Below are positions 1 through 64,000 of a stretch of DNA of 64,000 nucleotides, piece after piece. The notes under the pieces were generated by a model. That model saw only the letters and a list, made by a program, of their open reading frames with translations. It ran no database searches and had not been told where the DNA came from. Position 1 is the first letter of the stretch; each line of letters starts with the position of its first letter. A program made the position numbers and the translations under genes. This DNA comes from Candidatus Hydrogenedentota bacterium (lineage in GTDB: Bacteria > Hydrogenedentota > Hydrogenedentia > Hydrogenedentales > SLHB01), in the NCBI GenBank assembly GCA_034408725.1, contig JAWXCN010000032.1, positions 20,453 through 84,452 on the forward strand, read 5' to 3'.

Positions 1-1
1 C

Positions 2-1441
2 GTGAACGTGCTGGACGTGGCGGGGCAAGGGTCGGCGTGGTCACGGCAAGACGCCGATGGCAAACAGCGCATCCAAATTAAGACAAATCATCAGATTAGC
101 GACAGCTACGACGTCATCATTTCGTATGAGCGTCCATTCTCGGGTGAACTTGTGGACGTTCCCATCGCGCGCGTTTCAGATGTCGTGCGCGAGACGGGAT
201 ACGTGGGGATTTCGGCGCGCGGCAATGTCGAGGTAAGTCCCGCCGCGACGATCGAAGGGCTCACGCGGCTCGACGCGGCGGAGTTGCCGGTGGAATTACG
301 CGCGATGTCGCCCACGCCGGTATTGCTGGCGTTCCGGCATGGCGAGGGCGAACGGCTGCTCGCCGTTGATGTGCGGCGGTTGGAGGATGTCGCCGTGCCG
401 GATTCAACAATTGAATATGCCAGCATCACGACACTCGTCACCGAAGATGGTATGGCGGTCACGCGCGCGTCATACGAAGTGCGCAACAGCGTGCGTCAGT
501 TTTTGCGGGTGCGCGTTGACGAGAAAGCGGAGATTTGGTCCGCGCTCGTGGGTGATCGCGTTGTGAAACCCGCGCGCGACGCGACAACGGGCGAAATTTT
601 GATCCCACTGTCGAAGTCGGTCGAGGTTGATCGCCGGTTGGGCAGTTTTCCTGTGCATTTGTTGTATATGGAACGCATCGCCGCACCGAAGGGATTGTGG
701 AGCACCACAAACCTTTCAGCACCGGCAACGGACATTTTCGCAAATTCGGTGGAATGGGAAGTGCAACTGCCGGAACAGCGACCTTTGTACCGCGCGACGG
801 GTGATTTAGAGCGGATTGATGTCGCGTCGGGCGGAATTTTGGAATCGGCGCGCGAGCAAGTGCGTCCGGTGTCCACGACACGTCAGGAGAGACTGCATCG
901 ATTGCGGGAAGGCGTGCAGCGCTTTTTGATCACGGATATCAATAGCCCGATCGCAACCTCAGAAGGAAATGTTGATCGATATTCGGGCCAGAAGCTCAGT
1001 CCCGAGCAGACCGGGGCGGGTAAGGCGTCGTCATCAATCGCAGGCGTGCTACCGGTGTCGATTTCATTGCCGGAAGCGGGTTACTCCTACAGGTTCGGCA
1101 CGATTTTGGCAGAACAGGGCAAACCGCTGTCGCTGTCGTTGACGACGCTGCCACGCGCGATTCCGTTGACGCTTCGATATACAGTCTTGGGGTTCGCGTT
1201 GTTACTGGGCGTGACCCTGGCCAGGCTCGCTGTGACCAGCGCGTACCGCAAGAGATTCGGCAGGCGCGCTGCAACCGTACTTGCAGTTGGAATTGGAACA
1301 GTTGCCTGCGCGGTGTATGTCGACGGCGTCTCACTACTGGAAGCGACGGTAACAATTGCGGGCTCGTTTGTGTTGGTGCTGTTTGCTGCGAGGGCGCGCT
1401 CACAATTCCTCTTGGTTCAGCCGGCGCCGGAAGTGCGTTAG
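2..1441 (+). CDS. Large hypothetical membrane-anchored protein, 5'-truncated by the window edge
   Basis: 479-aa frame open from the window start; three hydrophobic segments near the C-terminus; stop lies 2 nt before the next ATG. Confidence 0.75.
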   Translation: MNVLDVAGQGSAWSRQDADGKQRIQIKTNHQISDSYDVIISYERPFSGELVDVPIARVSDVVRETGYVGISARGNVEVSPAATIEGLTRLDAAELPVELRAMSPTPVLLAFRHGEGERLLAVDVRRLEDVAVPDSTIEYASITTLVTEDGMAVTRASYEVRNSVRQFLRVRVDEKAEIWSALVGDRVVKPARDATTGEILIPLSKSVEVDRRLGSFPVHLLYMERIAAPKGLWSTTNLSAPATDIFANSVEWEVQLPEQRPLYRATGDLERIDVASGGILESAREQVRPVSTTRQERLHRLREGVQRFLITDINSPIATSEGNVDRYSGQKLSPEQTGAGKASSSIAGVLPVSISLPEAGYSYRFGTILAEQGKPLSLSLTTLPRAIPLTLRYTVLGFALLLGVTLARLAVTSAYRKRFGRRAATVLAVGIGTVACAVYVDGVSLLEATVTIAGSFVLVLFAARARSQFLLVQPAPEVR

Positions 1442-1443
1442 CC

Positions 1444-2193
1444 ATGTTCAACAACGCATGGCGCAGAATGCGCACCGTGGAATTTGTTGCTTTGTTCGGC
1501 ATTATGCTTGTCGCGCTGCTGGTGTGCGTGCCGCTGCTGACACGCGCGCGCGAGGCGGCGCATAGGGCTTCGTGCCAGAACAACCTGAAGCAGATGGGAA
1601 TTGTCTTCAAAATGTACTCTTCGGAGAATAAGGATTACTTCCCGCCTTTGAGTCCAATCATCGACAATTGGATGTTCGATACCGGAGCCGTAATTCCGGA
1701 ATATCTGACTGACGTACATATTCTGATCTGCCCGGACAGCCCGTTCAGCAGACCCGAAGTTTTCGATTCGTCGCGTAATAAAAGCAGCGCCGACGCGAGC
1801 TGCGTTTCCTCGCTGTTTTACATCTACACCGGCTACCTTATTTACAGCGATGAACAGGCGCAAGGGTTGTTCAACGCATATATGCTCGATCCGATGAAGG
1901 TCATCACGGGTAACTCGGTCGAGGTCCACGTACCGGTCTGGCCAGATTCAACTCGGGTGACGGGTTTGGTGGGCGATGGCGATATTCCGCTCATGTGGGA
2001 CCGGGTGCCACTCGGAGAGGATGAGTTCACGCACAACCCCGCGGGGGTGAACGTCCTCCATTTTGACGGTCACGTGGAATTTGTGAAGTACAGCTTTTAT
2101 AACTCGTCAAACTTTTTTCCCGCGACGCGTGTTGGGGCGGAGACTTTTGGCAGCGTTTTGCCGGAACTTCCGAATTACTGCGTTTACCAGTAA
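1444..2193 (+). CDS. DUF1559 / H-X9-DG pseudopilin-like protein
   Basis: N-terminal TM helix, then '[31 protein letters not shown]', 'LICPD' and C-terminal 'HNPAGVNVLHFDGHVEF'. Confidence 0.85.
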   Translation: MFNNAWRRMRTVEFVALFGIMLVALLVCVPLLTRAREAAHRASCQNNLKQMGIVFKMYSSENKDYFPPLSPIIDNWMFDTGAVIPEYLTDVHILICPDSPFSRPEVFDSSRNKSSADASCVSSLFYIYTGYLIYSDEQAQGLFNAYMLDPMKVITGNSVEVHVPVWPDSTRVTGLVGDGDIPLMWDRVPLGEDEFTHNPAGVNVLHFDGHVEFVKYSFYNSSNFFPATRVGAETFGSVLPELPNYCVYQ

Positions 2194-2486
2194 CCGCCGG
2201 CGCACGCTCTTTCGCGCGCAATTCGATTCCGCGATAGTTATTGTTTCGATAGTGTCGCGACTCTTTGATGATGTCTCCCTTGTTAACTCGCTAGAAATGT
2301 CCCTTTAGTGTAGCTGCCCAATGGAGGCGGCTATATGAAGGCGTCATTTTCAACCTGGAACGGAGGAACCGGTTTTGCCGGCCTTGCCTGCATACGTAAT
2401 TGTATTGGAGCGGTTGCCGCATTAGACTGGCGCGACTTACATTATCAAGGCTTGCGCAGTCTCATTCGGAAAGGACATTACACATC

Positions 2487-3863
2487 ATGAGCACACACGA
2501 ATCGAATGCCACGGCTACGAACAATTCCACTACGCGGCGGTCATTTCTTCGTTCGTCCGTCATTGCCGCGGGCGCAGCGTTGGGCGCGCCCGCCATTGTA
2601 CGGGGACAGAACCTAAACAGCCTCCTGAACATTGCGGTCATCGGCTGCGGCGGACGTGGTGGCAGTAACCTCCAGGAAGTCTCGTCCGAGAACATCGTGG
2701 CCCTTTGCGACGTAAACGGAAACAATCTCGACAGCGCCGCGGCGAAATTTCCGAAGGCCGCCAAGTTCACCGATTTTCGCAAACTGTACGACAAACCTGA
2801 TCTGTTCGACGCGGTCGTCGTCAGCACCAGCGAACATACCCACGCGTTTGCGACGTTGCCCGCGTTGCACGAGGGCAAACACGTGTATTGTGAAAAACCG
2901 CTTACCCACAATATCTGGGAAGCCCGCATCATTCGCGAGGCCGCGGGGAAGGTGAAGGTCGCGACGCAAATGGGGACGCAGATTCACGCGGGCGACAACT
3001 ACCGTCGCGTGGTCGAGTTGATTCAGTCTGGCGCCATCGGCCCCGTGCGCGAAGTCCATGTTTGGGTTTCCCGCACGTGGGGATGGCAGGCGACGGAGGA
3101 GGAATCCAAAGCCGCGCAGGATATCGTGTTCACCAACGAACGGCCCAGCACGGCCGATCCGGTTCCCGAAGGGCTTGATTGGGATCTTTGGTTGGGACCC
3201 GCCCCCGAGCGGCCGTTCAGCAACGTGTACTTTCCGGGACCCAAATGGTATCGCTGGTGGGAGTGGGGCAACGGAACCATGTCCGACTTGGGCAGCCATT
3301 GGAATGATCTGCCTTTTTGGGCGCTGAATCTTAAACATCCAGTTACTGTCGACGCAGGCGGACCCGCTGTCCACCCGGACATCGCGCCCGCTTCCATGTG
3401 GGCCGCATATGAGTATGGCGCGCGCGGTGACATGCCTGCCCTCAAACTGACCTGGTATCAAGGCAAAGAAAAGCCCGCGCGTTGGACCGATGGCACAATT
3501 CCAAAATGGGACGATGGCGTGCTTTTCGTCGGTGACAAAGGAATGCTGCTTTCCGACTACAGCAAATACGCGCTGCTGCCCGAAGACCAATTCAAGGGAT
3601 TCACGCCACCACCGCAGACGATTCCCGCGTCATTGGGACATCACAAGGAATGGCTCCACGCCTGCAAGACTGGCGAGCCGACGACGTGTAATTTCGAGTA
3701 TGCGGGTTGGCTCACGGAGGCCAACCACTTGGGCAACGTGGCCTATCGAACCGGTAAGAAGCTTGAATGGGATGCAGTGAAACTGAAGGCCACGAATGCC
3801 CCTGAGGCCGACCAATACATCAAACGCATCTATCGCAAACCGTTCGTCTTTGACGCCAATTAA
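2487..3863 (+). CDS. Tat-exported Gfo/Idh/MocA family oxidoreductase
   Basis: Tat motif TRRSFL; '[10 protein letters not shown]', 'HVYCEKPL', '[11 protein letters not shown]', 'DLGSH'; ATG 2487 preceded by AAGGA. Confidence 0.9.
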
Positions 3864-3902
3864 GTTGCACGTAGACTCTTTGTTCGAGTAAAGTACCTGC
3901 CC

Positions 3903-4475
3903 ATGGGGCGCCACACGGTTCAATTTAGTTGTCATCACTGCAACCATTGCTGTACGGAAGTGATTTGCCTTCCGACGCCGTGGGACGTAATCCGTATTGC
4001 GCGGGATACGGGTCAAGACCCGTACAAGTTTCTCGACTTCGTCACTCCTGAAGACATTGACGAAGTCGACGAATTTGATCCGACTTGGTTATACGTCGGC
4101 GACCAGCGCTATATGATGGCGCTGCGCCGCTACGACCATGGCTGCCACTTCCTCGACAAGAAGACGAAGTTCTGCACGATTTACGAATCGCGCCCGATCC
4201 TTTGCCGGTTGTATCCGTTCAAAGTAACAGAGTTCCGCGATGGAACTTTCAAAGGGTTCACGTTGCACGATGACGTAGGGTGTCCACGGCACCGGGACGG
4301 TTCAACGCCGGTAAAGCCACTATATGAACTATATATGCAGGACACTGAGCACCAGGAAGATTACGAGTCGCTTGTCAAGGTATTCAATCAAAAGGACCAT
4401 GCATCGAAAAAGCCCGAGGACTTCATAGGGATGTTTATCGTCAAAGACGTCGTGGCCGGCGCAGTGCGGGTTTGA
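3903..4475 (+). CDS. YkgJ family cysteine-cluster (CxxCxxCC) protein
   Basis: 'FSCHHCNHCC' ... 'CHFLD...CTIYESRPILCRLYPF'. Confidence 0.85.
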   Translation: MGRHTVQFSCHHCNHCCTEVICLPTPWDVIRIARDTGQDPYKFLDFVTPEDIDEVDEFDPTWLYVGDQRYMMALRRYDHGCHFLDKKTKFCTIYESRPILCRLYPFKVTEFRDGTFKGFTLHDDVGCPRHRDGSTPVKPLYELYMQDTEHQEDYESLVKVFNQKDHASKKPEDFIGMFIVKDVVAGAVRV

Positions 4476-4560
4476 TTGGATTTTGTGATTCTACACGACC
4501 CGGCCGTTTGCGTAAAATGAACAGAATCAGCACTTTATGAATGTATTCGCGTATTTTCGT

Positions 4561-4589
4561 TTGACTTCACCCCTACCCCGTGCTATACT
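4561..4589 (+). promoter_or_regulatory. Sigma-70-type promoter upstream of the M23-bactofilin operon
   Basis: TTGACT-17 nt-TATACT with extended -10 TGn. Confidence 0.65.
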
Positions 4590-4720
4590 CCGCAAACTTG
4601 GTGGGAATCCCTAGGGTGGTATTCGGGGATTACAGACAGCGGGATTAGCCATTTGACTGTAACGGAATGCTGTGTGGCCCTTGTCCCCTGCGTTGTTGTG
4701 ATGAGCTCGGAGCACTTTTA

Positions 4721-5752
4721 ATGAAGCGCTGGACGGTTATGCTCATTCCCCATGGGCAGGGGAATACCAGAAGCCTGAATCTTTACTCGATGCAGTTATA
4801 CGTCTTGGTATCGGCGTTTGCCGTACTGGCGTTTACCGCAGCCTACACCTATCAATCCGCCCGAATCGCAAGCAAGGACGTGGAGCGGCTCGAACGCGAG
4901 AAACGCGCGCTTGGAGCGATGGCGGCCCCGCTAACGCAGCACCCCACGGCAATTTTAGCCGATGACGAACGCCTGACCATAGAGCAAAAAGTGCGCGAGG
5001 AATACGAAGGGCGCATGGTCGCGATTACCAGCGAGCTAAGCGAGCTCTATGACGTCGAGAAGAACTTCCGCAAGAACAACGGGTTACCGCCGCGCACGAA
5101 GACCCCGGCGGAATTTGTTGAGAATGTCAGCGCGGAACAGGGTGGAAAAGGTGGACCTCCCGGGTCCGATCCGGGGGACGACGCGCCATTGGCAAATGAT
5201 GCGCTGGTACGGCCACCATCGGTGATCGATGGGCTGGCGAATCCGAGCGCGGACCTCATCGTTCAGGAAATCAACATCCGCACGGAGAGCCTGCGGGAAT
5301 ACAACGAGTTGTACCTCGCGGCAAGCCAGGCCAAGAAAGAAGAAATTGATCGCACGCCGGGCATTTGGCCGGTCTCCCGCACGAAACGATCAATAGTCAC
5401 ATCACGGTTTGGACACCGCAAGGACCCATTCACACGGGACCTTAGTTTCCATGACGGGCTCGATATCGGCGCGCCGTATGGCACTTCGATTATTGCAACG
5501 GGCAAGGGGACCGTTATATCCTCGGGCTGGGACAAGTACCTTGGGAACCATGTCCGCATCGATCTTGGGGCGGGTATGGTCACGGTATACGGACATATGC
5601 AGAAAACGACGGTATCAGTTGGCGAACTCGTCGAGAAGGGCACGGAAGTTGGAAAGCTCGGCAGCACGGGACGCAGCACGGGCGCGCATTTACATTACGA
5701 AGTTCGAATCAACGGCAAGTCGGTGGACCCTGAACGCTACCTTGTCGAATAA
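4721..5752 (+). CDS. M23 family peptidoglycan metalloendopeptidase with N-terminal TM and coiled coil
   Basis: 'TSRFGHRKDPF', 'FHDGLDI' (HxxxD), 'TVYGHM', 'GSTGRSTGAHLHYEVR' (HxH); GGAG RBS before ATG 4721. Confidence 0.92.
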   Translation: MKRWTVMLIPHGQGNTRSLNLYSMQLYVLVSAFAVLAFTAAYTYQSARIASKDVERLEREKRALGAMAAPLTQHPTAILADDERLTIEQKVREEYEGRMVAITSELSELYDVEKNFRKNNGLPPRTKTPAEFVENVSAEQGGKGGPPGSDPGDDAPLANDALVRPPSVIDGLANPSADLIVQEINIRTESLREYNELYLAASQAKKEEIDRTPGIWPVSRTKRSIVTSRFGHRKDPFTRDLSFHDGLDIGAPYGTSIIATGKGTVISSGWDKYLGNHVRIDLGAGMVTVYGHMQKTTVSVGELVEKGTEVGKLGSTGRSTGAHLHYEVRINGKSVDPERYLVE

Positions 5753-5761
5753 GAAGCAGGC

Positions 5762-6217
5762 ATGTTAGACGCAGCAAAAAAACGAGTATACGGTGATACC
5801 AAAGTGGTAACAGTCATTGGGCAAGGCACAACAATCATCGGCGAAATCAAGTCGAAGGGCACTATCCGCGTCGAGGGCGTGGTGTCTGGCCGAATCCACA
5901 GTGAGGATTCGATTGTCGTTCAGGAAACTGGGCGAGTGAAGGCCGATCTGTATGCCGGCCAGGTGACGATTGCAGGAGAAGTGGAAGGCAATATCTTCGC
6001 GCAGGACCGCCTCGAGATCGCGACGAACGGCAAGCTGCTCGGCGACATCGTCGCGCCGCGCGTGAGCATTGCCGAAGGCGTCCTTTTCGAAGGCAAGTGT
6101 ACGATGAAGCCGCCCAACGCTACGGCCCCGCAACGCGTCACCGAAGATGGCGTGCAACAGGCCGCGCCACAGCGCCAGCCGCAGACGCCGCCCCAGGAGC
6201 CCTCGCAGCGCACGTAA
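5762..6217 (+). CDS. Bactofilin (CcmA-like polymer-forming cytoskeletal protein)
   Basis: Beta-helix repeats 'TVIGQGTTIIGEI...IRVEGVVSGRI...IAEGVLFEGKC'; Pro/Gln-rich tail. Confidence 0.9.
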   Translation: MLDAAKKRVYGDTKVVTVIGQGTTIIGEIKSKGTIRVEGVVSGRIHSEDSIVVQETGRVKADLYAGQVTIAGEVEGNIFAQDRLEIATNGKLLGDIVAPRVSIAEGVLFEGKCTMKPPNATAPQRVTEDGVQQAAPQRQPQTPPQEPSQRT

Positions 6218-6242
6218 TCATTTCTCAAAATCGTGTAAAATA

Positions 6243-6276
6243 TGGGGGCGGCCAACGATGGCCGTCCTATTTTTTT
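6243..6276 (+). terminator. Rho-independent terminator after the bactofilin gene
   Basis: GGGGCGGCC-loop-GGCCGTCCT stem followed by a T run. Confidence 0.6.
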
Positions 6277-6281
6277 GTGCT

Positions 6282-7388
6282 ATGACAAATTCAAAACAAA
6301 CAAATTCAAAGTCCCAGCGCCGCGTGCTTGTCGCGATGTCCGGCGGAGTGGACAGCTCTGTCGCCGCGGCCTTGCTCGTCGAGCAGGGCTACGACGTCGT
6401 GGGCATGACCATGCGCGTTGCGTCCGGCGAAGGCCGTGAGGTGTCGGACAAAGCCTGTTGCACACTGGATGCCGCACAGGATGCGCGCCGGGTCGCCGAC
6501 AAACTGGGCATTCCGCACTACGTTATCAATTACGTGCAGCGGTTCGAGCAGGAGGTCATTCAGGACTTCATCGGCGAATACCTCGCGGGCCGCACGCCGA
6601 ACCCGTGCTCGCGGTGTAATCAGCGCGTGAAGTTTGGCGCGCTGTACGAGAAGGCGCTCGCCATTGAAGCGGACGCAATCGCCACGGGACATTACGCACG
6701 GCTTGAGCGGCGCGGCGATCGTGTCGCGCTGCTTCGCCCCGTGGACAAGAACAAGGACCAAAGTTACACGCTTTCCGGTTTGGGCCAGGCGCAACTCGAA
6801 CGCGCAATGTTCCCCTTGGGCGAAATGTCGAAGGAGCAGACGCGCACAATTGCGCGATCGTTGGGTCTCGTTACCGCGGACAAACCGGAGAGCATGGAAA
6901 TTTGCTTTGTGCCGGGCGACGATTATCGCCGGTTTCTGGCGACGCGCGTGCAGGCTCCCACCGCGGGCCCCATCGTGAACTTGCAGGGAGAACTGGTTGG
7001 CCATCATTCCGGCTTGGTGAACTATACCGTGGGTCAGCGAAAGGGCCTCGGCATTGCCGCGGCCAAGCCGTATTACGTCGTGAAACTCGACATGCAGCGC
7101 AACGCATTGGTCGTCGGGCATGATGATGAAGCAACCGTGGGCGGATTGGCAGCAAGTCAGGTGAGTTGGTGCGCGCTTCCGCCGCAAACTGATCCCTTCG
7201 ATTGCTTCGTGCAGATTCGGTACAAGAGCGCGCCCATTCCATGTACGGTGACGCCAGGCGCGGATGGTTTTTCCGTCGCGTTCCACGTCCCGCAACGCGC
7301 TGTCTCTCCTGGGCAATGGGCGGTGCTCTACGACGGGGACACCGTGCTGGCGGCGGGGATTATTGATCGGCCCGAGGTCGGCGGGTAG
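6282..7388 (+). CDS. mnmA: tRNA 2-thiouridine(34) synthase
   Basis: 'VAMSGGVDSSV', 'GRTPNPCSRCN', 'IATGHYA', 'KDQSY', 'YTVGQRKGLGI', 'AVSPGQ'. Confidence 0.97.
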   Translation: MTNSKQTNSKSQRRVLVAMSGGVDSSVAAALLVEQGYDVVGMTMRVASGEGREVSDKACCTLDAAQDARRVADKLGIPHYVINYVQRFEQEVIQDFIGEYLAGRTPNPCSRCNQRVKFGALYEKALAIEADAIATGHYARLERRGDRVALLRPVDKNKDQSYTLSGLGQAQLERAMFPLGEMSKEQTRTIARSLGLVTADKPESMEICFVPGDDYRRFLATRVQAPTAGPIVNLQGELVGHHSGLVNYTVGQRKGLGIAAAKPYYVVKLDMQRNALVVGHDDEATVGGLAASQVSWCALPPQTDPFDCFVQIRYKSAPIPCTVTPGADGFSVAFHVPQRAVSPGQWAVLYDGDTVLAAGIIDRPEVGG

Positions 7389-7389
7389 C

Positions 7390-8082
7390 ATGTATTCTAC
7401 CGAAGAAAACGAGTATGCCGACGAATCCGAGATGCTTGAAATCAAGAGCAATGCTCCATTGAACCGCAGCCTGCGCAAAGGACATCGGGACGCGGCGGAA
7501 AAACGAGGGCGTTACGCTGGACAACCTATAGATTTTTCTACCCACCCTGTAATCGTATCCGTGAGCTTGAACGCGGCGCATTGCATCAGCAAACAAAACC
7601 AGCCAAGCATTCGTCTCATGACTGGCCTCGGTGTCGAAGGCGACGCGCATTGCGGCGAGACGGTCAAGCATCGTTCGCGCGTCGCGCGTGATCCAAGCCA
7701 ACCAAACTTGCGCCAGGTGCATTTGATTCATAGCGAGCTGCACGACGAATTAAGGAAAAAGGGTTTCGAAATTCTTCCGGGGCAAATGGGGGAGAACATC
7801 ACCACGCGCGGGATTGATTTGCTGGCGCTGCCGGTCGGAACAAAATTGCGCATTGGTGATTCCGCCGTTGTCGAGATTACCGGCTTGCGCAATCCCTGCT
7901 CGCAGCTTGATGGACTATATGACGGGCTCATGGTCGCGACAGTGCGCCGCGCAAAAAACGGGGACCTCATTCGAAAGGCGGGGATTATGGGCGTTGTGCG
8001 CGCAGATGGGGAAATCCGCCGCGGCGATTCAATTCGCGTTGAGCTTCCCGCGGAACCACATCGTCCGCTCGCTCCTGTCTGA
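7390..8082 (+). CDS. MOSC domain protein
   Basis: 'GLGVEGDAH', 'NLRQVHLI', 'PGQMGENITT', 'TGLRNPCSQL'; start codon uncertain. Confidence 0.85.
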   Translation: MYSTEENEYADESEMLEIKSNAPLNRSLRKGHRDAAEKRGRYAGQPIDFSTHPVIVSVSLNAAHCISKQNQPSIRLMTGLGVEGDAHCGETVKHRSRVARDPSQPNLRQVHLIHSELHDELRKKGFEILPGQMGENITTRGIDLLALPVGTKLRIGDSAVVEITGLRNPCSQLDGLYDGLMVATVRRAKNGDLIRKAGIMGVVRADGEIRRGDSIRVELPAEPHRPLAPV

Positions 8083-8087
8083 ATTCC

Positions 8088-8807
8088 ATGATTCGAGCCG
8101 TGCTATTCGATGCCGCCGGCACCTTGTTGCATATTCATCCTTCCGTAGGCGATGTCTACGCCTCCGAAGCTGCGTTGATGGGTGTCAACGTATCCGCGCA
8201 TGCATTGAATGATGCGTTCAAAAGCGCGTGGGGGAGTCTCCGGCCACCAGACGGCGCGTCGCCGTTCCACACCTCCGAATCGGTTGAGCGTGAGTGGTGG
8301 CGAAATCTTGTCCGGCAGGTTTTTGGCGAAGCCGGCGTGTTGGATCAATTTGGCGAGCAATTCGAACTTTTTTTCGACGCGCTATACGAAAGATTCGAAC
8401 AGCCCGGCTGTTGGCGGCTGTATGACGATGTCATTCCCGCGTTGGATGCGCTTGACGCGAGAAGGGTACCGTTTTCTATCGTTTCCAATTGGGATTCACG
8501 TCTTCCGCGATTGTTGCGCGCGATGGGAATCGCGGAACGCTTCCGATTCATCCTGACTTCCGCCGAAGTGGGCGTCAGCAAACCCGATGCCGAAATTTTT
8601 GCGCAGGCAGTTCGCAGATTGGGGTTTCCAGCCAGCGATGTGCTGCATGTGGGTGATTCAGTCGAGGAAGATTTAATGGCCGCGCAACGCGCCGGGCTTA
8701 AAGGCGTGTTAGTCTCGCGCAGGGAAACCATTCCGGCCAAACACGGGGCCATTGGAAATTTGTTGCAGATAATCAATGTATTGGAGGCATCCATAGCGAC
8801 GCCTTGA
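8088..8807 (+). CDS. HAD-IA family hydrolase (REG-2-like)
   Basis: 'VLFDAAGTL', 'VSNWD', 'KPDAEIF', 'HVGDSVEED'. Confidence 0.9.
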   Translation: MIRAVLFDAAGTLLHIHPSVGDVYASEAALMGVNVSAHALNDAFKSAWGSLRPPDGASPFHTSESVEREWWRNLVRQVFGEAGVLDQFGEQFELFFDALYERFEQPGCWRLYDDVIPALDALDARRVPFSIVSNWDSRLPRLLRAMGIAERFRFILTSAEVGVSKPDAEIFAQAVRRLGFPASDVLHVGDSVEEDLMAAQRAGLKGVLVSRRETIPAKHGAIGNLLQIINVLEASIATP

Positions 8808-9129
8808 GGGCCGCCGCAGTCCCAACAGGCTTCTTCCTATAACGTCGTTTTGGGAGAAGGACCACTTTGGGAGAAGGACTATTTGGACTGCGGTGGCGGA
8901 GCGGGTAGCGCAAACACCGCTTTGGCTGTTTATGGGAGAGGGCGTCGTGCGTGCAGGGTAAGGGTAGACCAACTGTGATAGACAGCCAAAGCGGCGCCTT
9001 GGGGGCCGCCGCAGTCCAAATGGGCTACTTGTTAGGACGTGGTTTTGGGAGAAGGACCTCGCTGGGAGATGGACTATTTGGACTGCGGTGGCGGAGCGGG
9101 TAGCGCAGACACCGCTTTGGCTGTTTATG
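8800..9129. repeat. Two degenerate ~135-bp direct repeats built from inverted REP-like motifs
   Basis: 8800-8934 and 8995-9129 share GCCGCCGCAGTCC...TTTGGACTGCGGTGGCGGAGCGGGTAGCGCA.ACACCGCTTTGGCTGTTTATG; ACAGCCAAAGCGG (8982-8994) is the reverse complement of CCGCTTTGGCTGT. Confidence 0.85.
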
Positions 9130-9314
9130 ACCAACAAACTGCCCACAACGCCATTCACACCGCTTCGGAAGGAATCTCCGGCGGTGATCTCATGCATGCG
9201 TTTTTAGGCGTCTACCAAAATCCATGTTTAATCCCAGAGGGGGTTGTGGCGCGCAGCCCAGGGTTACGACGTGATGCGCGGCGCTAACGCTGGGGGAAAA
9301 CTGACTGACTGTCA

Positions 9315-9662
9315 TTACAGATTACCCTTCGGCATCTTGGGTTCTCGCAAGGACAATTCCTGCGCCAGATTCTTCACTTCCGTTTCCAACCGCGAAATCT
9401 TGACGCTAAACTGCAAACACAACGTCACAACAAAGAATATCCCGAAGAAAAACAGCGTTGATGATGTCCAACCCGCCCCAATGAGTTTGGTGATCCATTC
9501 CAGAAGCGCGTAGTTGAGCCCCACAACGACAATCGCAAGGCCCGCGCAAATCCACAGCCACGAGTATTCCACACGCAGTTTTCTGCGCCGAACCAATTCG
9601 ATGATAAACGCCAACAACGTGATACCGAAAACTGCCGCGAGTATTTTTTGTCGAATGTCCAC
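9315..9662 (-). CDS. DUF2304 family membrane protein
   Basis: 'IIELVRRRKLRVEYSWLW' ... 'FSVKISRLETEVKNLAQEL'; lies directly downstream of a GT2 gene, the usual context for this family. Confidence 0.88.
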   Translation of the reverse strand: MDIRQKILAAVFGITLLAFIIELVRRRKLRVEYSWLWICAGLAIVVVGLNYALLEWITKLIGAGWTSSTLFFFGIFFVVTLCLQFSVKISRLETEVKNLAQELSLREPKMPKGNL

Positions 9663-9724
9663 TGTAGGCTCCGTGGTGTGTTTGACGATCTGTCGGATCA
9701 GTCCGATCAGCCGGATTTTTGGTA

Positions 9725-10429
9725 TCAGCCGTCTCCGCGCCGTATGAGATTCAGCGGAATATCCAACCCCATCCGGAACAGGTAATACAACGGGCGCAAC
9801 CCCGCGTGCATAGATTTACCAGCGCTTGGAAACATTGTCACCGGCAATTCCGCGATCCGCACGCCATGCCGGTGCAGCATCACGATGACATCCACGTCGG
9901 GATAATCAACGGGATAAGAGTCGTGCGCATACAACTCGAGTACGCGCCGGTTCATGGCCTGAAAGCCGCTCGTCGGATCAGTGATGGTTTGGCCAAGCAA
10001 CAACGACGCGAGCCGGCGGAACACAAACATTCCCGCGCGCCGCGCAAGCGGTATCGCGTAAGTGCCACCTTCGAGAAATCGCGACCCGATGCACAAATCA
10101 CTTTTGCCGTCACGGACGTATTCGAGCAACCGCGGCATGCAGGCGGGATTATGTTGTCCGTCTGCATCAAGCTGCACTACGTATTGGAAACCCGCGCGCA
10201 ACGCGTACTTGTATCCCGTCTGCAATGCCACGCCGTAACCGAGATTGTAGGGCAGCGACAGGACGATTGCGCCTGCTTCAAGCGCGCGGTCCACGGTCGC
10301 GTCGCGTGAGCCGTCATCGATTACAACTATTGTGGTATTTGGGAGGGCATCGTGCACGAGCGCTATGACACGGCCAATGTTGGATTCCTCGTTAAAGGCA
10401 GGCAGAAGAATCAGGGTGTCGTTGCGCAT
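9725..10429 (-). CDS. Glycosyltransferase family 2 (DPM/DPG-synthase-like)
   Basis: 'LPAFNEE', 'VIDDGSRD', 'QLDADGQH', 'IGSRF', 'TDPTSGF'. Confidence 0.92.
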   Translation of the reverse strand: MRNDTLILLPAFNEESNIGRVIALVHDALPNTTIVVIDDGSRDATVDRALEAGAIVLSLPYNLGYGVALQTGYKYALRAGFQYVVQLDADGQHNPACMPRLLEYVRDGKSDLCIGSRFLEGGTYAIPLARRAGMFVFRRLASLLLGQTITDPTSGFQAMNRRVLELYAHDSYPVDYPDVDVIVMLHRHGVRIAELPVTMFPSAGKSMHAGLRPLYYLFRMGLDIPLNLIRRGDG

Positions 10430-10435
10430 GGCGGA

Positions 10436-10464
10436 AGTGTAAACCGGGGGTAACCAATCGTCAA
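10436..10464 (-). promoter_or_regulatory. Sigma-70-type promoter, probably giving a leaderless GT2 transcript
   Basis: Minus strand reads TTGACG-17 nt-TACACT-6 nt-ATG, with no SD. Confidence 0.55.
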
Positions 10465-10601
10465 CCGTCGCGGCTATATGTTGCTGCACGATGCGGCCGC
10501 GTGAGTCTAGGTATTGCCTGAACGCAGCGATTGACGGGGATAAGTTTGGAGTTGAACCTGCCGCGCCAAAACCGATGAATTCGGCGCTATGCAGCGCGGT
10601 T

Positions 10602-12074
10602 TTATTGAATGTACGGTGTGATTTCCAGGTCCCATCGACTTAATGTGACTGATTCAACATGCCCGTCGAGAAAAACTACCCCCCGCGCGGGCTGGTGTTC
10701 TGGCATTGCCGGCAGCAATTCGCGTGAAACCGCAACCGGCACGTCGCTGGCCAGCCTTGAGCGGCTCCAGGAGGGCATTTCGTCCCAAACAAGTGGAGCA
10801 TTCTGTGGGTCTATCTCTGCGGCGAACTCGATCAATTCACGTTCGGTTCGCGCGGGAGTTATCAAGTCGTAAGACAGATTTCCCTCTGCGACCCAAGGCG
10901 AATGCAGTATGTAAGGGTCCGCAAGATATTCGGGATATAGGGAGAACCATCCAGCGGGAAGATAGCCATTGTGCTCCCCCTGGAACATTTTCAGGGCAAG
11001 TCCAAGCAGTTTGAGGTTCATGAATTCCTGATTGCGCAATTCCTCCTGGGTAACGCCTTGCGCGGGACGCTCTTCGCCTGATAGCGGGAGCTGCGCGTCG
11101 CCTCGGTCCGTGGCCAGAAGGACCAGCGTCGGATTCTCAAATTCAATCTGCGCGATCGGCTTGTAGACTGGCGTCTCTCCGCCCCAGACTTCCCGTAGCC
11201 GCCGCTCCAGTTCAGTGAGGTTTTCCGCCGTTGGATTCTTTCGCAGTCCGAGCAGTTCTTCTTTCGGAAGACTCACCGTACTGCCTCTCTGTCCCGCCGC
11301 GAGATAGGTGATTTTCCGGCCGGGTTGATTGTCGAGGATCGATGGATCATCCAGAAAATCAGGCACGAGTTGGTTCAAGGAGACAGGAAAGGAACCATGA
11401 TGCGCGGCAGCAAAATCCAACAATGCCTGCGCGAGTTTCGTGACTTCGGACATGCGCCGCGCTCGCAGATCGATGGCTTCCTGTTCTTGTAGTATTTGCG
11501 CTTCCGGGAGTCTGATCAGTTTCATCCCTCCGTCGTCCATGGAGTAAAACTCCCCATTGAACGTGAACCAGCTTTGGCCGATGGCTTCGGTCAACGTTGG
11601 GTTGAGTTGTCCCTCGAACACGCGGGCAATGTTTTCCCGGGGTTCAAATGTGAGGATCAGTCGCAGCCCTGTTTCAACCTTTGCTTTTGCGCTATCGGAA
11701 TTCCCGCCAGTTACATTGAGCACGGCGCCATCGTGTTTGAATTGAAGCCGTCCACGTGAAAATTCCTCGCCGGTATCAGCGATGGTGAAACGTTCCCACG
11801 TTCCATCAAGTTTGGGTGCAATGTCGAGCTCTTCGGCTGCCGTAGGCTCCTCGACTGGTAGCGCGGCCGCGGGCATCACCGTTGGCGCGGCTTGTGGCGG
11901 TAGTTCCGGCGGGGTCGGGGCTGGTGCTGGCGATGCACTTCTGGAAGCGACTGGCTTGATTGGAGTTGGAGCGTCATCGGTCCGCGCGACGAAGTAAACC
12001 GCGACGCCGGCTACAACAGCCAGAACCAATATTTGGATGGACTTCATGATCGCGCGGACTGGTGGAGTGATCAT
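10602..12074 (-). CDS. Membrane-anchored hypothetical protein with degenerate DUF1559/H-X9-DG-like modules
   Basis: N-terminal TM and Pro-rich linker; 'MNLKLLGLALKMFQGEHNGYLP...LYPEYL' and C-terminal 'GVVFLDGHVE'; start is 12074 (GGGAG RBS) or 12047. Confidence 0.7.
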   Translation of the reverse strand: MITPPVRAIMKSIQILVLAVVAGVAVYFVARTDDAPTPIKPVASRSASPAPAPTPPELPPQAAPTVMPAAALPVEEPTAAEELDIAPKLDGTWERFTIADTGEEFSRGRLQFKHDGAVLNVTGGNSDSAKAKVETGLRLILTFEPRENIARVFEGQLNPTLTEAIGQSWFTFNGEFYSMDDGGMKLIRLPEAQILQEQEAIDLRARRMSEVTKLAQALLDFAAAHHGSFPVSLNQLVPDFLDDPSILDNQPGRKITYLAAGQRGSTVSLPKEELLGLRKNPTAENLTELERRLREVWGGETPVYKPIAQIEFENPTLVLLATDRGDAQLPLSGEERPAQGVTQEELRNQEFMNLKLLGLALKMFQGEHNGYLPAGWFSLYPEYLADPYILHSPWVAEGNLSYDLITPARTERELIEFAAEIDPQNAPLVWDEMPSWSRSRLASDVPVAVSRELLPAMPEHQPARGVVFLDGHVESVTLSRWDLEITPYIQ

Positions 12075-12255
12075 AGAAAACTCCCTGTATTGTTTACTGT
12101 AAATGGCGGCAGGGGTGTAAAGCGATCTATTGGTTGGCGACGGGACATGCTGGTCTTTTGGCAAACGAGGCGGTGCGAACGCGGATTATCGAGCAACGAT
12201 TGCGATGACCAGCACGAGCAGGAAAAAATAGGACGAGTATGAGGGATTGGGTGAA

Positions 12256-12305
12256 TGGAGACCCTACGGTCGGGGGGAGTGGCGCGGTCGGAGACCGGCC
12301 ACAAC
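12256..12305 (+). repeat. ~50-bp REP-like element, family A, copy 1
   Basis: TGGAGACC...CGGTCG...GTGGCGCGGTCGGAGACCGGCCACAAC; also at 24865, 31951 and 32211; flanked by degenerate CGAGCA hexamers. Confidence 0.85.
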
Positions 12306-12443
12306 GGCAGTACGTGGCGAACGCCGATTATCGAGTAACGGGCACGAGCACGAGCCGAACACGAGCCGAACACGATCGAGAGCACGAGGATATACTAAAT
12401 TCCGATCGGGGGCTTTTGTGCGAGGTAGCTGGAGGAGTCGATT

Positions 12444-13169
12444 GTGAGTGGTACATTGAATCGTGAGCCGGTGCGTTACGTCACGGTCGAAGAAATGCGC
12501 GAGGCGGACCGGCGTTGCATCGAGGACATCGGCATTCCTGGCGCGGTGTTGATGAACAACGCGGGGGCCGCAGTGTTTCGCGAGGTGGATTCCGGGCCGG
12601 TGGGCATCGTGTGCGGGAAGGGGAACAACGGTGGCGACGGGTTCGTCGTCGCGCGGCTGGCTTTATTGGCGGGGTACGGCACGCGCGTAGTTCTCGTTGC
12701 TGAACCTGAGTCCATTAGCGGCGATGCCGCGACCTTCATGCGGGTGTACGAGCGGCTGGGCGGCAGAATTGATGTCGCCCTGACTGAACTGAAAGCGGCG
12801 AATGAGCTGACCGCGTTGTCGTCGTGCCATGTCTTGATTGATGCGCTGTTGGGCACCGGCATGCAAGGCGACGTGCGCGGACCCGCGCGCGCGGCGATTG
12901 ACGCCTGGCCCGACGTTAGGACTATCGCAGTGGATTTGCCGTCGGGGCTTCACGCGGATACGGGAGAAATTTGTGGTGCGTGTGTGCGCGCTGATGTCAC
13001 GGTCACGTTTCAGTACCCGAAACGGGGATTCCAGAACCCAGCGGCGGCAGAGTATGTGGGCCGGTTGGCGATCGCGGATATAGGAATTCCGGCCAGTTGT
13101 ATCGAGGGAGGAAGGGGGGAAGGCAGGAAGCGAGGAAGCGAGGAAGTTAGGAAGCAAGAGTGTGAGTAG
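12444..13169 (+). CDS. nnrE: NAD(P)H-hydrate epimerase (stand-alone YjeF N-terminal domain)
   Basis: 'LMNNAG', 'CGKGNNGGDG', 'IDALLGTG', 'AVDLPSG', 'IADIGIP'. Confidence 0.92.
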   Translation: MSGTLNREPVRYVTVEEMREADRRCIEDIGIPGAVLMNNAGAAVFREVDSGPVGIVCGKGNNGGDGFVVARLALLAGYGTRVVLVAEPESISGDAATFMRVYERLGGRIDVALTELKAANELTALSSCHVLIDALLGTGMQGDVRGPARAAIDAWPDVRTIAVDLPSGLHADTGEICGACVRADVTVTFQYPKRGFQNPAAAEYVGRLAIADIGIPASCIEGGRGEGRKRGSEEVRKQECE

Positions 13170-13179
13170 GGAATGTCGT

Positions 13180-13428
13180 TTACTTCCGAACGCTAATCCA
13201 TCCAATTTCTATTTCCTCGAATACAAGCTCGGCCGGTATGGGTACGGATGATCCCGCAACGAAGTCGTTATGACGACGTTCGACTTCATCAGCCCACGTA
13301 GCATCGATTTCAGGATCGATACCCGACGTATCGGGTAGCGAATCAAGTAAATGCGCAACGAGTTGGAATCTGTCGTATTCATCCAATAGAAGGGCTTCAT
13401 TTTTCAGATCGTCCAGTGTGCGCGGCAT
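13180..13428 (-). CDS. Addiction-module (TIGR02574-like) antitoxin, no adjacent toxin
   Basis: 'ALLLDEYDRFQLVAHLLDSL...IDATWADEVERR...IPAELVF'. Confidence 0.75.
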   Translation of the reverse strand: MPRTLDDLKNEALLLDEYDRFQLVAHLLDSLPDTSGIDPEIDATWADEVERRHNDFVAGSSVPIPAELVFEEIEIGWISVRK

Positions 13429-13459
13429 TTCAACGGACCTCCAGACAGAAAACCGATTG

Positions 13460-14239
13460 CTACACGTAAACCGTGCCTTCCGAGTATAGCACGGCGTTTC
13501 CTGCAATCGACACGCGAGCGCCGCGGTCTTCGCACCAGATTTCGCCGGTGCGGGCGGAGATTTGGCGGGCGAACAATGTTTTCTTTTTCAGCCGTTGTGA
13601 CCAGTACGGGATTAGCGTGCAATGCGCGGAACCCGTCACCGGGTCTTCGTTGATGCCTTGGGCGGGCGCGAAAAAGCGGGACACGAAATCGCAGTCCTTG
13701 CCTGGGGCAGTGGCGATGACGGCAAACCGGTCGAGGCCATTCAGTAGTTCGAAATCCGGGGAAAGTGCGCGGACCTGATCCTCGTTGTCGAAGACGCAAA
13801 AGTAGTCGCGCGCCGCGAGGGTTACACCGGGTTGCGCGCCGAGTCCCGAAACGAGATTTGGGTGTGGTGCGCACGGTTCCGGCGGACGGCTCGGGAAATC
13901 CATCTCGAAATTGTCTCCACTCTTCGCGACGACCAGTTCGCCGCTGGCGGTTTGAAAGCGTATTGATTCGCCGCTGAATTGCAGATGGTTGAACAAAACG
14001 AATGCACTCGCCAGCGTGGCATGTCCGCAAAGGTCAACCTCGACCGCCGGGGTGAACCAGCGCAAGCGGAAATGGCCATTCTCCGGAACGAAGAACGCGG
14101 TTTCCGACAGGTTGTTTTCCGCCGCGATGGCCTGAAGTGTGGAATCTTCCAGCCATGTTTCGAGCGGACAGACGGCGGCGGGATTTCCGCTGAATGGTTG
14201 CGTGGTGAATGCGTCTACGTGATATACCGGAATGCGCAC
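13460..14239 (-). CDS. PhzF family isomerase/epimerase
   Basis: 'VDAFT...GNPAAV', 'NLSETAF', 'EVDLCGHATLA', 'EDPVTGSAH'. Confidence 0.93.
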   Translation of the reverse strand: MRIPVYHVDAFTTQPFSGNPAAVCPLETWLEDSTLQAIAAENNLSETAFFVPENGHFRLRWFTPAVEVDLCGHATLASAFVLFNHLQFSGESIRFQTASGELVVAKSGDNFEMDFPSRPPEPCAPHPNLVSGLGAQPGVTLAARDYFCVFDNEDQVRALSPDFELLNGLDRFAVIATAPGKDCDFVSRFFAPAQGINEDPVTGSAHCTLIPYWSQRLKKKTLFARQISARTGEIWCEDRGARVSIAGNAVLYSEGTVYV

Positions 14240-14330
14240 AGGAGTTCTCCAATCGGTAGTTGTCTAATGGCTCCGCATGCGCACCATATTAGTCCGTTTC
14301 GTTGTTTTTGCGGCCAAGGAGTGATAGACT

Positions 14331-14339
14331 TGCTATAAT
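14331..14339 (+). promoter_or_regulatory. Extended -10 promoter element upstream of the FAAL-PKS operon
   Basis: TGCTATAAT about 180 nt upstream of the FAAL ATG. Confidence 0.5.
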
Positions 14340-14519
14340 CTTGCTCTAACGTTATGCAGCGGAGTTGGTTAGCGCGTATGCCCGGAGCAGGGATTCCAAG
14401 GGATTCGCGTGATACAAGTCCGCAACCGTGCAGCGAATTCCGCAGTCTAAGGATTTGCAGGAGTCTGTCCGAGGGACGACGGCTTCCTCCTTAATGAGGA
14501 TCGGTACGGAGTATATCGA

Positions 14520-16325
14520 ATGACGACAGCATCGGCAGCCGTAGCGTGGGCGCCACAAACCAGTGAAATTGAAAGCCGGGCGCAAAATGCCGGTATTCCC
14601 ATCCATGCCAACACCGTGGACGAAGTATTGCGCATTCGTGCGGAAGCGCATCCGGACGAGATTGCCTACGTCTTTCTCGAAGACGGCGAAGTTGAAGGCC
14701 CTTCGTATACCTATGCGCAGTTGGACCGCCGCGCAAAGGCGATCGCCGCGTATCTGTTGGAGCAATGCAACCCGGGCGACCGAGCGCTGCTGATTTTCCC
14801 GCCTGGCCTGGATTATATGGCCGCATTTTTTGGGTGCTTATACGCGGGCGTCGTGGCGGTGCCCGTGTATCCGCCCGATCCGGGCCGGTTAAACCGGAGC
14901 CTTCCGCGACTAAAAGTTATCGCGAACGACGCGGACACGCATATCGCGTTGACGACGAATTACGTGATGCCGTTGTGCGAAATGTTTTCCGCGCAGGACC
15001 CGGACTTCGCAAAGTTCACTTGGATGCCGGTGGACTCCATTCCGGATGAGAAGGCTGACAGTTGGCGCGGCGAAATCTCGAAGTCTGACAGCGTCGCGTT
15101 TCTACAGTACACTTCCGGATCCACGGCGGACCCGAAAGGCGTGATGGTCACGCATGCAAACCTCCTCTACAACCTTTGGGATTTGAGCTATCTCTGGCAT
15201 AGCGAAATGGCGCGGGGACGGCTGGTGACGTGGTTGCCGGCGTACCACGACATGGGGCTGATCTTTGGTCTGTTGTATCCCATGTATCTGCGGTGGCCGT
15301 GCTACGTGATGTCGCCGCTTGCGTTCTTGCAGCATCCAGTTCGATGGTTGCAGGCGATTGCCAAGTACAAGGCGACGTACAGTTGCGCGCCGAATTTCGC
15401 GTTTGATTTGTGTTCGCGAAAGGTTACCGCGGCGCAAAAGGCGTCCCTTGATCTGTCGTCATGGAGTGTTGCGGGAAACGGGTCCGAACCGATCCGGCCT
15501 GAAACGCTTGAAAGGTTTGTCGAAGCATTCAAGGAATGTGGCATAACGCCGAGCCTATTCAAACCCGGTTATGGTCTTGCCGAAGCCACGTTGAAGGTGT
15601 GCGGCACGCGACCGGACGAAATGTACTGGACACTGTCGGTTTCGGGTGAAGAACTTGAGCACCATCGTGTAGTCATTGTTGCGCGCGACACTCCTGGCGC
15701 GCGCACGCTCGTGGGCAACGGCCGCTCGCATCTCACCACGCGCACGATCATAGTTGATCGCGACACGGGCATTCAGTGCAAACCGGATACGGTCGGCGAA
15801 ATATGGGTCGCGGGGCCGACAATTGCCAACGGCTATTGGAACCAGCCTGAAGCGACGGATGAAATTTTTAATGCGCGGCTGTCGGACACCAACGAAGGGC
15901 CGTTCTTGCGCACGGGCGATCTGGGATTCCTTCACGATGGGGTCGTGTACGTCACGGGTCGAATCAAGGACCTGATTATTGTCGACGGCGCGAACCATTA
16001 CCCGCAGGACATCGAAATCGCGGTCGAGAAAAGTCACGCCGCCATTCGGCCCGGGTGCGTCATTGCGTTCTCAATTGTGGAGAACGGCGAAGAAAAACTG
16101 GTCGTCGTGGCCGAGGCCGGCGGCATCCCTGAAGGGGACAACGAAGCGAAGCCGGTCATTACGGCTGTGCGCAAAGCCGTCGCGCAGGAACACAATTTGC
16201 GGGTCCATAAAGTATGTTTGATCCAGCCGCGCTCAATCACAAAAACCAGTAGCGGAAAGTTGCAGCGGCAAGCGTCGAAGCGCGGCTACCTGGAAGACAC
16301 ACTCGACGTCATTGCGGTCGGATAG
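14520..16325 (+). CDS. Fatty acyl-AMP ligase (FAAL)
   Basis: 'FLQYTSGSTADPKGV', 'WLPAYHDMGLI', 'APNFAFDLC', 'GYGLAEATL' followed by the FAAL-type insertion, 'FLRTGDLGF', 'KTSSGKLQR'. Confidence 0.93.
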   Translation: MTTASAAVAWAPQTSEIESRAQNAGIPIHANTVDEVLRIRAEAHPDEIAYVFLEDGEVEGPSYTYAQLDRRAKAIAAYLLEQCNPGDRALLIFPPGLDYMAAFFGCLYAGVVAVPVYPPDPGRLNRSLPRLKVIANDADTHIALTTNYVMPLCEMFSAQDPDFAKFTWMPVDSIPDEKADSWRGEISKSDSVAFLQYTSGSTADPKGVMVTHANLLYNLWDLSYLWHSEMARGRLVTWLPAYHDMGLIFGLLYPMYLRWPCYVMSPLAFLQHPVRWLQAIAKYKATYSCAPNFAFDLCSRKVTAAQKASLDLSSWSVAGNGSEPIRPETLERFVEAFKECGITPSLFKPGYGLAEATLKVCGTRPDEMYWTLSVSGEELEHHRVVIVARDTPGARTLVGNGRSHLTTRTIIVDRDTGIQCKPDTVGEIWVAGPTIANGYWNQPEATDEIFNARLSDTNEGPFLRTGDLGFLHDGVVYVTGRIKDLIIVDGANHYPQDIEIAVEKSHAAIRPGCVIAFSIVENGEEKLVVVAEAGGIPEGDNEAKPVITAVRKAVAQEHNLRVHKVCLIQPRSITKTSSGKLQRQASKRGYLEDTLDVIAVG

Positions 16326-16364
16326 GCATTTGGCCACCTTGGCCTGAATTTAGGATGGTTTCCA

Positions 16365-19300
16365 TTGCAGAGTAAAGAAGCGATTCAAGCCTGGATCATC
16401 GCCCACCTTTCGGAAGAGACGGGCATTGATGCGCGCGAGATCGATCCTAACGCGGCATTTGATGATCTCGGTGTCGCCTCGCGCGACGCGGTGACCCTGT
16501 CGGGCGATTTGGAAGATTGGCTTGGCCGTACGTTGTCCCCGACGTTGTTGTGGGACCATCCGTCGATTGCGGCTCTGGCCGAACATCTTGCGGGCGGAGC
16601 GCCTCTGGCTGGAAGCGCAACGGCGCACGTGCTCGTGGCGGAAGTTCACGAACCCATTGCAATCATAGGAATTGGCCTTAAGGTTCCGGGTGCGTCATCG
16701 CCATCTGAATTTTGGTCAATGTTGATCGAGGGCCGGGACGCCATTGGCGCCGTGCCCGCGGATCGCTGGGACAACGCGGCCTATTACGATCCCAACCCCG
16801 GCACGGCCGGAAAAATGTACACGGAACGCGGCGGTTTTCTCGATCGCGTCGATTTGTTTGATGCCGATTTTTTCGGAATCCCGCCGCGCGAAGCGGCGCG
16901 TATGGATCCTCAGCAGCGGTTGTTGATCGAGGCGGCGTGGGAAGCACTCGAAGACGCGGGCATCGCGCCGCCGAGTCTCGCGGGCAGCGACACGTCGGTG
17001 TTCGTTGGCATCAGTTCGAGCGATTACGCGCAGCTTCAAATGAGCGATCCATCCCTGGTTGATGCCTACGCAGGCACGGGAAACGCGCACAGCCTCGCGG
17101 CAAACCGGATTTCATATTTCCTTGATCTGCGCGGGCCGAGCGTTGCGATTGATACGGCGTGTTCGTCGTCCTTGGTCGCAGTGCATCAGGCCGTGGGTAG
17201 TTTGCGTAAGGGCGAGAGCAGTATCGCGCTCGCGGGCGGAGTCAACGTGCTGCTCTCACCAGAAGTGAACATGGTGTTTTCGCATGCGCGCATGATGGCG
17301 CCGGACGGACGTTGCAAAACTTTTGACGCAACCGCGGACGGATATGTGCGGGGCGAGGGTTGCGGCGTCGTGGTGTTGAAACGCCTTTCCCGCGCGGTGG
17401 CCGATGGCGATTCGATCTATGCCGTGATTCGCGGTACCGCTATCAACCACGATGGACGAAGCAATGGCATTACCGCTCCGAACGGGTTGGCGCAACAGGA
17501 CGTGATTCGCCGCGCACTGGCCGATGCGGGCCTGCAATCAACCGACGTGGGATATGTCGAAGCACACGGCACGGGCACGTCGCTCGGCGATCCCATTGAA
17601 GTCGAGTCTTTGAAAGCGGTGCTGTTGCCGTCGCGCGACGCGAATGCGCCGGTCGTGCTTGGCGCGTTGAAAACAAATATAGGCCACCTTGAGGCCGCTG
17701 CGGGGATTGTGGGTTTGATTAAGACCGCGCTGGTGCTCGACAAAGGTGTGATACCCGCGACGCTGCACGTGCGCGAGGTGAACCCGCTGATCCAGTTGGA
17801 CGGCACGCCGATGCGAATCGCTGTCGAACAGGAGCCGTGGCCGCGGGGAGCGCGTCCGCGTATCGCCGGCGTCAGCTCATTCGGGTTCGGCGGTGCGAAC
17901 GCGCACGCGGTGCTTGAAGAAGCGCCAGAAACCGCAAACAAGAAACCGGCACATGAAGACCGTCCGCAGCACGTGCTTGCGTTGTCCGCAAAGACTGAAT
18001 CCGCGTTGCGAACGTTGGCGGGCTCATACGCAAACGAATTGAACACGCATCCGGGTTCTTTTCCGGACTTTTGCTACACCGCGAACATTGGCCGCTCGGG
18101 ACTCGAGAATCGCGCGTCGATACTTGGCTCGAACGCGGCGGACGCAGTCGCTGCGCTTCGGGAAATTGCCCAAGGCGAAACGCCGAAACCGGTGGTGGCC
18201 GGCACGGCGCCGCGCGGCGCTTCAACGCCGGTTGCATTTTTATTTACGGGCCAGGGTTCGCAGTTTGTACAAATGGGCCGTGGATTGTATGAAAGCAACC
18301 CGGTATTCCGGCGCGTCATGCAGGAATGCGACGAAGTACTGGGCACGCGGCTTGACAAGCCACTGTTGGACATCATCTATCCACGCGAGGGCGAGACTTC
18401 GCCGTTGGATGAAACGGCGTATACCCAGCCCGCGTTGTTTGCAATTGAATATGCGTTATCCGAAGTCTGGCGTTCATGGGGCGTCACGCCCGCGTGCGTG
18501 ATGGGCCACAGCGTGGGCGAGTACGTCGCCGCGTGCGTCGCGGGCGTGTTCACCTTCGAGGACGGCTTAAAACTTATCACCGAGCGCGCGCGCCTGATGG
18601 GCGCGATGCCGCCGGGCGGAACGATGGCCGCCGTGCTTATAGATGCGGAGACGGTGAAACTTGGACTTGCCGAACATGCCGGCGCGGTGACGATCGCTGC
18701 CGTGAACGGACCTGCGAACACGGTCATATCCGGTGCGGAAGAACTGGTTGATGCGATTTGCGCGCAGTTCAAAGCGCAGGGCATCAAATCTGTCAAGCTG
18801 GCGGTATCGCATGCGTTTCATTCGCCGCTGATGGACCCGATGCTCGAGCCGTTCGAAAAGTTTGCCGCGGGATTCACGTTTAAGCCGCCGCGTATTCCGC
18901 TCGTATCCAATCTGATTGGACAGATTCCTGCCGCGGATTTTGCGTTCGATGCAGCCTACTGGCGCAAACACCTTCGCGAAGCGGTGCAATTCCATGCCGG
19001 CATTCAGTCGATGGTGAGCCGCGGCTACACAACATTCGTCGAGGCGGGACCGCAGGCAACGCTGTCGAGTATGGCTGCGCGATGTGTCGAAAAGGACGCC
19101 GCCGCGTGGTTGCCGTCGCTTGCGAAAGGCCAGGACGATTGGCACGTAATATTGCGGTCCCTGCAAACGCTGTATGTAAAGGGCGCATCGATAAACTGGA
19201 AAAGTTTCGATGCCCCCTATTCGCGCGCGCGCGTTCCGATTCCCACGTATCCGTTCGAGCGTAAGCGGCATTGGCTTGATGTAAATGCGCAAGTCGCGGG

Positions 19301-22300
19301 CGCACCGGTTAAAAAAACGCATCCGATGCCAACACGCTTGCCATCAAAGGACATGGGCGATTGGCTGTACCACGTGCGGTGGATCGAGCAACCTCGCCAA
19401 CCGGCGACTACGGCTACTCCCACGCACTGGATTTTGCTCGCCGACACGAAAGGCGTCGCCGATGCGCTTGCGCAACGCATTCGCGCGCGCGGTGGCCGTG
19501 CGGTTCTCGTTCGACACGGCGCGAGTTATATCGCAACAGGGTCCGATGAGGTGATTCTTGATCCCGCGAGCGACATACAGTTCGATCAACTGTGGAACGA
19601 ATTCGGGACTGGGTGCGGTCGCGTAGTCCATTTGTGGTCACTGGATGCGCCGGCGCTGGAGGAAGCGACATTGGCGGCACTGCATCGCGCGCACGTGTTG
19701 GGTTGCGGCGCTGCGCTGCATTTGATTCAGTCCATCACCGCGTCCGGCGAACAGAGCGGGCGAAATGCGGCAAGTCATCCGCGGCGGCTGTTGTGGTGCA
19801 TTACGCGCGGCGCGCAGGTTGTCGCGGCATCTACCGCCGGTGTGCAGGCCGCGCAAGCGCCGCTGTGGGGATTTGGCCGCAGCGCGGCGTTGGAAAACGC
19901 GGCGCTCTGGGGCGGCATGATCGATCTCGATCCGCTCGCGGATGCGAATGATATCGAAGCATTGCTTTTCGAACTCGACGCGCCTGACGCTGAAAACCAG
20001 ATGGCGTTGCGCGGAGGCGCACGTTATGTAGCAAGGTTCGCGCGGATCAAGGACGCACTTCCCACAAACGGAATTGGCCACATCAAGTGCCGCGAAGATG
20101 CGACGTATGTCGTTACCGGCGGATTGGGCGGATTGGGCTTGCAAGTGGCGAAATGGCTTGGTGATCGCGGCGCGAAACATATCGTGTTGTTCGGACGCAC
20201 GCCACTACCGTCACGCGACCAGTGGGAAACATTAAGCGATGACGCGCGCGAGCGCGTCGATGCCGTGCAGGCGCTTGAGGCGCGAGGCGTTGCGGTGCGC
20301 TGCGAGCCCGTGGATGTTTCCGACGAGACGGCCCTTCAATCGTTTATTGATGCGCATGCGCGGAACGGAATGCCCGCGATCCGCGGCATCGTACACGCCG
20401 CGGGCGTCATTGACGATCATACCGTGAACGAGCTCAGCATGGACTCGCTGACGGCCGTGATGCGCCCAAAAGTGGACGGAACGATGCTGTTGCACCGTCA
20501 CTTTGGCGGGCACGGCAACGGTTCGGGCGATCCGCTTGATTTTTTTGTGATGTTTTCGTCGGTGGCATCCGTGATGGGATCGCCGGGCCAGGCCAACTAT
20601 GCCGCGGGCAACGCGTTCATGGACGCACTAGCCCATCATCGGCGCGCGCAAGGGCGCACCGCTCTGAGCATCAATTGGGGGCCTTGGGCTGAAGTCGGGA
20701 TCGCTTCTCGTGGCGATATTCAAAAGCGGTTGTCGATGCAGGGCATCGGCTGCATCCAACCTGAAGACGGAATTGCCGCGCTGGATTCGCTTTTGTCCGC
20801 GGATGCGGAACAGGTGGGCGTGTTGCAGGCGGACTGGGACAAGCTGGTCACGCGCGCGCCCGGCATTGCCGAGTCCCCGCTGTTCGCGGAACTGTTGAAC
20901 GGACACGCAAAACGGGCGGAAGCAGCACCCGGCAAGCCTCTGGGCCGTGGGGTGGCAAGCGACGTTGAGGCGATCGAAGCATTATTGCGGCGGCAGGTCG
21001 CGCAGATTCTTTATCGCGACGAGGAAGAGATATCCGTTGATCGCAATTTCGGCGAACTAGGCCTTGATTCGATCATGTTGATGGAACTCGTGAACAGCGT
21101 CGAACGCGACATTGGCGTGCGGTTGTTTCCGAAAGAACTGTTCGATCGGCCGACAATAGCCGCTCTTGCGCCTTATTTGGTCGGCGAAGTCGCTAAGTAC
21201 GAAGCGCGCGTGGAGGGTAAGGCCCCTTCGACCGGCGCAGGCGTGCGCGTCGCATTGCCGGCGGTACGGTTGAAAAAAATCGGCCCCGCGGTGCGCAACA
21301 AACCGATTGCATTTCTGTTGTCCGCGCCGCGTTCCGGTTCTACGCTTTCGCGCGTGATGCTCGCCGGACACAAGGACCTGTTTTGCCCGCCAGAATTGCA
21401 CTTTCTGCAATGCAACAGCATGGGCGAGTGGCGCGAAGGCATTGGCGCGACATATATCAGCGAAGGACTGCAACGCGCGTTGATGGAATTGCATAACCTG
21501 GATGCGGATGCGGCGCGGGTGATGTACGAGCAGTGGGTGCGCGAAGATTGGCCAGTGGAAAAGGCTTACGCGGCGATTCAGGAAGCGGCGGGCCCGCGCT
21601 TGCTCATTGACAAGTCACCTTCGTATGGAACGGACATCGAAGTGCTCGAACACGCTGAACGCCTGTTCGACGGACCGAAATATATTCACCTGGTGCGGCA
21701 CCCCTATTCCGTGATCGAATCTTTCATGCGCAATCGCTTCGAGAAAATACTCGGCGATACCGATGCCGAGCCGATGGCGTTGGCGGAAGAAGTCTGGACT
21801 TTGATGAATGCAAACATCAGCGATTTCTTATCCACTATCGACGACAAACGGAAATGCCTGGTTCATTACGAAGACATCGTCGCGAAACCCGAAGAGACGA
21901 TGCAGCGCCTATGCGAATTTCTCGATGTGCCATACGATCCCGCGGTCATCAAACCCTACGAAGGTGAACGCATGACTGACGGCATTCACAACAAATCGAT
22001 GGGCATTGGGGATCCGAATTTCCTCAAGCACAAGGAAATTGATCCGTCGCTGGGCGAAGTGTGGAAACGCATTCGGCTTCCGCGCAAGCTGGGCGGGTTC
22101 GCGCGGCGCGTCGCAGCCGAATTGGAATATGTTTTGCCAGTGGAAACGCCGGGGTCGATCAACGCCGATCTGGGTATTTCGTCAACCGTCCCGCACGTTG
22201 TCGCAATCCAGCCCAAGGGAGATCGTCCGCCGTTTTTCTGTTGCGCGCCCGCGGGCGGCATGACGTACATGTACTTCCATCTACCGCGCTACCTCGGCGA

Positions 22301-23129
22301 TGATCAACCCATCTACGGTTTGCAAGACCCTGCGCTGAATCCGCTGTTCGACCCGCACACGACAATGGAATCGTTGTGCGCGGAACAGGCGAAAGCGATC
22401 CGCAAGATTCAACCGAATGGACCGTATTACCTTGGTGGTTGGTCGTTCGGCGGCGCGGTCGCGTTCGAGACGGCGCAGCAGTTGATGGCGGCGGGCGAAC
22501 AGGTCGCCTATCTCGGAATTATCGATACGGAGGCCCGCATCGAAAAGCATCGCGCGAAAACCTGGAAGGATCGGCTGAGGTTGGCCGGAGGCCAGCTCAA
22601 GATGTCGTTTAAGGTCATCGGACATTGGGGGCCTTATGCGAAGGATTTCATTTATATTATTCTTCCGTCCGCATTGAAGAAAAAGGACAAGGCGGGTGAG
22701 CCGTCGTTGTGGGAGTACATCACGTTTGCATGGGCGGACGCGATTCGCCACACGCTGGTGAAGCGCGCGGACATTGCGAACGTGGTTACGCGTGACAGCC
22801 GGGTGTTGTTGGTGAAGCAACCCGCGACTCGCCGCACCCTGAAAGTATTGAAGGCGAATTTACGCGCATTGCTTGCGTATAAACTCAAGCCGTATCCGGG
22901 AACCATCACGCTCTTGCGCGCCGAGGACCAGACAATCATGCACAAGCTCCACGAGGACTGGACCCTTGGTTGGGGAGACCTGGCACAGGGCGGATTGGAC
23001 GTCGTCGAAGTTCCGGGCAATCACGCTGTGCTGTTAAGCCCGCCTTATATCGAGCGTGTGGGCGAAGTGCTGCGCGAGGGCATCGACAAGGCAATGGCCA
23101 AGTACGGCGCAACTCCGGACACCGAATAG
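16365..23129 (+). CDS. Type I PKS, ACP-KS-AT-KR-ACP-sulfotransferase-TE (Ols/CurM-like domain order)
   Basis: ACP1 'LGVASRDA'; KS 'DTACSSSL', 'EAHGTGT', 'KTNIGHLE'; AT 'GHSVGE' and 'HAFHS' (malonyl type); KR 'GGLGGLG', 'HAAGVIDD', 'YAAGN'; ACP2 'LGLDSIM'; ST 'FLLSAPRSGSTLSRVMLAGH...PPELH', 'DKSPSY', 'GDPNF' (about 21300-22080); TE 'GWSFGG...PGNH'; TTG start. Confidence 0.95.
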   Translation: MQSKEAIQAWIIAHLSEETGIDAREIDPNAAFDDLGVASRDAVTLSGDLEDWLGRTLSPTLLWDHPSIAALAEHLAGGAPLAGSATAHVLVAEVHEPIAIIGIGLKVPGASSPSEFWSMLIEGRDAIGAVPADRWDNAAYYDPNPGTAGKMYTERGGFLDRVDLFDADFFGIPPREAARMDPQQRLLIEAAWEALEDAGIAPPSLAGSDTSVFVGISSSDYAQLQMSDPSLVDAYAGTGNAHSLAANRISYFLDLRGPSVAIDTACSSSLVAVHQAVGSLRKGESSIALAGGVNVLLSPEVNMVFSHARMMAPDGRCKTFDATADGYVRGEGCGVVVLKRLSRAVADGDSIYAVIRGTAINHDGRSNGITAPNGLAQQDVIRRALADAGLQSTDVGYVEAHGTGTSLGDPIEVESLKAVLLPSRDANAPVVLGALKTNIGHLEAAAGIVGLIKTALVLDKGVIPATLHVREVNPLIQLDGTPMRIAVEQEPWPRGARPRIAGVSSFGFGGANAHAVLEEAPETANKKPAHEDRPQHVLALSAKTESALRTLAGSYANELNTHPGSFPDFCYTANIGRSGLENRASILGSNAADAVAALREIAQGETPKPVVAGTAPRGASTPVAFLFTGQGSQFVQMGRGLYESNPVFRRVMQECDEVLGTRLDKPLLDIIYPREGETSPLDETAYTQPALFAIEYALSEVWRSWGVTPACVMGHSVGEYVAACVAGVFTFEDGLKLITERARLMGAMPPGGTMAAVLIDAETVKLGLAEHAGAVTIAAVNGPANTVISGAEELVDAICAQFKAQGIKSVKLAVSHAFHSPLMDPMLEPFEKFAAGFTFKPPRIPLVSNLIGQIPAADFAFDAAYWRKHLREAVQFHAGIQSMVSRGYTTFVEAGPQATLSSMAARCVEKDAAAWLPSLAKGQDDWHVILRSLQTLYVKGASINWKSFDAPYSRARVPIPTYPFERKRHWLDVNAQVAGAPVKKTHPMPTRLPSKDMGDWLYHVRWIEQPRQPATTATPTHWILLADTKGVADALAQRIRARGGRAVLVRHGASYIATGSDEVILDPASDIQFDQLWNEFGTGCGRVVHLWSLDAPALEEATLAALHRAHVLGCGAALHLIQSITASGEQSGRNAASHPRRLLWCITRGAQVVAASTAGVQAAQAPLWGFGRSAALENAALWGGMIDLDPLADANDIEALLFELDAPDAENQMALRGGARYVARFARIKDALPTNGIGHIKCREDATYVVTGGLGGLGLQVAKWLGDRGAKHIVLFGRTPLPSRDQWETLSDDARERVDAVQALEARGVAVRCEPVDVSDETALQSFIDAHARNGMPAIRGIVHAAGVIDDHTVNELSMDSLTAVMRPKVDGTMLLHRHFGGHGNGSGDPLDFFVMFSSVASVMGSPGQANYAAGNAFMDALAHHRRAQGRTALSINWGPWAEVGIASRGDIQKRLSMQGIGCIQPEDGIAALDSLLSADAEQVGVLQADWDKLVTRAPGIAESPLFAELLNGHAKRAEAAPGKPLGRGVASDVEAIEALLRRQVAQILYRDEEEISVDRNFGELGLDSIMLMELVNSVERDIGVRLFPKELFDRPTIAALAPYLVGEVAKYEARVEGKAPSTGAGVRVALPAVRLKKIGPAVRNKPIAFLLSAPRSGSTLSRVMLAGHKDLFCPPELHFLQCNSMGEWREGIGATYISEGLQRALMELHNLDADAARVMYEQWVREDWPVEKAYAAIQEAAGPRLLIDKSPSYGTDIEVLEHAERLFDGPKYIHLVRHPYSVIESFMRNRFEKILGDTDAEPMALAEEVWTLMNANISDFLSTIDDKRKCLVHYEDIVAKPEETMQRLCEFLDVPYDPAVIKPYEGERMTDGIHNKSMGIGDPNFLKHKEIDPSLGEVWKRIRLPRKLGGFARRVAAELEYVLPVETPGSINADLGISSTVPHVVAIQPKGDRPPFFCCAPAGGMTYMYFHLPRYLGDDQPIYGLQDPALNPLFDPHTTMESLCAEQAKAIRKIQPNGPYYLGGWSFGGAVAFETAQQLMAAGEQVAYLGIIDTEARIEKHRAKTWKDRLRLAGGQLKMSFKVIGHWGPYAKDFIYIILPSALKKKDKAGEPSLWEYITFAWADAIRHTLVKRADIANVVTRDSRVLLVKQPATRRTLKVLKANLRALLAYKLKPYPGTITLLRAEDQTIMHKLHEDWTLGWGDLAQGGLDVVEVPGNHAVLLSPPYIERVGEVLREGIDKAMAKYGATPDTE

Positions 23130-23144
23130 GCGCGCGCCGGCCGC

Positions 23145-24065
23145 ATGATTCCACACCTGTTTGCGCTGCACCCCGCAGGTTCAAAACTGCCTTTTTTTCT
23201 TTGCGCCCCGGCCGGGGGCGTTTTGTTTCCGTGCTACAACGTGCTGAATTATTGGGACGTGGAACGTCCTTTTTACGCGTTGCAGGATCCCAGTCTGAAC
23301 AAGGATACGCCTTTATTTCAGACGGTCGCGGAACTGGCGCGCGCGAATCTTGATGTGCTGAAATCGTTTCAGCCGGAAGGGCCGTATTTGATCGGGGGCT
23401 GGTCTTTTGGGGCGATGGTGGCATTGGAAATGGCGCATATACTGAGCGCCGCGGGCGAAGAAGTTGAACTCATCGTGCTCGACATGCGCGTGAACGGTCC
23501 GGGGCGCGAATCACCGCTTGCGAACCTAACGCCGATTCAGAAGGCCGTGGTGATTCCCCGGCTTATCGTGGCGGTGTTTAGCCATACGGGACCCTATTTC
23601 CGTGACGGTTTCTATGTACTGTTTGGCGACATGATTCGCCGCGGATCGAAAGCGTCACCGTTGCTGACGTTGATCATGAAGCTGATGGGCCGAGCGCCGA
23701 TTGCGGACATCATCGAGCAGCGACCGCATCTCGATGGCATTCAGCCGCCGGGCCTGTTCAGGTGTCTGCGCGTGCTTGGCGCGAACATGCGGGCGTTTCG
23801 CAACTATGTGCCGAAACCGTTGGATATTCATGGCGCGTTGATCAAGGCCAGTGACAGCGCGTCGCTCGGGTTGCACGACCCGGATCCCGCAATGGGTTGG
23901 ACGAGCATCACGACAAGCGGGTTGGATATTTATGACACGCCGGGCAACCATGTGACGCTGATGCTGGAACCGGCGCTTGGGGTCGTGGGGAAGTGCTTGA
24001 ATGACGCGCTCGAAAACGCCGAACAACGGTTGTTGATGCCTGACACACTGACCGGCACGGACTAA
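23145..24065 (+). CDS. Stand-alone thioesterase, paralogous to the PKS C-terminal TE
   Basis: 'PFFLCAPAGG', 'YALQDPSLN', 'GPYLIGGWSFGA', 'PGNH'. Confidence 0.9.
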   Translation: MIPHLFALHPAGSKLPFFLCAPAGGVLFPCYNVLNYWDVERPFYALQDPSLNKDTPLFQTVAELARANLDVLKSFQPEGPYLIGGWSFGAMVALEMAHILSAAGEEVELIVLDMRVNGPGRESPLANLTPIQKAVVIPRLIVAVFSHTGPYFRDGFYVLFGDMIRRGSKASPLLTLIMKLMGRAPIADIIEQRPHLDGIQPPGLFRCLRVLGANMRAFRNYVPKPLDIHGALIKASDSASLGLHDPDPAMGWTSITTSGLDIYDTPGNHVTLMLEPALGVVGKCLNDALENAEQRLLMPDTLTGTD

Positions 24066-24086
24066 CACAGACCGCTGTGTTGTTGG

Positions 24087-24839
24087 GTGAGGGTGGAGGA
24101 AACGGTGATGTGGGAAAGCCCTCAACAATTTCCCGAATTGCGCGCGGGTGACGTCCATGTCTGGAAGATACCGCTTAACCAAACCCCGGCTGTGATCTGC
24201 GCGCTTTCGCGCGCCCTTGCCTCCGACGAACGCGAGCGGGCGGCGCGATTCCATTTTGAAAAAGGCCGACAGCAGTACATTGTTTCGCGCGGGGCGTTGC
24301 GAGAATTGCTGGGCGGATACCTGGGTGAAAGCGCGGCAGCGATTCGTTTTGATTATTCACCGCGCGGCAAGCCTGGACTCGACACAGCGCACGCAAGCGA
24401 TATTGCCTTTAATCTGACGCATTCGGGAGCGCTGGCGTTGGCGGCGTTCGCGCGCGGGGCGCGGGTTGGCGTGGACATTGAGCGTATGCGGGACGAATTC
24501 GATAGCCAACGCATCGCGGACAGGTTTTTCACGCCGGAGGAGTCCGCGGCGTTGCGCGGCGCGGATGAATCGGAACGGCTATTGCGCTTCGCGGAGCAGT
24601 GGACCCGGAAAGAGTCATTTATCAAGGCGCGTGGCGAGGGCTTGTCGTTTCCGCTGGATGCGTTTTCGATTCTGCTCGAGGGGGAGGAACTTGCGCTGCG
24701 CATTGCGCAGAGTCCAGTGGAAGCGGGGAGGTGGACGGTGCGCGATCTGGAAATTGATGAAGGGTATGCGGCGGCGTTGTGTGTTGAAGCGCGGGGGAGT
24801 GGGATGCGCGGGTTTGTTTGGGAGGGGATAGAGACCTGA
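24087..24839 (+). CDS. Sfp-type 4'-phosphopantetheinyl transferase
   Basis: 'RGKP', 'FNLTHSG', 'VGVDIE', 'WTRKESFIKARGEGL'. Confidence 0.93.
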   Translation: MRVEETVMWESPQQFPELRAGDVHVWKIPLNQTPAVICALSRALASDERERAARFHFEKGRQQYIVSRGALRELLGGYLGESAAAIRFDYSPRGKPGLDTAHASDIAFNLTHSGALALAAFARGARVGVDIERMRDEFDSQRIADRFFTPEESAALRGADESERLLRFAEQWTRKESFIKARGEGLSFPLDAFSILLEGEELALRIAQSPVEAGRWTVRDLEIDEGYAAALCVEARGSGMRGFVWEGIET

Positions 24840-24864
24840 GGAAGGTTGGTGTGGCGCGGGGGGA

Positions 24865-24914
24865 TGGAGACCTGTCGGTCGTGGGAGTGGCGCGGTCGGG
24901 AGACCGGCCACAAC
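24865..24914 (+). repeat. REP-like element, family A, copy 2
   Basis: TGGAGACCTGTCGGTCGTGGGAGTGGCGCGGTCGGGAGACCGGCCACAAC. Confidence 0.85.
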
Positions 24915-24936
24915 AAAAGGAGGGAACCTGCCACAA

Positions 24937-24982
24937 CGTGCTCGTGCTCGTGCTCGTAATCGTAATCGTAATCGTAATCGTA
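24937..24982. repeat. Compound hexamer microsatellite (CGTGCT)3(CGTAAT)4
   Basis: Read directly; reverse complement of the tract type at 35777. Confidence 0.9.
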
Positions 24983-25122
24983 TGTCGTTGGCTCGATTGC
25001 GATGACAATTACGAAGAAGAAAATTCTGAATTCAATTGCGATCCTCCTACGCCCTCCGAAGCGGCAGGGCTGCGAAGGACGGTTTGCGATTACGGGTTGG
25101 GGGTGGTCGACGGGACTGAAGG

Positions 25123-25527
25123 TTATGGATTTGGCCAAACCCACGTCGTGCGGGTTGCGACTTCAAGATCGTTTCCAGCGGGATCGCGGAAATAGATCGA
25201 ATGACCGCCGCTTGGCCAGTCTACTTCCGATTCTATTGCGACGCCATTGCCCAATAGATGTTTGCGCCAAGCGTCCACTTCGTCGTCGCCAATTTCGAAG
25301 GCGGCGTGTCCCGCGCCACGCGCGCCATGTCCTCCGAAGGGCGAATCCGGGTCGCTGGTTGATTCCGGATTAAACAAAAGAAACATCGTTGTGCCGCAAC
25401 GGAAAAAGACGTGGCGGCCTTCCTGTTTTGCATAAAAATCGAGACCGATCATGTCCCGGTAAAATCGGTCGGCGGCTTCGAGGTTATCGACATAGAGGCA
25501 GGTTTCGAGAATGCGCGTCGCTTTCAT
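25123..25527 (-). CDS. VOC / glyoxalase family protein
   Basis: 'ILETCLYVDNL', 'GHAAF', 'SIYFRDPAGNDLE'. Confidence 0.9.
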   Translation of the reverse strand: MKATRILETCLYVDNLEAADRFYRDMIGLDFYAKQEGRHVFFRCGTTMFLLFNPESTSDPDSPFGGHGARGAGHAAFEIGDDEVDAWRKHLLGNGVAIESEVDWPSGGHSIYFRDPAGNDLEVATRTTWVWPNP

Positions 25528-26045
25528 GGTCCGACTTCCTTTTGAATCTCCAGCGCCGGACGACAAAGTTTATCGAAAATCGCCGGTTCCACTGATTGCA
25601 GTCTCGAACCTTGAGGTTTTCCTTCGCGCGTCGTGAGATATAGTGCTTCGCCATTTATCGAAAAGGCGCTAAGTTTACCGTCGGTTTCGATAAGCAATTC
25701 CGCAGAGCCGTAGAACCCTGATATATCCCTTTGAGATCTAACCGATATCCTTGCTGGTGTTGGGACTGGATCGCCTATATAGCGCCGACTGTAGTAAAGA
25801 ATGCGATTGCTATTGAGTGTGCAGATGCTATCAGGTTCTCGCGAAAACAGCACTACAATTTCCGCTTCAGTCATACCCAACATTAAGCGCTGGTAACTTG
25901 CGTGGAACGCTCTTACGTCTCTGAGCATCCACGGAAAGTGAAGGATTGGAAGACCGGCAATTAGAAGGACGATGAGTAGGGAGGATACTAGAATCCCGCG
26001 CCGTGATAGCCGCTTGTTCAGGATCCTAATCAATCTTTTTATCAC
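25524..26045 (-). CDS. Hypothetical membrane-anchored protein (lower GC than neighbours)
   Basis: One N-terminal TM; 'LMLGMTEAEIV' resembles a BamE/SmpA-type motif; 4-nt overlaps with both neighbours. Confidence 0.6.
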   Translation of the reverse strand: MIKRLIRILNKRLSRRGILVSSLLIVLLIAGLPILHFPWMLRDVRAFHASYQRLMLGMTEAEIVVLFSREPDSICTLNSNRILYYSRRYIGDPVPTPARISVRSQRDISGFYGSAELLIETDGKLSAFSINGEALYLTTREGKPQGSRLQSVEPAIFDKLCRPALEIQKEVGP

Positions 26046-26866
26046 GGAAACAAATATTCCATCAACGCTTCATGCTCGCCGAAGTCAGGCACCAGTATAT
26101 CCGCGCCGGCGCGTGTGAGGCGCTCGCGTTTTTCTTCGCTCCAGCCGTGGCCGCGTTCTTCGTCGGAGCAGACGCCGACGGATACGCAGCCGTGTTCACG
26201 CGCAAGCCGGATTTCGACCGGGCCATCGCCGACTACCAGTACTTCGGAACCGTGGAGGTCGTGGTTGGCGATGATCTGTTTGATGATCATCTCCTTGTTG
26301 CTTTCCTGGTACGTGCGCATCGCGCCCCAGATTTCGGAGAAGTGCGGCGCCACCCCGACGAGCGCGGATTCGTTGCGCACGTCGTCGCGGTCGGTGCCGC
26401 TGAAGATGTACATTTGCAGACCGCGCGCGGCGAGTGCGCTGACGAACTCGATCGAGCCGCGAACGGTGACTTGTTCGAGCGGTAGCGTGCCCGCGCGGAG
26501 TTGGGCGATGCGTTCGCTGACGCGCACCATGAGCCGGTCATTGTAAATCTGCTTGTATCCGTGCGCATCAAGGATTTTGCCGCTGGGTACTAGGCCGTAA
26601 TCCCGCACCATTTTCACCAGGTGTTCCATCTGTAAGATGGTGTTGATGCCTGTGGATTCATCGATATAGTCTGCGCAGGCCTTTTCAATTTCAGGCGTGG
26701 GTTGCGCATCGCCGCAGATCATTTCGATCATGAGCGGGCCCATCACCTGTTGCCAGCCTTCACGCAACAGACTCACGGTGCCGTCGAAATCGAACAGCGC
26801 GTACTTGAAGCGTCCACGTTCCGTTTCGCGAATGACCTGGATATTCTTAATTGTCAGCGTTGCCAT
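26042..26866 (-). CDS. HAD family hydrolase
   Basis: 'LFDFDGTVSL', 'FSGTD', 'VVGDGPVEI'. Confidence 0.88.
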   Translation of the reverse strand: MATLTIKNIQVIRETERGRFKYALFDFDGTVSLLREGWQQVMGPLMIEMICGDAQPTPEIEKACADYIDESTGINTILQMEHLVKMVRDYGLVPSGKILDAHGYKQIYNDRLMVRVSERIAQLRAGTLPLEQVTVRGSIEFVSALAARGLQMYIFSGTDRDDVRNESALVGVAPHFSEIWGAMRTYQESNKEMIIKQIIANHDLHGSEVLVVGDGPVEIRLAREHGCVSVGVCSDEERGHGWSEEKRERLTRAGADILVPDFGEHEALMEYLFP

Positions 26867-26875
26867 GAAAAAAGA

Positions 26876-27397
26876 TTACTCCACCATGAATTCTACAAGT
26901 GAATGGACCTGATGCGGGGCGAGCCGTGCTCGCCCTTTTAATGGAGGCAACTCGACGACAAACGCGATCTCTTCGATATTGGCGCCGAGCCGCTCGACGA
27001 GGTTCACCACTGCGCGCATCGTCCCGCCAGTTGCGAGTAGATCATCGATCAAGACAACGCGGTCCCCGCTTTTAAGCGCGTCACGATGTATTTCGAGCGT
27101 CGCCGTGCCGTATTCCAACTCGAAGTCTTCCGAGATCGTATCGGCGGGAAGTTTGCCTTTTTTTCGCGCGAGCACCAGCGGCAAACCCATCGCGTAGGCG
27201 AGCGCGCCACCGAACACGAAGCCACGGGCATCCGCGCCGACGATTGCGGTAATCCCCTTCTGCTCATACCGCGTCTTCCAGCCATCTGTGATGTAGCGGA
27301 AAGCGTCGGGATTGAGCAGCAGCGTCGTGATGTCCTTAAACTGGATGCCGGGAATGGGAAAATCCGGCACGTTCCGGATTAGCGACGCCAAATCCAT
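26876..27397 (-). CDS. apt: Adenine phosphoribosyltransferase
   Basis: 'PDFPIPGIQFKDITTLL', 'ARKKGKLP', 'LEYG', 'VLIDDLLATGGT'. Confidence 0.97.
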   Translation of the reverse strand: MDLASLIRNVPDFPIPGIQFKDITTLLLNPDAFRYITDGWKTRYEQKGITAIVGADARGFVFGGALAYAMGLPLVLARKKGKLPADTISEDFELEYGTATLEIHRDALKSGDRVVLIDDLLATGGTMRAVVNLVERLGANIEEIAFVVELPPLKGRARLAPHQVHSLVEFMVE

Positions 27398-27418
27398 GGG
27401 CGAAAGTTCTCCTTCGTA

Positions 27419-28249
27419 TCAGCGGTCGAAATCGTCGCTGCGCTCGACGACGAACTTGCGCAGCCGCTTCATGACATCATTTTCAATCTGGCGGATGCGT
27501 TCTCGCGTGAGATTGAAATACCGGCCCGTTTGCTCGAGGGTGTGCGCATGACCGTCGGTGAGGCCATAACGATACTTCACGATATTCTGTTCGCGCGTAT
27601 TCAGTTGTTTCATAATTTCTTCGAGTTGCTGATCGAGTTCGATCTGCGCGATGGCCTCATTCACCTGGCGGGGTTCGATGATCTCCGGGATGCCGTGGCC
27701 TTCGTCGTCGTCCATGTATTCGGGGTTGCCCAGCGGGGACACCTCGTCGACGAACGATTGCAATTTGAGCGCTTCGGCTTTCTTGATGCCCATCGCCTCG
27801 GCGACTTCTTCCGGGTCGGGTCTGCGGCCGTTCTTGATGTAAAACTCTTCCGAGGTTTTCTTGTATCGGGAAATGTTGTCGGTAACGTAGACCGGAATGC
27901 GCACGGTGCGCCCGTAGTTTGAAAGCGCGCGGGTGACGGCCTGGCGAATCCACCACGTGGCGTATGTCGAGAACTTGCAGCCGCGCGTCCAATCGAAGCG
28001 GTCTACCGCTTTCATGAGGCCGATGTTGCCTTCCTCGATCAAGTCCTGGAGTGGCAGGCCGAAGTAGAGGTACTTTTTTGCAATGCTGACGACAAGGCGC
28101 AGATTCGAGACAATGAGTTTTCGCCGCGCTTCCCCGTCGTCCTTCTGCGCAAGCTGCGCAAGACGCACCTCCTCCGCGGAGGACAGCAGCGGGATGCGGG
28201 AAATTTCGGCGAGATAGGTGCTCAACCCGCTCTCACGTAGGTCTGACAT
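27419..28249 (-). CDS. RNA polymerase sigma-70 factor, RpoD/RpoS-like, lacking region 1.1
   Basis: 'YLAEISRIPLL', 'NLRLVVSIAKKY', 'DLIEEGNIGLMKAV', 'FSTYATWWIRQA', 'LTRERIRQIE'. Confidence 0.93.
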   Translation of the reverse strand: MSDLRESGLSTYLAEISRIPLLSSAEEVRLAQLAQKDDGEARRKLIVSNLRLVVSIAKKYLYFGLPLQDLIEEGNIGLMKAVDRFDWTRGCKFSTYATWWIRQAVTRALSNYGRTVRIPVYVTDNISRYKKTSEEFYIKNGRRPDPEEVAEAMGIKKAEALKLQSFVDEVSPLGNPEYMDDDEGHGIPEIIEPRQVNEAIAQIELDQQLEEIMKQLNTREQNIVKYRYGLTDGHAHTLEQTGRYFNLTRERIRQIENDVMKRLRKFVVERSDDFDR

Positions 28250-28511
28250 CCGCTCTCCTATGATAATGAAATTCCGCTGACGCGATACGCCCCCGAGCAC
28301 CTTGGGGAAATGCGTTCATCCCCGAAGACGAGCGCAGCCACCGTTGTCACGGGCCAATTCTAGCCGTCCATGCCGGGACGGTTCAACAAATACCCTACGG
28401 TATCGCCTGAAATTGCCGGTGTTCCGGCGCGCGCGGGAAAGTGAGTTGATTTGACAAAAGCGGATATGATTGCGCGAACGCGGGATACAACTAAGATTCG
28501 AGGGGTAAAAT

Positions 28512-29423
28512 ATGCGAATGCAGGCAGCGGTGATTTGTGCGGCCCTTTGTCTGGCTGGTGCGGCAAATGGAGAGGACGACATTTTTGATCGTGTCAAACA
28601 CGGGTACGCGGAAAACCAGGGAGTGAAAGTTCATTACGCGTCGCTGGGTGAAGGCCCGCTCGTAATTATGATCCACGGATTCCCCGACTTCTGGTATTCG
28701 TGGCGGAGCCAAATGGCCGCGCTTTCCGACCAGTTTACGCGCGTCGCAATGGACCTTCGCGGATACAACCTCAGCGATAAGCCTGCGGGCAATGAGAATT
28801 ACGCGATGCCGCATATCCTCGGCGACGTGGCCGCGGTGATCAAGGCCAACGGCGCGGAAAAGGCGACAGTCGTCGGCCACGATTGGGGCGGGGCGATTGC
28901 GTGGCAATTCGCAATGCACATGCCGCAGATGGTCGAGCGCTTGGTGATTTGCAATCTGCCGCACCCTCGCGGGTTCATGCGCGAGATGGCCAACAACCCG
29001 GAGCAGCAGAAGAACAGCGCGTACGCCCGCGGGTTTCAAAAGGAAGGCGCGGAAAAGGGATTGAGCGCGGAAGGCCTGGCGGGATTCGTCGCCAAGGGAG
29101 ATCCAGCGGTGACGGCGCGATACGTAGAGGCGTTCAAACAGTCCGACTTCACGGCGATGCTCGCTTACTACAAGGTCAACTATCCGCGCGAACCGTATCA
29201 GGAAGATTCGGGGCCGGTGATTCGCATCGCTGTTCCGGTGCTCGTGTTTCACGGGTTGAAAGACACCGCGCTCGGCGCGAAGGCATTGAACGATACGTGG
29301 GATTGGCTCGACGCAGACCTTACGCTGGTAACCGTGCCGAATGCCAACCATTGGGTACATCACGACGCGCCGGAGCTGGTGTCGAAGACAATGAAATTCT
29401 GGTTGGCGCGGGACGCGAAGTAA
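28512..29423 (+). CDS. Secreted alpha/beta hydrolase (epoxide-hydrolase-like)
   Basis: Signal peptide; 'HGFPD', 'DLRGYNLS', 'GHDWGG', 'HWVHHD'. Confidence 0.9.
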
Positions 29424-29447
29424 CTCGAATCGAGGAATAGAAAAACG

Positions 29448-31136
29448 GTGGCAACGGCCATGATGTCCGCGTTACTACCGATGTCCGCGCTGTTGCGGCG
29501 GGAGCTTTTGCGGCACGTGCGCCGCGTGCGGGTGTTTCTCGCGGTTGCGGCGTTGCTGTGCATCTGCGGGTGGGTCATCTGGTCGTATTGGCCTGATGCA
29601 CCTATCCCAGTACTGGAGGTCGCCGCCGAGCGAGGTGGTCTGACGACAACGTTGTTGGCCGTGCTTCTGGCGGCATCGTTTGTGATTGTCCCTGGCTACG
29701 CGGCGATGGCCATTCGCGCTGAGCGCGACAACGACACGTATGAGTTGATGCGGCTCACCCTGTTGACGCCGCTTTCGATTCTGCTCGGCACGCTGCTCAA
29801 TATCACCGGAATGTTTGCGATAGGACTTGTCGCCGCGCTCCCGTTTTTGTATACGACGCATTGGATGGGCGGGTTGCCGTGGCACTATCTGCCGATCAGG
29901 CTTGGGATCATACTTTCGTCCACGGTGACCGCGGCTTCGATAGGTGTACTGGCGTCCACGCAACGCCAGAAGACCTCAGACGCCGTCGGTTCAGCCTTCA
30001 TTTACACGATGTTGCTGCAACTTGGCGTATTAACTCTGCCGCTGCGCCTCATCGCGCTCCTTGTTGACGAATATACGCAGTTGCAAGGTGTGGCAGATGC
30101 CCTCAGAACAACCGCGTTGCACAGCTCACCGATATGGGCGATTGGAATGCGCACTGGGTTGGGGTCGTCGTTGATTTGCATTGCATCACAAGTTGTGTTT
30201 TCGGCCGTGATCCTGTTCATTGCCTGGAAGCGGCTGGGGGATTTTGAGTTCAAGACTGCCAAAAATAAATCGGTACAGTCTTGGTTCGCGCCTTCCGAAC
30301 TGCGTGCGAAGTATCGCCGCGCGCACACATATCCTGATGGGAAGAATCCGGTGTTTGTGCGCGAATTCCACGACGCGATGCAACGGGCACAAGTTGACGT
30401 GACCAGTAGCTTGTTCGCCGTCTTGTTTACCGCATCAGCATTTGTCGTTGCTTTTGTGCGTATGTGGGTTCTGGCGAAGTCAAAATCGGGCCCCTATGGT
30501 CTTGACGAACTGACATATTATTTCATGGGATGTATTTTTCTCGGCGGGATACTGATTCCCGGGTTGAGCACGCCTACGTGGATCAGCGAGCGCAACACGG
30601 AAGCGGAAGAATCGCTTGAGATGAGCCTGCTCACGAGGCGGGAGCGGTTTTGGGGTAGGGCCAGCGCGGCGGCGGCGCTCCCGGTGATCGTCATCACATG
30701 CTGTCTCGTTGGCGCATCGCCCGTGTTGATGGCGGTGCCGCGTATCCCCGGCGGATATGTCGGCGCGTTGGCAGGGTATTTCGCCGTTGTCGCGACGGTG
30801 GTGGTGTTGCTGGCGGTGGGCCGCGTGATCGCGCGACTCCCGATCAGTGCGGTATCCGCGGTTGCGCTCGCGTATGTTGTGTCCATCGCCTACATGGGAT
30901 TGCCGGTATTGGCCGCGGGATGGTCGCAAGAGAACTCCCGCGATGTGATGGGGAACTTTGTCGCGAGCATTAGTCCGATTACGGGATTCTTGCGGGTTCT
31001 TCAGTCTCGCGCGATGGGAGTTTGGTACGACGGGCCGGTTTTCAAATGTGCCGTGTTCATAATGGTGCAATCTGTGATTACGGCGGCGCTGTTGTGGACA
31101 GATTTGAAGGCTGAGCGAAAACTTCGGAATCGATAG
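29448..31136 (+). CDS. Multi-TM ABC-2-type permease-like membrane protein with two repeated halves
   Basis: 'AIRAERDNDTYELMRLTLLTP' and 'SERNTEAEESLEMSLLT' motifs, linker 'NPVFVRE', about 12 TM segments. Confidence 0.7.
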   Translation: MATAMMSALLPMSALLRRELLRHVRRVRVFLAVAALLCICGWVIWSYWPDAPIPVLEVAAERGGLTTTLLAVLLAASFVIVPGYAAMAIRAERDNDTYELMRLTLLTPLSILLGTLLNITGMFAIGLVAALPFLYTTHWMGGLPWHYLPIRLGIILSSTVTAASIGVLASTQRQKTSDAVGSAFIYTMLLQLGVLTLPLRLIALLVDEYTQLQGVADALRTTALHSSPIWAIGMRTGLGSSLICIASQVVFSAVILFIAWKRLGDFEFKTAKNKSVQSWFAPSELRAKYRRAHTYPDGKNPVFVREFHDAMQRAQVDVTSSLFAVLFTASAFVVAFVRMWVLAKSKSGPYGLDELTYYFMGCIFLGGILIPGLSTPTWISERNTEAEESLEMSLLTRRERFWGRASAAAALPVIVITCCLVGASPVLMAVPRIPGGYVGALAGYFAVVATVVVLLAVGRVIARLPISAVSAVALAYVVSIAYMGLPVLAAGWSQENSRDVMGNFVASISPITGFLRVLQSRAMGVWYDGPVFKCAVFIMVQSVITAALLWTDLKAERKLRNR

Positions 31137-31278
31137 GGAGGGCGCGCGTCCCCGCGCGCCTTGGTTGAAAAAGACCGTGCCGACACGCGTCCACGTTGTC
31201 CACAACGTCCACTCATACGCGCGCTTTGGGTTGGAAATGACTACTACATCATGAGCGCACGAGGACGCGTGCCCTCCC
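31136..31278. repeat. 24-bp inverted REP-like pair (family C)
   Basis: GGGAGGGCGCGCGTCCCCGCGCGC (31136-31159) versus GCGCACGAGGACGCGTGCCCTCCC (31255-31278), 3 mismatches; GTCCAC repeats lie between them. Confidence 0.75.
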
Positions 31279-31324
31279 GTGTGTGATAAAGTTCTCTTGG
31301 TGCAAAAAAACGGAGGTGCCTTAT

Positions 31325-31924
31325 ATGTCTTCGCAACCTTCACGAATCAGCGGTATGGCGATCGCGAGTTTTGTGCTCGCGCTTCTGTTTTGTCCATTTT
31401 TATTGCTGGCTTCCGTACCGGCGATTATTCTTGGGCATGTTGCGCACTCGAAAATTCGGGCATCGAACGGTCAATTGCGCGGCTCGGGATTGGCTATTGC
31501 GGGGTTCACAATTGGTTATCTGGGTATCGCGTTCACTATTTTTATTTTGCCCGCGATCATGTTGCCGGCGCTAGCGCGTGCGCGTGAAGCGGCGCGGGCC
31601 TCGAGTTGCCAGAACAATTTGAAGCAAATCGGCATTTGCAACGCGATGTATGCAGGGGAACATGGGGGCGCGTTTCCCGCGAACTTGCAGGCGCTATATC
31701 CCGAATATATGAGCGAACTCAGCGTGTTTGTGTGTCCATCTGACATTACGGAGATTGGCGATTCGGCGAGCATCAATGCGTGGACCAGTTATGAATATAT
31801 TCCGGGCGCGACAGAGGAAAGCGGCGCAACGGTGGCGGTGTGCCGTGACAACGACCATATACATCTGCGGGGGATGCGCAATGTGCTGTACGCGGACGGT
31901 CATGTTGAGCGGACGACGGAGTAG
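31325..31924 (+). CDS. DUF4190 domain fused to a DUF1559/H-X9-DG-like domain
   Basis: 'AIASFVLAL...[12 protein letters not shown]...GSGLAIAG' then '[24 protein letters not shown]' ... '[10 protein letters not shown]'. Confidence 0.85.
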
Positions 31925-31950
31925 CAAGAGAAGATGATTACGAATACATC

Positions 31951-32300
31951 GTTGTGGCCGGTCTCCCGACCGCGCCACTGCAGCAGACCGAAGGTCTCCA
32001 ACTTATTCGATTAATTTCGTGCTCGTGCTCCTGCTCGTCAACGTAATCGTCACTCGCTAATCATTCGTTCGCACTGCTTCGCTTTACTGATGTGTCGACG
32101 AAGTTTCAATAAAAAGAATTCAAGCCACGATTACGATGACGAGCACGAGTACGAACACGACGAAAAAGTCCGATTAGGATTGCGAGGACTCCGCTGTGGC
32201 CGGTTACTGCGTTGTGGCCGGTCTCCCGACCGCGCCACGACCCCGACTGAAGGTCTCCAACTATCCAATTTACTTCGTGCTCGTCATCGTCATCGTAATC
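31951..32300 (-). repeat. REP-like family A copies 3 and 4 with interleaved inverted hexamer tracts
   Basis: GTTGTGGCCGGTCTCCCGACCGCGCCAC...AAGGTCTCCA at 31951-32000 and 32211-32259; (CGTGCT)-like and (CGAGCA)-like tracts at about 32018, 32128 and 32276. Confidence 0.85.
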
Positions 32301-32311
32301 CTAGCTCGAAC

Positions 32312-33046
32312 TTACCTGGGCCTGATCACAACATTCCGATACCAAACCTCACCGCCATGATCCTGCAACGCAATATTTCCTTCCAATGGTAGATCGTTAT
32401 ACGCAATCGGAAATTTTCCCACCGGCGTCGTCAATTTACTGAAATCCGTGTCGATCACCTTCCACCCGTTCATATTCACCGACACATTTTTCCCCACGAC
32501 AGAAATATCAAACGAATTCCATTCCCCTGCGGGCCGGGAGAGGTTGTACATCGGCGTGACAACGTCGTAGATCGCGCCCGCGCCGTTTTTCGTAGGGGGC
32601 TTTCCATAATCATCGAGCACCTGCACTTCGAAGCCGCGGTTGACCGCGTCGTTGGGATCGGTTCGGAGGAACACGCCGCTGTTCGCGCCGCGCGCGACCT
32701 TGTATTCCAGATGTAGATCGAAATCGGAAAAGGTCTGGCCGGTGTAGGTGACGTATCGCAACGGGTAGACTGTGCGGCCGTAGACGTGGAGCATGCCGTC
32801 TTCGATCACGAAAATGTCATGGTCGTCGCCGACATTTTTCCAGTCGGGCGCGTTGTCAGTGGACAGAAGGTCGAGCCAACCCTCGCCCTCTGGCCGGGAA
32901 GTGGGGGAGCCAATGGGCACGGGATTGCGATCGAGCAGGCCACCAAAATATGGACGCGAAAGACAGCCTGCTGCAAAGGCACACGCTACCAATAGCATGT
33001 AACGAATCACTGCCCACGTGCGGGTTTTGCTTGAAGCGTCGGTCAT
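32312..33046 (-). CDS. DUF1080 (3-keto-disaccharide hydrolase family) protein
   Basis: 'FSDFDLHLEYK', 'NSGVFLR', 'FEVQVLD', 'GAIYD', 'GEWN', 'GNIALQDHG', 'YRNV'; start could be 33076. Confidence 0.9.
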   Translation of the reverse strand: MTDASSKTRTWAVIRYMLLVACAFAAGCLSRPYFGGLLDRNPVPIGSPTSRPEGEGWLDLLSTDNAPDWKNVGDDHDIFVIEDGMLHVYGRTVYPLRYVTYTGQTFSDFDLHLEYKVARGANSGVFLRTDPNDAVNRGFEVQVLDDYGKPPTKNGAGAIYDVVTPMYNLSRPAGEWNSFDISVVGKNVSVNMNGWKVIDTDFSKLTTPVGKFPIAYNDLPLEGNIALQDHGGEVWYRNVVIRPR

Positions 33047-33168
33047 CTGTTCCATCTCCATCGTCACCGGAAGCATGACTGAGAAGTGGATCGCATGGCA
33101 ACAGGGGCGGTGGACGCATCGTTTCGGTTACGATGGATTGAATTCCCGGCGTTCAGGGCGAAGCCATA

Positions 33169-34436
33169 TTGGAGGAACATATATTGTCGTATCGACCTGT
33201 ATTGCGTACCGCCAGGACGACTATATTCTTATGCGGACTATTGGTTGCCGCATGCGACTATACGTCGCCTTCGAGCTCTGATGTTGCGGGAGAGGATGAT
33301 CTGCCAGTCAGTTTGGAAGAACTGAGTTCCTGGTACTCCGCGGTTCCTGAAGCGGAGAATGCCGCGCTATTGCTGATTCGCGCTGGCGACTCACATCGCG
33401 ATCCGGATGCCGCGTCGAAGCCGGGTCTCCCATTGGCAGGCGATGCGAAACTTCCGCCTCCGGGCATGCCATTAACCAATGATATGCGGGCCGCGATTGG
33501 TCAATACCTTGTGAGTAACGATATTGCGCTTGGGACAATCGCGCGCGCTGCCAAGCTGGACAAAAGCAGATTTCCTATTGATCTGACAAAGGGTATGGAC
33601 ACGGATTTGGCTCATCTCGCTTCTTGCAGGACCTTGGTTCGATTGCAATGCCTGAGTGCCGTCGCCAAGGCCAATTCCGGGGATGCGGCCGCGGCCCATT
33701 CTCGGTTGCGAGACGTTTTAGTAACCAGTAACGCGCTGCGTTATGAACCGCTCTTGATTTCGCAATTGGTCCGTATTACATGTCATTTGATAGCGGCGGA
33801 GTCAATCGAGTACAGCGCTGACCGCGTGGATTTTACGGAGGCGCAGTTGGCGGAACTCCAGAAGTTGGCCGGAGAATGGGAGGACCCAGAATTGCTTTAC
33901 CGCGCATACGTTGGCGAACGGTGCTTATCGGTTTCGTGGCTGAGCGACCCAGCCAACGCAGAAAGGGATGATGGGCCCAATGTTCAGTTACCGCCGGAGA
34001 TGTATTCAAAACGCGGTGTTGACGCAGTCATAAAGCATTATCAAATGTTGTTCTCTGCATCGAAGCTCCCTTCGCGCGAGCGTCGAGAGGAACTGTCCAT
34101 ATTGGCCGATGCAGGGCCGGAACCCAGAAGTGACAGCTTTGATGATTTAACTGCCGCGAGTCTAAGTCCCATAGCGGCTGTCCACCAGGCACACGACGCG
34201 GATACCGCCACCTCGCGCACAAGAAGTATCCGGATTCATTGACAGAACTTGTCCCAACCTACATAACCGCGGTGCCCGAAGATCCTTTTACCGAGCGGCC
34301 TCTGCTCTATAAACGCGATGGCGTGAACGCAGCGGTCTACAGCATTGGTCGTGATATGAACGACGATCAGGGGCGGCCGCCGGTTGAGGGCAGCACACCG
34401 CCGGATGGGGATATCGTTTTCCGCTGTTTGAATTAA
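33169..34436 (+). pseudogene. Frameshifted paralog of the 34464 gene (ORFs 33169-34242 and 34239-34436)
   Basis: Aligns by eye with the downstream gene (PVSLEELSSWY/PVTLAELDAWY, ENAALL/RNAALL, LRYEPLLISQLVR/LRNEPFMLSQFTR, YRAYVGER/YRAMVGER); its C-terminal 'LVPTYITAVPEDPF...VYSIG' module is in another frame. Confidence 0.7.
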
Positions 34437-34463
34437 ATCCGGCAACCGCAAACGGAGTGGCGT

Positions 34464-35774
34464 ATGTCCGAGCAGCACCGATCGGGATGGGGGCGCCTGA
34501 TCTTCAGGGTTATCGTCGTCGCTTGCTTTCTGCTGCTCGGTGCCTTCATATGGTTCACCTTTAGAGGTAGCGAAATTGAGGAGGTGATTCGCGCTAAAGG
34601 CGAGCCTGTCACCCTGGCGGAACTCGACGCGTGGTATCCGTCGGTGCCGGAAGAACGCAATGCCGCGCTGCTCGTACTGCGCGCCATCGGTTATGTACAA
34701 GAACCACCTGTCCATCCCCCGATCTATGAGTGGTTGGGTAAAAAGGGTCCCATACCGGACGACGTAAAATCGGCCATGTCAGAATTCCTCACGGCGAACA
34801 AGAAAAGTCTCGACCTTATCGAGCAGGCATCGGCGTTTCCGGAAAGTCGATACCCTATCTCCGCGACCACCACTTTCGGTGGCCCTATGGCTCATCTTTC
34901 AGGTCTCCGCAAGCTGAGCCGACTTCAGCATCTAGACGTCTATTTCCGGGTCCATACAGAGGATTTGGTTGGCGCGACTGATTCGGCCATTAATTTTATG
35001 AAGTTGACGGAAACCCTCAGGAACGAACCCTTCATGCTTTCGCAGTTCACGCGAATTGGTTGCCGTCAGGTGGTTCATGGCGGCATTGACGATTTAATTC
35101 AGGGCGGGCCATTGGCGGAAAAGCAATTGAGCGCGCTTAATGATCAGCTTTGTTCGATGGAAAACTCTGACGCCATGTACAGGGCGATGGTGGGAGAACG
35201 TTGCTACTTGATGAATATTCCTGTTTCCTATCAAGAAGGCGGGATAAAGGGCGTGCTGCTATCGAACTTTAGAGGTCCCAGCGCAAGGCTTTGCACTTTG
35301 GCCGTTGATGCAAGCCGCCTGTCCGGCGTTGAACGCAGAGAGCAGATAGTACAGTTAGAGAGCGAATTCTCCGTTCCGGGCTCTTCAGAAATGCGGTTGT
35401 CACTAAATCCGCTATCTCTGATTCTATTCCCTGCTTGGGAATCAGTCGCAGAGGTTTTTGATGTTGAAACGGCGCAACTGCGCGTGCTTATCGCAGTGGT
35501 TGCAATCGAACGCTATCGCGTGGCTAACGGCAATCTACCCAAGACGCTTGATGCGTTGGCGCCAAGTTACCTTGAATCGGTGCCCCTTGATCCGTTCGAC
35601 GACAAGCAGATTCGATATGTGCAGTCCGAAGTCGGGTATGTAGTCTATAGCGTCGGCGTGAATGAATTGGACGAGAAGGGCAGTCAGGCATCGGACAACA
35701 GTCAGGCATCGGACAACAGTCAGGCATCGGACAACTTGTATGGCAACGATATTGTTCTGAGGGTAGCGCGGTAA
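34464..35774 (+). CDS. Membrane-anchored hypothetical protein with a pseudopilin-like C-terminal module
   Basis: N-terminal TM; C-terminal 'AIERYRVANGNLPKTLDALAPSYLESVPLDPF...VYSVG.N..D..G'. Confidence 0.75.
   Translation: MSEQHRSGWGRLIFRVIVVACFLLLGAFIWFTFRGSEIEEVIRAKGEPVTLAELDAWYPSVPEERNAALLVLRAIGYVQEPPVHPPIYEWLGKKGPIPDDVKSAMSEFLTANKKSLDLIEQASAFPESRYPISATTTFGGPMAHLSGLRKLSRLQHLDVYFRVHTEDLVGATDSAINFMKLTETLRNEPFMLSQFTRIGCRQVVHGGIDDLIQGGPLAEKQLSALNDQLCSMENSDAMYRAMVGERCYLMNIPVSYQEGGIKGVLLSNFRGPSARLCTLAVDASRLSGVERREQIVQLESEFSVPGSSEMRLSLNPLSLILFPAWESVAEVFDVETAQLRVLIAVVAIERYRVANGNLPKTLDALAPSYLESVPLDPFDDKQIRYVQSEVGYVVYSVGVNELDEKGSQASDNSQASDNSQASDNLYGNDIVLRVAR
35681..35734 (+). repeat. In-frame 18-bp tandem repeat x3 (SQASDN)
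   Basis: CAGTCAGGCATCGGACAA, three perfect copies. Confidence 0.95.
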
Positions 35775-35776
35775 TT

Positions 35777-35840
<64 letters not shown>

Positions 35841-35869
35841 GGGGAAACGATTGGGTCCCTTGGCGGAAT

Positions 35870-35898
35870 TTGACAACCCGTCTTACTGAACCCACAAT
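35870..35898 (+). promoter_or_regulatory. Sigma-70-type promoter, probably giving a leaderless tadA transcript
   Basis: TTGACA-17 nt-CACAAT-7 nt-ATG, with no SD. Confidence 0.5.
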
Positions 35899-35905
35899 CG
35901 CGGGC

Positions 35906-36403
35906 ATGCTTGACGACAATTCACGATACATGCAGTACGCGATCCGCGAGGCGATGCGGGCGGAGGAGGAGGGTGAGGTCCCTATCGGCTGCGTGATCAT
36001 TCACAACGGCGAAATCATTGGCAAAGCGCACAACCAGCGGGAGCGCTTGCAGGACCCGACTGCGCACGCGGAAGTGCTCGCGATCACGCAGGCGGCAAAC
36101 CACCTCGGCAGTTGGCGGCTGGAGAATACAAAACTTTTTGTGACGCTGGAGCCGTGTCCGATGTGCGCGGGCGCGATTATTCTGTCGAGGATCGCGGAAG
36201 TATATTTCGGGGCGTATGATCCGAAGGCGGGGGCGTGCGGCACGTTGATGAATTTGCTGGAAGACAAACGGTTCAATCACCAGCCGGTGGTCAAGCCGGG
36301 GTTGTGCGCGGACGAGTGCGGCGCGTTGCTGACAAATTTTTTCCGGCGGATTCGCGGGCAGGCGGTGCTTGGCGCGGATGATGTGTTTAAGAGAGATAAT
36401 TAA
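35906..36403 (+). CDS. tadA: tRNA adenosine(34) deaminase
   Basis: 'GEVPIG', 'DPTAHAE', 'VTLEPCPMCAGA', 'YDPKAGA', 'FNH'. Confidence 0.96.
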   Translation: MLDDNSRYMQYAIREAMRAEEEGEVPIGCVIIHNGEIIGKAHNQRERLQDPTAHAEVLAITQAANHLGSWRLENTKLFVTLEPCPMCAGAIILSRIAEVYFGAYDPKAGACGTLMNLLEDKRFNHQPVVKPGLCADECGALLTNFFRRIRGQAVLGADDVFKRDN

Positions 36404-36537
36404 GAAGCCATAGCCGCACAAAAAAACGCAATACGCGCAAAAGAAATTTTGAGTAATCTATTAACGAGTACGATGACGAGCAAGAGCACGACAAGAACCG
36501 ATCACGAGTCGGGAAAACTCTATGGCTAGTATTAACT

Positions 36538-38691
36538 ATGGCTAGTATGAACCGTCGAACATTTCTGAAGTCCTCCGCGTTGGTTGCTGGAGGGGCGTTT
36601 ACGTTGCCCGCTGGCGCGGCGGAGGGCGTCGTGGCTTCATCAGTGCCGTGGTACAGGACCGCGTATCGCCGCAATGTCATTGACATGCACATCGCGGATT
36701 GGAACCCGGAGTTTTTGTCGAAGTTTGAATCAGCGGCGTATGTCGAACGGTTGCGCACAGCGAATGTGAAATCGGCGGTAGTATATGCGCATTCGCACGT
36801 CGGGCTTTGTTATTTTCCAACGAAGGTGGGGAAGACGCACGCGGCATATCAGGGCAAGGACCACCTCGATCGCACCGTTGCAGGGTTGCGCAAGAACGGC
36901 ATCGCCGTCGTCCTGTACATGAGCCTGATTCATGACACGTGGGCGTATCGCAATCACGATGACTGGAAAATTCTTCGCGCGGACGGCGCGGGCGCTTCGG
37001 AGGGTAGCCGTTACGGCATCTGTTGTCCAAACTCGCCGTATCGCGATTACATAGCGTCGCTCGCGACAGAAGTGTTCGAACAATTCGAGTTCGATGGTAT
37101 CCGGTTCGACATGACGTTCTGGCCGCGGGTGTGCTATTGCTCGCACTGCAAGAAACGGTTCGCGGACGAAGCGGGCGGAGAACCTCCGCGCATTGTAAAC
37201 TGGGACGACCCGAACTGGGTGAAGTTTCAACGCAAACGCGAGGCGTGGCTGGTCGAATTTGCGTCGCACATGACGCAGACGGTAAAAAAACTCAAGCCCG
37301 AAGCAACGGTCGAACATCAGGCTTCAACCTTTACGGCCAATTTCCGGTTGGGCGTGACTGAACCCCTCGCCGCGCAGAATGATTTCTTACAGGGCGACTT
37401 CTACGGCGATGCGGTGCAGGGTTCATTGATCCGCAAACTCTTTTACAATCTCAGTCCCAACCAACCCTATGCATTTGAGACCAGCGTAATGCTGACTTTG
37501 CAAAACCATACTGCGCTCAAGCCCGAGTCCCTGCTCGAGGCCAAAGCGTCTGCTTGCATCGCCGATGGCGGGGCGTTTGTGTTTATTGACGCCATCGACC
37601 CCGCGGGCACAATTCACGCCGCGCCGTACGAGGCGATGGATAGGGTGTTCGAGAAAACAAATCCCTACGAAGCGCATCTGGGTGGGGAACTGGTGCAGGA
37701 CGTGGCGGTGTACTTGAGCACGGAATCGAAATTCGATCCCGCGCAGAACGGCAAGGACGTAGAGGACTACAGCGCCGAGGGCATGCCGCATATTGACGCA
37801 CTGTTGGGCGCGTGCCGGGCGCTGCGCGCGAACCATATACCGTATGGCGTGATTACCAAGAAAGACCTTGCGCGTCTTGATCGGCACAAAGTCCTGGTTC
37901 TGCCGAACGTTCTAATGATGGACGAAGAAGAAGTCGCGGCGATTCGCGCATGGGTGAACAACGGCGGCGCGTTGTATGCCAGTCGCGAGACCTCGCTTGC
38001 GGGAAAAGACGGCACGCGCTACACAGACTTTTTATTGTCAGACGTGCTGGGCGTTTCGATGACGGGTGTCACGGCGGAACGCGTGACGTATATGGCGCCG
38101 GTGGTCAAGGACATTTTTGGGCCGTACACGGCGGCATCCCCATTGATGGTCGGCGCGACGCAGCGCACGATTCGCGCGCATGAGAATGCGGAGGTGCTTG
38201 CGACAGTTGTCTTGCCGTACTCGAACCCGGACGATGCGGAACAGTTTGCATCGATACACAGCAATCCGCCGGGTGTTCCGACAGAAAACCCGTGCGTGGT
38301 ATTTCACAAATCGGATAAGGGCACAGCGATTTATGCCGCCGACGCTATTGAGGCGTATGAGTACTGCGAAGCGACATTCATCAGGCTCCTGCGCAGGTTG
38401 GGGCAGAAATTTTCAATTGAAGCGGATGGCCCCGCATGTGTTGAGATTACAACCTTTCACCAGCCTGAACGAAATAGATTCGTAATCGGCGCGGTGAATT
38501 TTCAGCGGGACCTACCAAACATTCCTGTCGATGGTGTGCGTGTTCGTTTGGACCTTAATGGGCGCGCGTTGTCGGGAGTCGAGTTATTGCCCAAAGGTGA
38601 GGTGATCGAAGTTAGCGGACGCGATGGCCGCGTGGAAATCCCGCTTCCGCGCATCGAAACCTTGTGCATGGTAGCCGTCAAATACGGATGA
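36538..38691 (+). CDS. Tat-exported glycoside hydrolase (GHL6/GH151-like TIM barrel plus beta-galactosidase trimerisation-like domain)
   Basis: Tat motif NRRTFLK; 'DMHI', 'SHVGLCYFPT', 'CCPNSPY', 'FDGIRFD', 'CYCSHC', 'LVLPNVLMM'. Confidence 0.75.
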   Translation: MASMNRRTFLKSSALVAGGAFTLPAGAAEGVVASSVPWYRTAYRRNVIDMHIADWNPEFLSKFESAAYVERLRTANVKSAVVYAHSHVGLCYFPTKVGKTHAAYQGKDHLDRTVAGLRKNGIAVVLYMSLIHDTWAYRNHDDWKILRADGAGASEGSRYGICCPNSPYRDYIASLATEVFEQFEFDGIRFDMTFWPRVCYCSHCKKRFADEAGGEPPRIVNWDDPNWVKFQRKREAWLVEFASHMTQTVKKLKPEATVEHQASTFTANFRLGVTEPLAAQNDFLQGDFYGDAVQGSLIRKLFYNLSPNQPYAFETSVMLTLQNHTALKPESLLEAKASACIADGGAFVFIDAIDPAGTIHAAPYEAMDRVFEKTNPYEAHLGGELVQDVAVYLSTESKFDPAQNGKDVEDYSAEGMPHIDALLGACRALRANHIPYGVITKKDLARLDRHKVLVLPNVLMMDEEEVAAIRAWVNNGGALYASRETSLAGKDGTRYTDFLLSDVLGVSMTGVTAERVTYMAPVVKDIFGPYTAASPLMVGATQRTIRAHENAEVLATVVLPYSNPDDAEQFASIHSNPPGVPTENPCVVFHKSDKGTAIYAADAIEAYEYCEATFIRLLRRLGQKFSIEADGPACVEITTFHQPERNRFVIGAVNFQRDLPNIPVDGVRVRLDLNGRALSGVELLPKGEVIEVSGRDGRVEIPLPRIETLCMVAVKYG

Positions 38692-38760
38692 ATCCTCGCC
38701 CCCGCGCATGCTACACTATTCCTTTCCGGTTGTGTGCCTAATTACTAAACAGGTTGCGTT

Positions 38761-39525
38761 ATGTCCGATCTTGTAAAGCAGTTGGTTGAAATGTCCCGGT
38801 ATTTGGGCGATCCCTCGAAGGGGTACGCAATGCTGGGGGAGGGCAATACTTCCGCCCGGATCGATACCGATTCGTTCTATGTGAAGGCGTCGGGCACAAC
38901 ATTGGCGACGATTGGCGCGGATGGCTTCGTCCGGCTCTCGATATCCAAGGTGTTGTCGATCATTGATGACGAGTCCGCGGGCGACGAAGATGTTACTAGG
39001 GTGTTCAAAGAGGCGCTCCTTACCGAAGGTGAAACGCGGCGTCCGTCCGTCGAGGCGATGCTTCACGCCATTTTGCTTGGCATTCCTGAATACAGTTTTG
39101 TTGGGCACACCCATCCGATCTACACCAATGCAATTCTGTGTTCCATGCACGCGGAAGAAGCGGCCAATGGCCGGATTTTTCCGGACCATGTCGTTTCGAT
39201 GAAACATAAATCCGTGTTTGTGCCGTACGTCGATCCGGGTTTGGTCTTGGCGCGCGAGGTGAAGCGGCGATTCGAGGAATTTGTCGAGCGCGAGGGCGTT
39301 CTGCCTTCCGCGATCATGATGCAGAACCACGGGTTGATCACAATGGGCTCGACGCCCAAAGCGGTGACAAGCTGCACCGACATGGCTGAGAAGGCATCAC
39401 AAATTATCGTCGGCGCCTATGCCGTTGGCGGGCCGCGCTGGATGTCCCCGGAGGATGTAGCGCGAATCTTTACCCGTCCTGACGAACACTACCGTTTGCA
39501 AAACATTGCCGGCCGCAGGTCATAG
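38761..39525 (+). CDS. Class II aldolase/adducin family protein
   Basis: 'GEGNTSAR', 'KASG', 'RPSVEAMLH', 'HTHP', 'MQNHG'. Confidence 0.9.
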   Translation: MSDLVKQLVEMSRYLGDPSKGYAMLGEGNTSARIDTDSFYVKASGTTLATIGADGFVRLSISKVLSIIDDESAGDEDVTRVFKEALLTEGETRRPSVEAMLHAILLGIPEYSFVGHTHPIYTNAILCSMHAEEAANGRIFPDHVVSMKHKSVFVPYVDPGLVLAREVKRRFEEFVEREGVLPSAIMMQNHGLITMGSTPKAVTSCTDMAEKASQIIVGAYAVGGPRWMSPEDVARIFTRPDEHYRLQNIAGRRS

Positions 39526-39538
39526 TGGAGGAAATACT

Positions 39539-41161
39539 GTGTCTTCATTGAAAGAATATCGTGCGGCAGAGGAACCACTGCCTCGCGAATACCAGGCGTG
39601 GCAGATTTTCGGATCGGGATTCGAAAACGTCGGCAAAGACGGCAAGCCCGTTACGCTGCCATTACGCGAACCGGCAGACAATGAAGTGATGCTGCGCGTC
39701 GATGCGTTGGGGTTATGCCAGTCCGACATCAAAATCATCAGCCAGGGCAGCAAACATGCGCGCCTGCGAGGACGCGATCTCGCGACCGAACCGACTGTGC
39801 TTGGCCACGAATGCGCGGCGACGGTGGTGAAGGTCGGGAAGAATTGGGAGAATAAATTCAAGCCCGGCGAACGATTCATTGTTCAGGCGGATATTTATTA
39901 CAAGGGCATTGGATACGCGTTCGGTTACTTGATCCCTGGTGGATTGGGACAATACTGCTATCTTGACGAACGTGCGCTCGATGGTGACGAAGGCTGCTAT
40001 CTTCTTCCCGTGCGCCCCGACACGGGCTACAGCCAGGCCGCGTTGTCGGAGCCGTGGGCCTGCGTCGAGATGTCGTACAACCTGATCGAGCGGCTGGAAC
40101 CCGGCGACGGCGCGGTGTTGATTGTGACTGACATCGAAGCCGACCAATGGCGCGCCGAGTTTCCAAAGGCGCATGTTGTTTCACGGAGTCTGCAAAACCT
40201 GCCGGCGGGCGAGTTCGACGATATAATTATCCCGATGCCCTCGCAGGAAATTGTGAATGCACTCGCGTCGCGTCTGCGAAAAAAAGGAATCATGTTCCTG
40301 TTGGGGATACCTTCGACGGATGATGCGGTGTCTTTGGACATTGGCCGTATACATTATGAAGACGTGCGCTACTACGGCGGCGGAACCGATCTCGGCTCAG
40401 TGAAGCAATCCAACGCGCGCCACGATTTGCAGCCTGGCGGTTCTGCGTTGTTCATGGGAGCCGGGGGGCCGATGGGGCAGATGCATGTGCAGCGCGCTAT
40501 CGAGATTGCGAACGGCCCCGAGTTGGTCGTCGTGACAGACCTTGATCGCGGGCGACTGGATCATATCCAACGCCGGTTCGGCGATATTGCAAAACATCGT
40601 GGCGTCAAACTTGTGACGCTTGCGGCCAGCGAGTTCGATTCCGCCGAAGCTATGAACGCGCGCATCGCCGGACTCGCCAAGGGCGGATACGATGATGTGG
40701 TCGTAATGGCGCCGGTAGCCAAGCTAGTTCCCCAGGCGATGGGATTCGCGGCGGACAACGCGGTGGTCAATGTATTTGCAGGCGTGGGCATTGGTTCGAT
40801 GGCGGACATCGCACTGCGCGATCTGTGTCGGGGCATCAAGATTATTGGGTCGAGCGGCTCGCGCATCAGCGATTTGCGCAAAGTGCTTGAGATGGTCGAG
40901 CGAAGCGAGTTGAACACCAACCTCAGCATCGCGGCCATTGGCGGGCTTGGCGCGGCGCGCGAGGGGCTCGAAGGAGTGAACACCGCGCGCTACCCCGGCA
41001 AGACCGTCATTTACCCGCAGATTCCAAACCTTCCTTTGATGCCGGTCGAGGAAGTGGAAGAGCGAATCCCGGAACTCAAAGGCAAGCTCGGCCCGCACGC
41101 GGCGTGGACGAAAGAAGCCGAGCAGGCGTTGCTGGAGAAATATGTCAATGGCGCGTCTTGA
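39539..41161 (+). CDS. Zinc-binding MDR dehydrogenase, sorbose-1-phosphate-reductase-like, with an internal insertion
   Basis: 'GLCQSD', 'LGHE', 'LSEPWACV', 'GAGGPMG'; GTG start after GGAGG. Confidence 0.8.
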   Translation: MSSLKEYRAAEEPLPREYQAWQIFGSGFENVGKDGKPVTLPLREPADNEVMLRVDALGLCQSDIKIISQGSKHARLRGRDLATEPTVLGHECAATVVKVGKNWENKFKPGERFIVQADIYYKGIGYAFGYLIPGGLGQYCYLDERALDGDEGCYLLPVRPDTGYSQAALSEPWACVEMSYNLIERLEPGDGAVLIVTDIEADQWRAEFPKAHVVSRSLQNLPAGEFDDIIIPMPSQEIVNALASRLRKKGIMFLLGIPSTDDAVSLDIGRIHYEDVRYYGGGTDLGSVKQSNARHDLQPGGSALFMGAGGPMGQMHVQRAIEIANGPELVVVTDLDRGRLDHIQRRFGDIAKHRGVKLVTLAASEFDSAEAMNARIAGLAKGGYDDVVVMAPVAKLVPQAMGFAADNAVVNVFAGVGIGSMADIALRDLCRGIKIIGSSGSRISDLRKVLEMVERSELNTNLSIAAIGGLGAAREGLEGVNTARYPGKTVIYPQIPNLPLMPVEEVEERIPELKGKLGPHAAWTKEAEQALLEKYVNGAS

Positions 41162-41936
41162 GGGCAAACGCGCAATTGTTACTGGCGGCGCGCAGGGTTT
41201 GGGCGAAGCGATAGTCCATCGTCTCGCAAGTGAAGGGTGTTCCGTCGCAATTTGGGACATCAACGCGGACAAGTCGAACGAAGCCGCGGCGCGTATTGCA
41301 AATGACACGGGGCGAACGGTAATCGGCGCCCAGGTGGATGTATGCGACGCAGCGGCCGCGCGCAATGCGATGGACGATGCGGCGGCGCGGCTCGGAGGAC
41401 TTGAAGTGTTTGTATCGAACGCGGGCATTTTGAAATCCGGTGATTCAATCACGTTCGAGGTCGAGCATTGGCGGCGTGTAATTGACGTGAACCTTACTGG
41501 CTATTTCATCTGTGCTCGCGAGGCCGCGCGCGTGATGGTGCAGGGCGGTAGCGGGTCCATCATTCAGATCAATTCCAAATCCGGCAAGAAGGGCAGCTTC
41601 AAGAACTGCGCATACGCCGCGTCGAAGTTTGGCGGCATCGGCGTCACGCAAAGTCTGGCATTGGAATTCGCGGAACACGGCGTGCGCGTGAACTCGATTT
41701 GTCCCGGAAATCTGCTCGATTCGCCGCTGTGGAAAGACAGCCTTTTCAAACAGTATGCCGCGAACCAGGGCATCAGCGAAAACGAAGTGCGGAAAAAATA
41801 CGTGGACCAGGTGCCGATGAAACGGCCATGCACGTATCACGACGTGACGAATGTGGTGATGTTTCTTGCATCCGACGACTCGTCGTACATGACCGGACAA
41901 GCGATAAACGTCACTGGCGGGCAGGAGATGCGGTAG
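41148..41936 (+). CDS. srlD: Sorbitol-6-phosphate 2-dehydrogenase (SDR)
   Basis: 'TGGAQGLG', 'VNLTGYF.CAREAAR', 'IQINSKSGKKGS..N.AYAASKFGG', 'PGNLLDSP', 'TGQAINVTGGQ'. Confidence 0.85.
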   Translation: MARLEGKRAIVTGGAQGLGEAIVHRLASEGCSVAIWDINADKSNEAAARIANDTGRTVIGAQVDVCDAAAARNAMDDAAARLGGLEVFVSNAGILKSGDSITFEVEHWRRVIDVNLTGYFICAREAARVMVQGGSGSIIQINSKSGKKGSFKNCAYAASKFGGIGVTQSLALEFAEHGVRVNSICPGNLLDSPLWKDSLFKQYAANQGISENEVRKKYVDQVPMKRPCTYHDVTNVVMFLASDDSSYMTGQAINVTGGQEMR

Positions 41937-41941
41937 CGAAC

Positions 41942-42035
41942 GGGACTGTCACCGCCGCGGTGGCTGTCCCGGTTTTGGTGTTGACTGGCGGTGGTGTGGC
42001 AAAGCGGTGACAGCCACCGCGGCGGTGACAGTCCC
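41942..42035. repeat. Perfect 27-bp inverted repeat (REPIN-like, family D)
   Basis: GGGACTGTCACCGCCGCGGTGGCTGTC (41942-41968) and its reverse complement (42009-42035). Confidence 0.9.
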
Positions 42036-42046
42036 CGGGGGGTGCG

Positions 42047-43645
42047 ATGCCGGACACGCGATACGTACTTGCCATTGATCTCGGCACGGGCGGGCCCAAG
42101 GTTGCGCTCGTGTCAACGCGCGGCGAAATTTTTGCCCACGAAACCGAAGACCTTTCCATTACTTTCCTCGAAGATGGCGGCGCGGAACAGGATGCGCGCG
42201 ACTGGTGGGATTCGATTGTGCGCGCGACGCGCCGGATTCTCGCACGCACCAGCATTCCACGCGAAAATATCATCGCCGCGAGCGTGACCACGCAATGGTC
42301 GTTGACCGTCCCGGTCGATAAAAACGGCGAACCTCTGATGAATGCCATTTGTTGGATGGACACGCGCGGCGCGCGGTATTGCAGGGCGTTGAAAGACGGT
42401 CTCGTGAAAATCGCGGGTTGCGAAGTGACGCGCTTGATTCGATGGCTGCGACTCACCGGTGGATGCCCCACTGACACCGGGTTCGATTCCCTCGCGCATG
42501 TCCTGTTTATCAAGAACGAACGCCCCGATGTTTACAAGGCCACGTATAAATTTCTTGAGCCGATGGATTACATCAATCTACGGCTGACGGGAAAGTTTGC
42601 GGCGTGTTATAGCGGCGTGTTTTCGTTGTGGCTCGCGGACACGAGAGACATTGGCAAATTGAAATATGACGAAGGGTTGCTGCGGCTGGCCGGATTGGAC
42701 CGCGAAAAGTTCGCGGAACTGACGCCGCCATTAACGGTTTTGGGGACAATTACTCCGGGCGCGGCTGAGGAACTTGGGTTGCACACCGGCGTTCAGGTGA
42801 TCATCGGCACGGGAGACAACCATTCCGCGACGGTCGGCTCTGGCGCGACCCGGGACTACGAGGGGCACTGCTACGTTGGCACAACGTCATGGTTGTCCGC
42901 GCATGTGCCGTTCAAGAAAATTGATATCTTCCATTTGATCACCTCGATGCCGGCGGCTGTTCCTGGAAGAAATATCGTGCTGGCGCAGCAGGGCACCGGT
43001 GGTGAATGCTTCAAATTCCTGAAAGAAAATATTCTGTATCGCGACGATGTGTGCGCCACCGGGTCCGCTCCAGAGGACGCATACGAGCGGATGAACGAGC
43101 TGGCGAAGACGGCGCCACCGGGGAGCGATGGCCTGATGTTTACCCCATTTCTCACGGGTGCCATGACGCCCATTAACGAGCGGCACACCCGCAGCGCGTT
43201 TGTGAACCAGTCCTTGAGCACGAACCGCGCGCATTACGTGCGCGCGGTAATGGAAGGCGTCGCGTTTAACCTGCGGTGGCTGCTGCCGTATGTTGAAAAG
43301 TTCATTGGCCGGCGATTCGAATCGCTCAACTATATTGGCGGCGGCGCGCAATCGGGCACTTGGTGCCAGATTATGGCGGATGTGCTGGATCGGCCCATTC
43401 ATCAGATGGCCGAGCCGCGGCAGGCGAATGTTCGTGGCGCGGGGTTGCTGGCGTCGCTTGCGCTTGGAATCATTCGGATGGACGAGGTTCCTGGGCTTGT
43501 GCCGGTAATGAACACGTTTGCGCCAAATGCGGAGAATCGCGGGATATATGATGAAATGGCGCGGGAGTTTATCAAGTTTTCTACGCGGAACCGGGGCATG
43601 TACAGAAGACTGAATCGGGATGGCGGGCAATTCGCGAAGAAATGA
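42047..43645 (+). CDS. FGGY family carbohydrate kinase (xylulokinase-like)
   Basis: 'LAIDLGTGGPK', 'AEQD', 'ICWMDTR', 'GTGDN', 'GTTSW', 'RAVMEGVA', 'IGGGA'. Confidence 0.9.
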   Translation: MPDTRYVLAIDLGTGGPKVALVSTRGEIFAHETEDLSITFLEDGGAEQDARDWWDSIVRATRRILARTSIPRENIIAASVTTQWSLTVPVDKNGEPLMNAICWMDTRGARYCRALKDGLVKIAGCEVTRLIRWLRLTGGCPTDTGFDSLAHVLFIKNERPDVYKATYKFLEPMDYINLRLTGKFAACYSGVFSLWLADTRDIGKLKYDEGLLRLAGLDREKFAELTPPLTVLGTITPGAAEELGLHTGVQVIIGTGDNHSATVGSGATRDYEGHCYVGTTSWLSAHVPFKKIDIFHLITSMPAAVPGRNIVLAQQGTGGECFKFLKENILYRDDVCATGSAPEDAYERMNELAKTAPPGSDGLMFTPFLTGAMTPINERHTRSAFVNQSLSTNRAHYVRAVMEGVAFNLRWLLPYVEKFIGRRFESLNYIGGGAQSGTWCQIMADVLDRPIHQMAEPRQANVRGAGLLASLALGIIRMDEVPGLVPVMNTFAPNAENRGIYDEMAREFIKFSTRNRGMYRRLNRDGGQFAKK

Positions 43646-43781
43646 AGATGAAAGTGAATAAGAATCCGGTTACGATTACAAGTACGACACGACAGACAAG
43701 TCCGAGTAGGAAAACGAGCAGGAGCCTGACCACTGCGCTCCTTGCTTTCTGGATTTACTCGATCAATTTGGAGAACTGGTG

Positions 43782-45203
43782 ATGGCAATTGTTGAAAAAT
43801 CCGGCCCCGTCGATCTCGAGCAGAAGCTGCATCCGTACCGGGGAAAATTCAGCAGCTATACTCAACTTCCGAAATCGGGACGCGACCGCGCCGATATTCT
43901 CGAAGAAATGCGGAAGGTCGTTGCGCTCGAGGAAAACCGATGGCGCGAGGGCTACGCATCTGGTTCTGTTTACCACGGCGACAAGGAACACATCGATTTC
44001 CTCAATGAAGTCTATGCGCTCAATTCCCAGTCGAACCAGTTGCATGCAGACCTGTGGCCCAGCGCGTTCAAGTATGAGGCCGAAATTGTCTCAATGACCG
44101 CACACATGCTGAACGGCGGTTCCCCGGACGCCCCAGTGGGCAGCGAGAATGGCGTGTGCGGCTGCGTATCGTCCGGCGGTACGGAAAGCATCATGCTCGC
44201 GATGAAGACGTACCGCGACTGGGGCCGCGCCGTGAAAGGGATCACGCAACCGGAGATGGTGCTCCCCATTTCCGCGCATCCCGCGTTTGACAAGGCGGCG
44301 CAGTATTTTTGCATCAAGCAGGTGAAGGTTCCGATTGACGATTCGTTTCGTGCTGACGTGAATGCGATGGCGGCAGCCATTACTCCCAACACGATCGTGA
44401 TGATCGGTTCGGCGCCCAATTTTCCGTATGGCACGATCGATCCTATTGTGGAACTGGCCGCAGCCGCACAGAAACACGGCGTGGGATTTCACACTGATTC
44501 TTGCCTTGGCGGATTTCTGCTGCCGTGGGCCGAGAAATTGGGCTATCCCGTCCCCGCATTCGATTTTCGGGTGCCAGGCGTGACATCGATGTCCTGCGAT
44601 ACGCACAAATACGGGTATGCGGCGAAAGGCACGTCGGTTGTGCTGTATCGTGGAATGGAATTGCGCCGCTACCAATACTTCACGACATCCGACTGGCCGG
44701 GGGGGTTGTATCATTCACCGACATTCGCGGGTAGCAGACCCGGCGGTCTCAGCGCGGCGTGTTGGGCATCAATGGTTTCGATGGGAGAAGAAGGCTATTT
44801 GCGCGCCGTCATGTCGATTCTCTCGGCGGTCGATACGATGAAGAAGGGCATCCAGTCAATTCCTGAATTACAATTGATGGGCGAATCCGTGGGCGTATTC
44901 GCGTTTGGCTCGAACGGGGTTAACGCCTATGAATTGCTCGACGCGATGTCCGCGCGCAGTTGGGCGTTGACAGGGTTGCAGCACCCCGCGGGCATTCACG
45001 TTAGCCCGACGTTGCGCCACGCCCAACCAGGCGTCGCGGAACGGTTCGTCAGCGATTTACGAGAGGCCGTTGCACAGGTGAAAGCGAATCCGAATCCGGA
45101 TGGCGGCATGGCGCCGATTTATGGATTGGCAACGACAGTGCCGGACCGCAGGGTGGTGCACGATTTGTTGAAGAGTTTTATGGATATGTACTACCAGGTG
45201 TAA
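43782..45203 (+). CDS. Group II PLP-dependent enzyme, sphingosine-1-phosphate-lyase-like
   Basis: 'SGSVYHG', '[10 protein letters not shown]', 'SGGTESI', 'AHPAFDKA', 'HTDSCLGGF', 'DTHKYGY', 'WPGGLY.SPT.AGSRPG'. Confidence 0.88.
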
Positions 45204-45236
45204 TCTGCACCGTCAGCTCCATACTGGAGAATCGCC

Positions 45237-47156
45237 TTAATTACGAAGTGTGAATGAGTCGCTGTTGTCGAGAATCGAGGAATCAGCGACTGATGAGACA
45301 CGCACAAAGTAACCGCCGCCGGTCGCGAGTCCCAATGGTATGTTCCATGCGACTTTTCCATCATTCTTCGTGTTCGTCTTGATTGTTTGGACGAAGTCCC
45401 CGTTCAAATACAAGGCAACTTTAACTGTCGCTCCGATATTTCCCTCCGAGTTCCATTTGATCCTTTTTTTCGTTCCGACACGCCAGGACTTTTCAGAATT
45501 CGGGACCGTGACTTCAACGCTCCCGTCAATTGTTGTATCCGGGTTTAGATACTGCTCGATCAGCGGATAGCTGACATCGAAACGTCCGTAGTAGTCGAGT
45601 TTGTCTTGCGCCGTACACGACGACGGCCCGCCCCAGAGTTGGCCGATGACTTGTTGAGTGCTTTCGATGAACAAGGGGGAGCCGGACGAGCCTGGTTCCG
45701 TCACGCCAAGATTCGGCCGCCACGTGGACTGGTGGTAACGGGTGCGCGGGCGAATGTCCAACAACGATTCGCTAACGTTTGTCACGTCTCCAAAAGTCAG
45801 GCGTTTAAAATCCCCACTCGGATGGTGTACGCAAGTCGTTGGCGTTCCAATTCCAGCCGCCGCGCTCGCCCAACCCAGATAGTTCACGCCCGCGGGAACG
45901 TTGTTATTTAGCCGCAAGAGCACGAAATCCGTGCCTGTGCTCGCGTTCGTAGTCGCAAGCAATTCCGCGCCGCCCGTAGTGCGAGGCACGGACGACAGGT
46001 TTGGAGGCGCGCCATTGCAGGACGCCGTCTGGTACAGCCAATAGACTTCAATATTGGATGCGCTCCCCTGCGTGCCGACGCAATGGTTTGCCGTCAGGAA
46101 GTAGGGCTCGTTGGTGCTGGCGTCAGTGTCCGCCAACAGACTGCCGGTACACCAGATACTTCCCGATGCGCCAATACTTCCAATCCCGGCCACCCCTTTG
46201 GCAGCTTCGGCCCACGCGGAGTAGCATGCGATGTCGAGGTTGCATGAACCCGCGCCCTTCGCCATCGCGAGCATGCCAAACGGAACGTAATTGTGGGTAA
46301 CGCGATCAATGGTGAGGCGCACCGCGCCGAGGTCGGCGCTATCGGGAACATAGCATTCGACGACAACCGATTCACCGAACACTGTGGCGCTCCACAAATC
46401 GTCCGCATCCGGCGCCGGCCCAAAATAGGGGCCGTAGGCCTCCTGCGCATCGTCGCCGTTGTACACCACGACTCGAGCGCCGACGGGTAATGTTAGGTCG
46501 GAAAAATGTACCCGCATGCCAAGCGCGTCGGGGGAAAGCATGGCAAACGACCACAAAGACCCGCCTCCCGCGACCGGCGCCCATGAACCTGAGGATACCG
46601 TCACGCCAGTTACTACCACGGGTTCTAGCAAGTCCAGGAATACGCCGATACGGGTCGCGCCTTTTCCCTCATCCGTGCGAAGTTTGTCCTCACGCGCGAT
46701 CTGTGCCCAATCGATTTCCGGCAGGATTGTCCCGCCGCGAGGGCTGATGGATTTCGCGACACCCACAGGAGTTGGCGTCGACGGAAGCCATTTCGTATCC
46801 GACGCGGGCGTTTCTCCGATTTTTCCGGCAGGAGGCAGGTCCCAATTCTTGGGGTGAATTCCCAGGGCGGCGACTTCAGCCGCCCGGAGCAGGTTGCCTT
46901 CTCCGTCGCTGTAAAGATCGAAAGGAGCGCTTCCAGCGGGCTTTACGTGATAACCTGTTACAAACTGGTCCGAACCGTCGTGCGCGCGCTCGCTCCAAGA
47001 GAGCAGGACCGTATGCTCGGATGCCGGGTATCCCTCGGCGCTCAGAAATTCTTCGGCGTCTGGAAATTGGACGTCTGAGCACGATTCACACGGAGGTTCT
47101 GCCTGCGTCGGGAGTACGAGGATTGAAACAAGTAGCGCGAAAACAATTGCTCGCAT
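45237..47156 (-). CDS. Secreted S1 serine protease (lysyl-endopeptidase-like) with a C-terminal Ig-like domain
   Basis: Signal peptide and propeptide; 'CTGSLL', 'LTANHC', 'TDFVLL', 'HHPSGD.K', 'TEPGSSGSPL', 'GQLWGG'. Confidence 0.88.
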   Translation of the reverse strand: MRAIVFALLVSILVLPTQAEPPCESCSDVQFPDAEEFLSAEGYPASEHTVLLSWSERAHDGSDQFVTGYHVKPAGSAPFDLYSDGEGNLLRAAEVAALGIHPKNWDLPPAGKIGETPASDTKWLPSTPTPVGVAKSISPRGGTILPEIDWAQIAREDKLRTDEGKGATRIGVFLDLLEPVVVTGVTVSSGSWAPVAGGGSLWSFAMLSPDALGMRVHFSDLTLPVGARVVVYNGDDAQEAYGPYFGPAPDADDLWSATVFGESVVVECYVPDSADLGAVRLTIDRVTHNYVPFGMLAMAKGAGSCNLDIACYSAWAEAAKGVAGIGSIGASGSIWCTGSLLADTDASTNEPYFLTANHCVGTQGSASNIEVYWLYQTASCNGAPPNLSSVPRTTGGAELLATTNASTGTDFVLLRLNNNVPAGVNYLGWASAAAGIGTPTTCVHHPSGDFKRLTFGDVTNVSESLLDIRPRTRYHQSTWRPNLGVTEPGSSGSPLFIESTQQVIGQLWGGPSSCTAQDKLDYYGRFDVSYPLIEQYLNPDTTIDGSVEVTVPNSEKSWRVGTKKRIKWNSEGNIGATVKVALYLNGDFVQTIKTNTKNDGKVAWNIPLGLATGGGYFVRVSSVADSSILDNSDSFTLRN

Positions 47157-47306
47157 TAAATCCGTCCTATGCCCGCTGCCTTGCGCGAGGCACGGCAGTT
47201 AGTGCCGAATAATCAGTTGTGCCACTGACAATTGTACCTAATCTCATTGACATTATTACAAATACAAAAACCGCACTAAATACATAAAACACTACGCCGT
47301 ATATAG

Positions 47307-48374
47307 TTACCATGAGTCTGGAAATGTTACGTAATATCCCGAAATACGGCCACCTTCCGTACGAATCTCGTAATCAATAATTAACCTTACTTTTCCGGCT
47401 ACCTGTACACTGCAAGGGTAACTCCCATCCAATATGGCGCTGCCATCGGCCATGTATTGATAGCAATTTCCCTTCGAATCCAAATCCCAACTGACAAACG
47501 TGGGATCACTCGTTTTCACGGCACTCACCGACACCATCCGCTGATCGCTATAGACCAGCGTCGGCGTGTTGCCGTGCCAGCTCAATTGTGGTGGTGACGG
47601 AAAACGCTGGCTTTGAACATTGGTTTTTTGCGGTATTGACCACGTTTTGCCGCGGTCCTTGCTTTCGGTTACCCAGAAATAACCATCGGACTGCGGGATA
47701 TTGTTCCGCGAGATTCCAATGATATGTTTTGACTCAAGTTCGAGGGCATCCCACTCGTCCCCGACGAATCCGTCGGTATCGGGGATTGCGAATGATTCCC
47801 AGTTCCGACCGTTGTTGTACGAGAGCGCGGCGATCGCGCCGTTGCCGGGGGCCTTGTACAGTGGTAACAAGACGTCGCCGTTAGAAAGTACGACGCCGGC
47901 AGAGCGCGTGCGCGTATTCGGCACGCCGACGGACTGTGGCGCGGACCACGTTTTTCCGCCATCACCGGATCGGGCGGTCATCGCCAGGGACACCTCGTCT
48001 CTGGTATACGAATTATAGGAGAGGAGCAATTCGCCGTTCGGCAGTTCGACAATGGCGACGTTACGATCATCGACACCGGGCTCATCGACAATTACGCTGG
48101 CAGATGACCATGTGCGGCCCTTGTCCGAACTCGTTGCAAGCATGACGCGCCCTTCAGCGGAGAACATGTGTTCGGTGCCTTCGCGCCACACGCAATACAA
48201 CGTGCCGCTGGCTCCGGCGGTGATCCACGGCCAACCCGGGTACTTGCCTTCGTAGATGATGACGTCGGGTTTTGTGCGCTGGAACGCATCAGTCGATACC
48301 TGCGCGAAACTGCCCGCGCCGATGCCCGCCATTCCCGCCGCGGTCAATGCCAGAAAACGTCGTCGTGTGTGCAT
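47307..48374 (-). CDS. Tat-exported BNR/Asp-box (sialidase-like) beta-propeller protein
   Basis: Tat motif TRRRFL; Asp boxes 'SSDKGRTW', 'SGDGGKTW', 'SYNNGRNW', 'SKDRGKTW'; 'GSYP'. Confidence 0.88.
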   Translation of the reverse strand: MHTRRRFLALTAAGMAGIGAGSFAQVSTDAFQRTKPDVIIYEGKYPGWPWITAGASGTLYCVWREGTEHMFSAEGRVMLATSSDKGRTWSSASVIVDEPGVDDRNVAIVELPNGELLLSYNSYTRDEVSLAMTARSGDGGKTWSAPQSVGVPNTRTRSAGVVLSNGDVLLPLYKAPGNGAIAALSYNNGRNWESFAIPDTDGFVGDEWDALELESKHIIGISRNNIPQSDGYFWVTESKDRGKTWSIPQKTNVQSQRFPSPPQLSWHGNTPTLVYSDQRMVSVSAVKTSDPTFVSWDLDSKGNCYQYMADGSAILDGSYPCSVQVAGKVRLIIDYEIRTEGGRISGYYVTFPDSW

Positions 48375-48983
48375 TACGCCCTCTCCCGATTTCAGTGAGG
48401 GAACATTATACCCAATGGTACCGCAGGCATTTAGTAGCGCCGCAATTGCCAAGGGCGGCGGGTGTAGCGCTGAATTCCGATTCGGCGCGTGCCGGAGAGA
48501 ACGACCACATCAGGTTCGAGCGAGTGAACATGTTCAATAACCCGGACCGCAAACAAAGCACCCCAGTCGCATCCTCCGCGCCACCGACTCCGGAGCACGC
48601 CGCGTTTGGCAAACGAGGCGCTACCTGGGAATGCGCGCAGTCCCACGCTCCAAATTTGCGTGGAGTCTTATTCGTGCTGATGGGTCATTCCTTTATAGAT
48701 TAGGCCGAGACGTTGCAGTGGGGTTGGAAATTAATTTAAGGGGTATTTATGGATTTGCGTAGAATGGACTGACACGGACTGATATGGACAGACACGGACA
48801 AAATGAATTGGGTTCGGGATGTTCGGCACCACCATTCAACCGTCCGGCCGCGACTGGAACACATAGGCGACGCGCATCGGGCTTGGTCGACCTTCCGACT
48901 GCGCCGAATCGGAATTCAGCGCTACATGGTTGCTCTCAAACGATACTTTACCTATCATTGATCAATTAGGAGGCTATCCGCCC

Positions 48984-49202
48984 ATGGACGTTGTCATACC
49001 GCTCGACAAAATGTCGGTCGCAGAAAAATTGCGCGCAATGGAAGAGTCCTGGGACGACCTTCAACGCGGATCGGGCGAGGTACCCTCGCCTGCCTGGCAT
49101 GAAGACATTCTCCGCGCTCGAGAAAACCGCGTCAACGAAGGTGTGTCCAATTATGCTGACTGGTCCGAAGCAAAAGATAGGATTCCTCGTCAGACCCAAT
49201 GA
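48984..49202 (+). CDS. Addiction-module (TIGR02574-like) antitoxin
   Basis: 'IPLDKMSVAEKLRAMEESWDDL...PSPAWHEDILRARE...DWSEAK'; GGAGG RBS. Confidence 0.82.
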   Translation: MDVVIPLDKMSVAEKLRAMEESWDDLQRGSGEVPSPAWHEDILRARENRVNEGVSNYADWSEAKDRIPRQTQ

Positions 49203-49273
49203 GGGTTCAAATCCTTGAAGCTTCTGTTGGTTTGCGGGTGGCGAGTTCAACTTCTGCGATGGAGGGGTTGTGA
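49199..49273 (+). pseudogene. Probable remnant of a RelE/ParE toxin N-terminus
   Basis: ATGA overlap with the antitoxin stop; begins 'MRVQILEA' and stops after 24 codons. Confidence 0.45.
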
Positions 49274-49593
49274 GGCCACAGGACTGCACCGCTCTCACGC
49301 GAGCGAGACACTACTTTGCAGCCCGTTATCTCCGGTATAGCGACTGCGCGACATGCGTTTACCGTAGGTCTACCTATGTTACGCTGATCTCCGATGGGGA
49401 ATTTTTTGATCGAGCCGTGGGTATCGGTCATGCATGCGCCGAATCGGAATTCAGCGCTACATCAGTGGGATTGGAGATTATTTGAAGCGGAATTTATGAG
49501 TTCGTGCAAAATTGATGAACATAAATGGAAGAGGAGTGCACCTAGCAGGGTGGAAACAGAAGTAATAAAGTTTTCCAGAGAGCTTTTGCGTTT

Positions 49594-50655
49594 TTACATT
49601 TCTCGGTTGGCAAAACTTATCTCGAAAAATTTATCCAAGTCAAGCCGATAAACCCGTCTGCAGCCACTTGTGTATTGTTCGGGATGTGCGAACTCACGCG
49701 GTGTGGGATAGGCAATAGTAATGTCGTCCATAAATGCGCGAAAAATACCCACTGCAACAGCCTGCATTTTACTGCCGGTGGGCGCTACTATAATTCGCTC
49801 AAATTCGCCGTGCGCGTTGTATATATTTGAAAGGTTATCAATGGTCTCACCGTATTCCAATGTGCTGGCATAAAAATCCTCTCTCGACGCCAAAGAATTC
49901 GTGTTATTCAATTCTTGAATCGCCTTTAATCGCCATATATTTTCCTCCGCTGGAGGAATTCCATGAATCAAAGTAATTGCTGATGGCTGAGTTTCATTTC
50001 TTAGTGCTGATAGTTGATCAACATTGAAAGAGGGGAAAAATACTAATCTCGTTGGTTGTCCTTGAAGTGCGACGGACGACAATTCCGGTATAATGGCAAC
50101 TTCAATCACGCCCTTTGACAGAAATAATATATCATAGGGATTATACCCCCTGTCGGCAATTCTTCTGGCAACCTCTTTTTGATCAGGCGGGTACTTTTCT
50201 GCTTCGGTATAGATAACAGTGCAATTGCTAAAGCCCATCGAATGCTTACCGACAGCCGCTAAAATCTGAACAATGAGCAATTTCGACATTGCAGATATAT
50301 CAATGAATAAACGCCCTTTGCCGGACCTGATACTTTCAAGAAGTTCTTCGCCGAACCACGCTGGATCTTCTCTATCGTAGACTCCTGACATATTATTTAC
50401 GGCACGGTTATCCGCAAAGAGTTCTATCTCTGCAGATCTATTTTGAACCAGACTGGGAGAGTAAATGATTTTAAACACCGTGATATCGTTTGGGCACTTC
50501 GTCGCGACCAAACTTGGTACATAGTGAGCTCGATCCTCAAATCCGGCGCAATAGACAAGCTCGTCGCCTGGCTCAAGAGCCAAGTCAGCAATAGAAGTGA
50601 GGCGGGGCTTGTCAACCTGGCAAAGCAACTGGTCGATTCTGAGGACAGTATGCAT
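49594..50655 (-). CDS. Hypothetical protein, possibly tandem CARF-like Rossmann domains
   Basis: 'CAGFEDR...LFIDISAMSK...VIYTEAEKY' and 'LVFFPSF...IIVAPTGSKMQAV...IAYP'; TAA-ATG coupling to the upstream gene. Confidence 0.65.
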   Translation of the reverse strand: MHTVLRIDQLLCQVDKPRLTSIADLALEPGDELVYCAGFEDRAHYVPSLVATKCPNDITVFKIIYSPSLVQNRSAEIELFADNRAVNNMSGVYDREDPAWFGEELLESIRSGKGRLFIDISAMSKLLIVQILAAVGKHSMGFSNCTVIYTEAEKYPPDQKEVARRIADRGYNPYDILFLSKGVIEVAIIPELSSVALQGQPTRLVFFPSFNVDQLSALRNETQPSAITLIHGIPPAEENIWRLKAIQELNNTNSLASREDFYASTLEYGETIDNLSNIYNAHGEFERIIVAPTGSKMQAVAVGIFRAFMDDITIAYPTPREFAHPEQYTSGCRRVYRLDLDKFFEISFANREM

Positions 50656-53154
50656 TTATATATCCTCTTCTTTAGTATCAGTAAACTCCAATTGCACGTC
50701 ATCGGTGCCCATCCGAACGGATGGCCCATACTCCGAAAAAGGTTTGCGAAGGCGATAGGCATCCTCAAATTTATTTGGATTGAGTAAAAGGCCTTCAATT
50801 TCGCTTGGTTCTAACTCAACCGAATCTCTCCGACTAAACGTGAGGCCAAAATGTGGAAGTAAGCATCGACGCAAATACAAGCGGGGAACCACTTTGCCGC
50901 GTCGACTTTTTCCACGCGGATCTTCAATGAATAAAGAATATCGAAGCAACTCTCTATAAACGCTCAACGCCTCTTTTCCTAAATTTAAATCCTCATATGG
51001 TTCGATTCGAGATGCCAAATAGGGTGGCGATGAACTTTCATTCTTGCTGTCCCGAAACTTAAGATAGGAAAAGGCGACAACTGCGAACGCGGTCACGACA
51101 TGAACTAAATGCTCGCCGTTGCTAGTGCCGCGCAAACCCTGCAAAAAACTCCCAGCTTCAGAGCGAATTGCATCGGCTTGTATCTCCTTCCGAAGTTTCG
51201 GTACTGCTGGCGATGTTTTAAGGGCAGACGCTCCTCCGGCGTCCTCGATCATGCGGCCAACCAGTCCAATCAGATAGAAAACATCTCCGCTACACAATTC
51301 AGAAAGTGAATGTCGGCCCCAAACGTTAAGTTTTTTGTCGTTTCTGATGGCACGTGCTATATCGTTGTAGCTCCTTGAGTCTGACTCTCCTAGAAGCTCT
51401 AATAGAGTTTTAACAGGATATCCTTCGACGGCACCAAATCTTCTTGCAAACACATCTTCAATAAAAGCCAATTTTTCGTCTGGCTTAGCATGCAGAAAAA
51501 CAAGACCCAAGTTTAATAGCTGAAACTCACGTCCTTCAACGTATGATTTCCCGTCGATATCGGAACGCGCGTACGAAACGGGGCTTTCAGTAGAAAGTTT
51601 AAAAAAACAACATGATGTTCGCTGCATAAATAGTCTGTTAAGATTCTTTTGCAAATCGAGGGTGATCTTGGGCATCGAGTAATCATCAACAAAGAAATAA
51701 AATGGGCGGTTATCAAGGCTCGGAAACTGCCTTAGAATCGCAGCGCACACAGTAGGCAAGATATCTGGACCCCAAAGGCCTTCCATTGGGTGGTCATAGG
51801 TAAATCTATGTTTTAATCTAGCGCGTTTACGCTGCTTTGCCATAGCAAACTTTAGCGCTTCGAAAGTATTGCCACTTGGTTCAGTTATCGGATTTAGCTC
51901 AAGAAGTTTCAACAAATCGGAAGTCAGCTTTGATTCCAATTCCCGGAATTGGTCGGGAAAACTGACACTGGTCCATTGTTCAATTGTTTCCAATACCTGT
52001 GAAATCAGAGTGGCCGATATGAAGTGCATGGGTAAATCTATCGCTTCGGTTCTCGAAGGTATTTCGTAACGTGGAAATGTTCCGTACAAGTCATCGCATC
52101 GATAGTAAATGCCAATATACGGAATGGTCGACAAATACTCGTCGCTTACCAATAATCGGTGCTGTAAGCTAAGACTCTTGAAGACAGTTGTCTTTCCACA
52201 GCCTCTAGGTCCAGTTAGTACCAAATTATTCCTATCTTCGATTTGGGTGACGCCTAGAAATTTGTTCGAATAAAGGGATCGCAATAGGCCATGGGAATCT
52301 CCTATTTGTTCACAACTCAAATAGTCGAACGGACTCGATAGGGAAACTTTCGTTTTTACCTGAGCCTCGCGGTGAAACGCCGTTGGGATATCTAGGAGTT
52401 TATGGTAAAGACCTTCGGGATTGCGGGCCAATTGATCGCGCGTGCGATCCCTTTCAGTCAAATGCCGAGCCAGAAAATGCGTATTTAGGACGTTATAGGT
52501 GTATCTTTCGAGTGGACTACAGTCTTGATAGTTAATATTTGCAAGGAGTTCCTGTAAGATGAGAGCCGTCTGATCATAATCGTCGCGGGCTTGGGACTCG
52601 CTCGTTGCTGATGTTACACCAAAGTCTGTTACGCGTATTCGATAATCCGGACCACCGAGTTGGCCAGTGCAATCTTCTACGAGAACATTCCCAGCGTGTA
52701 TATCACCATGCCGAACGTGCATTTGTTCCATGTTGTGGAGCAACGCGAACATTGCCTTTAAAAAGTCCTCTATGAAGCCAACGCGGATCTGGTGCAGATG
52801 CTGTTTAATATACTCGCGTAGATCGATGCCTGGAATATATTCAAAGAAAAGAAGAACACAATCTATATCGTTTGCTTCATCGAGCCAGGCCGTCATGGTT
52901 TGGAATCGTACCGCCACTGGCGTACTTAAGATGGCAACTTTTCGTATTTCGTCGAGCCATTGCGATTCTTGAGCATTGACAAGGTTCACACGAGGAATTA
53001 TTTTGCAAGCGACGGTATGTGAAGTGTTGGTGGCGAACGCTTCAAACATTAGTCCATTTAGTCCACTTTTAATCAACCGTACAATTTTATAGTCGTCGCG
53101 ACCCGGTATCGTGTGTTGTAGAAAAAATTCCGGTTTTGGAAGATTGCGTTTCAT
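50656..53154 (-). CDS. Ser/Thr protein kinase domain fused to an ORC/Cdc6/STAND-like P-loop ATPase
   Basis: Kinase: 'IKSGLNGLMF', 'VACKII', 'FEYIPG', 'HGDIHAGNVLV', 'TDFG'. ATPase: 'SPF', Walker A 'GPRGCGKTT', Walker B 'FYFFVDDY', 'FFKLSTE'. Confidence 0.85.
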   Translation of the reverse strand: MKRNLPKPEFFLQHTIPGRDDYKIVRLIKSGLNGLMFEAFATNTSHTVACKIIPRVNLVNAQESQWLDEIRKVAILSTPVAVRFQTMTAWLDEANDIDCVLLFFEYIPGIDLREYIKQHLHQIRVGFIEDFLKAMFALLHNMEQMHVRHGDIHAGNVLVEDCTGQLGGPDYRIRVTDFGVTSATSESQARDDYDQTALILQELLANINYQDCSPLERYTYNVLNTHFLARHLTERDRTRDQLARNPEGLYHKLLDIPTAFHREAQVKTKVSLSSPFDYLSCEQIGDSHGLLRSLYSNKFLGVTQIEDRNNLVLTGPRGCGKTTVFKSLSLQHRLLVSDEYLSTIPYIGIYYRCDDLYGTFPRYEIPSRTEAIDLPMHFISATLISQVLETIEQWTSVSFPDQFRELESKLTSDLLKLLELNPITEPSGNTFEALKFAMAKQRKRARLKHRFTYDHPMEGLWGPDILPTVCAAILRQFPSLDNRPFYFFVDDYSMPKITLDLQKNLNRLFMQRTSCCFFKLSTESPVSYARSDIDGKSYVEGREFQLLNLGLVFLHAKPDEKLAFIEDVFARRFGAVEGYPVKTLLELLGESDSRSYNDIARAIRNDKKLNVWGRHSLSELCSGDVFYLIGLVGRMIEDAGGASALKTSPAVPKLRKEIQADAIRSEAGSFLQGLRGTSNGEHLVHVVTAFAVVAFSYLKFRDSKNESSSPPYLASRIEPYEDLNLGKEALSVYRELLRYSLFIEDPRGKSRRGKVVPRLYLRRCLLPHFGLTFSRRDSVELEPSEIEGLLLNPNKFEDAYRLRKPFSEYGPSVRMGTDDVQLEFTDTKEEDI

Positions 53155-54359
53155 TTTTTCTTAAGAACCAATATTCGTTCTTGGCGCGTACCTGCGCAGT
53201 CTTTTCTGGAGCGGCGTATGTCGGGGATGTTGTCAAGGAACGAATGCTGCAAAGTTAACGAAGGCGCGAATTGTGCGAAAATGGCAAGCGTTATGTCGCT
53301 TGGATGTAATGTACCTCTTCGAGTGACGGTTTCCCCAACAATAAGAACACAGTGTCCATTGGAAACCAAACCTCTTTCTGCACACGCAGCTAACTTTTGA
53401 ATCGCCTTGCGAAAATCGTCTTCGTTCCGGGTCATACTATTATCTGTAACGGTCTCGGCATCTTGTGTCAAGAACCATAGGCGCAGGCGATTATCTCGGA
53501 CATAATCCAGCGCATTCATATAAGGCGGACTACTCACGATGCAGTCAAAACTCTGCGGGAAGGCCAAGGCGCGTATCTCGCTGCGGCGAATCGTCCATTT
53601 TGGTATTTGTCGTGGAAGTTTCATTCGTTTATAAGCGCGAGTGATCTTTGCATGCATCCGCGGCACGATTTCGCGATACTCGTACAAGTCGGGATGTTGT
53701 TCGCGGGGAAATCTTACGTTGCGAAGGTATGGTACGAGATGACTGCTCGGGTATGATAAAAAACCTGGCCTTTGGTGGTGCAGGATGCCGAGCAAGCAAG
53801 CTAGTGTGAAATGGTCTCGCTTTTTCCTGCAAACTGTCGCAAGCCGAATCGCACTCTTAAGGGTACGCGGGTGAAAGAAACGCCGCACCCAGATGGGAAC
53901 TTGTCGTAAATCTGGTTCCGGAAGGAGTAATGATTCGCTATAAGCACAATCGAAATTTAGAATCGCCGATTGAAGATTTATAGGAGCTGCTAGCTTGGCG
54001 CAGGTAAGTACGGTCGCATATTGGCTTACGTCCGATGCGAATATACGCCGTCCAAGTCGTATAGCTTCAAGTGGTATGGTTCCCGCGCCGCAAAACGGAT
54101 CGACGATGAGATTTCCATTTTTCGTATACCTGGAAATTAGGTCCGAAGCAATGGAACTTTTGAGTTTTCCTATGTATGGGGATAGTTGATGCAAGGTGCA
54201 TTCTGAATTTGCACATGAGTCGCTCCAATGGCGCGGAGCCAATTTAGTCTCTGATTGACGGGGTTCAGATTGTGTTTTTAACGGCTTTTTTTTCTCGTAT
54301 ATCTGCGCAGTGCCAATTGTTGCCGTTGCTTGGTTGTATTTCATACGCATGCTTTTCAT
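53151..54359 (-). CDS. Amino (N4-C or N6-A) DNA methyltransferase, motif I before motif IV
   Basis: 'LHQLSPYIGK', motif I 'IVDPFCGAGT', motif IV 'IVSSPPY...DY'; ATGA overlap with the kinase gene; start uncertain (54359 or 54434). Confidence 0.85.
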   Translation of the reverse strand: MKSMRMKYNQATATIGTAQIYEKKKPLKTQSEPRQSETKLAPRHWSDSCANSECTLHQLSPYIGKLKSSIASDLISRYTKNGNLIVDPFCGAGTIPLEAIRLGRRIFASDVSQYATVLTCAKLAAPINLQSAILNFDCAYSESLLLPEPDLRQVPIWVRRFFHPRTLKSAIRLATVCRKKRDHFTLACLLGILHHQRPGFLSYPSSHLVPYLRNVRFPREQHPDLYEYREIVPRMHAKITRAYKRMKLPRQIPKWTIRRSEIRALAFPQSFDCIVSSPPYMNALDYVRDNRLRLWFLTQDAETVTDNSMTRNEDDFRKAIQKLAACAERGLVSNGHCVLIVGETVTRRGTLHPSDITLAIFAQFAPSLTLQHSFLDNIPDIRRSRKDCAGTRQERILVLKKK

Positions 54360-55123
54360 TATAACCCCCAATAAGTTAACACATGAGGTAAGCCCTTCGC
54401 GAGGTCGGCCGTTAAAATGAATAACCTTGTGCAACGCCCCGGGCTATTCTGTAGAGGCATTCAACAATGAACACTACAGACACCCGACCACTTGACGCCC
54501 GAGCCATCGCCGATCCCTTGTCCCTCCCGACGCATCTCCGGGAGCAGTTCGAGCGCCTGCGCGCCGATCGTGGGCCCAATGCGGACAGCGGGACGCCGTC
54601 TGTCCGTTGCACGCCCCTCGGCACACCCTGCTCCCGGTTGTGGGATGAGGTTCGGCGCGTGTGCGATCCTCCATTATGGCCATCCGCACCAATCGACTGA
54701 AACGGCACAACCAGAATCACACGCCGACACTTGGCCACCCCCTTGCACCCCAGCACCCAGGCTCCCTGTCCATTGCTTCAACCTCCGAGTGCTAACCTCA
54801 ATTCAATCTTCGACTTGCCCGGAATACCGCACGACGCTCATGCTCGTGGCGGGACGCTACACCCCCCCTTGTATCGTCAAAAAAAGTTTTGTACACCCCC
54901 TCAAACCCTCTTGACCTCCGCAATCCGTCGCGCTTCACGCTGCCGTGTACTGCAACAGACTGGGCGAATGAGTAAAGGCGCATAGCCAATCACGAGCAAC
55001 GGCTGGTCGCCATTTACATGATTCGCTATTTTCCAGCATAACCCTTGATCGATTACGATTACGCCCGCGCGCGGGGGTATAACGCGCACACGAAGCGGAA
55101 GGTTAGCCAGGGGAAAAGCAAAA

Positions 55124-55882
55124 ATGAATCCTGCGAAAGTTGTCGGCATTATTCCATCACGATTTGGTTCTTCCCGGTTGCCGGGAAAGCCGTTAAAACC
55201 AATTCGAGGTAAACCGATGATCCAGCGCGTTTATGAGCGCGCGAAGCTTGCGCGGCACCTGGCGCAGGTCACCATCGCTACCGACGATGAGCGCATCGCG
55301 CGCGTGGTGGAAGCATTCGGCGGTACATACGTGATGACGTCGCCGGACCATCCGAGCGGCACGGATCGCCTCGCGGAGGCCCTTGACCAGATTGACGCGG
55401 CTATCGTCGTCAACATTCAGGGGGACCAGCCGTTTCTGGACCCGATGATGATCGAGGAGGCGGTGCAACCCTTGCTAGACGACCCTGGCCTGAACATGTC
55501 TACCCTGATGCACCCCATCGCGCGCGAGGAAGATTTGATCGATCCAGCAGTTGTAAAGGTCGTGACAAATTTGAAAGGCGATGCGCTGTATTTCTCGCGG
55601 TCACTAATCCCATATCCCCGGCAGGACGCCGGGCAACGGGTTTATGAACACGTGGGCTTGTACGTGTATCGCGCGGAGTTCCTGCGCAGGATTGCGGCGT
55701 TGCCGCCTACACCGCTAGAGTTGACGGAGTCGCTTGAGCAATTGCGTGTGCTCGAGCACGGGTATTCGATTCGCGTGATCGAAACCAAGGTGCATGACAA
55801 CGCGTTCAGCGGTTTCAGCGTGGACACCGAACAGGACCTCATGCGCGCCGAAGAAATGCTGATCGAGCGGGGAATGGAATAA
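55124..55882 (+). CDS. kdsB: 3-deoxy-manno-octulosonate cytidylyltransferase (CMP-Kdo synthetase)
   Basis: 'IPSRFGSSRLPGKPL', 'SGTDR', 'NIQGDQP', 'ALYFSRS.IP', 'HVGLYVY', 'ESLEQLRVLEHG', 'VDT'. Confidence 0.93.
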   Translation: MNPAKVVGIIPSRFGSSRLPGKPLKPIRGKPMIQRVYERAKLARHLAQVTIATDDERIARVVEAFGGTYVMTSPDHPSGTDRLAEALDQIDAAIVVNIQGDQPFLDPMMIEEAVQPLLDDPGLNMSTLMHPIAREEDLIDPAVVKVVTNLKGDALYFSRSLIPYPRQDAGQRVYEHVGLYVYRAEFLRRIAALPPTPLELTESLEQLRVLEHGYSIRVIETKVHDNAFSGFSVDTEQDLMRAEEMLIERGME

Positions 55883-55884
55883 AC

Positions 55885-57087
55885 ATGCCGATAGACAGCG
55901 CCGCGCTGGACACGCTGGAAGCTGATCTCGATCACGTTGTACGCGAACGCATCCACCGGACCGCGGACTTGATTGTTGCCGCGAAAGAGCGCGGGCGCAA
56001 CGTCGCGGTAATCACGGGGAGCGGCCCGAACATTCACGAAGGGGTCACCACGCTGCTCGCCGAGTTGATGCGCGTTGGCATCGTGGATGGCATTACGACG
56101 AGCAGCGCCGTCATCGCGCACGAGATGGGGGGCACGCTCGATCGGGTGAAGCGTTGCGCGGGCGAGCCATTGGATATCGATCCAGCTTGGCTCCCGCGCG
56201 GTGGGGATTTCGAATTGACGGAACTCGATCCCGCGGCGCTAGCGGAGATCGAGATGCAAATGCCGATCGACCACGCGCTGATTGAAAGGATCAAGTCTGC
56301 GCCCGGTAAAAGCATTATCAAGGCCGCCGGAAATCTTGGCTATCCGATGGGGTTGTGGCTTGAAAAATTTGCAATCGAGATTCTCGCGTTGGCGCATGTC
56401 CACAAAAAATCTTTCGAGGAGATAGCCGGACTTGGCGCGGATGCGCGCACGATGATCGGCATTGGCGCGCGTGCTCGGAAGCCCGTCATGGTGACGATTC
56501 CGCAGCTTGTCGGCGGCGGAATGATCGGACTGTGCATTGGTGACAGTATTTCGCTGGTTGAACGCGCCACGCGACTTGCACACATGCTCGATGCCGCGGA
56601 TGTGATCATCGAGTCCGGCGTTGCGCTCACGCAAGAGATTCACGACGGGCCGTTCGAACTCTATACCGGCCACGGCATTTGGTCCGCGTGGCAGGACCAT
56701 TTTGCGTACACCCTCGAGGGCAAATCCTTGATTCGCATTGATCTCGATCCTGCGTTGGAACAGGTCTGCGCGATTGAACGCGAAGCTGGAGGGGTGCAGG
56801 AAGCGATCACGGACGGGCTACCGAAAACAAAGCTGTTCAAGGTGCCGTTTCGCATGGAAATGTCCGGCTTCGCGCGGCACGAAGGCAGCATTCCAATCAT
56901 CGAAGACATCGGGGTCGTATGGCCGCTCATCGCGCGGCGGGTCGCGTACAAGCTCGGTATAGAACTGGATTTTATGTCATACCCCCAGCAAACGCGTCCT
57001 GGTATGGCGATGCGCGAATGGATTGTCAGCGAGGTCAGGCCGATGAGCCGTTCACGCATGCTGAAAGCGCTGCATGAACGCGATTGA
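55885..57087 (+). CDS. Hypothetical protein, possibly a deoxyhypusine-synthase-like (DHS-like NAD-binding) fold
   Basis: 'VAVITGSGPNIHEGVTTLLAELMRVGIVDGITTSSAVIAHE' resembles DHS-like N-termini; operonic spacing on both sides. Confidence 0.6.
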   Translation: MPIDSAALDTLEADLDHVVRERIHRTADLIVAAKERGRNVAVITGSGPNIHEGVTTLLAELMRVGIVDGITTSSAVIAHEMGGTLDRVKRCAGEPLDIDPAWLPRGGDFELTELDPAALAEIEMQMPIDHALIERIKSAPGKSIIKAAGNLGYPMGLWLEKFAIEILALAHVHKKSFEEIAGLGADARTMIGIGARARKPVMVTIPQLVGGGMIGLCIGDSISLVERATRLAHMLDAADVIIESGVALTQEIHDGPFELYTGHGIWSAWQDHFAYTLEGKSLIRIDLDPALEQVCAIEREAGGVQEAITDGLPKTKLFKVPFRMEMSGFARHEGSIPIIEDIGVVWPLIARRVAYKLGIELDFMSYPQQTRPGMAMREWIVSEVRPMSRSRMLKALHERD

Positions 57088-58654
57088 TCTGGCGGTCATA
57101 GTCCTGTACTTCGTGTCGATGGCGGCAATCGGCTGGTATTTCTCGCGCAGGGCGAACACGACCGAGCAATACTTTGTTGGTGGCCGCTCGTATCCCGGAT
57201 GGCTGATAGGCGTATCCTTATTCGGCGCGATGATCAGTTCCATCACCTTTGTCGCGTATCCCGCCGATGCGTACAAGACCGCGTATCTGCGTTATGTCAT
57301 CTGCATCACGCTGCCGCTCGCAGTCTATATCTCCGTTCGCTGGTTTGTGCCGTTTTTCCGGCGCGGCAAGATCACTTCCGTGTTTGAATACCTCGAAGGG
57401 AGGTTCGGTCCGGGAACACGCGTTTACGGCGCTTCGGTATTTATTCTTAGCCAATGCATCCGGTTGGCGATGATTCAGTATCTCACGGCGCTGCTCATGC
57501 ACAAGGTGACGGGGTGGAGCCCGGAAGTCTGCATTTTGCTCGGCAGCGCCGTTACCGCATATTACACGGTTGCGGGCGGAATCGAAGCGGTCATCTGGAC
57601 GGACTTCGTGCAATCCATAGTCCTGACCTTGGGAGGATTGCTCATCCTCGGAGTGATAGTCTGGAAAATGCCCGAGGGCATTGGCCAGATATTTTCCATC
57701 GCGATCGAAGACGACAAACTTACCCTGAGCGAATACAACGCGCAGGACGGCACACTGCACCCGGTTCCGTGGGGGTTCTCGCTCAGCCAGAAGACGGTAT
57801 TCATGCTGCTGATCGTGGGACTCTTTCAATGGCTCGCGGAATACAGCACGAACCAGGAAAGCATCCAGAAATATTGCGCGTCGAAGACTACGGCCGACGC
57901 CCGGCGCGCAATGTGGGTGTGCTGCTGGATGGCGGCGCCGACCTGGCTCTACTTCATGTTCGTCGGCACGGGACTCTACGCCTTCTACAAGGTGTTTCCC
58001 GATGACGCGGCGGTGATGATGCTAAACGGGACACGCAAGGCCGAGGAAATTCTCCCGCACTTCGTGACGACCCAATTGCCCGCGGGCTTGTCGGGGATTG
58101 TCGTTGCAGCAGTGCTTGCGGCCGCGATGTCGAGCATGTCATCGGCAATGAACTCCATTTCCGCTGTCACGATCACCGATCTGTACAAGCGGCATTGGGT
58201 GCGCGGTCGAGATGACCGGCACTATGTCGCGGCCGCAAAGTGGGTGACGTTGTTGAGTTCGGTAATCATGGTGCTTGGCGCGTATTGGCTCCTTAAATCT
58301 GAACAGAAAACTTTGCAGGACGTCTGGACCGAATTGCAGTCGATTGCCGCCGGAGGCTTGCTCGGCCTGTATATGCTTGGATTCTTCACGACACGCGGGG
58401 ACGGACGGGCAGTCGCGCTGGGCATTGCCTTTGCGGTCGGTTTTTCGTTGCTGATTTCGCTGAACGGTTTGGGCATGTTACCGGAGGCGTGGTCCGGATG
58501 GTTAAACCTGTATTTCGAAGGGTACTACACAGGATTGGTCGGGAACGTCGTGATGTTTACAATTGGGTTTCTTGCCGCATCACTCCTTCCGCGGCGCGCG
58601 CGCGATTTAACGAACTTGACGGTATGGACCCAGGACGGCACGCCGCTCGATTAG
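57074..58654 (+). CDS. Sodium:solute symporter (SSS family, SiaT-like)
   Basis: 'YFVGGR', 'SSITFV', 'SVFEYLE.RFG', 'GGIEAVIWTD', 'AAAMSS', about 13 TM segments. Confidence 0.92.
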   Translation: MNAIDLAVIVLYFVSMAAIGWYFSRRANTTEQYFVGGRSYPGWLIGVSLFGAMISSITFVAYPADAYKTAYLRYVICITLPLAVYISVRWFVPFFRRGKITSVFEYLEGRFGPGTRVYGASVFILSQCIRLAMIQYLTALLMHKVTGWSPEVCILLGSAVTAYYTVAGGIEAVIWTDFVQSIVLTLGGLLILGVIVWKMPEGIGQIFSIAIEDDKLTLSEYNAQDGTLHPVPWGFSLSQKTVFMLLIVGLFQWLAEYSTNQESIQKYCASKTTADARRAMWVCCWMAAPTWLYFMFVGTGLYAFYKVFPDDAAVMMLNGTRKAEEILPHFVTTQLPAGLSGIVVAAVLAAAMSSMSSAMNSISAVTITDLYKRHWVRGRDDRHYVAAAKWVTLLSSVIMVLGAYWLLKSEQKTLQDVWTELQSIAAGGLLGLYMLGFFTTRGDGRAVALGIAFAVGFSLLISLNGLGMLPEAWSGWLNLYFEGYYTGLVGNVVMFTIGFLAASLLPRRARDLTNLTVWTQDGTPLD

Positions 58655-58802
58655 GCACTCCAGAAAGGTATTGCGCGAATTTTGATGAAATGGGATTGGC
58701 GCTAAATATTCCCAGTTTTTAACTTGCACTTTTTCCGCGAATGCAGTTATTGTATGTCCCGCACGCTATTTCGAGGGGAAGGGGTAAAACCCGGGGTAGC
58801 GC

Positions 58803-58838
58803 AAAGCGCCTGGCCACGGGCCGGGCGCTTTCGCTTTT
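58803..58838 (+). terminator. Strong hairpin, probable intrinsic terminator
   Basis: AAAGCGCCTGGCC-ACG-GGCCGGGCGCTTT followed by CGCTTTT. Confidence 0.6.
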
Positions 58839-58944
58839 CGCCAGTGATGTCCCCGCGCCCAGAATGCGGGCCCACGGGCAAGTGAGTTTTGTGAGACGCT
58901 TGCGGTATAATTCCGCGACGCTTTTGCCGACAAGGATTAGATGC

Positions 58945-60870
58945 ATGGCATCCGAACAGGATTGCAGTTTGAATCCCGAAAATCTAAACACTCCTATTCT
59001 CGACGGGATCAATTCCCCACGCGATTTGAAGTCGCTGAGTATTGACGATCTCAAGGCGCTAGCCCAGGAAATCCGCGACAAGATTATTGCGACCGCGTCG
59101 GTTAACGGCGGTCATTTGGCGCCGCACCTTGGCGTCGTCGATCTCACGATTGCGTTGCACTACGTGTTCGACACGGAATCCGACATGCTCGTGTGGGACG
59201 TCGGCCATCAGTGTTACGCGCACAAACTTCTCACGGGCCGCCGCGACCAGTTGTGTACGATTCGCAAGAAGGGGGGGCTCAGCGGGTACCCGAAACGCAG
59301 CGAAAGCCCGTATGACGTATTTGGTGTGGGCCACAGCTCGACGTCGATCAGCGCCGCGCTCGGCATGGCCGTTGCCCGGGACCTGACCCAACAGGAAGGG
59401 CGGGCCATCGCAGTCATTGGCGATGGCGCGATTACTGCCGGAATGGCGTTTGAAGCCATGAGCAACGCAGGGCACCTGGACAAGGACCTTATCGTTGTTT
59501 TGAACGACAACAATATGTCGATCTCGAAAAATGTCGGCGCGATCTCTGCCTACTTCAACAAACTGATTACGGGCGGGCTATACACGCGAGCCCGCGGCGA
59601 TATGCAGACCTTCATGGAGCGGATGCTTCCCCAACAGCTCACCAAGGCGGCTGAACGTCTCGAACATTCGGTTAAGGGCTTTCTGATGCCCGGCACGATA
59701 TTCGAGGCCTTCGGCCTTCGCTACATCGGCCCGGTTGACGGCCATGACATCGAAACGCTGGTTGAATGCTTCCGCAATATCAAAAAGGGTCATGGCCCCG
59801 TTTTCTTTCATGTGGTGACGAAAAAGGGCAAAGGCTACAGCTACGCGGAAGAAGACCCGCTGACGTACCACGGCGTCCAGGCGTTTGACATTCAGACCGG
59901 GCAATTTCAGTCGTCCGGCGCGTCGTCCGCGCCGACGTTTACGAATGTATTTGCCGACGCGCTAATCGAAGCCGCGCGCAAGGACCCGCGCGTAGTCGCC
60001 ATTACCGCGGCGATGCCAACCGGCACCGGCCTCTCCAAGTTTGAGAAAGAATTTCCAGATCGTTGCTTCGATGTCGGCATCTGCGAACAGCATGCCGTTA
60101 CGTTTGGGGCCGGCCTTGCCACGCAGGGGATGAGGCCGGTGTGCGCCATCTATTCGACGTTTCTTCAACGGGGGTATGATCAACTCATACATGACGTGTG
60201 CCTGCAAAACTTGCCGGTGGTGTTTGCTATCGATCGCGCCGGGGCTGTGGGGGAAGACAGCCCGACCCAACAGGGCGCGTTCGACATTTCGTTCCTGCGG
60301 TTGGTCCCGAACATCAAAGTCGGCGCCCCACGCGACGACGCCGATCTTCGCGCGATGGTCAAGTGGGCGCTCGCCGAACCGGGACCGTCCGCAATCCGGT
60401 ACGCGCGCAGCAAGGCGCCCGCTATCGGCGCGTCCGAAGGGCGCGACATTCTGCACGGGGAAGTATTGCGCGAAGGGGCCGATGCGACCTTGCTCGCAAT
60501 CGGGCCCGTCGTGGGCACGTGCCTTGCCGTCGCGCAAGCGTTGCAGCAGGAGGGCTACGCGATTGCCGTGGCGGATGCGCGATGGATCAAGCCGCTCGAT
60601 ACCGATTTGCTTGACCGGTTGCGTCATGCCCCGATCATTACCGTCGAGGAAAATACGTTGCCCGGTGGGTTCGGGGCCGCGGTGATTGAACATTTCGCGG
60701 ACAGCGGCGCGCTCGACGACCTTCGTATTAAGAGGCTCGGGTTCCCGGATCGATTCCTCGATCATGCGACCCGGGAAGAGCAGCTCGCGGAAATCGGACT
60801 TGATGCCGCAAGCATCGCGGAATCCGTTCGAAGCTATCTCGGCCAACCCGTCGCCCAACCGATATCCTGA
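58945..60870 (+). CDS. dxs: 1-deoxy-D-xylulose-5-phosphate synthase
   Basis: 'GGHLAP.LG', 'WDVGHQCY.HK', 'GHSSTSISA', 'GDGA..AGMAFEA', 'GPVDGH', 'DVGICEQHA', 'IYSTFLQR'; start approximate. Confidence 0.97.
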   Translation: MASEQDCSLNPENLNTPILDGINSPRDLKSLSIDDLKALAQEIRDKIIATASVNGGHLAPHLGVVDLTIALHYVFDTESDMLVWDVGHQCYAHKLLTGRRDQLCTIRKKGGLSGYPKRSESPYDVFGVGHSSTSISAALGMAVARDLTQQEGRAIAVIGDGAITAGMAFEAMSNAGHLDKDLIVVLNDNNMSISKNVGAISAYFNKLITGGLYTRARGDMQTFMERMLPQQLTKAAERLEHSVKGFLMPGTIFEAFGLRYIGPVDGHDIETLVECFRNIKKGHGPVFFHVVTKKGKGYSYAEEDPLTYHGVQAFDIQTGQFQSSGASSAPTFTNVFADALIEAARKDPRVVAITAAMPTGTGLSKFEKEFPDRCFDVGICEQHAVTFGAGLATQGMRPVCAIYSTFLQRGYDQLIHDVCLQNLPVVFAIDRAGAVGEDSPTQQGAFDISFLRLVPNIKVGAPRDDADLRAMVKWALAEPGPSAIRYARSKAPAIGASEGRDILHGEVLREGADATLLAIGPVVGTCLAVAQALQQEGYAIAVADARWIKPLDTDLLDRLRHAPIITVEENTLPGGFGAAVIEHFADSGALDDLRIKRLGFPDRFLDHATREEQLAEIGLDAASIAESVRSYLGQPVAQPIS

Positions 60871-60878
60871 TTCGCGAA

Positions 60879-61859
60879 ATGGTACGCGTAGCGTTAACCG
60901 GCGGTTCCGGCCATCTCGGGGCAAACGTGCTCCGGCACCTGGTCGATCAGGACTATGGCGTGCGCGCCCTCGTACGGCGGGATGCGCGGGCGTTGAAAGG
61001 CGTTAACTGCGAGCGTGTACACGGCAGTGTATTTGATCCAGAACTTCTTGGCGCTGCATTCGCAAACGCCGAAATCGTATTTCATCTCGCGGGAATTGTC
61101 AGCATTACCGCCGATCAGGAAGACCTCGTTTGGCGCACCAACGTCGAAGGCACGCGCAATGTGGTCGAAGCGTGCATTGCGCGAGGTGTGCGGCGCATCG
61201 TCTTTTTCAGTTCGATCCATGCGTTCTCCGCGTTCCCCGCGAACGAACCGATCACGGAGCAACGCGCTTTGGCGGAAGGCGGCGATCTGCCAATCTACGA
61301 TCGCTCCAAGGCAGCGGCCGAACTCGAAGCGCTAAAAGGCTTGGACCGCGGGTTGGAAGTTATCATCGTCAATCCGACCGCGGCGATTGGCCCAAACGAT
61401 TTCAAGCCGTCGCCCATGGGGCGCGTGTTGCTTGATTTGCGCGCGGGACGTTTACCGGCACTGATCCAAGGTGGATTCAATTGGGTGGATTGCAGGGACG
61501 TGAGCATCGGCGCGGAAGCCGCGGCAAGGGTGGGAAAAAGCGGTGAGCGATATCTTCTCGGGGGAAACTACGCGTCGCTCGTGGAAGTTGCGCGCATTGC
61601 CGCGAACATCACTGGCATGCCCGCGCCGCGTTTTGCGACGCCGGTTTGGTTGGCGAAACTGGGGTTGCCATTCGCGGACGTGGCGCGGAAGATTACCGGA
61701 GCGCCGCCGAAATTTACAAAAGAATCTTTGCGGGCTGTCACACATCATCAAACGGTGTGCCACGACAAGGCCGCGCGCGAATTCGGGTATGCGCCGAGGC
61801 CTTTAGATCAGACGATCAAGGATACATACGCTTGGTTTGAGCAATTTCATTACGCCTAG
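60879..61859 (+). CDS. Extended SDR NAD-dependent epimerase/dehydratase (HpnA/DFR-like)
   Basis: 'TGGSGHLG', 'FHLAG', 'NVEGT', 'YDRSK', 'WVDCRDV', 'GERYLLGG'. Confidence 0.88.
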   Translation: MVRVALTGGSGHLGANVLRHLVDQDYGVRALVRRDARALKGVNCERVHGSVFDPELLGAAFANAEIVFHLAGIVSITADQEDLVWRTNVEGTRNVVEACIARGVRRIVFFSSIHAFSAFPANEPITEQRALAEGGDLPIYDRSKAAAELEALKGLDRGLEVIIVNPTAAIGPNDFKPSPMGRVLLDLRAGRLPALIQGGFNWVDCRDVSIGAEAAARVGKSGERYLLGGNYASLVEVARIAANITGMPAPRFATPVWLAKLGLPFADVARKITGAPPKFTKESLRAVTHHQTVCHDKAAREFGYAPRPLDQTIKDTYAWFEQFHYA

Positions 61860-63172
61860 GCCCGCAATCGCTTCGCGAGTGTGAGCGCTTCTTCGGCGGT
61901 TGAAATCCGGCCCTCGAGTTGCGCGTCTTCCACCGAAATAAGAATCTCCTTGAAAACAGGGCCGGGCGTCATCCCCAGGGCAATGAGATCGTTTCCGGTG
62001 ATTAATGGCGTGGGCCGGACAGCGTCCGGCGAAAGATTGGCTATGTATTGTTCGATCCACGTGATGGTGCTGGTGTCGCCGTGGCTGGCTTCACAATCGT
62101 AACGGCCAAGTTTCAACAGTTCATCAAACCCAGGTTCTCGCACGAAGCGTTTTAGTTTGCTTTCCCGCATCTGTGGAGCATGCGCGAGTCGCATGTGCTG
62201 CGCGACCAGCCATACGATGCGATCCGTGTCCGCGTTGGACATACGAAGACGCGTGCAGACTTCTTCGGCTACTTGCGCGCCTACCTTGTCGTGGTTGTTG
62301 AACCGGATCCGGTCTTCAAACGTGATTGTGAGCGGTTTGCCCGCGTCATGGAGCAACGCGCCGAGCGCGAGCGTGGGCGACGCGCCCCGAAGCATATCGG
62401 CGAGAATTATTGTATGCGTAAACACGTCGCCTTCGGGATGAAACTCTTCGGGTTGCGCCACACCTTTCATGCGCGCAATCTCTGGCAACACCTGCGCGAG
62501 CAGGCCCGTCTCGTCCATCAGCGCAATGGCGCGGCCAGCGCCGCCCGATGTCAGCATCTTGATAATCTCATCGCGAATGCGTTCGGCGCTGGTTTTGACC
62601 ACGAGGGATGACATGTCGCGTATCGCGGCTAACGTCGGCGGATCAATTGCGAATCCAAGGCGCGCGGCAAACCGGACGGCGCGCAGCAGGCGCAGATGGT
62701 CTTCCGCAAAACGCGCTTGAGGATCGCCGACTGTGCGGATGATACCGGCATGCAGATCATTTTCGCCATTGACGTAATCGACAACAGAGCCGGTTTTCGG
62801 GTCGAAGAACATCGCGTTGATCGTGAAATCGCGGCGCGCTGCGTCTTCGCGTTCGCCGCAAAACTTCACATGTACGGGGTGCCGGCCGTCTTCGTATGGT
62901 CCATCGCTGCGAAAGGTCGTGACTTCAAACGCGCCTTCGGATTGCAATACGACCATGACGCCGAATGCGGCGCCGATGCTTACGGTTTTCGGAAACAAAT
63001 CGGCAATCTCGTCCGGTGTCGCGCTGGTGGCGATATCGAAATCTTTTGCGGGCTGGCCCAGCAGCATGTCGCGGACACAGCCGCCCGCCAGCAGCGCGCG
63101 ATGTCCGGCGTTCGACAGGGTGGCGCAGATGCGGTTCGCGACTTCCCTTTTCGCATCCATGCGCGCCGTCAC
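61856..63172 (-). CDS. cca: CCA tRNA nucleotidyltransferase / poly(A) polymerase family protein with HD domain
   Basis: 'AGGCVRD', 'KDFDIAT', 'EVTTFR', 'RRDFTINAM', 'EDHLRLLRA.RF', 'HPEGDVFTH', 'LLHDAGK'. Confidence 0.9.
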   Translation of the reverse strand: MTARMDAKREVANRICATLSNAGHRALLAGGCVRDMLLGQPAKDFDIATSATPDEIADLFPKTVSIGAAFGVMVVLQSEGAFEVTTFRSDGPYEDGRHPVHVKFCGEREDAARRDFTINAMFFDPKTGSVVDYVNGENDLHAGIIRTVGDPQARFAEDHLRLLRAVRFAARLGFAIDPPTLAAIRDMSSLVVKTSAERIRDEIIKMLTSGGAGRAIALMDETGLLAQVLPEIARMKGVAQPEEFHPEGDVFTHTIILADMLRGASPTLALGALLHDAGKPLTITFEDRIRFNNHDKVGAQVAEEVCTRLRMSNADTDRIVWLVAQHMRLAHAPQMRESKLKRFVREPGFDELLKLGRYDCEASHGDTSTITWIEQYIANLSPDAVRPTPLITGNDLIALGMTPGPVFKEILISVEDAQLEGRISTAEEALTLAKRLRA

Positions 63173-64000
63173 TTGTGGGCCGCGAGGTGTGGTCCACCGG
63201 GCAGACTACGGTGCGGCAGGATAAACCAGATCGCAAACAACACGGCCAGTAATACCGCCGCGGTGGCCACGAGGACAACCATGCTTCCGCCTGGCACGGC
63301 ACTCCGTTGTATGTACGCAAGCCAGGTAACGGATGCAAGCAAAACGAGGAGGGCAGTCCACCGGAACTGTGGGTCAACCAGCAAGACGCACGCGCCGATC
63401 CACGCGAACGCATGCGCGAATACGAGGACCGTTCGCCATCCCGGCGGTGTGGCCAGTGATAGCGTTCCCGCGCCCAGACCGCCCGCGATTAACAGCGCCA
63501 CGACCTGTGCGGCGTGTTCGGTGGGGCCGAGCGGGTTTTCGCTTTCGCGCCGCCAGAAAAAGGATCGTTCGACGGCTATGCACGCGGCGGCTTGCGCCAG
63601 CAACATCGGCCACAGCCACGCATGCTGCGCCAATGCGGACCCGGTTTGGTTCAGCGTGTAGAACCAAACGCCTGCTCCTACTGCCAACGCGGTAACCGCG
63701 CTGAATTTGAGGCCCGTTGCGCGCAGCGCCACGCCCAATCCCGCCAGAACGAGGGCGAGCGCGGCCAAGGCAACAGAGGCCTGGGATTGGCCGGCGTAGC
63801 GATAAACGATTGCTGCCGCGGACCCGGTTGCGATGATGTAGGGCACTGCGGCACTGGCGTGATAATCCGTGCTGCGGCCCCCACTGATGCGCGCCAGAAA
63901 ACGTTCGCCCCGGTATCCGCCGACGAACGTGTACGCGGCGAGCAACAGCGTGTACGCGGTGAAATACGGTTGCTCCGCGAATCCTTCTTTGCCGGTATAC
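63169..64000 (-). CDS. Polytopic membrane protein, 5'-truncated by the window edge
   Basis: Frame open to the window end; many hydrophobic helices; GTGA overlap with cca. Confidence 0.7.
   Translation of the reverse strand, partial: YTGKEGFAEQPYFTAYTLLLAAYTFVGGYRGERFLARISGGRSTDYHASAAVPYIIATGSAAAIVYRYAGQSQASVALAALALVLAGLGVALRATGLKFSAVTALAVGAGVWFYTLNQTGSALAQHAWLWPMLLAQAAACIAVERSFFWRRESENPLGPTEHAAQVVALLIAGGLGAGTLSLATPPGWRTVLVFAHAFAWIGACVLLVDPQFRWTALLVLLASVTWLAYIQRSAVPGGSMVVLVATAAVLLAVLFAIWFILPHRSLPGGPHLAAHK

Follow-up and report, generated by a model that had tools for sequence, protein, structure and literature searches.

The operon and its host

The locus lies in a window of 64,000 nucleotides, the whole stretch of DNA that was analysed (contig JAWXCN010000032.1 of a Candidatus Hydrogenedentota assembly), and consists of four tightly packed, co-oriented genes spanning positions 14520-24839 with intergenic gaps of 39, 15 and 21 nt (Table 1). 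These encode a stand-alone fatty-acyl-AMP ligase (FAAL), a type I PKS that ends in a sulfotransferase (ST) and a thioesterase (TE1), a second, free-standing thioesterase (TE2) and an Sfp-type 4'-phosphopantetheinyl transferase (PPTase). In Pfam the synthase is matched by PP-binding (two stretches), the N- and C-terminal ketoacyl-synt families, Acyl_transf_1, KR, Sulfotransfer_3 and Thioesterase (PF00975), and the same 2254-aa protein is present in the database as P0001. All the reading frames are open and the catalytic motifs are intact in all four genes. The first-pass annotation had described just such an operon, and its genes lie exactly where it had placed them; the domain order of cyanobacterial olefin synthase (Ols) that it recognised is also borne out, with the FAAL as a separate protein.

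Table 1. Genes and domains of the operon, with positions in the window
Feature	Position	Strand	Basis
Stand-alone FAAL, 601 aa	14520..16325	+	Pfam AMP-binding 1.1e-65, AMP-dom_DIP2-like C-terminal 1.6e-12
Type I PKS, ACP0-KS-AT-KR-ACP1-ST-TE1, 2254 aa, TTG start	16365..23129	+	Pfam
ACP0, loading carrier	16386..16604	+	Second PP-binding stretch; attachment Ser in GVASRD
KS, Cys-His-His	16650..17771	+	PF00109 2.8e-101, PF02801 4.2e-43; TACSS / HGTGT / NIGH
AT, malonyl-CoA type	18237..19184	+	PF00698 1.8e-63; GHSVG and HAFH
KR, predicted B-type	20100..20693	+	PF08659 1.7e-63; GGLGGLG; Tyr in NYAAGN
ACP1, extended-chain carrier	20982..21176	+	PF00550, best stretch 1540-1604; LGLDSI, Ser conserved
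PAPS-dependent ST, CurM/Ols (KR-coupled) clade	21300..22145	+	Sulfotransfer_3 7e-29
TE1, in-line PF00975 type I TE, Ser-Asp-His, long helical lid	22185..23126	+	PF00975 6.4e-28
TE2, free-standing type-I-like PF00975 TE, triad intact, 306 aa	23145..24065	+	PF00975 2.2e-18
Sfp/HetI-type PPTase, 250 aa	24087..24839	+	PF01648 (ACPS) 1e-19, PF22624 (AASDHPPT_N) 5.1e-10

The nearest relatives of the host are Candidatus Hydrogenedentota MAGs, so that the non-cyanobacterial origin suspected earlier can be given a name, that of a phylum described as having no cultured member (PMC11406978). Could the cluster nevertheless have reached this genome as an artefact or an import, through a chimeric contig or a fragment of cyanobacterial DNA sorted into the bin of a mat MAG, or be a decaying remnant? 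Microbial-mat metagenomes, a setting rich in cyanobacteria, are the source of the DNA, and the genome is itself a MAG of 280 contigs and 92% completeness. However, the cluster sits between the same flanking genes (YjeF_N/PhzF on one side and a glyoxalase-HAD-PRT-sigma70-hydrolase series on the other) in independent assemblies of its own genus (G001, G002, L015, L016) and of a second one (G009, L012, L014), and across these copies the flanking genes are 58-89% and the PKS 56-68% identical. Because one syntenic locus holds the cluster in two genera, a chimeric contig is ruled out. The GC content of the cluster (0.57-0.60) is that of its surroundings (0.54-0.61 for most of the window), in keeping with the earlier observation. 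Hydrogenedentota supply the best protein matches, while proteins from cyanobacteria, at 44-50% coverage, align only to the ST. The open frames and intact motifs likewise speak against decay. Such an origin is thus most improbable, and as far as sequence can show the shared locus already refutes it. The proposal that the pathway is long-resident is borne out for 4 of the 66 genera of the phylum but does not extend to all of it.

Predicted chain loading, extension and sulfonation

Biosynthesis would begin with the priming of ACP0 and ACP1 by the PPTase, which has the two-lobed ACPS fold of the Sfp type (PF22624 plus PF01648). Among NCBIfam models HetI fits it best, with 171 bits against an equivalog cut-off of 370, and its gene adjoins that of the synthase in Hydrogenedentota and Chloroflexota loci alike. 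The FAAL would then adenylate a free fatty acid (Cn) and load it onto ACP0. Its top NCBIfam matches are fatty-acyl-AMP ligase models (461 and 432 bits, below the curated cut-offs), which score far above the CoA-ligase models, and it shares 43-47% identity over ~570 aa with the fused FAAL domain of the cyanobacterial Ols proteins P0092, P0096 and P0101. In alignment the attachment Ser of ACP0 falls on the DS-Ser of ACP0 in cyanobacterial Ols, and Pks13 ACP-KS structures align to the synthase from residues 7-9; homology therefore points to the loading of an N-terminal ACP by a FAAL, as in Ols.

The KS and AT would add one malonyl unit. The best structure for the KS is the KS-AT of CurL (4MZ0, 3.6e-282), and the HAFH of the AT is the malonyl-type motif given in PMC7327777. 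Within the KR, the sequence HAAGVIDD ('IDD') occupies the LDD position and, like the catalytic Tyr, aligns with the Ols KRs; the domain is predicted to be of the B-type and to form the (3R)-hydroxyl of a (3R)-3-hydroxy-C(n+2)-acyl-ACP1. Domains and motifs together describe a single KS-AT(malonyl)-KR-ACP module that, as in Ols, would deliver a 3-hydroxyacyl-ACP. The 3R-hydroxyl is the substrate form used by CurM/Ols-type STs, and an in-line, PAPS-dependent ST of this clade follows the ACP. It aligns gap-free over ~282 residues with the STs of Ols (4GOX, 1.4e-93) and CurM (4GBM, 4.3e-91), and the phylogeny that the first-pass annotation had called for places it within the KR-coupled clade together with all CurM/Ols STs. 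PRSGST and PPELH, which we take to be its catalytic motifs, are invariant in A1, and an APS kinase for PAPS supply is encoded in the genome. The ST would move sulfate from PAPS onto the 3-hydroxyl to generate 3-sulfooxyacyl-ACP1.

The synthase is 41-43% identical to Ols proteins from ACP0 through the whole of the ST, with the alignment ending at query residues 1927-1972. We infer the steps through the ST from these intact, homologous domains, and a (3R)-3-sulfooxyacyl-ACP is a well-supported predicted intermediate.

The thioesterases and the release of the chain

Where Ols-type proteins carry PF00561/PF12697, the synthase here carries PF00975. Both TE1 and TE2 have the core, the GxSxG Ser, the Asp and His and the helical lid of a PF00975 type I TE (GWSFG, D and GNH in each), with an intact triad, invariant in TE1, in which the nucleophile is Ser and not Cys; the CurM TE subfamily is instead marked by what we take to be a Ser-His-Glu triad and a sulfate-binding Arg. 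The best structures for TE1 are the NRPS TE 7CRN (3e-22), AB3403, EntF and the Pks13 TE, and for TE2 they are 7CRN (3.5e-16) and the NocB TE (4e-15). The CurM TE (3QIT) matched neither TE even at E<=10, and a profile of eight CurM-type TEs did not match TE1 at E<=100 and scored TE2 at 0.9 bits; as a positive control, a Moorena TE finds 3QIT at 1.3e-89 by the same approach. With an AF2 model of TE1 (pLDDT 77.8 overall, core >90) the top Foldseek matches are 4ZXH, 7CRN, the Pks13 TE and a FAS TE, and the matches listed include only PF00975-type TEs and no CurM TE. The lid of this model is of low confidence (pLDDT 39-72, residues ~131-230), and for this reason no pocket arguments are drawn from it. 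By sequence and, for TE1, by modelled fold, both TEs are of the PF00975 NRPS/Pks13-type and lie outside the decarboxylating subfamily of CurM and Ols (3QIT; Abhydrolase_1/6-type). The elimination to a terminal alkene proposed in the first-pass annotation therefore does not stand as written: with the decarboxylating TE absent, an alkene is only one of two near-equal possibilities, and the operon may yield a sulfated fatty acid in place of a hydrocarbon or alongside it.

The two TEs are 32-33% identical to each other. The nearest relatives of TE1 are NRPS terminal TEs of Hydrogenedentota (L092/L093 at 37-39%, L025, and L110, whose architecture is C-A-T-C-TE), and the TE tree requires at least three origins of the ST-TE junction. 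A comparison of 11 PKS-type, 12 NRPS-type, 6 second and 22 non-adjacent TEs gave no residue specific to ST-adjacent TEs; R537, for instance, also occurs in 14 of the 22 non-adjacent ones. TE2 is restricted to this genus, the second genus keeping the rest of the cluster without it, and in the TE tree groups with a congener NRPS TE with weak support (83). The pairing of a TE with a second TE noted earlier is real in that both are present and intact, but it is not that of a TE with a type II TE, since TE2 is type-I-like. Assignment of TE2 to the RifR/RedJ/SrfD-type (type II) editing TEs was considered and rejected, as type I TEs match best and RedJ (3QMV/3QMW) reaches only 0.019-0.024. Terminal TEs of tandem-TE NRPSs act as editing or back-up TEs, and an editing role for TE2 is possible despite its type-I-like sequence; TE2 would be a later addition in this genus, most likely as an editing or back-up TE.

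What, then, becomes of the sulfated chain? The reading that we tentatively place first, and only narrowly, is that the line is Ols-like through sulfonation and that TE1, through its Ser-Asp-His triad, would accept the chain and, with some uncertainty, hydrolyse it to release an intact 3-sulfooxy fatty acid, which would be an anionic sulfolipid or a precursor of one. Decarboxylation to an alkene is not expected in this case because the specialised TE is lacking and TE1 resembles the ordinary hydrolytic TEs of its phylum. Carboxylates with a beta-sulfooxy or beta-phosphoryloxy group, serine O-sulfate and 3-phosphoglycerate among them, are stable in water, so that fragmentation should need catalysis.

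The contexts in which STs occur, surveyed over 80 named loci, also favour retention of the sulfate. The ST is followed by a CurM-type TE in 46 of the 80, comprising every cyanobacterial locus and several non-cyanobacterial ones, and by a PF00975 TE in none of the cyanobacterial loci, a distribution which suggests that the alkene function needs the CurM-type TE. In Hydrogenedentota, Chloroflexota and Acidobacteriota the ST is found with a PF00975 TE or mid-line before C domains. Among the best 150 clusters (50% identity) the ST-PF00975 junction occurs in at least 77; the ST precedes a C domain in 10 of the 80 loci and in 31 of the best 150 cluster representatives. The Hydrogenedentota locus L074, for example, encodes FAAL-ACP-KS-AT-KR-ACP-ST-C-A-TE, where decarboxylative loss at the ST stage is impossible. 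The same lineages thus carry the sulfate forward, and a precedent for a PF00975-type TE that processes a carrier-bound sulfonated substrate with the sulfo group retained is described for SulM (PMC11298585).

The operon may well, all the same, encode a functional olefin synthase with a non-orthologous TE, in which hydrolysis by TE1 would be followed by decarboxylative elimination of the sulfate, in the active site or soon after, to give an odd-chain 1-alkene, one carbon longer than the fatty acid primer, that partitions into membranes. This would make the PF00975 TE a second type that decarboxylates, arrived at by convergence. This would account for a FAAL-to-ST architecture identical to that of Ols, an ST of the CurM/Ols clade and a KR of the same predicted type as the Ols KRs. 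The characterised terminal KR-ACP-ST-TE modules, as far as these sources describe them, all lead to a terminal alkene, in CurM and Ols and, as proposed, in HlaB (PMC11730487, PMC6274090, PMC5655351). ST and TE1 have moreover stayed adjacent across at least four genera, with the fusion kept at one locus, which is time enough for a decarboxylating activity to arise by convergence. A protein of the form FAAL-ACP-ST-TE, without KS, AT or KR (P0020), is odd as a device for mere sulfation of a hydroxy acid and neat as an alkene maker. No exporter, acyltransferase or acceptor-making genes were found in the conserved cluster block; such a minimal cluster is like that of Ols, whereas a charged amphiphile might need export or acyl transfer. 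Nor is a free 3-sulfooxy carboxylate known to us from any natural product. Against an alkene stand the absence of the defining TE, the pairing of terminal STs with CurM-type TEs, the placement of TE1 among ordinary NRPS TEs with nothing specific to ST adjacency, and the handing of sulfated chains to C domains by related lines in the same phyla.

A different mode of release is improbable. TE1 or TE2 might transfer the acyl chain, sulfated or hydroxylated, to a sugar, glycerol or an amine, on the model of the Pks13 TE and trehalose, or the sulfate might be eliminated on the thioester to give a 2-enoic acid, with the ST replacing a dehydratase. The Pks13 TE and cyclising NRPS TEs do rank among the nearest structures in both sequence and fold, and this genus encodes a second TE that is catalytically intact by its motifs, but the similarity to the Pks13 TE is no higher than that to hydrolytic TEs, the conserved block lacks acceptor-making genes, and the second genus does without TE2. 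The ST-adjacent TEs of the Chloroflexota counterparts have a Cys nucleophile, and the Cys TEs of SulM and ObiF are reported to go with unusual ring-forming chemistry (PMC11298585); TE1 and TE2, however, both have Ser. An enoate could also be made more cheaply with a DH domain.

Release of the intact 3-sulfooxy fatty acid would make this operon the simplest member of what we provisionally regard as an unrecognised and sizeable family in Hydrogenedentota, Chloroflexota and Acidobacteriota, in which an ST stands before a PF00975 TE or a C domain and O-sulfonation would be a retained tailoring. On-line O-sulfonation would then be a tailoring step and not a leaving-group trick, and a free 3-sulfooxy fatty acid would be a lipid class not known from bacteria. 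If TE1 is instead a convergent decarboxylating TE, non-photosynthetic mat bacteria make Ols-type 1-alkenes. The matter is of wider relevance in that the textbook way of turning a polyketide or fatty acyl chain into a terminal alkene is termination by ST-TE, which is also a target for the engineering of hydrocarbons and polymer monomers. By keeping the logic of Ols and replacing the domain thought to decarboxylate, nature has set up an experiment: is a CurM-type TE required for the alkene, or will any hydrolytic TE do when the chain already bears the beta-sulfate? Either outcome would be useful, as a new portable class of decarboxylating TE or as new sulfated lipids with an assembly-line sulfation toolkit. 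The operon also gives Hydrogenedentota a first concrete biosynthetic pathway to search for, and points to lipids or hydrocarbons that could be sought as biomarkers in microbial mats.

Comparison with known systems

No earlier description of an Ols-like operon with a PF00975 TE was found in the literature searched, and the TE type differs from that of every characterised system; the contig being neither cyanobacterial nor chimeric, none of the findings that the first-pass annotation had named as fatal to its reading has come about. The closest counterpart is the cyanobacterial Ols of the Picosynechococcus PCC 7002 type, with which the operon shares the order FAAL, ACP, KS, AT(malonyl), KR, ACP, ST, collinear at 41-47% identity, in a minimal cluster. 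A stand-alone FAAL is a variant of Ols that is described from Cyanobacterium stanieri (PMC11837247). The two differ in that Ols ends in a CurM/Ols Abhydrolase-type decarboxylating TE and the present line in an NRPS/Pks13-type one, and in that the operon adds a free-standing TE and a dedicated PPTase in a host from a non-photosynthetic, uncultured phylum.

CurM (curacin A) and HlaB (haliamide) share the terminal KR-ACP-ST-TE, the ST being homologous to that of CurM, and with the myxobacterial HlaB an ST-TE termination outside cyanobacteria was already known (PMC6274090). However, their TEs are of the 3QIT subfamily, that of HlaB being 37% identical to that of CurM (PMC6274090), while TE1 has a Ser-Asp-His triad, a different lid and no detectable similarity to them; both also end multimodular lines, unlike the single FAAL-primed module here.

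In sulfazecin (monobactam) biosynthesis, as described in PMC11298585, a PF00975 NRPS TE (SulM) likewise acts after a PAPS-dependent ST (SulN). SulN is a separate enzyme that N-sulfonates diaminopropionate, whereas the ST here is in-line and predicted to O-sulfonate a 3-hydroxyacyl chain, and the SulM TE uses the Cys of a Gln-Cys-Asn motif to form a beta-lactam, where TE1 has the Ser of GWSFG. Finally, in the FadD32-Pks13 couple of mycolic acid synthesis, too, a PKS with a terminal PF00975 TE is loaded at its N-terminal ACP by a stand-alone FAAL. FadD32 and Pks13 models or structures rank among the best matches to the FAAL, ACP0-KS and TE, with scores far below the family cut-offs. Pks13 differs in having neither KR nor ST, in condensing two long chains, and in a TE that transfers the product to trehalose.

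The operon and its host

The cluster consists of genes for a fatty acyl-AMP ligase (FAAL), a polyketide synthase (PKS) with the domain order ACP0-KS-AT-KR-ACP1-ST-TE1, a free-standing thioesterase (TE2) and a phosphopantetheinyl transferase (PPTase), separated by only 39, 15 and 21 nt. ORF1 is scored far higher by the fatty-acyl-AMP ligase models of NCBIfam than by those for CoA ligases. In the translation of ORF2 the Cys-His-His of the KS is intact and the AT carries GHSVG and HAFH, a malonyl-type motif under the rule given in PMC7327777. The KR has IDD in the LDD position, as a B-type enzyme, together with its catalytic Tyr. The attachment Ser is kept in both ACP1 and ACP0; that of ACP0 is part of GVASRD and sits opposite the DS-Ser in the ACP0 of Ols, the cyanobacterial olefin synthase. 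TE1 and TE2 each contain GWSFG, an Asp and GNH. Judged from sequence, then, FAAL, ACP0, KS, malonyl AT, B-type KR, ACP1, ST, TE1, TE2 and PPTase are all intact, in keeping with the co-oriented four-gene operon described in the first-pass annotation.

Features of the window, with domain content from Pfam for the four cluster genes
Feature	Position	Strand	Length	Content
Cluster	14520-24839	+		four ORFs
ORF1 (FAAL)	14520-16325	+	601 aa	AMP-binding, DIP2-like C-terminal domain
ORF2 (PKS)	16365-23129	+	2254 aa	PP-binding (two stretches), KS, AT, KR, Sulfotransfer_3, Thioesterase PF00975
ORF3 (TE2)	23145-24065	+	306 aa	PF00975
ORF4 (PPTase)	24087-24839	+	250 aa	ACPS, AASDHPPT_N
Segment between MnmA and YjeF_N	8088-12164			HAD hydrolase, GT2 glycosyltransferase, 520-aa protein with no Pfam match
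Antisense ORF overlapping the PPTase gene	24353-25144	-	263 aa	no Pfam match
Epoxide-hydrolase homologue	28512-29423	+		
Low-GC patch	49594-54434	-		DNA methyltransferase (427 aa), Ser/Thr-kinase and ORC/CDC6-like ATPase fusion (832 aa), protein with no Pfam match (353 aa)

The flanking genes (PhzF-like, YjeF_N, glyoxalase, HAD, PRTase and a sigma-70 factor) are unrelated housekeeping functions, and the unit is therefore the four genes. In a scan of 13900-25600 promoter-like sites numbered 2 (5.2 expected) and terminator-like sites 17 (15.3 expected). The antisense ORF seems conserved in relatives, for which the simplest explanation is that it shadows the PPTase gene. In the congeneric genome G002 and locus L016 MnmA lies close to YjeF_N, so that the segment between them here represents a small lineage-specific insertion beside the cluster.

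The window lies on contig C32 of a 5.17-Mb genome in 280 contigs that is 92% complete. All organism-named full-length matches to the ST-TE region in a collection of 5.8 billion proteins are Candidatus Hydrogenedentes/Hydrogenedentota MAGs, at 60-76% identity, and in GTDB species representatives the named loci that score best are labelled likewise. The Hydrogenedentota are described in PMC11406978 as being without a cultured isolate. The same flanking genes surround the cluster in congeners (genomes G001 and G002, loci L015 and L016) and in a second genus (genome G009, loci L012 and L014), with the arrangement shared in part at locus L017; between syntenic loci the flanking genes are 58-89% and the PKS 56-68% identical. 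Given this synteny across two genera, and a cluster GC equal to that of its surroundings, the contig is, on sequence evidence, not chimeric or of cyanobacterial origin, and inheritance of the cluster within this lineage is vertical, such that the earlier view of a non-cyanobacterial host and a host-like GC holds. The full ST-TE synthase occurs in 14 of the 135 species genomes of the phylum, the window's own included, and in 4 of its 66 genera (g1, 5/5, with the window's genome; g6, 5/6; g9, 3/3; and one genome of family f5), a clade-restricted distribution. In an empty-site comparison for gain versus loss, the syntenic part of five complete cluster-less relatives is PRT-HAD(-sigma70) only. Of the eight sequencing runs listed, all are of DNA and none of RNA; they carry the label microbial mat metagenome, and two are possible sources.

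Two observations stand apart from the cluster. The TE of locus L070 is identical to that on contig C447 of G019, a genome of the window's own family, and the NCBI title of L070, "uncultured Nitrospiraceae bacterium" (33,850 bp), looks wrong. Elsewhere in the window, a patch with a GC of 0.45-0.46 against about 0.56 encodes three proteins and has the look of an acquired defence island in which two separate genes encode the CARF part and the kinase-ATPase part: candidate "CARF6" models of PADLOC match the kinase-ATPase fusion (CARF_STK_AAA, 1.1e-24) and the protein lacking a Pfam match (CARF_CARF_CARF, 5.8e-21).

The sulfotransferase and the thioesterases

Three named cyanobacterial Ols proteins, from Xenococcus PCC 7305 (P0096), Pannus (P0092) and Limnothrix (P0101), each give a single BLASTP alignment to ORF2 with 41-43% identity that begins at ACP0 and stops at query residues 1927-1972, where the ST ends. 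The fused FAAL domain of Ols is 43-47% identical to the stand-alone FAAL here, and an Ols variant with a stand-alone FAAL is described in PMC11837247. The ST matches without gaps the ST structures of Ols (4GOX, 1.4e-93) and of the curacin ST-TE protein CurM (4GBM, 4.3e-91). A tree of 83 ST domains separates a KR-coupled clade from one coupled to A domains of NRPS modules, and the ST here falls in the former with every CurM/Ols ST. The genome encodes an APS kinase and can therefore make PAPS. Because of the collinearity with Ols, the ST matches, the ST clade and the APS kinase, a pathway through (3R)-3-sulfooxyacyl-ACP is well supported by homology. The swf R+ST system (PMC3908369) was considered and set aside, its architecture being different.

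The TE of CurM and Ols is a decarboxylating thioesterase, and the first-pass annotation, pointing to alkene formation by those systems, had envisaged a lipid or hydrocarbon pathway here. A search at E<=10 still brings up no match to the CurM TE structure (3QIT) for TE1 or TE2; the structures that match best are the NRPS TEs 7CRN, AB3403, EntF and NocB, the Pks13 TE and the FAS TE. Searched with a profile built from eight TEs that adjoin the ST in cyanobacteria, TE1 gives no hit at E<=100 and TE2 scores 0.9 bits. The positive control was the TE next to the ST in Moorena producens 3L: it matches 3QIT at 1.3e-89, and the matches that come after are dehalogenases and epoxide hydrolases, not PF00975 TEs. 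With an AlphaFold2 model of TE1 (24-sequence alignment; pLDDT 77.8, core >90, lid poor) Foldseek retrieves 4ZXH, 7CRN, the Pks13 TE and the FAS TE, the CurM TE being absent among the matches listed. In precomputed Pfam assignments the ST is followed by PF00561/PF12697/PF12146 in Ols/CurM-like proteins, which span only 44-50% of the ST-TE query, and by PF00975 in Hydrogenedentota proteins, which span 94-100%. Thus the defining feature of the alkene-forming module is lacking.

What, then, is TE1? A comparison of PF00975 TEs (11 PKS-type and 12 NRPS-type ST-adjacent, 6 second, 22 non-adjacent) shows not one column that is both conserved in the ST-adjacent enzymes and different in the others; R527 and R538, invariant in the 7-sequence alignment A1 and entertained as ST-specific arginines, fail in this wider comparison. 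When 51 PF00975 TEs are placed in a tree, those that follow an ST in Hydrogenedentota sit with NRPS TEs of that phylum that do not adjoin an ST (L092/L093, L094, L025) and apart from the ST-adjacent TEs of Chloroflexota and Acidobacteriota; at least three changes on the tree are needed to account for the label "after ST, PKS". Locus L110 has the architecture C-A-T-C-TE. By reason of the tree placement and the lack of an ST-adjacent-specific column, TE1 has the appearance of an ordinary TE recruited locally. TE2, confined to the window's genus and with its triad kept, joins an NRPS TE of a congener in the tree at weak support and is unlike classical type II TEs.

The epoxide-hydrolase homologue was considered as a trans-acting CurM-like TE and rejected, since it is homologous over its full length (5NG7, 2.7e-58) and overlaps CurM-type TEs only in the generic N-terminal half. 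Every syntenic relative has it too, about 4 kb downstream of the cluster, to which it is probably unrelated, though an epoxide hydrolase beside a possible alkene pathway is worth noting.

Fate of the sulfate and sulfotransferase contexts in other genomes

By homology, the FAAL would load a fatty acid that undergoes one C2 extension and reduction to a 3R-hydroxyl, the ST would O-sulfonate this hydroxyl in a PAPS-dependent manner, and TE1 would release the chain hydrolytically. Release of an intact 3-sulfooxy fatty acid is the reading placed first, if tentatively and by a narrow margin. It is favoured by the missing specialised CurM-type TE, by the generic appearance of TE1, by the strict pairing of terminal STs with a CurM-type TE in cyanobacteria, and often elsewhere too, and by related lines that pass the sulfated chain to C domains. 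Simple beta-sulfooxy carboxylates are also stable in water. A PF00975 TE that keeps a sulfo group has a precedent in the TE of SulM, the sulfazecin NRPS (PMC11298585).

A scan of species-representative genomes with alignment A1 gave 579 ST relatives, the best 80 of which were classified by domain BLAST, with L022 and L075 left outside the three classes. A CurM-type TE follows the ST in 46 loci, comprising every cyanobacterial locus, MAGs of Acidobacteriota, Vicinamibacteria and Actinobacteria, and some unlabelled loci. A PF00975 TE follows directly in 22: ten PKS-type (Hydrogenedentota L012-L018 and Chloroflexota L019-L021), reading FAAL-ACP-KS-AT-KR-ACP-ST-TE[-TE]-PPT where the contig is complete, and twelve NRPS-type, mostly Acidobacteriota, with C-A-T-ST-TE. 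In the remaining ten the ST is mid-line before a C domain, as in Hydrogenedentota L074 (FAAL-ACP-KS-AT-KR-ACP-ST-C-A-TE). Among the best 150 cluster-representative matches of 1.84 billion searched, a PF00975 TE follows in 77, a CurM-type TE in 28 and a C domain in 31, with KS-AT-KR-ACP-ST-TE975 within one protein in nine, counts that are lower bounds rather than proportions because the profile includes PF00975 and so favours it in the ranking.

Ols-like decarboxylative elimination to a 1-alkene, placed second, is nearly as probable. The comparisons of TE1 with the CurM TE speak against it; for it speak the precedent of CurM and Ols, with HlaB, the haliamide ST-TE of a myxobacterium, as a proposed case, the minimal cluster without an exporter, the long-standing ST-TE1 fusion and the existence of a mini-version, FAAL-ACP-ST-TE, in the database protein P0020. 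A different fate, for instance acyl transfer or an elimination giving a 2-enoate, is unlikely.

Several of these loci deserve description in their own right. P0020 (1422 aa), whose TE is of the PF00975 type, has no KS, AT or KR; its ST-TE part is 43-46% identical to the one here, and the protein would load a hydroxy fatty acid that is already made, then sulfate and release it. The Chloroflexota/Ardenticatenaceae MAG loci L019 (10278-12600), L020 and L021 encode FAAL-ACP-KS-AT-KR-ACP-ST, a pair of PF00975 TEs and a PPTase; in the TE beside the ST the nucleophile is Cys (GGRCFGG), and the second TE is probably inactive because Ala replaces the nucleophile (GGHALGG). In SulM and ObiF, according to PMC11298585, Cys TEs go with unusual ring-forming chemistry. 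An Anaerolineae MAG (L024, 2078-20882) has three in-line STs, FAAL-ACP-KS-AT-KR-ACP-ST-C-A-ST-C-A-ST-C, the first in the KR-coupled and the others in the A-coupled clade, which predicts a multiply sulfated lipopeptide. Acidobacteriota MAGs (L023, L027, L031, L035, L036, L039, L042, L043, L047, L054, L065 and L091) carry NRPS termination modules C-A-(T)-ST-TE(PF00975), the STs of which form their own clade; 42 of the ST domains in the best 150 cluster representatives belong to modules of this type.

Comparison with known systems

ST-TE termination outside cyanobacteria is already described for haliamide (PMC6274090), and the news is therefore not that the cluster is non-cyanobacterial. The literature available in full text, few subscription journals among it, yields no account of an ST with a PF00975 TE behind it, a mid-line CurM-type ST or a Hydrogenedentota PKS, and the Ols homologue survey of PMC11730487 is presented as one of cyanobacterial genomes only. 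New, as read from the sequences, is the PF00975 TE in place of the decarboxylating TE, in an Ols layout that is complete in all else and in a phylum without cultured members, as is the size of the ST-PF00975 and mid-line-ST families. The architecture of the operon is largely that of Ols, and the operon poses a clean and testable question, namely what the TE contributes.

Follow-up and report, generated by a model that had tools for sequence, protein, structure and literature searches.

In the window (the whole stretch of 64,000 nucleotides analysed here, from a Candidatus Hydrogenedentota bacterium), we have found a four-gene operon coding for a fatty acyl-AMP ligase (FAAL), a seven-domain polyketide synthase (PKS), a free thioesterase (TE2) and a phosphopantetheinyl transferase (PPTase). 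Its features are the following:

14520..16325, plus strand: stand-alone FAAL, 601 aa (Pfam AMP-binding, 1.1e-65, and AMP-dom_DIP2-like)
16365..23129, plus strand: PKS ORF, 2254 aa (Pfam domain order, catalytic motifs)
21300..22139, plus strand: CurM/Ols-type sulfotransferase (ST) domain, residues 1646-1925 (phmmer)
22140..23126, plus strand: PF00975 type-I thioesterase (TE) domain of the NRPS/Pks13 family (Pfam, phmmer, structure comparison)
22443-22445, 22524-22526 and 23022-23024, plus strand: TE catalytic residues Ser2027, Asp2054 and His2220
23145..24065, plus strand: free-standing TE paralogue, TE2, 306 aa (PF00975, 2.2e-18)
24087..24839, plus strand: Sfp/HetI-type 4'-phosphopantetheinyl transferase (Pfam ACPS, 1e-19, and AASDHPPT_N)

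The PKS is a single ORF with the Pfam domain order ACP1-KS-AT-KR-ACP2-ST-TE. The first-pass annotation had described 21300..23129, which covers only the last two of these seven domains; its first position, 21300, falls in frame on residue 1646, and the stop codon ends with 23129. All seven domains keep their catalytic motifs, with DTACSSS, EAHGTGT and NIGHLE in the KS, GHSVGE and HAFH in the AT (malonyl type), HAAGVIDD and YAAGN in the KR and GLDSIM in ACP2. A KR (Pfam, 1.7e-63) and an ACP (PP-binding, residues 1540-1604) lie directly upstream of the ST, and the IDD motif of the KR suggests a B-type enzyme and thus a 3R configuration.

FAAL and ACP loading functions followed by one KS-AT-KR extension are the arrangement of the olefin synthase (Ols) pathway, and the order FAAL, ACP, KS, AT, KR, ACP, ST, TE is the same as in Ols of the Synechococcus/Picosynechococcus sp. 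PCC 7002 type (4gox). According to PMC3903477, the FAAL is a separate ORF, as here, in 4 of 17 cyanobacterial Ols pathways. In contrast to Ols, the host is a member of the Hydrogenedentota and not a cyanobacterium, the operon has in addition TE2 and the PPTase, and the terminal TE belongs to PF00975, whereas the cyanobacterial matches carry a PF00561/PF12697-type alpha/beta hydrolase. The KR-ACP-ST-TE end is also common to CurM (curacin A synthase; 4gbm) and HlaB (haliamide), but CurM closes a long assembly line as its final module, and the PKS described here is a one-module fatty acid extender.

The FAAL matched the NCBIfam fatty-acid--AMP ligase (4.5e-138) and FadD32-like (3.9e-129) models, both under the curated cut-offs, and the PPTase matched HetI (3.1e-50), also under the cut-off. 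Among the fetched loci, the FAAL is directly 5' of the PKS in G095 (genus g1), G105, G106, G108 (g17 and g18 included) and G072, but not directly upstream of it in G096, and the PPTase comes after the PKS in G095, G105 and G108. Along its full length, TE2 shares 32% identity with the fused TE (E 2e-52); it has intact motifs (GGWSFGA, VLDM, PGNH) and is located directly 3' of the PKS in the four other genus g1 genomes, whereas beside the PKS of the fetched g17, g18 and G072 loci it was not found. The setting of the operon, with HAD, phosphoribosyltransferase and sigma-70 genes, is conserved in two genera, and small ORFs between the PPTase and HAD genes gave nothing but weak or antisense matches when conserved neighbours were searched for. 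A GT2 glycosyltransferase gene is found 4 kb upstream on the opposite strand. The genome also encodes an APS kinase, which bears on the supply of PAPS.

The sulfotransferase domain

The resemblance of the ST to the CurM/Ols pattern, proposed from the letters alone, was fully borne out, as every quoted motif is in frame: PRSGSTL (21327-21347), PPELH (21387-21401), DKSPSY (21609-21626), RHPYSVIESF (21696-21725) and GDPNF (22008-22022). The domain matched the STs of olefin synthase (4gox, phmmer E 4.7e-93) and CurM (4gbm, 1.1e-90), each over about 280 ungapped residues, and is 54-56% identical to 'activating' STs. The motifs of this family are those for PAPS binding and catalysis, and PRSGST, PPELH, DKSP, RHPY and GDPNF show no variation among 10 orthologues from four genera, whose ST-TE region has a mean column identity of 71%. 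Furthermore, when TE975-linked, CurM-TE-linked and mid-line STs are taken together, conservation reaches 90% or more at 49 positions, and a position-by-position comparison of conservation revealed no residue specific to the TE975-linked as against the CurM-TE-linked group, so that nothing in the ST itself hints at a new role.

Mid-line STs account for 19 of the 129 ST domains, each with more than 600 residues after it, and condensation or adenylation domains come next in those cases that were read. This ST family is thus also present in positions that rule out decarboxylative release. An in-line ST in the oci cyanopeptolin synthetases of Planktothrix is described as a tailoring domain in PMC2533009; it can be likened to the present one by its description, but it lies in the loading region beside a glyceric-acid domain and not between an ACP and a TE.

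A thioesterase of another family

The first-pass annotation had read the TE as EntF/SrfA-C-like, and its motifs were indeed recovered in frame: PPFFCCAPAGG (22227-22259), GGWSFGG (22434-22454), IIDTE (22518-22532), LGWGD (22965-22979) and VPGNH (23010-23024). The domain scored 98.9 bits against PF00975 (gathering cut-off 26.4) and matched the NRPS TEs 7crn, 4zxh and EntF (2roq/3tej) with phmmer E values from 3e-22 to 3.5e-20 and the Pks13 TE with 4e-15 (VIA Z 26.0; NCBIfam Pks13, 4.1e-23). Its triad (S102, D129 and H295 in TE numbering) is invariant in 17 sequences, and in ST-linked TEs it is conserved at 95-100%. In database searches, most of the nearest relatives of the TE are C-A-PCP-TE and TE-TE proteins. 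Clustering with Ols/CurM TEs had been set as the test of the earlier reading, and it was not observed: in the trees the TE is nested among NRPS TEs. These sequence comparisons, in which the matches of the ST and the TE alike greatly exceed chance expectation, confirm its assignment as a type-I PF00975 thioesterase of the NRPS/Pks13 type, not of the CurM/Ols type.

The AF2 model, with core pLDDT above 90, predicts an alpha/beta-hydrolase core with a helical lid, in agreement with solved TEs (Foldseek E 5e-18 to 4zxh; VIA Z 27.3 to 7crn). With the NRPS TEs (7crn, 4zxh, EntF 3tej/5ja1, NocB 6ojc) and the Pks13 TE (5v3x) it has in common the Pfam family, the triad positions and the fold (VIA Z 27.3-24, rmsd 2.0-3.2 Å, 199-238 residues), while it differs from them in being fused directly behind an ST in a PKS and in having a longer lid. 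This lid comprises about 117 residues with a net charge of +15, and its low model confidence (pLDDT 41-70 at residues 130-225) leaves room for a sulfate pocket, which the lid may contain.

It is assumed that alkene-forming ST-TE pairs require a special CurM-type TE. A BLAST comparison of our TE with seven CurM-type TE tails gave no significant match (best E 0.047), and an alignment of 37 TE sequences, compared with 16 CurM-type TEs by hhalign (probability 84.8%, E 6.6e-6), showed 16% identity over 190 columns, beginning only at the nucleophile elbow. CurM-type TEs are PF00561/PF12697-related, with GHSxG and invariant lid Arg, and the TE described here is not of this kind: R204, R223 and R243 (alignment A4 numbering), invariant in them, have no conserved counterpart in it. 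The distinctness of the CurM TE claimed by the first-pass annotation thus stands with regard to subfamily and missing Arg, but the contrast drawn with a Ser-Glu-His triad was overstated, because Asp129 ('IIDT') aligns with the catalytic acid of the CurM-type TEs, which is Asp also in 3 of the 16, and Ser-Glu-His versus Ser-Asp-His is therefore not what sets the two kinds of TE apart. According to the alignments, they differ instead in fold subfamily, in the lid and in the invariant Arg residues, which are missing here.

The CurM TE was not among the 46 solved-structure sequences matched by the TE alone (phmmer, E up to 10), nor among the matches listed by Foldseek or the 50 VIA entries listed (all with Z of at least 21), which does not imply another superfold as both TEs are alpha/beta hydrolases. 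We take 3QIT to be the structure of the CurM TE, of which Arg205 and Glu124 are residues. In cyanobacterial matches the ST is strictly paired with a CurM-type TE, and the TE of HlaB, also CurM-type, is 37% identical to that of CurM according to PMC6274090. A profile search of our own 92%-complete genome revealed no full-length CurM-type TE, only six partial matches (best E 6.7e-18) reaching at most positions 38-169 of 307. The alpha/beta hydrolase at 28512-29423 was considered as a CurM-type TE and rejected: it resembles epoxide hydrolases (E 2.7e-58 to 5ng7), with HDWGG in place of the GHSxG of the CurM-type TEs in alignment A4.

Distribution and ancestry of the ST-TE pairing

An ST paired with a PF00975 TE was found in 14 of 135 Hydrogenedentota genomes and also in other phyla, C-A-PCP-ST-TE synthetases included. 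The starred branches of the TE tree force the ST-linked TEs into at least four places, and a single clade of them was rejected (AU p 4e-11, delta lnL 124), so by these trees ST-linked TEs are polyphyletic. A column-by-column comparison of some 205-206 TE domains (45 ST-linked, 160 other) revealed no ST-specific signature. Only Pro37 is much better conserved in the ST-linked TEs (0.95 vs 0.55); for Arg232 the values were 0.72 vs 0.41, and neither lid charge (median +9.5 vs +8, p 0.62) nor lid length differed.

In the unrooted ST tree, most CurM-type-TE-linked STs belong to one set, and the TE975-linked STs are placed outside it, in several groups of poor resolution. A sulfate-retaining form could consequently be ancestral, and the cyanobacterial alkene-forming ST-TE could have been derived from it by recruiting a specialised hydrolase. 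In the full-text literature searched, we found no paper on a PF00975 TE coupled to an ST or on an Ols-like PKS in Hydrogenedentota, and we regard this pairing as a new, uncharacterised variant of the known Ols/CurM system.

Predicted pathway and its product

In the pathway that we propose for what would be an Ols-like lipid operon, the FAAL would adenylate a fatty acid and load it onto ACP1, the KS and the malonyl-specific AT would lengthen the chain by two carbons, the KR would reduce the beta-keto function, giving (3R)-3-hydroxyacyl-ACP2, and the CurM/Ols-type ST would transfer sulfate from PAPS to the 3-hydroxyl. On the strength of homology, these four steps, up to 3-sulfooxyacyl-ACP, are highly probable. 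Because the releasing domain comes from another family, what is released may be not an alkene but a sulfated fatty acid. The generic NRPS/Pks13-family type-I TE, with its Ser-Asp-His triad and long basic lid, would release the chain by simple hydrolysis and keep the sulfate, yielding a (3R)-3-sulfooxy fatty acid, an anionic sulfated lipid two carbons longer than the primer. We favour this hydrolytic release over 1-alkene formation, with a probability of roughly 45%. Since the ST-linked TEs are polyphyletic and unspecialised-looking and the same ST family also occurs mid-line, the comparative evidence mildly leans to sulfate retention. Against it, the terminal alkene is, to our knowledge, the one product characterised so far for an ACP-ST-TE end, and we know of no bacterial 3-sulfooxy fatty acid. 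PAPS-dependent sulfation would also be costly for a simple lipid. A more tentative extension of the same proposal is that a CurM-family ST with an ordinary NRPS-type TE is a widespread, repeatedly assembled off-loading unit, and that this operon is dedicated to 3-sulfooxy fatty acids.

The strongest competitor, less probable but to be taken seriously, is a convergent olefin synthase, in which hydrolysis of the 3-sulfooxyacyl thioester by the PF00975 TE would be followed, within the active site or spontaneously, by decarboxylation with loss of sulfate to give, as with Ols/CurM, a C(n+1) 1-alkene. Because sulfate leaves readily once the carboxylate is freed, the elimination might need little help from the TE. 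The domain order identical to that of Ols with its sometimes separate FAAL, an ST indistinguishable from the CurM/Ols STs and the shared position of the catalytic acid are all in accordance with this, and the conserved genomic setting would fit a housekeeping membrane hydrocarbon. However, the TE belongs to another family and does not have the invariant Arg residues, and polyphyletic ST-linked TEs with no common signature would mean that olefin formation arose repeatedly or needs no special TE, which fits badly with the strict cyanobacterial pairing.

It is unlikely that the TE instead hands the 3-sulfooxyacyl chain over to an acceptor, for example a sugar, polyol, lipid or second chain, or releases it as a lactone or oligomer, giving a more complex sulfated lipid. 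The model for this is the Pks13 TE, which passes mycolate to trehalose and is among the closest solved relatives of our TE; the FadD32-like FAAL echoes the FadD32-Pks13 pair, many relatives of the TE are cyclising NRPS TEs and the GT2 gene is nearby. Nevertheless, the TE resembles hydrolytic or cyclising NRPS TEs no less than the Pks13 TE, the relatives examined have no conserved acceptor-making gene beside the operon, and a sulfated 3-hydroxyl is unable to act as an internal nucleophile. Finally, a silent ST or decaying module making an ordinary 3-hydroxy fatty acid is highly improbable given the intact motifs of all seven domains, the conservation of the ST and of the ST-TE region and the APS kinase, and nothing speaks for it directly; one in-frame TAG is present inside the ST-TE match in two related genomes (G109 and G110).

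In polyketide and hydrocarbon biosynthesis, terminal alkenes are by textbook accounts made through ST-TE off-loading, which is also used in engineering drop-in alkenes. Here, a CurM/Ols-family ST is joined to an unrelated TE that looks unspecialised, in an operon that is stable in several genera of an uncultured phylum, and peptide synthetases from other phyla have the same wiring. An alkene product would mean that decarboxylative elimination can do without a CurM-type TE, and the engineering toolbox would be wider; if the product is the sulfated acid that we favour, it would represent a new family of bacterial sulfated lipids or surfactants, and sulfate 'activation' domains would double as tailoring domains. 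TE2, which is confined to the genus, would most likely be a second or proofreading TE, like the tandem TEs that are common in the PF00975 family.

Operon content and domain integrity

The combination of a sulfotransferase (ST) with a PF00975 thioesterase (TE) is a real, intact, conserved and uncharacterised system, and a full-text literature search returned no description of such a coupling, nor of an olefin synthase (Ols)-like polyketide synthase (PKS) in Hydrogenedentota. The non-cyanobacterial example that has been characterised, HlaB of haliamide, differs in having a TE of the type found in CurM, the curacin A terminal module (PMC6274090). The ST-TE end studied here (21300-23129) is the C-terminal quarter of the PKS ORF in the following operon:

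16365-23129, + strand: PKS ORF, 2254 aa, with Pfam domains in the order ACP, KS, AT, KR, ACP, ST, TE
39 bases upstream of the PKS: fatty acyl-AMP ligase (FAAL), 601 aa, AMP-binding (Pfam, 1.1e-65)
15 bases downstream of the PKS: TE2, a free-standing thioesterase, 306 aa
21 bases beyond TE2: phosphopantetheinyl transferase (PPTase), Sfp/HetI-type

Pfam recognised both the ST (PF13469, 7e-29) and the TE (PF00975, 6.4e-28, 98.9 bits against a cut-off of 26.4), and all the ST and TE motifs quoted in the first-pass annotation were found, every one of them in frame. The motifs of the KS (DTACSSS, EAHGTGT and NIGHLE), of the KR (YAAGN and HAAGVIDD, the latter being what we take to be a B-type signature) and of the second ACP (GLDSIM) are intact. 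The same is true of the AT motifs GHSVGE and HAFH, a malonyl signature (PMC7327777). The upstream ligase matched the NCBIfam FAAL (4.5e-138) and FadD32-like (3.9e-129) models, both below their curated cut-offs. TE2 aligns with the fused TE over its full length (32% identity, E 2e-52) and, because tandem TEs are frequent in the same TE family, it would by analogy most likely function as a second or proofreading TE.

Identity of the sulfotransferase and the thioesterase

The ST aligned without gaps over ~280 residues with the solved STs of an olefin synthase (4gox, E 4.7e-93) and of CurM (4gbm, E 1.1e-90). Among 129 ST domains taken from database matches, including 44 with a PF00975 TE next, 60 with a CurM-type tail and 19 with more than 600 residues after the ST, 49 positions are at least 90% conserved whatever follows the ST, and no position separating these groups was found. 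Furthermore, PAPS can be supplied, since the genome has a gene for an APS kinase. Taken together, these data argue that the ST belongs fully to the CurM/Ols family, as it had been annotated.

The TE had been read as NRPS-type rather than CurM/Ols-type, and the Pfam assignment to PF00975 and the phmmer, BLAST, profile and model-structure comparisons all bear this out. Among solved structures, phmmer matched it to the NRPS TEs 7crn (3e-22), 4zxh (8e-22) and EntF (2.6e-20), as well as to the Pks13 TE (4e-15), fungal PKS TEs and the FAS TE. In the protein database, cyanobacterial CurM/Ols proteins matched the ST half alone (45-53% query coverage) and carry PF00561, PF12697 or PF12146 in place of PF00975, and the whole ST-TE was matched by ~40 proteins (96-100% coverage), mostly from Candidatus Hydrogenedentes MAGs. 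The best E obtained by BLAST against seven CurM-type TE tails was 0.047, and when a profile of 16 CurM-type TEs was compared with one of 37 TEs of the window's kind, the probability was 84.8% (E 6.6e-6, 16% identity, 190 columns), a similarity that would be expected of two families within one superfold. An AlphaFold model of the TE, for which the 37-sequence alignment served as input, combines a confident core (pLDDT >90) with a lid of ~100 residues that is poorly defined (pLDDT 41-70); its best structural matches are NRPS TEs, NocB, EntF, the Pks13 TE and the FAS TE, with Foldseek E values of 5e-18 and weaker and VIA-align Z scores from 27.3 to 21 among the 50 matches listed.

The TE triad (Ser102-Asp129-His295 in TE numbering) is invariant in 17 orthologous and paralogous sequences. 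A Glu/Asp contrast with CurM-type TEs had been stressed in the first-pass annotation; Asp129 aligns with the acid of the latter, and 3 of the 16 CurM-type sequences also carry Asp at that site, so the contrast is not what really sets the two apart. The Arg residues invariant in the alignment of those 16 sequences (R204, R223 and R243 of this alignment, A4) are missing from the window's TE. A 16-sequence profile search for a full-length CurM-type TE elsewhere in the same genome found none.

ST-TE pairing and the release step

Searching with the TE alone yielded 37,418 matches at E ≤1e-3 among 1.84 billion representatives. Of the best 150 matches, most are the terminal TEs in synthetases of the C-A-PCP-TE kind, often in tandem (TE-TE); a minority sit fused behind an ST. 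A FastTree phylogeny with 206 TE domains places the window's TE in a 23-row group in which every row is ST-linked (support 93), and further ST-linked TEs occupy at least seven other places; those outside the group include C-A-PCP-ST-TE synthetases (Acidobacteriota and others), FAAL-ACP-ST-TE and MT-containing PKS forms. The same picture emerged from a mixture-model tree with 54 rows. In an AU test set against 21 rows whose non-ST context is certain, a single clade of 19 ST-linked rows, a group chosen after the first tree was seen, was rejected (delta lnL 124, p 4e-11). We conclude that the ST has been joined several times to ordinary TEs of this family. Moreover, when 45 ST-linked TE domains (~22 effective) were compared by column with 160 others, Pro37 alone differed (0.95 vs 0.55), the values for Arg232 being 0.72 and 0.41. 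The window's TE lid is long and strongly basic (117 residues, net +15), which is a trait of the whole TE subfamily, and the median lid charge is +9.5 in ST-linked TEs vs +8 in the others (p 0.62). From these comparisons we find nothing in ST-linked TEs that marks an adaptation to decarboxylation or to a substrate carrying sulfate.

The steps through to 3-sulfooxyacyl-ACP very probably proceed, by homology, as in Ols and CurM, whose pathways are described in PMC3903477. The evidence on the release step points in both directions. We tentatively favour a release in which the sulfate would be retained on the product (a probability of about 45%), because the window's TE is of another family than the decarboxylating TE, because ST-linked TEs are polyphyletic and unspecialised, and because the same ST family is also found mid-line before condensation domains, where a carboxylate is impossible; the oci synthetases, in which an in-line ST acts in tailoring according to the pertinent part of PMC2533009, provide a precedent. 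Pointing the other way, the domain architecture is exactly as in Ols, the ST is indistinguishable from activating STs, PAPS is costly, and a free beta-sulfooxy carboxylate may break up with little help, all of which would suit a 1-alkene, a product that we consider somewhat less likely. Pks13-like transfer to an acceptor, or some other non-hydrolytic release, seems improbable, and that the ST is silent is very hard to credit.

Distribution and neighbouring genes

The named relatives are Candidatus Hydrogenedentota MAGs. A near-full-length ST-TE match (from query residues 1-28 to 594-608) was detected in 14 of 135 genomes of the phylum, including the assembly studied here (5.17 Mb, 92% complete): 5/5 in its own genus, g1, 5/6 in genus g17, 3/3 in genus g18, and the genome G072. 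One Ardenticatenaceae (Chloroflexota) record, L105, also has a match.

Gene content of ST-TE loci in other Hydrogenedentota genomes
G095 (g1): FAAL-PKS-TE2-PPTase
G096: PKS-TE2, without adjacent FAAL or PPTase
G105: FAAL-PKS-PPTase
G106: FAAL-PKS
G108: FAAL-PKS(+MT)-PPTase
G072: FAAL-PKS

In each of the four other g1 genomes TE2 comes directly after the PKS, whereas none of the remaining fetched loci has it there. Genera g1 and g17 share the flanking genes (HAD, phosphoribosyltransferase, sigma-70 and alpha/beta hydrolase), and thus the operon occupies a stable chromosomal place.

Within the window, an epoxide-hydrolase-like alpha/beta hydrolase (28512-29423, +; E 2.7e-58 to PDB 5ng7) lies 5 kb downstream of the operon, has HDWGG at the site of GHSxG in the CurM-type TEs of A4, and keeps its position beside the sigma-70, phosphoribosyltransferase and HAD genes near the PKS in g17. 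Two of the three g18 genomes have one in-frame TAG each inside the ST-TE match (G109:C35:4183-5982, L015; G110:C714:18459-20258, L014), for which a sequencing error, a pseudogene and read-through are possible explanations; the third, G108, has none.

In other Hydrogenedentota assembly lines this ST family is arranged differently (records L069 and L089; G105:C1:196528-207947 and the like in g17), some with the ST at the extreme C-terminus (12-14 residues beyond it), others with the ST in a ~2500-aa ORF and a PF00975 TE in a separate ORF ~10 kb off. Three database proteins (P0030, P0034 and P0037, of which one is named Promineifilaceae) are Ols-like FAAL-PKSs whose final domains read ST-TE-(carrier-like stretch)-TE, with Cys in the nucleophile motif of the first TE (GRCFG), Ala replacing the nucleophile of the second (GHALG), and GNPL in the carrier-like stretch, a site where a carrier domain is expected to show a GxDSL-type serine motif.

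Two ORFs near the operon (10602-12164, -, 520 aa; 29448-31136, +, 562 aa) have no Pfam family at E ≤0.001. Finally, a low-GC island (49594-54434, -; 0.45-0.46 vs ~0.57 elsewhere) looks like an acquired defence-type module and encodes a DNA methylase (N6_N4_Mtase/UPF0020), an 832-aa fusion of a protein kinase with an ORC/CDC6-like ATPase, and a protein of 353 aa without Pfam family.

Follow-up and report, generated by a model that had tools for sequence, protein, structure and literature searches.

The minus strand of the window, by which we mean the whole 64,000-nucleotide stretch of a Candidatus Hydrogenedentota contig analysed here, encodes a protein in which a kinase domain with almost no activation segment is joined to a P-loop ATPase. 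This raises the question of how such a kinase might be controlled, and what it might serve. An earlier note on this DNA had taken the gene singly; the unit considered here is a three-gene cassette that also encodes a DNA methyltransferase and a tandem-CARF protein (Table 1). All of the motifs that the note had named (KSGLNG, VACK, HGDIHAGN, DFG, SPF, GPRGCGKTT, FFVDDY and a basic region) were recovered in the translation of 832 aa.

Table 1. Positions of the three-gene cassette and its features in the window.
Feature	Position	Strand	Remarks
Three-gene cassette	49594-54359	(-)	Order methylase, kinase-ATPase, CARF; 4.8 kb in total
DNA amino-methyltransferase	53151-54359	(-)	402 aa from ATG 54359
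Kinase-ATPase ORF	50656-53154	(-)	832 aa by translation; stop codon TAA 50656-50658
Kinase domain, aa 1-270	52345-53154	(-)	Pfam, alignment, solved-kinase profile comparison
Kinase Gly-loop	53053-53070	(-)	KSGLNG, residues 29-34
Kinase K51 (VACK)	53002-53004	(-)	
Kinase catalytic loop HGDIHAGN	52687-52710	(-)	Residues 149-156
Kinase DFG	52618-52626	(-)	Residues 177-179
Kinase DDY	52576-52584	(-)	
ORC-CDC6-like ATPase module, aa 271-832	50659-52344	(-)	PF24389
ATPase N-terminal PFDYLSCE motif	52309-52332	(-)	
Walker A GPRGCGKT	52189-52212	(-)	Starts at residue 315
Walker B FYFFVDDY	51679-51702	(-)	Starts at residue 485
Basic strand-loop-strand RGKSRRGKVVPRLYLRR	50866-50916	(-)	Residues 747-763; possible wing
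Tandem-CARF protein	49594-50655	(-)	353 aa; PADLOC CARF6, AF2 model
CARF-like domain 1, ~aa 30-160	50176-50568	(-)	GFEDR at 50530-50544
CARF-like domain 2, ~aa 197-340	49636-50067	(-)	PTGSKMQ at 49762-49782

The proposed architecture, a non-RD kinase fused to an ORC/Cdc6-STAND-type P-loop ATPase, was borne out by Pfam, by alignment and by comparison of a family profile with solved kinases. The HMM scan that the earlier note had suggested returned both families above their Pfam cut-offs, Pkinase (PF00069) at 5.5e-13 (49.4 bits against 31.7) and ORC-CDC6-like (PF24389) at 8.5e-39 (134.2 bits against 27). The Pkinase match spans residues 22-196 and covers only profile positions 1-160 of 263. We aligned 55 sequences, reaching down to 21% identity, and found the Hanks core to be kept: the Gly-rich loop, the VAIK Lys, the alphaC Glu, the catalytic Asp and Asn and the DFG Asp were invariant, the invariant residues of the kinase part being G31, K51, E69, H149, D151, N156, D177 and D192. 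The window kinase has HGD in place of HRD, and His153 occupies the position of the catalytic-loop Lys. The Gly-loop variant KSGLNG, present as claimed, belongs to the window protein itself and is not a feature of the family, for which the consensus is GSGxN(A/G) and in which G31 alone is invariant.

The claim of a very short activation segment held for the window protein and for its relatives. The stretch ARDDYDQTALIL (residues 189-200) lies 9 residues past DFG, and 11 residues separate G179 from D191. When 105 family sequences were searched by regular expression, the gap between DFG and (D/E)D(Y/F) was 11 residues in 63 of them, whereas a further 6 had 10-14 residues, another 3 had 27-32 and 33 gave no match; [AS]PE was present 10-35 residues past DFG in only 3. 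An activation segment ending in APE, with its P+1 loop, is thus missing from the kinase part. The family profile matched solved Hanks-type kinases, namely Stk1 (4eqm/9ymt, 7e-28), ULK1 and PknA/B, and the alignment to them ended just beyond DFG, while the ESM Atlas model of residues 3-275 matched Pkinase clusters at TM 0.72-0.78 over 228-251 residues. Taken together, these sequence comparisons indicate that the short activation segment is a trait of the whole kinase-ATPase family, and that the kinase part is apparently an active non-RD (HGD) kinase without activation loop, P+1 loop or APE. Because it lacks the peptide platform of P+1 loop and APE, a protein substrate is not assured.

In the remainder of the protein, both halves of the PF24389 profile were matched: positions 26-318 gave 103.9 bits and positions 417-571 gave 30.1 bits. 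SSPF lies at residues 273-276, GPRGCGKTT at 315-323 and FFVDDY at 487-492; G318, G320, K321, D490 and D491 were invariant in the 55-sequence alignment, and the P-loop GxRGxGK[ST] was found in all nine PF24389 family ATPases compared. In the ESM Atlas, a cluster of standalone 603-aa PF24389 proteins gave TM 0.78/0.74 over 520 residues. P-loops were the sole matches when the ATPase part and C-terminus were compared with PDB chains by sequence profile, and the putative ORC/Cdc6 assignment of residues 271-832 rests on the Pfam model together with the ESM Atlas leads. A helix, strand, basic loop, strand pattern at ~735-765 is kept across PF24389 subfamilies, and we infer that it fits the predicted wing of a winged helix. 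The protein had been likened to an NLR/STAND with a kinase effector. The swapped effectors described below support the notion that an NTPase switch here carries a kinase as effector, but the kinase-ATPase does not appear to qualify as a classical NLR/STAND, since the Pfam scan returned no NB-ARC or NACHT model at threshold and no C-terminal repeat sensor (no repeat family such as TPR, WD40 or LRR at E<=0.1). The nSTAND3 model reached 15.6 bits, below its cut-off of 27.2, and matched the P-loop region alone.

The ATG of the CARF gene abuts the TAA stop of the kinase-ATPase directly, and the TGA stop of the methylase overlaps the kinase-ATPase ATG as ATGA; the three genes are translationally coupled. 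The downstream product matched PADLOC CARF6 model PDLC01917 (CARF6--CARF_CARF_CARF) at 5.8e-21, and comparison of its alignment with PDB chains by sequence profile gave nothing meaningful. Its AF2 model (pLDDT 90.6, pTM 0.93) matched Can1 best (6sce_A; Z 14.1, 240 residues, rmsd 4.9), followed by Card1 (12.6), Csa3 (11.9) and then Csm6, Can2, Cam1 and Cad1, and in each of the two domains conservation is highest just after beta1 and beta4. As modelled, the downstream protein has a CARF fold. Neither Cas10 nor a SMODS cyclase/CD-NTase was found in this 92%-complete genome, and the predicted CARF ligand may not be a cyclic oligonucleotide.

The methylase ORF is open from TTG 54434, and its homologues are ~375-400 aa long. 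Motif I (DPFCGAGT, ~54078-54101) precedes motif IV (SPPY, 53520-53531), which makes the enzyme a circularly permuted form of the beta-class N4C/N6A DNA methylases. Its best solved relatives were the N4-cytosine DNA MTase 8s9n (2e-8), TTHA0409, MboIIA, DpnA and RsrI. SPPY was invariant in 22 of 22 homologues, and the protein is unusually conserved over its full length, the region between motifs I and IV included. An RNA or protein methyltransferase was considered for the upstream gene and rejected: UPF0020/Trm14 matches were weak and limited to motif I, the solved relatives are DNA N4C/N6A methylases, and the sister cassettes carry bona fide DNA methylases from four families.

The GC content of the cassette is 0.45-0.46 across 50-54 kb, compared to ~0.56-0.58 in the flanks, and none of 40 relatives had a full-length homologue. 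Flanking genes in the window are housekeeping genes, and no defence genes were found among the cassette's own neighbours there. We interpret the cassette as a horizontally acquired low-GC island. Contigs from 4 DNA runs that bridge 50648-57000 included none joining across the island, a result with no bearing on expression or on island-less strains; the sole contig joints in those runs lay at a dispersed 26-nt repeat. Public runs listed no RNA data set with this sequence.

The same three genes recur widely. Of 8000 proteins scored, 786 fell into the kinase-ATPase family at E<=1e-3; all 120 among the matches listed combine a kinase family with PF24389, and the family had 715 representatives among 50%-identity clusters. 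Its members, at identities of 33-57%, are scattered patchily through archaea as well as more than 15 phyla; none longer than 1457 aa was found, nor were any in viral contigs, the latter being neutral. The 77 loci examined, from many bacterial phyla and Bathyarchaeia, share the same gene order. A CARF homologue lay downstream in 73 (the other 4 are interrupted by a contig end) and a methylase homologue upstream in 68 (8 of the other 9 are so interrupted); locus L018 has room upstream, yet no methylase match of this type. One member of the family resides in the cultured myxobacterium Citreicoccus inhibens M34 (locus L010). Pairwise distances across 50 loci co-varied between kinase-ATPase and CARF with r=0.94, and between the methylase and either of them with r=0.77-0.78, values reached by 0 of 999 permutations. 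A conserved fourth gene was ruled out, as the commonest flank family occurred in 9 of 60 loci, and recognisable defence genes flank the cassette in a minority of loci only. Natural fusions were likewise found: the 1219-aa protein P0259 matches first the kinase-ATPase (1e-42) and beyond it the CARF protein (2e-17), and P0233 also aligns to both. In the fused metagenome loci L078 and L079, the gene directly upstream belongs to the same methylase family (2e-94 and 6e-88); in the fused locus L112, the adjacent upstream gene is not a methylase of this family.

The ATPase module (residues 271-811) also occurs by itself, or together with different effectors that are either N-terminal to it or encoded next to it. 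We compared effectors at 8 non-kinase PF24389 loci, leaving out the partial PF24389 matches in G037 and G099 and the genome G186. These sister cassettes resemble that of the window in their PF24389 ATPase with the same P-loop signature, their CARF6 partner (directly downstream of the ATPase in 7 of the 8) and their DNA methylase, which was present in the cluster at all 8 and was of the C5, N6_N4, Dam/D12 or N6_Mtase type. The window cassette differs from them in the kinase effector fused to the ATPase N-terminus and in its permuted SPPY amino-methylase, which is specific to the kinase type. The non-kinase effectors were TIR (fused), HD-CE PF24391 (separate, twice), PRTase-CE PF24390 (separate) and ParA (fused). 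Because TIR, HD-CE, PRTase-CE and ParA occupy the kinase position in sister cassettes, the kinase is most likely a swappable effector. The ParA-fused sister resembles the HINPO system (preprint 10.64898/2026.10.19.760177, section 22), the relevant passages of which mention neither CARF nor a methylase.

The family is already catalogued, in a passage of Makarova et al. 2014 (PMC4012209, section 7), in PADLOC as CARF6 and in Pfam. That passage describes, on computational grounds only, a fused Zn ribbon - S/T/Y kinase - AAA+ - CARF - wHTH family, remarks on an arginine within its P-loop and mentions no methylase partner; the family corresponds to PADLOC-DB PDLC01925 (CARF6--CARF_STK_AAA). The window's kinase-ATPase matched this model at 1.1e-24 over residues 12-649, and the CARF protein matched its C-terminus at positions 877-1179, such that the two proteins jointly cover the 1187-position model. 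They share with the fused family, as described in that passage, the domain set and order and the GxRGxGK P-loop, whereas the window CARF is a separate gene and Pfam reported no Zn ribbon. A second resemblance is to Pgl (BREX type 2) of Streptomyces coelicolor, which comprises the PglX methylase, the PglW kinase, the PglY ATPase and PglZ; according to Hoskisson et al. 2015 (PMC4365076), Pgl requires its methylase, its kinase and its ATPase alike, and the authors propose kinase-to-methylase signalling. What the two systems have in common is a DNA methylase, a protein kinase and a P-loop ATPase of the ORC/Cdc6 clade, to which BrxC/PglY is assigned in PMC12839542, without a dedicated restriction nuclease. 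Unlike Pgl, the window cassette has kinase and ATPase in one polypeptide, a CARF partner and a small methylase of another class. Neither a PglZ phosphatase nor a PglX-type large methylase was present among the three cassette proteins and 12 neighbouring ORFs scanned, and BREX models gave no match to the cassette proteins beyond a weak BrxL P-loop match. Can1 (PDB 6sce), to which the window CARF protein is structurally closest, is a cA4-activated tandem-CARF nuclease from type III CRISPR and likewise has two CARF domains per chain, but the window protein has no nuclease domain and the genome no detectable Cas10. The kinase domain also matched the PADLOC defence kinases of PD-T4-6 (3.8e-12) and MADS (mad6, 2.7e-15); these matches are limited to that domain, and architectures and partners differ. 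NCBIfam MADS6 scored 21 bits against a cut-off of 460, short of the MAD6 equivalog score. In the literature searched, we found no experimental test or phage-challenge data for the cassette and nothing relevant under the names CARF6 and HD-CE; the Makarova 2020 CARF census, outside that search, may describe more.

We considered whether the kinase part might be a minimal kinase in the style of RIO, Bud32 or APH rather than a protein-kinase effector, working as an ATP-driven switch or as a small-molecule or nucleotide kinase that possibly makes, modifies or destroys the CARF ligand. The absence of activation loop, P+1 loop and APE would fit, as would the HGDxHxGN catalytic loop, with His where Ser/Thr kinases have Lys, the weak Pfam matches to ABC1 (5e-5), Kdo (0.03) and APH (0.047), nearest ESM Atlas feature clusters composed of 224-251-aa kinases, some members of which match Kdo or APH, and the fact that no cyclase for the CARF ligand was found in the genome. 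We nevertheless regard a minimal kinase as unlikely: the best sequence and fold matches are Hanks-type (Stk1 at 7e-28, Pkinase clusters at TM 0.72-0.78), Pkinase exceeds its Pfam threshold whereas APH and Kdo fall below theirs, the domain matches protein kinases of PD-T4-6 and MADS defence, and its replacements in sister cassettes (TIR, HD and PRTase) are typical effectors.

The methylase could instead be the toxic or restricting activity, with the kinase-ATPase regulating it as in Pgl or in an addiction module. Pgl, according to PMC4365076, requires a methylase, a kinase and an ATPase, and a kinase-to-methylase signal has been proposed for it, and the methylase here is unusually conserved over its full length, motif I-IV region too, and co-varies with both kinase-ATPase and CARF. 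However, sister cassettes keep the ATPase and CARF while drawing methylases from at least 4 unrelated families, and generic self-marking thus fits better than a specialised toxic methylase; moreover, the TIR, HD and PRTase domains in the kinase position do not regulate by phosphorylation, and no counterpart of PglZ turned up in the cassette or in the window neighbours scanned. Regulation of a toxic methylase is, in our judgement, improbable. Less probable still is the reading of the gene as an ordinary AAA-fused Ser/Thr kinase of cellular signalling, with no role in conflicts with mobile elements. In bacteria, Ser/Thr kinases are commonly joined to STAND or AAA_16 NTPases, and nSTAND1-kinase and AAA_16-kinase clusters are structural neighbours in the ESM Atlas, but the gene lies within a low-GC island not found in 40 relatives, its family has the patchy distribution across phyla described above, its linkage to the DNA methylase and CARF genes is strict, and it matches a PADLOC defence-candidate model.

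We therefore favor the view that the kinase-ATPase is probably the central subunit of a horizontally acquired methylase, kinase::ATPase, tandem-CARF cassette of a catalogued, methylation-linked and defence-like class, in which it supplies a phosphorylating effector. Judged by its genes, the cassette looks like an anti-phage immune system. In the mechanism that we propose, the methylase would mark host DNA as self, and the ATPase module, which carries a basic, wing-like element towards its C-terminus, would act as a nucleotide-driven switch that inspects DNA. The tandem CARF would form one pseudo-dimeric pocket like that of Can1 and admit a second input, a nucleotide-type ligand; because neither Cas10 nor a CD-NTase was found in this genome, a resident cyclase of type III CRISPR or CBASS would not be its source. 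On a trigger, the ATPase would alter its state or assemble, releasing the N-terminal kinase, for which no loop phosphorylation would be needed because it is non-RD and has no activation loop. The kinase would then phosphorylate host or phage proteins and thereby halt either the infection or the cell itself, in the role otherwise filled by a nuclease.

More tentatively, we suggest that this is a two-input immune switch, possible though short of probable, that would read DNA methylation through the wing-like C-terminus of the ATPase and a nucleotide alarm, phage-made or damage-derived for example, through a cyclase-less CARF, with interchangeable effectors, here a loop-less, constitutively competent kinase freed by ATPase assembly. 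If so, it would be a restriction-modification-like system that answers by phosphorylation and not by DNA cleavage. Should the cassette prove to be an immune system, it would represent a compact module of wide occurrence, present in many bacterial phyla and in Bathyarchaeia, that links three elements: epigenetic self-marking, a CARF sensor outside CRISPR and CBASS, and a kinase as output. It would make testable what CARF domains sense without a cyclase, what switches on a kinase that lacks an activation loop, and how ORC/Cdc6-like ATPases read DNA in defence, the last of which bears on the mechanism of BREX, with the effector-swapped sister cassettes serving as natural controls.

The gene context of the kinase-ATPase, overlooked by the earlier note, places a DNA amino-methyltransferase upstream and a CARF protein downstream. 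The methylase stop and the kinase-ATPase start overlap (ATGA), and the CARF-protein ATG immediately adjoins the kinase-ATPase TAA. The methylase carries motif I ahead of motif IV, an invariant SPPY, which makes it a circular permutation of beta-class enzymes; the closest solved structures are N4C and N6A DNA methylases. The CARF protein has no Pfam match and matches PADLOC 'CARF6' models; in 'CARF6--CARF_STK_AAA', the first 672 positions correspond to the kinase-ATPase and the C-terminus to the CARF protein. AF2 gave a confident model of this protein (pLDDT 90.6, pTM 0.93), whose top structural match is the tandem-CARF nuclease Can1 (Z 14.1, 240 residues aligned), followed by Card1, Csa3, Csm6, Can2, Cam1 and Cad1. 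In this model, the CARF-protein invariants (GFE.R, D119/M123/S124 and P.G.K.Q) are placed just past beta1 and beta4 of both domains, the site at which CARF domains bind ligand.

Features of the cassette and its surroundings, and related loci from other genomes or metagenomes (coordinates of L-numbered loci are within the locus unless a contig is named)
Feature	Position	Strand	Description
DNA amino-methyltransferase	53151-54359	-	upstream of kinase-ATPase
Kinase-ATPase ORF	50656-53154	-	832 residues by translation
KSGLNG	residues 29-34		kinase-ATPase, translation
VACK	Lys = K51		kinase-ATPase, translation
HGDIHAGN	residues 149-156		kinase-ATPase, translation
DFG	residues 177-179		kinase-ATPase, translation
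ARDDYDQTALIL	residues 189-200		kinase-ATPase, translation
SSPF	residues 273-276		kinase-ATPase, translation
GPRGCGKTT	residues 315-323		kinase-ATPase, translation
FFVDDY	residues 487-492		kinase-ATPase, translation
RGKSRRGKVVPRLYLRR	residues 747-763		kinase-ATPase, translation
CARF protein	49594-50655	-	353 aa; downstream of kinase-ATPase
26-nt element TGTAGCGCTGAATTCCGATTCGGCGC	48463-48488; 48901-48926; 49436-49461	+; -; -	just 3' of cassette
72-aa ORF	48984-49202	+	among the element copies
L069	6001-9386		kinase-ATPase match
L104			C5 methylase, HD-CE, ATPase, CARF6
L105			TIR::ATPase, CARF6, N6_N4 methylase
L107			dUTPase, methylase, PRTase-CE, ATPase, CARF6
L108	ThyX 4033-4950	-	N6_N4 methylase, ATPase, CARF6, ThyX
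L109			Dam methylase, ATPase, CARF6
L110			HD-CE, ATPase, C5 methylase; CARF not found
L111	transposase 7019-8722	+	ATPase split by ISL3 transposase, CARF6, N6_N4 methylase
L112	G273:C1:327000-342000		fused kinase-ATPase-CARF gene, 1237 aa
L113			ParA::ATPase, CARF6, N6_Mtase

Translation of the ORF confirmed every motif that the earlier note had named, and an HMM scan matched both the Pfam protein kinase domain (residues 22-196; 5.5e-13, 49.4 bits, cut-off 31.7; profile positions 1-160 of 263 only) and PF24389 'ORC-CDC6-like' (from residue 302; 8.5e-39). The protein is a member of a large, uniform family: 786 relatives were found at E<=1e-3 among 8000 candidates scored, and 715 representatives in a search of 1.84 billion 50%-identity clusters. 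Both domains are present on 120/120 relatives among the matches listed; apart from two fragments of 755 and 789 aa, these proteins are 790-847 aa long. In an alignment of 55 members, with identity down to 21%, the kinase core (G31, K51, E69, H149, D151, N156, D177), D192, Walker A (G318, G320, K321) and Walker B (D490, D491) are invariant. Since these catalytic residues are invariant, both kinase and ATPase look active.

The proposal of a non-RD kinase (HGD) with a very short activation segment and no APE held up, and the short segment is a family trait. Of 105 family sequences, 63 have 11 residues between DFG and a conserved (D/E)D(Y/F), the regular expression finding no match in 33, among the more divergent ones; 3 of the 105 contain [AS]PE. 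The family profile aligned with solved Hanks-type kinases (Stk1, 7e-28; ULK1; PknA/B) and the alignment ended just past DFG, while an ESM Atlas model of residues 3-275 superposed on bacterial Ser/Thr kinase domains (TM 0.72-0.78, 228-251 residues). Together, superposition on ordinary kinases and an alignment ending at this point argue for a compact bilobal kinase devoid of a peptide-binding platform. RIO and Bud32 are likewise not known to have such a platform. Overall, the earlier reading of the protein is partly supported; activation of the kinase by ATPase-driven oligomerisation is a putative part of that reading.

The three genes travel together. A CARF homologue lies 3' of the kinase-ATPase in 73 of 77 public-genome loci, the other 4 stopping at a contig edge, and the methylase lies 5' in 68, with 8 of the remaining 9 contig-cut; one locus (L018) has room upstream, yet no methylase match. 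These 77 loci include Acidobacteriota, Verrucomicrobiota, Nitrospirota, Myxococcota and Desulfobacterota, as well as Planctomycetota, Chloroflexota, Actinomycetota, Gammaproteobacteria, several candidate phyla and three Bathyarchaeia. Comparison of flank families in 60 loci revealed no common fourth gene, the most frequent being an extra methylase (9), helicases (8), DUF1156 (5), ThyX (4) and YhcG nuclease (4). Across 50 loci, pairwise distances correlated at r=0.94 for kinase-ATPase and CARF protein, and at r=0.77-0.78 for the methylase with either, values that partly reflect shared descent and that were attained by 0/999 permutations. Kinase-ATPase and CARF protein also occur as fusions of 1219-1237 aa, in the same order as the genes; the same methylase is immediately 5' in two fused loci from the metagenome scan (L078, L079), and the 5' gene differs from it in a third (L112).

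In L112, a 404-aa protein without a family match occupies the usual methylase place, and its gene adjoins those of an HNH endonuclease and a GHKL (HATPase_c_3) ATPase. The kinase-ATPase match of L069, from a Gammaproteobacteria MAG, covers ~3.4 kb versus the usual 2.5 kb and its ORF breaks after ~589 aa, suggesting insertion or disruption. ThyX thymidylate synthase is joined to the cassette, upstream of the methylase, in 4 of 60 kinase-type loci (L010, L011, L054, L061) and is found in one non-kinase sister locus (L108), while a dUTPase heads the PRTase-type locus L107; these occurrences suggest that the cassettes are repeatedly associated with thymidine and dUTP metabolism.

Residues 271-811 superposed on standalone ~600-aa PF24389 proteins (TM 0.78/0.74, 520 residues). 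PF24389 is rare: within the phylum, 6 of 135 genomes contain a match above the cut-off, and among Acidobacteriota, 7 of 401 sampled genomes do, a tally that counts one unpublished genome (G186) otherwise outside the analysis. Effector swapping was surveyed in 8 non-kinase PF24389 loci (L104, L105, L107-L111 and L113): a CARF6 gene adjoins the ATPase in 7, a DNA methylase lies within the cluster in all 8, and the P-loop GxRGxGK[ST] is common to 9/9 ATPases examined. Because the effector position is taken by TIR, HD, PRTase, ParA or kinase, the kinase would most simply be the output domain, a swappable effector. Methylase families vary yet methylation stays, making a role in generic DNA marking likely. 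In L111, the CARF6 and methylase genes are intact despite interruption of the ATPase gene by the ISL3-family transposase. In two genomes, G135 (L012) and G136 (L048), the kinase-type cassette is accompanied by another PF24389 cassette without a kinase (of the PRTase and ParA types); thus, paralogous versions can coexist in one genome.

In this genome the cassette is single-copy and forms a low-GC island (0.45-0.46 vs ~0.57 around) flanked in the window by housekeeping genes. No full-length relative was found in 40 related genomes, of which 4 share the genus, 20 the family and 16 the order. Elsewhere in the GTDB family, one genome carries a copy that is only 57% identical, and its compared contig is identical to that of a Hydrogenedentales MAG. 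The 26-nt element has 22 genome-wide copies at <=2 mismatches, versus 0 for the reversed control, and resembles a dispersed, REP/MITE-like repeat of the host; public contigs have their assembly joints concentrated at it. The 72-aa ORF matches PF09720 'putative addiction module component' (Unstab_antitox, 2e-10), and no intact partner toxin was identified adjoining it.

The composition and conservation of the cassette, the coupling and fusion of its genes, and the swapping of effector and methylase are directly observed. As a mechanism, we propose that the methylase would mark the cell's own DNA as self by methylation and that the ATPase would inspect DNA. At the C-terminus of the ATPase, a helix is followed by a strand, a basic loop and a further strand; this arrangement is repeated across PF24389 subfamilies and would fit a wing. 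The tandem CARF may supply a second, nucleotide input; searches of the genome, which is 92% complete, revealed neither a Cas10 nor a SMODS cyclase. The loop-less kinase would then be set free as effector.

The cassette class is already catalogued, with CARF6 models in PADLOC-DB and Pfam families PF24389, PF24390 and PF24391; no experimental test was found in the literature searched, a set exclusive of the Makarova 2020 census and supplements. Makarova et al. suggested kinase-mediated signalling (PMC4012209), ParA-ORC/CDC6 'HINPO' systems are described with the ATPase proposed as DNA sensor (2026 preprint, 10.64898/2026.10.19.760177), and Pgl (BREX type 2), the closest tested analogue, requires methylase, kinase and ATPase activities (PMC4365076). 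As a class, the cassette is both compact and widespread.
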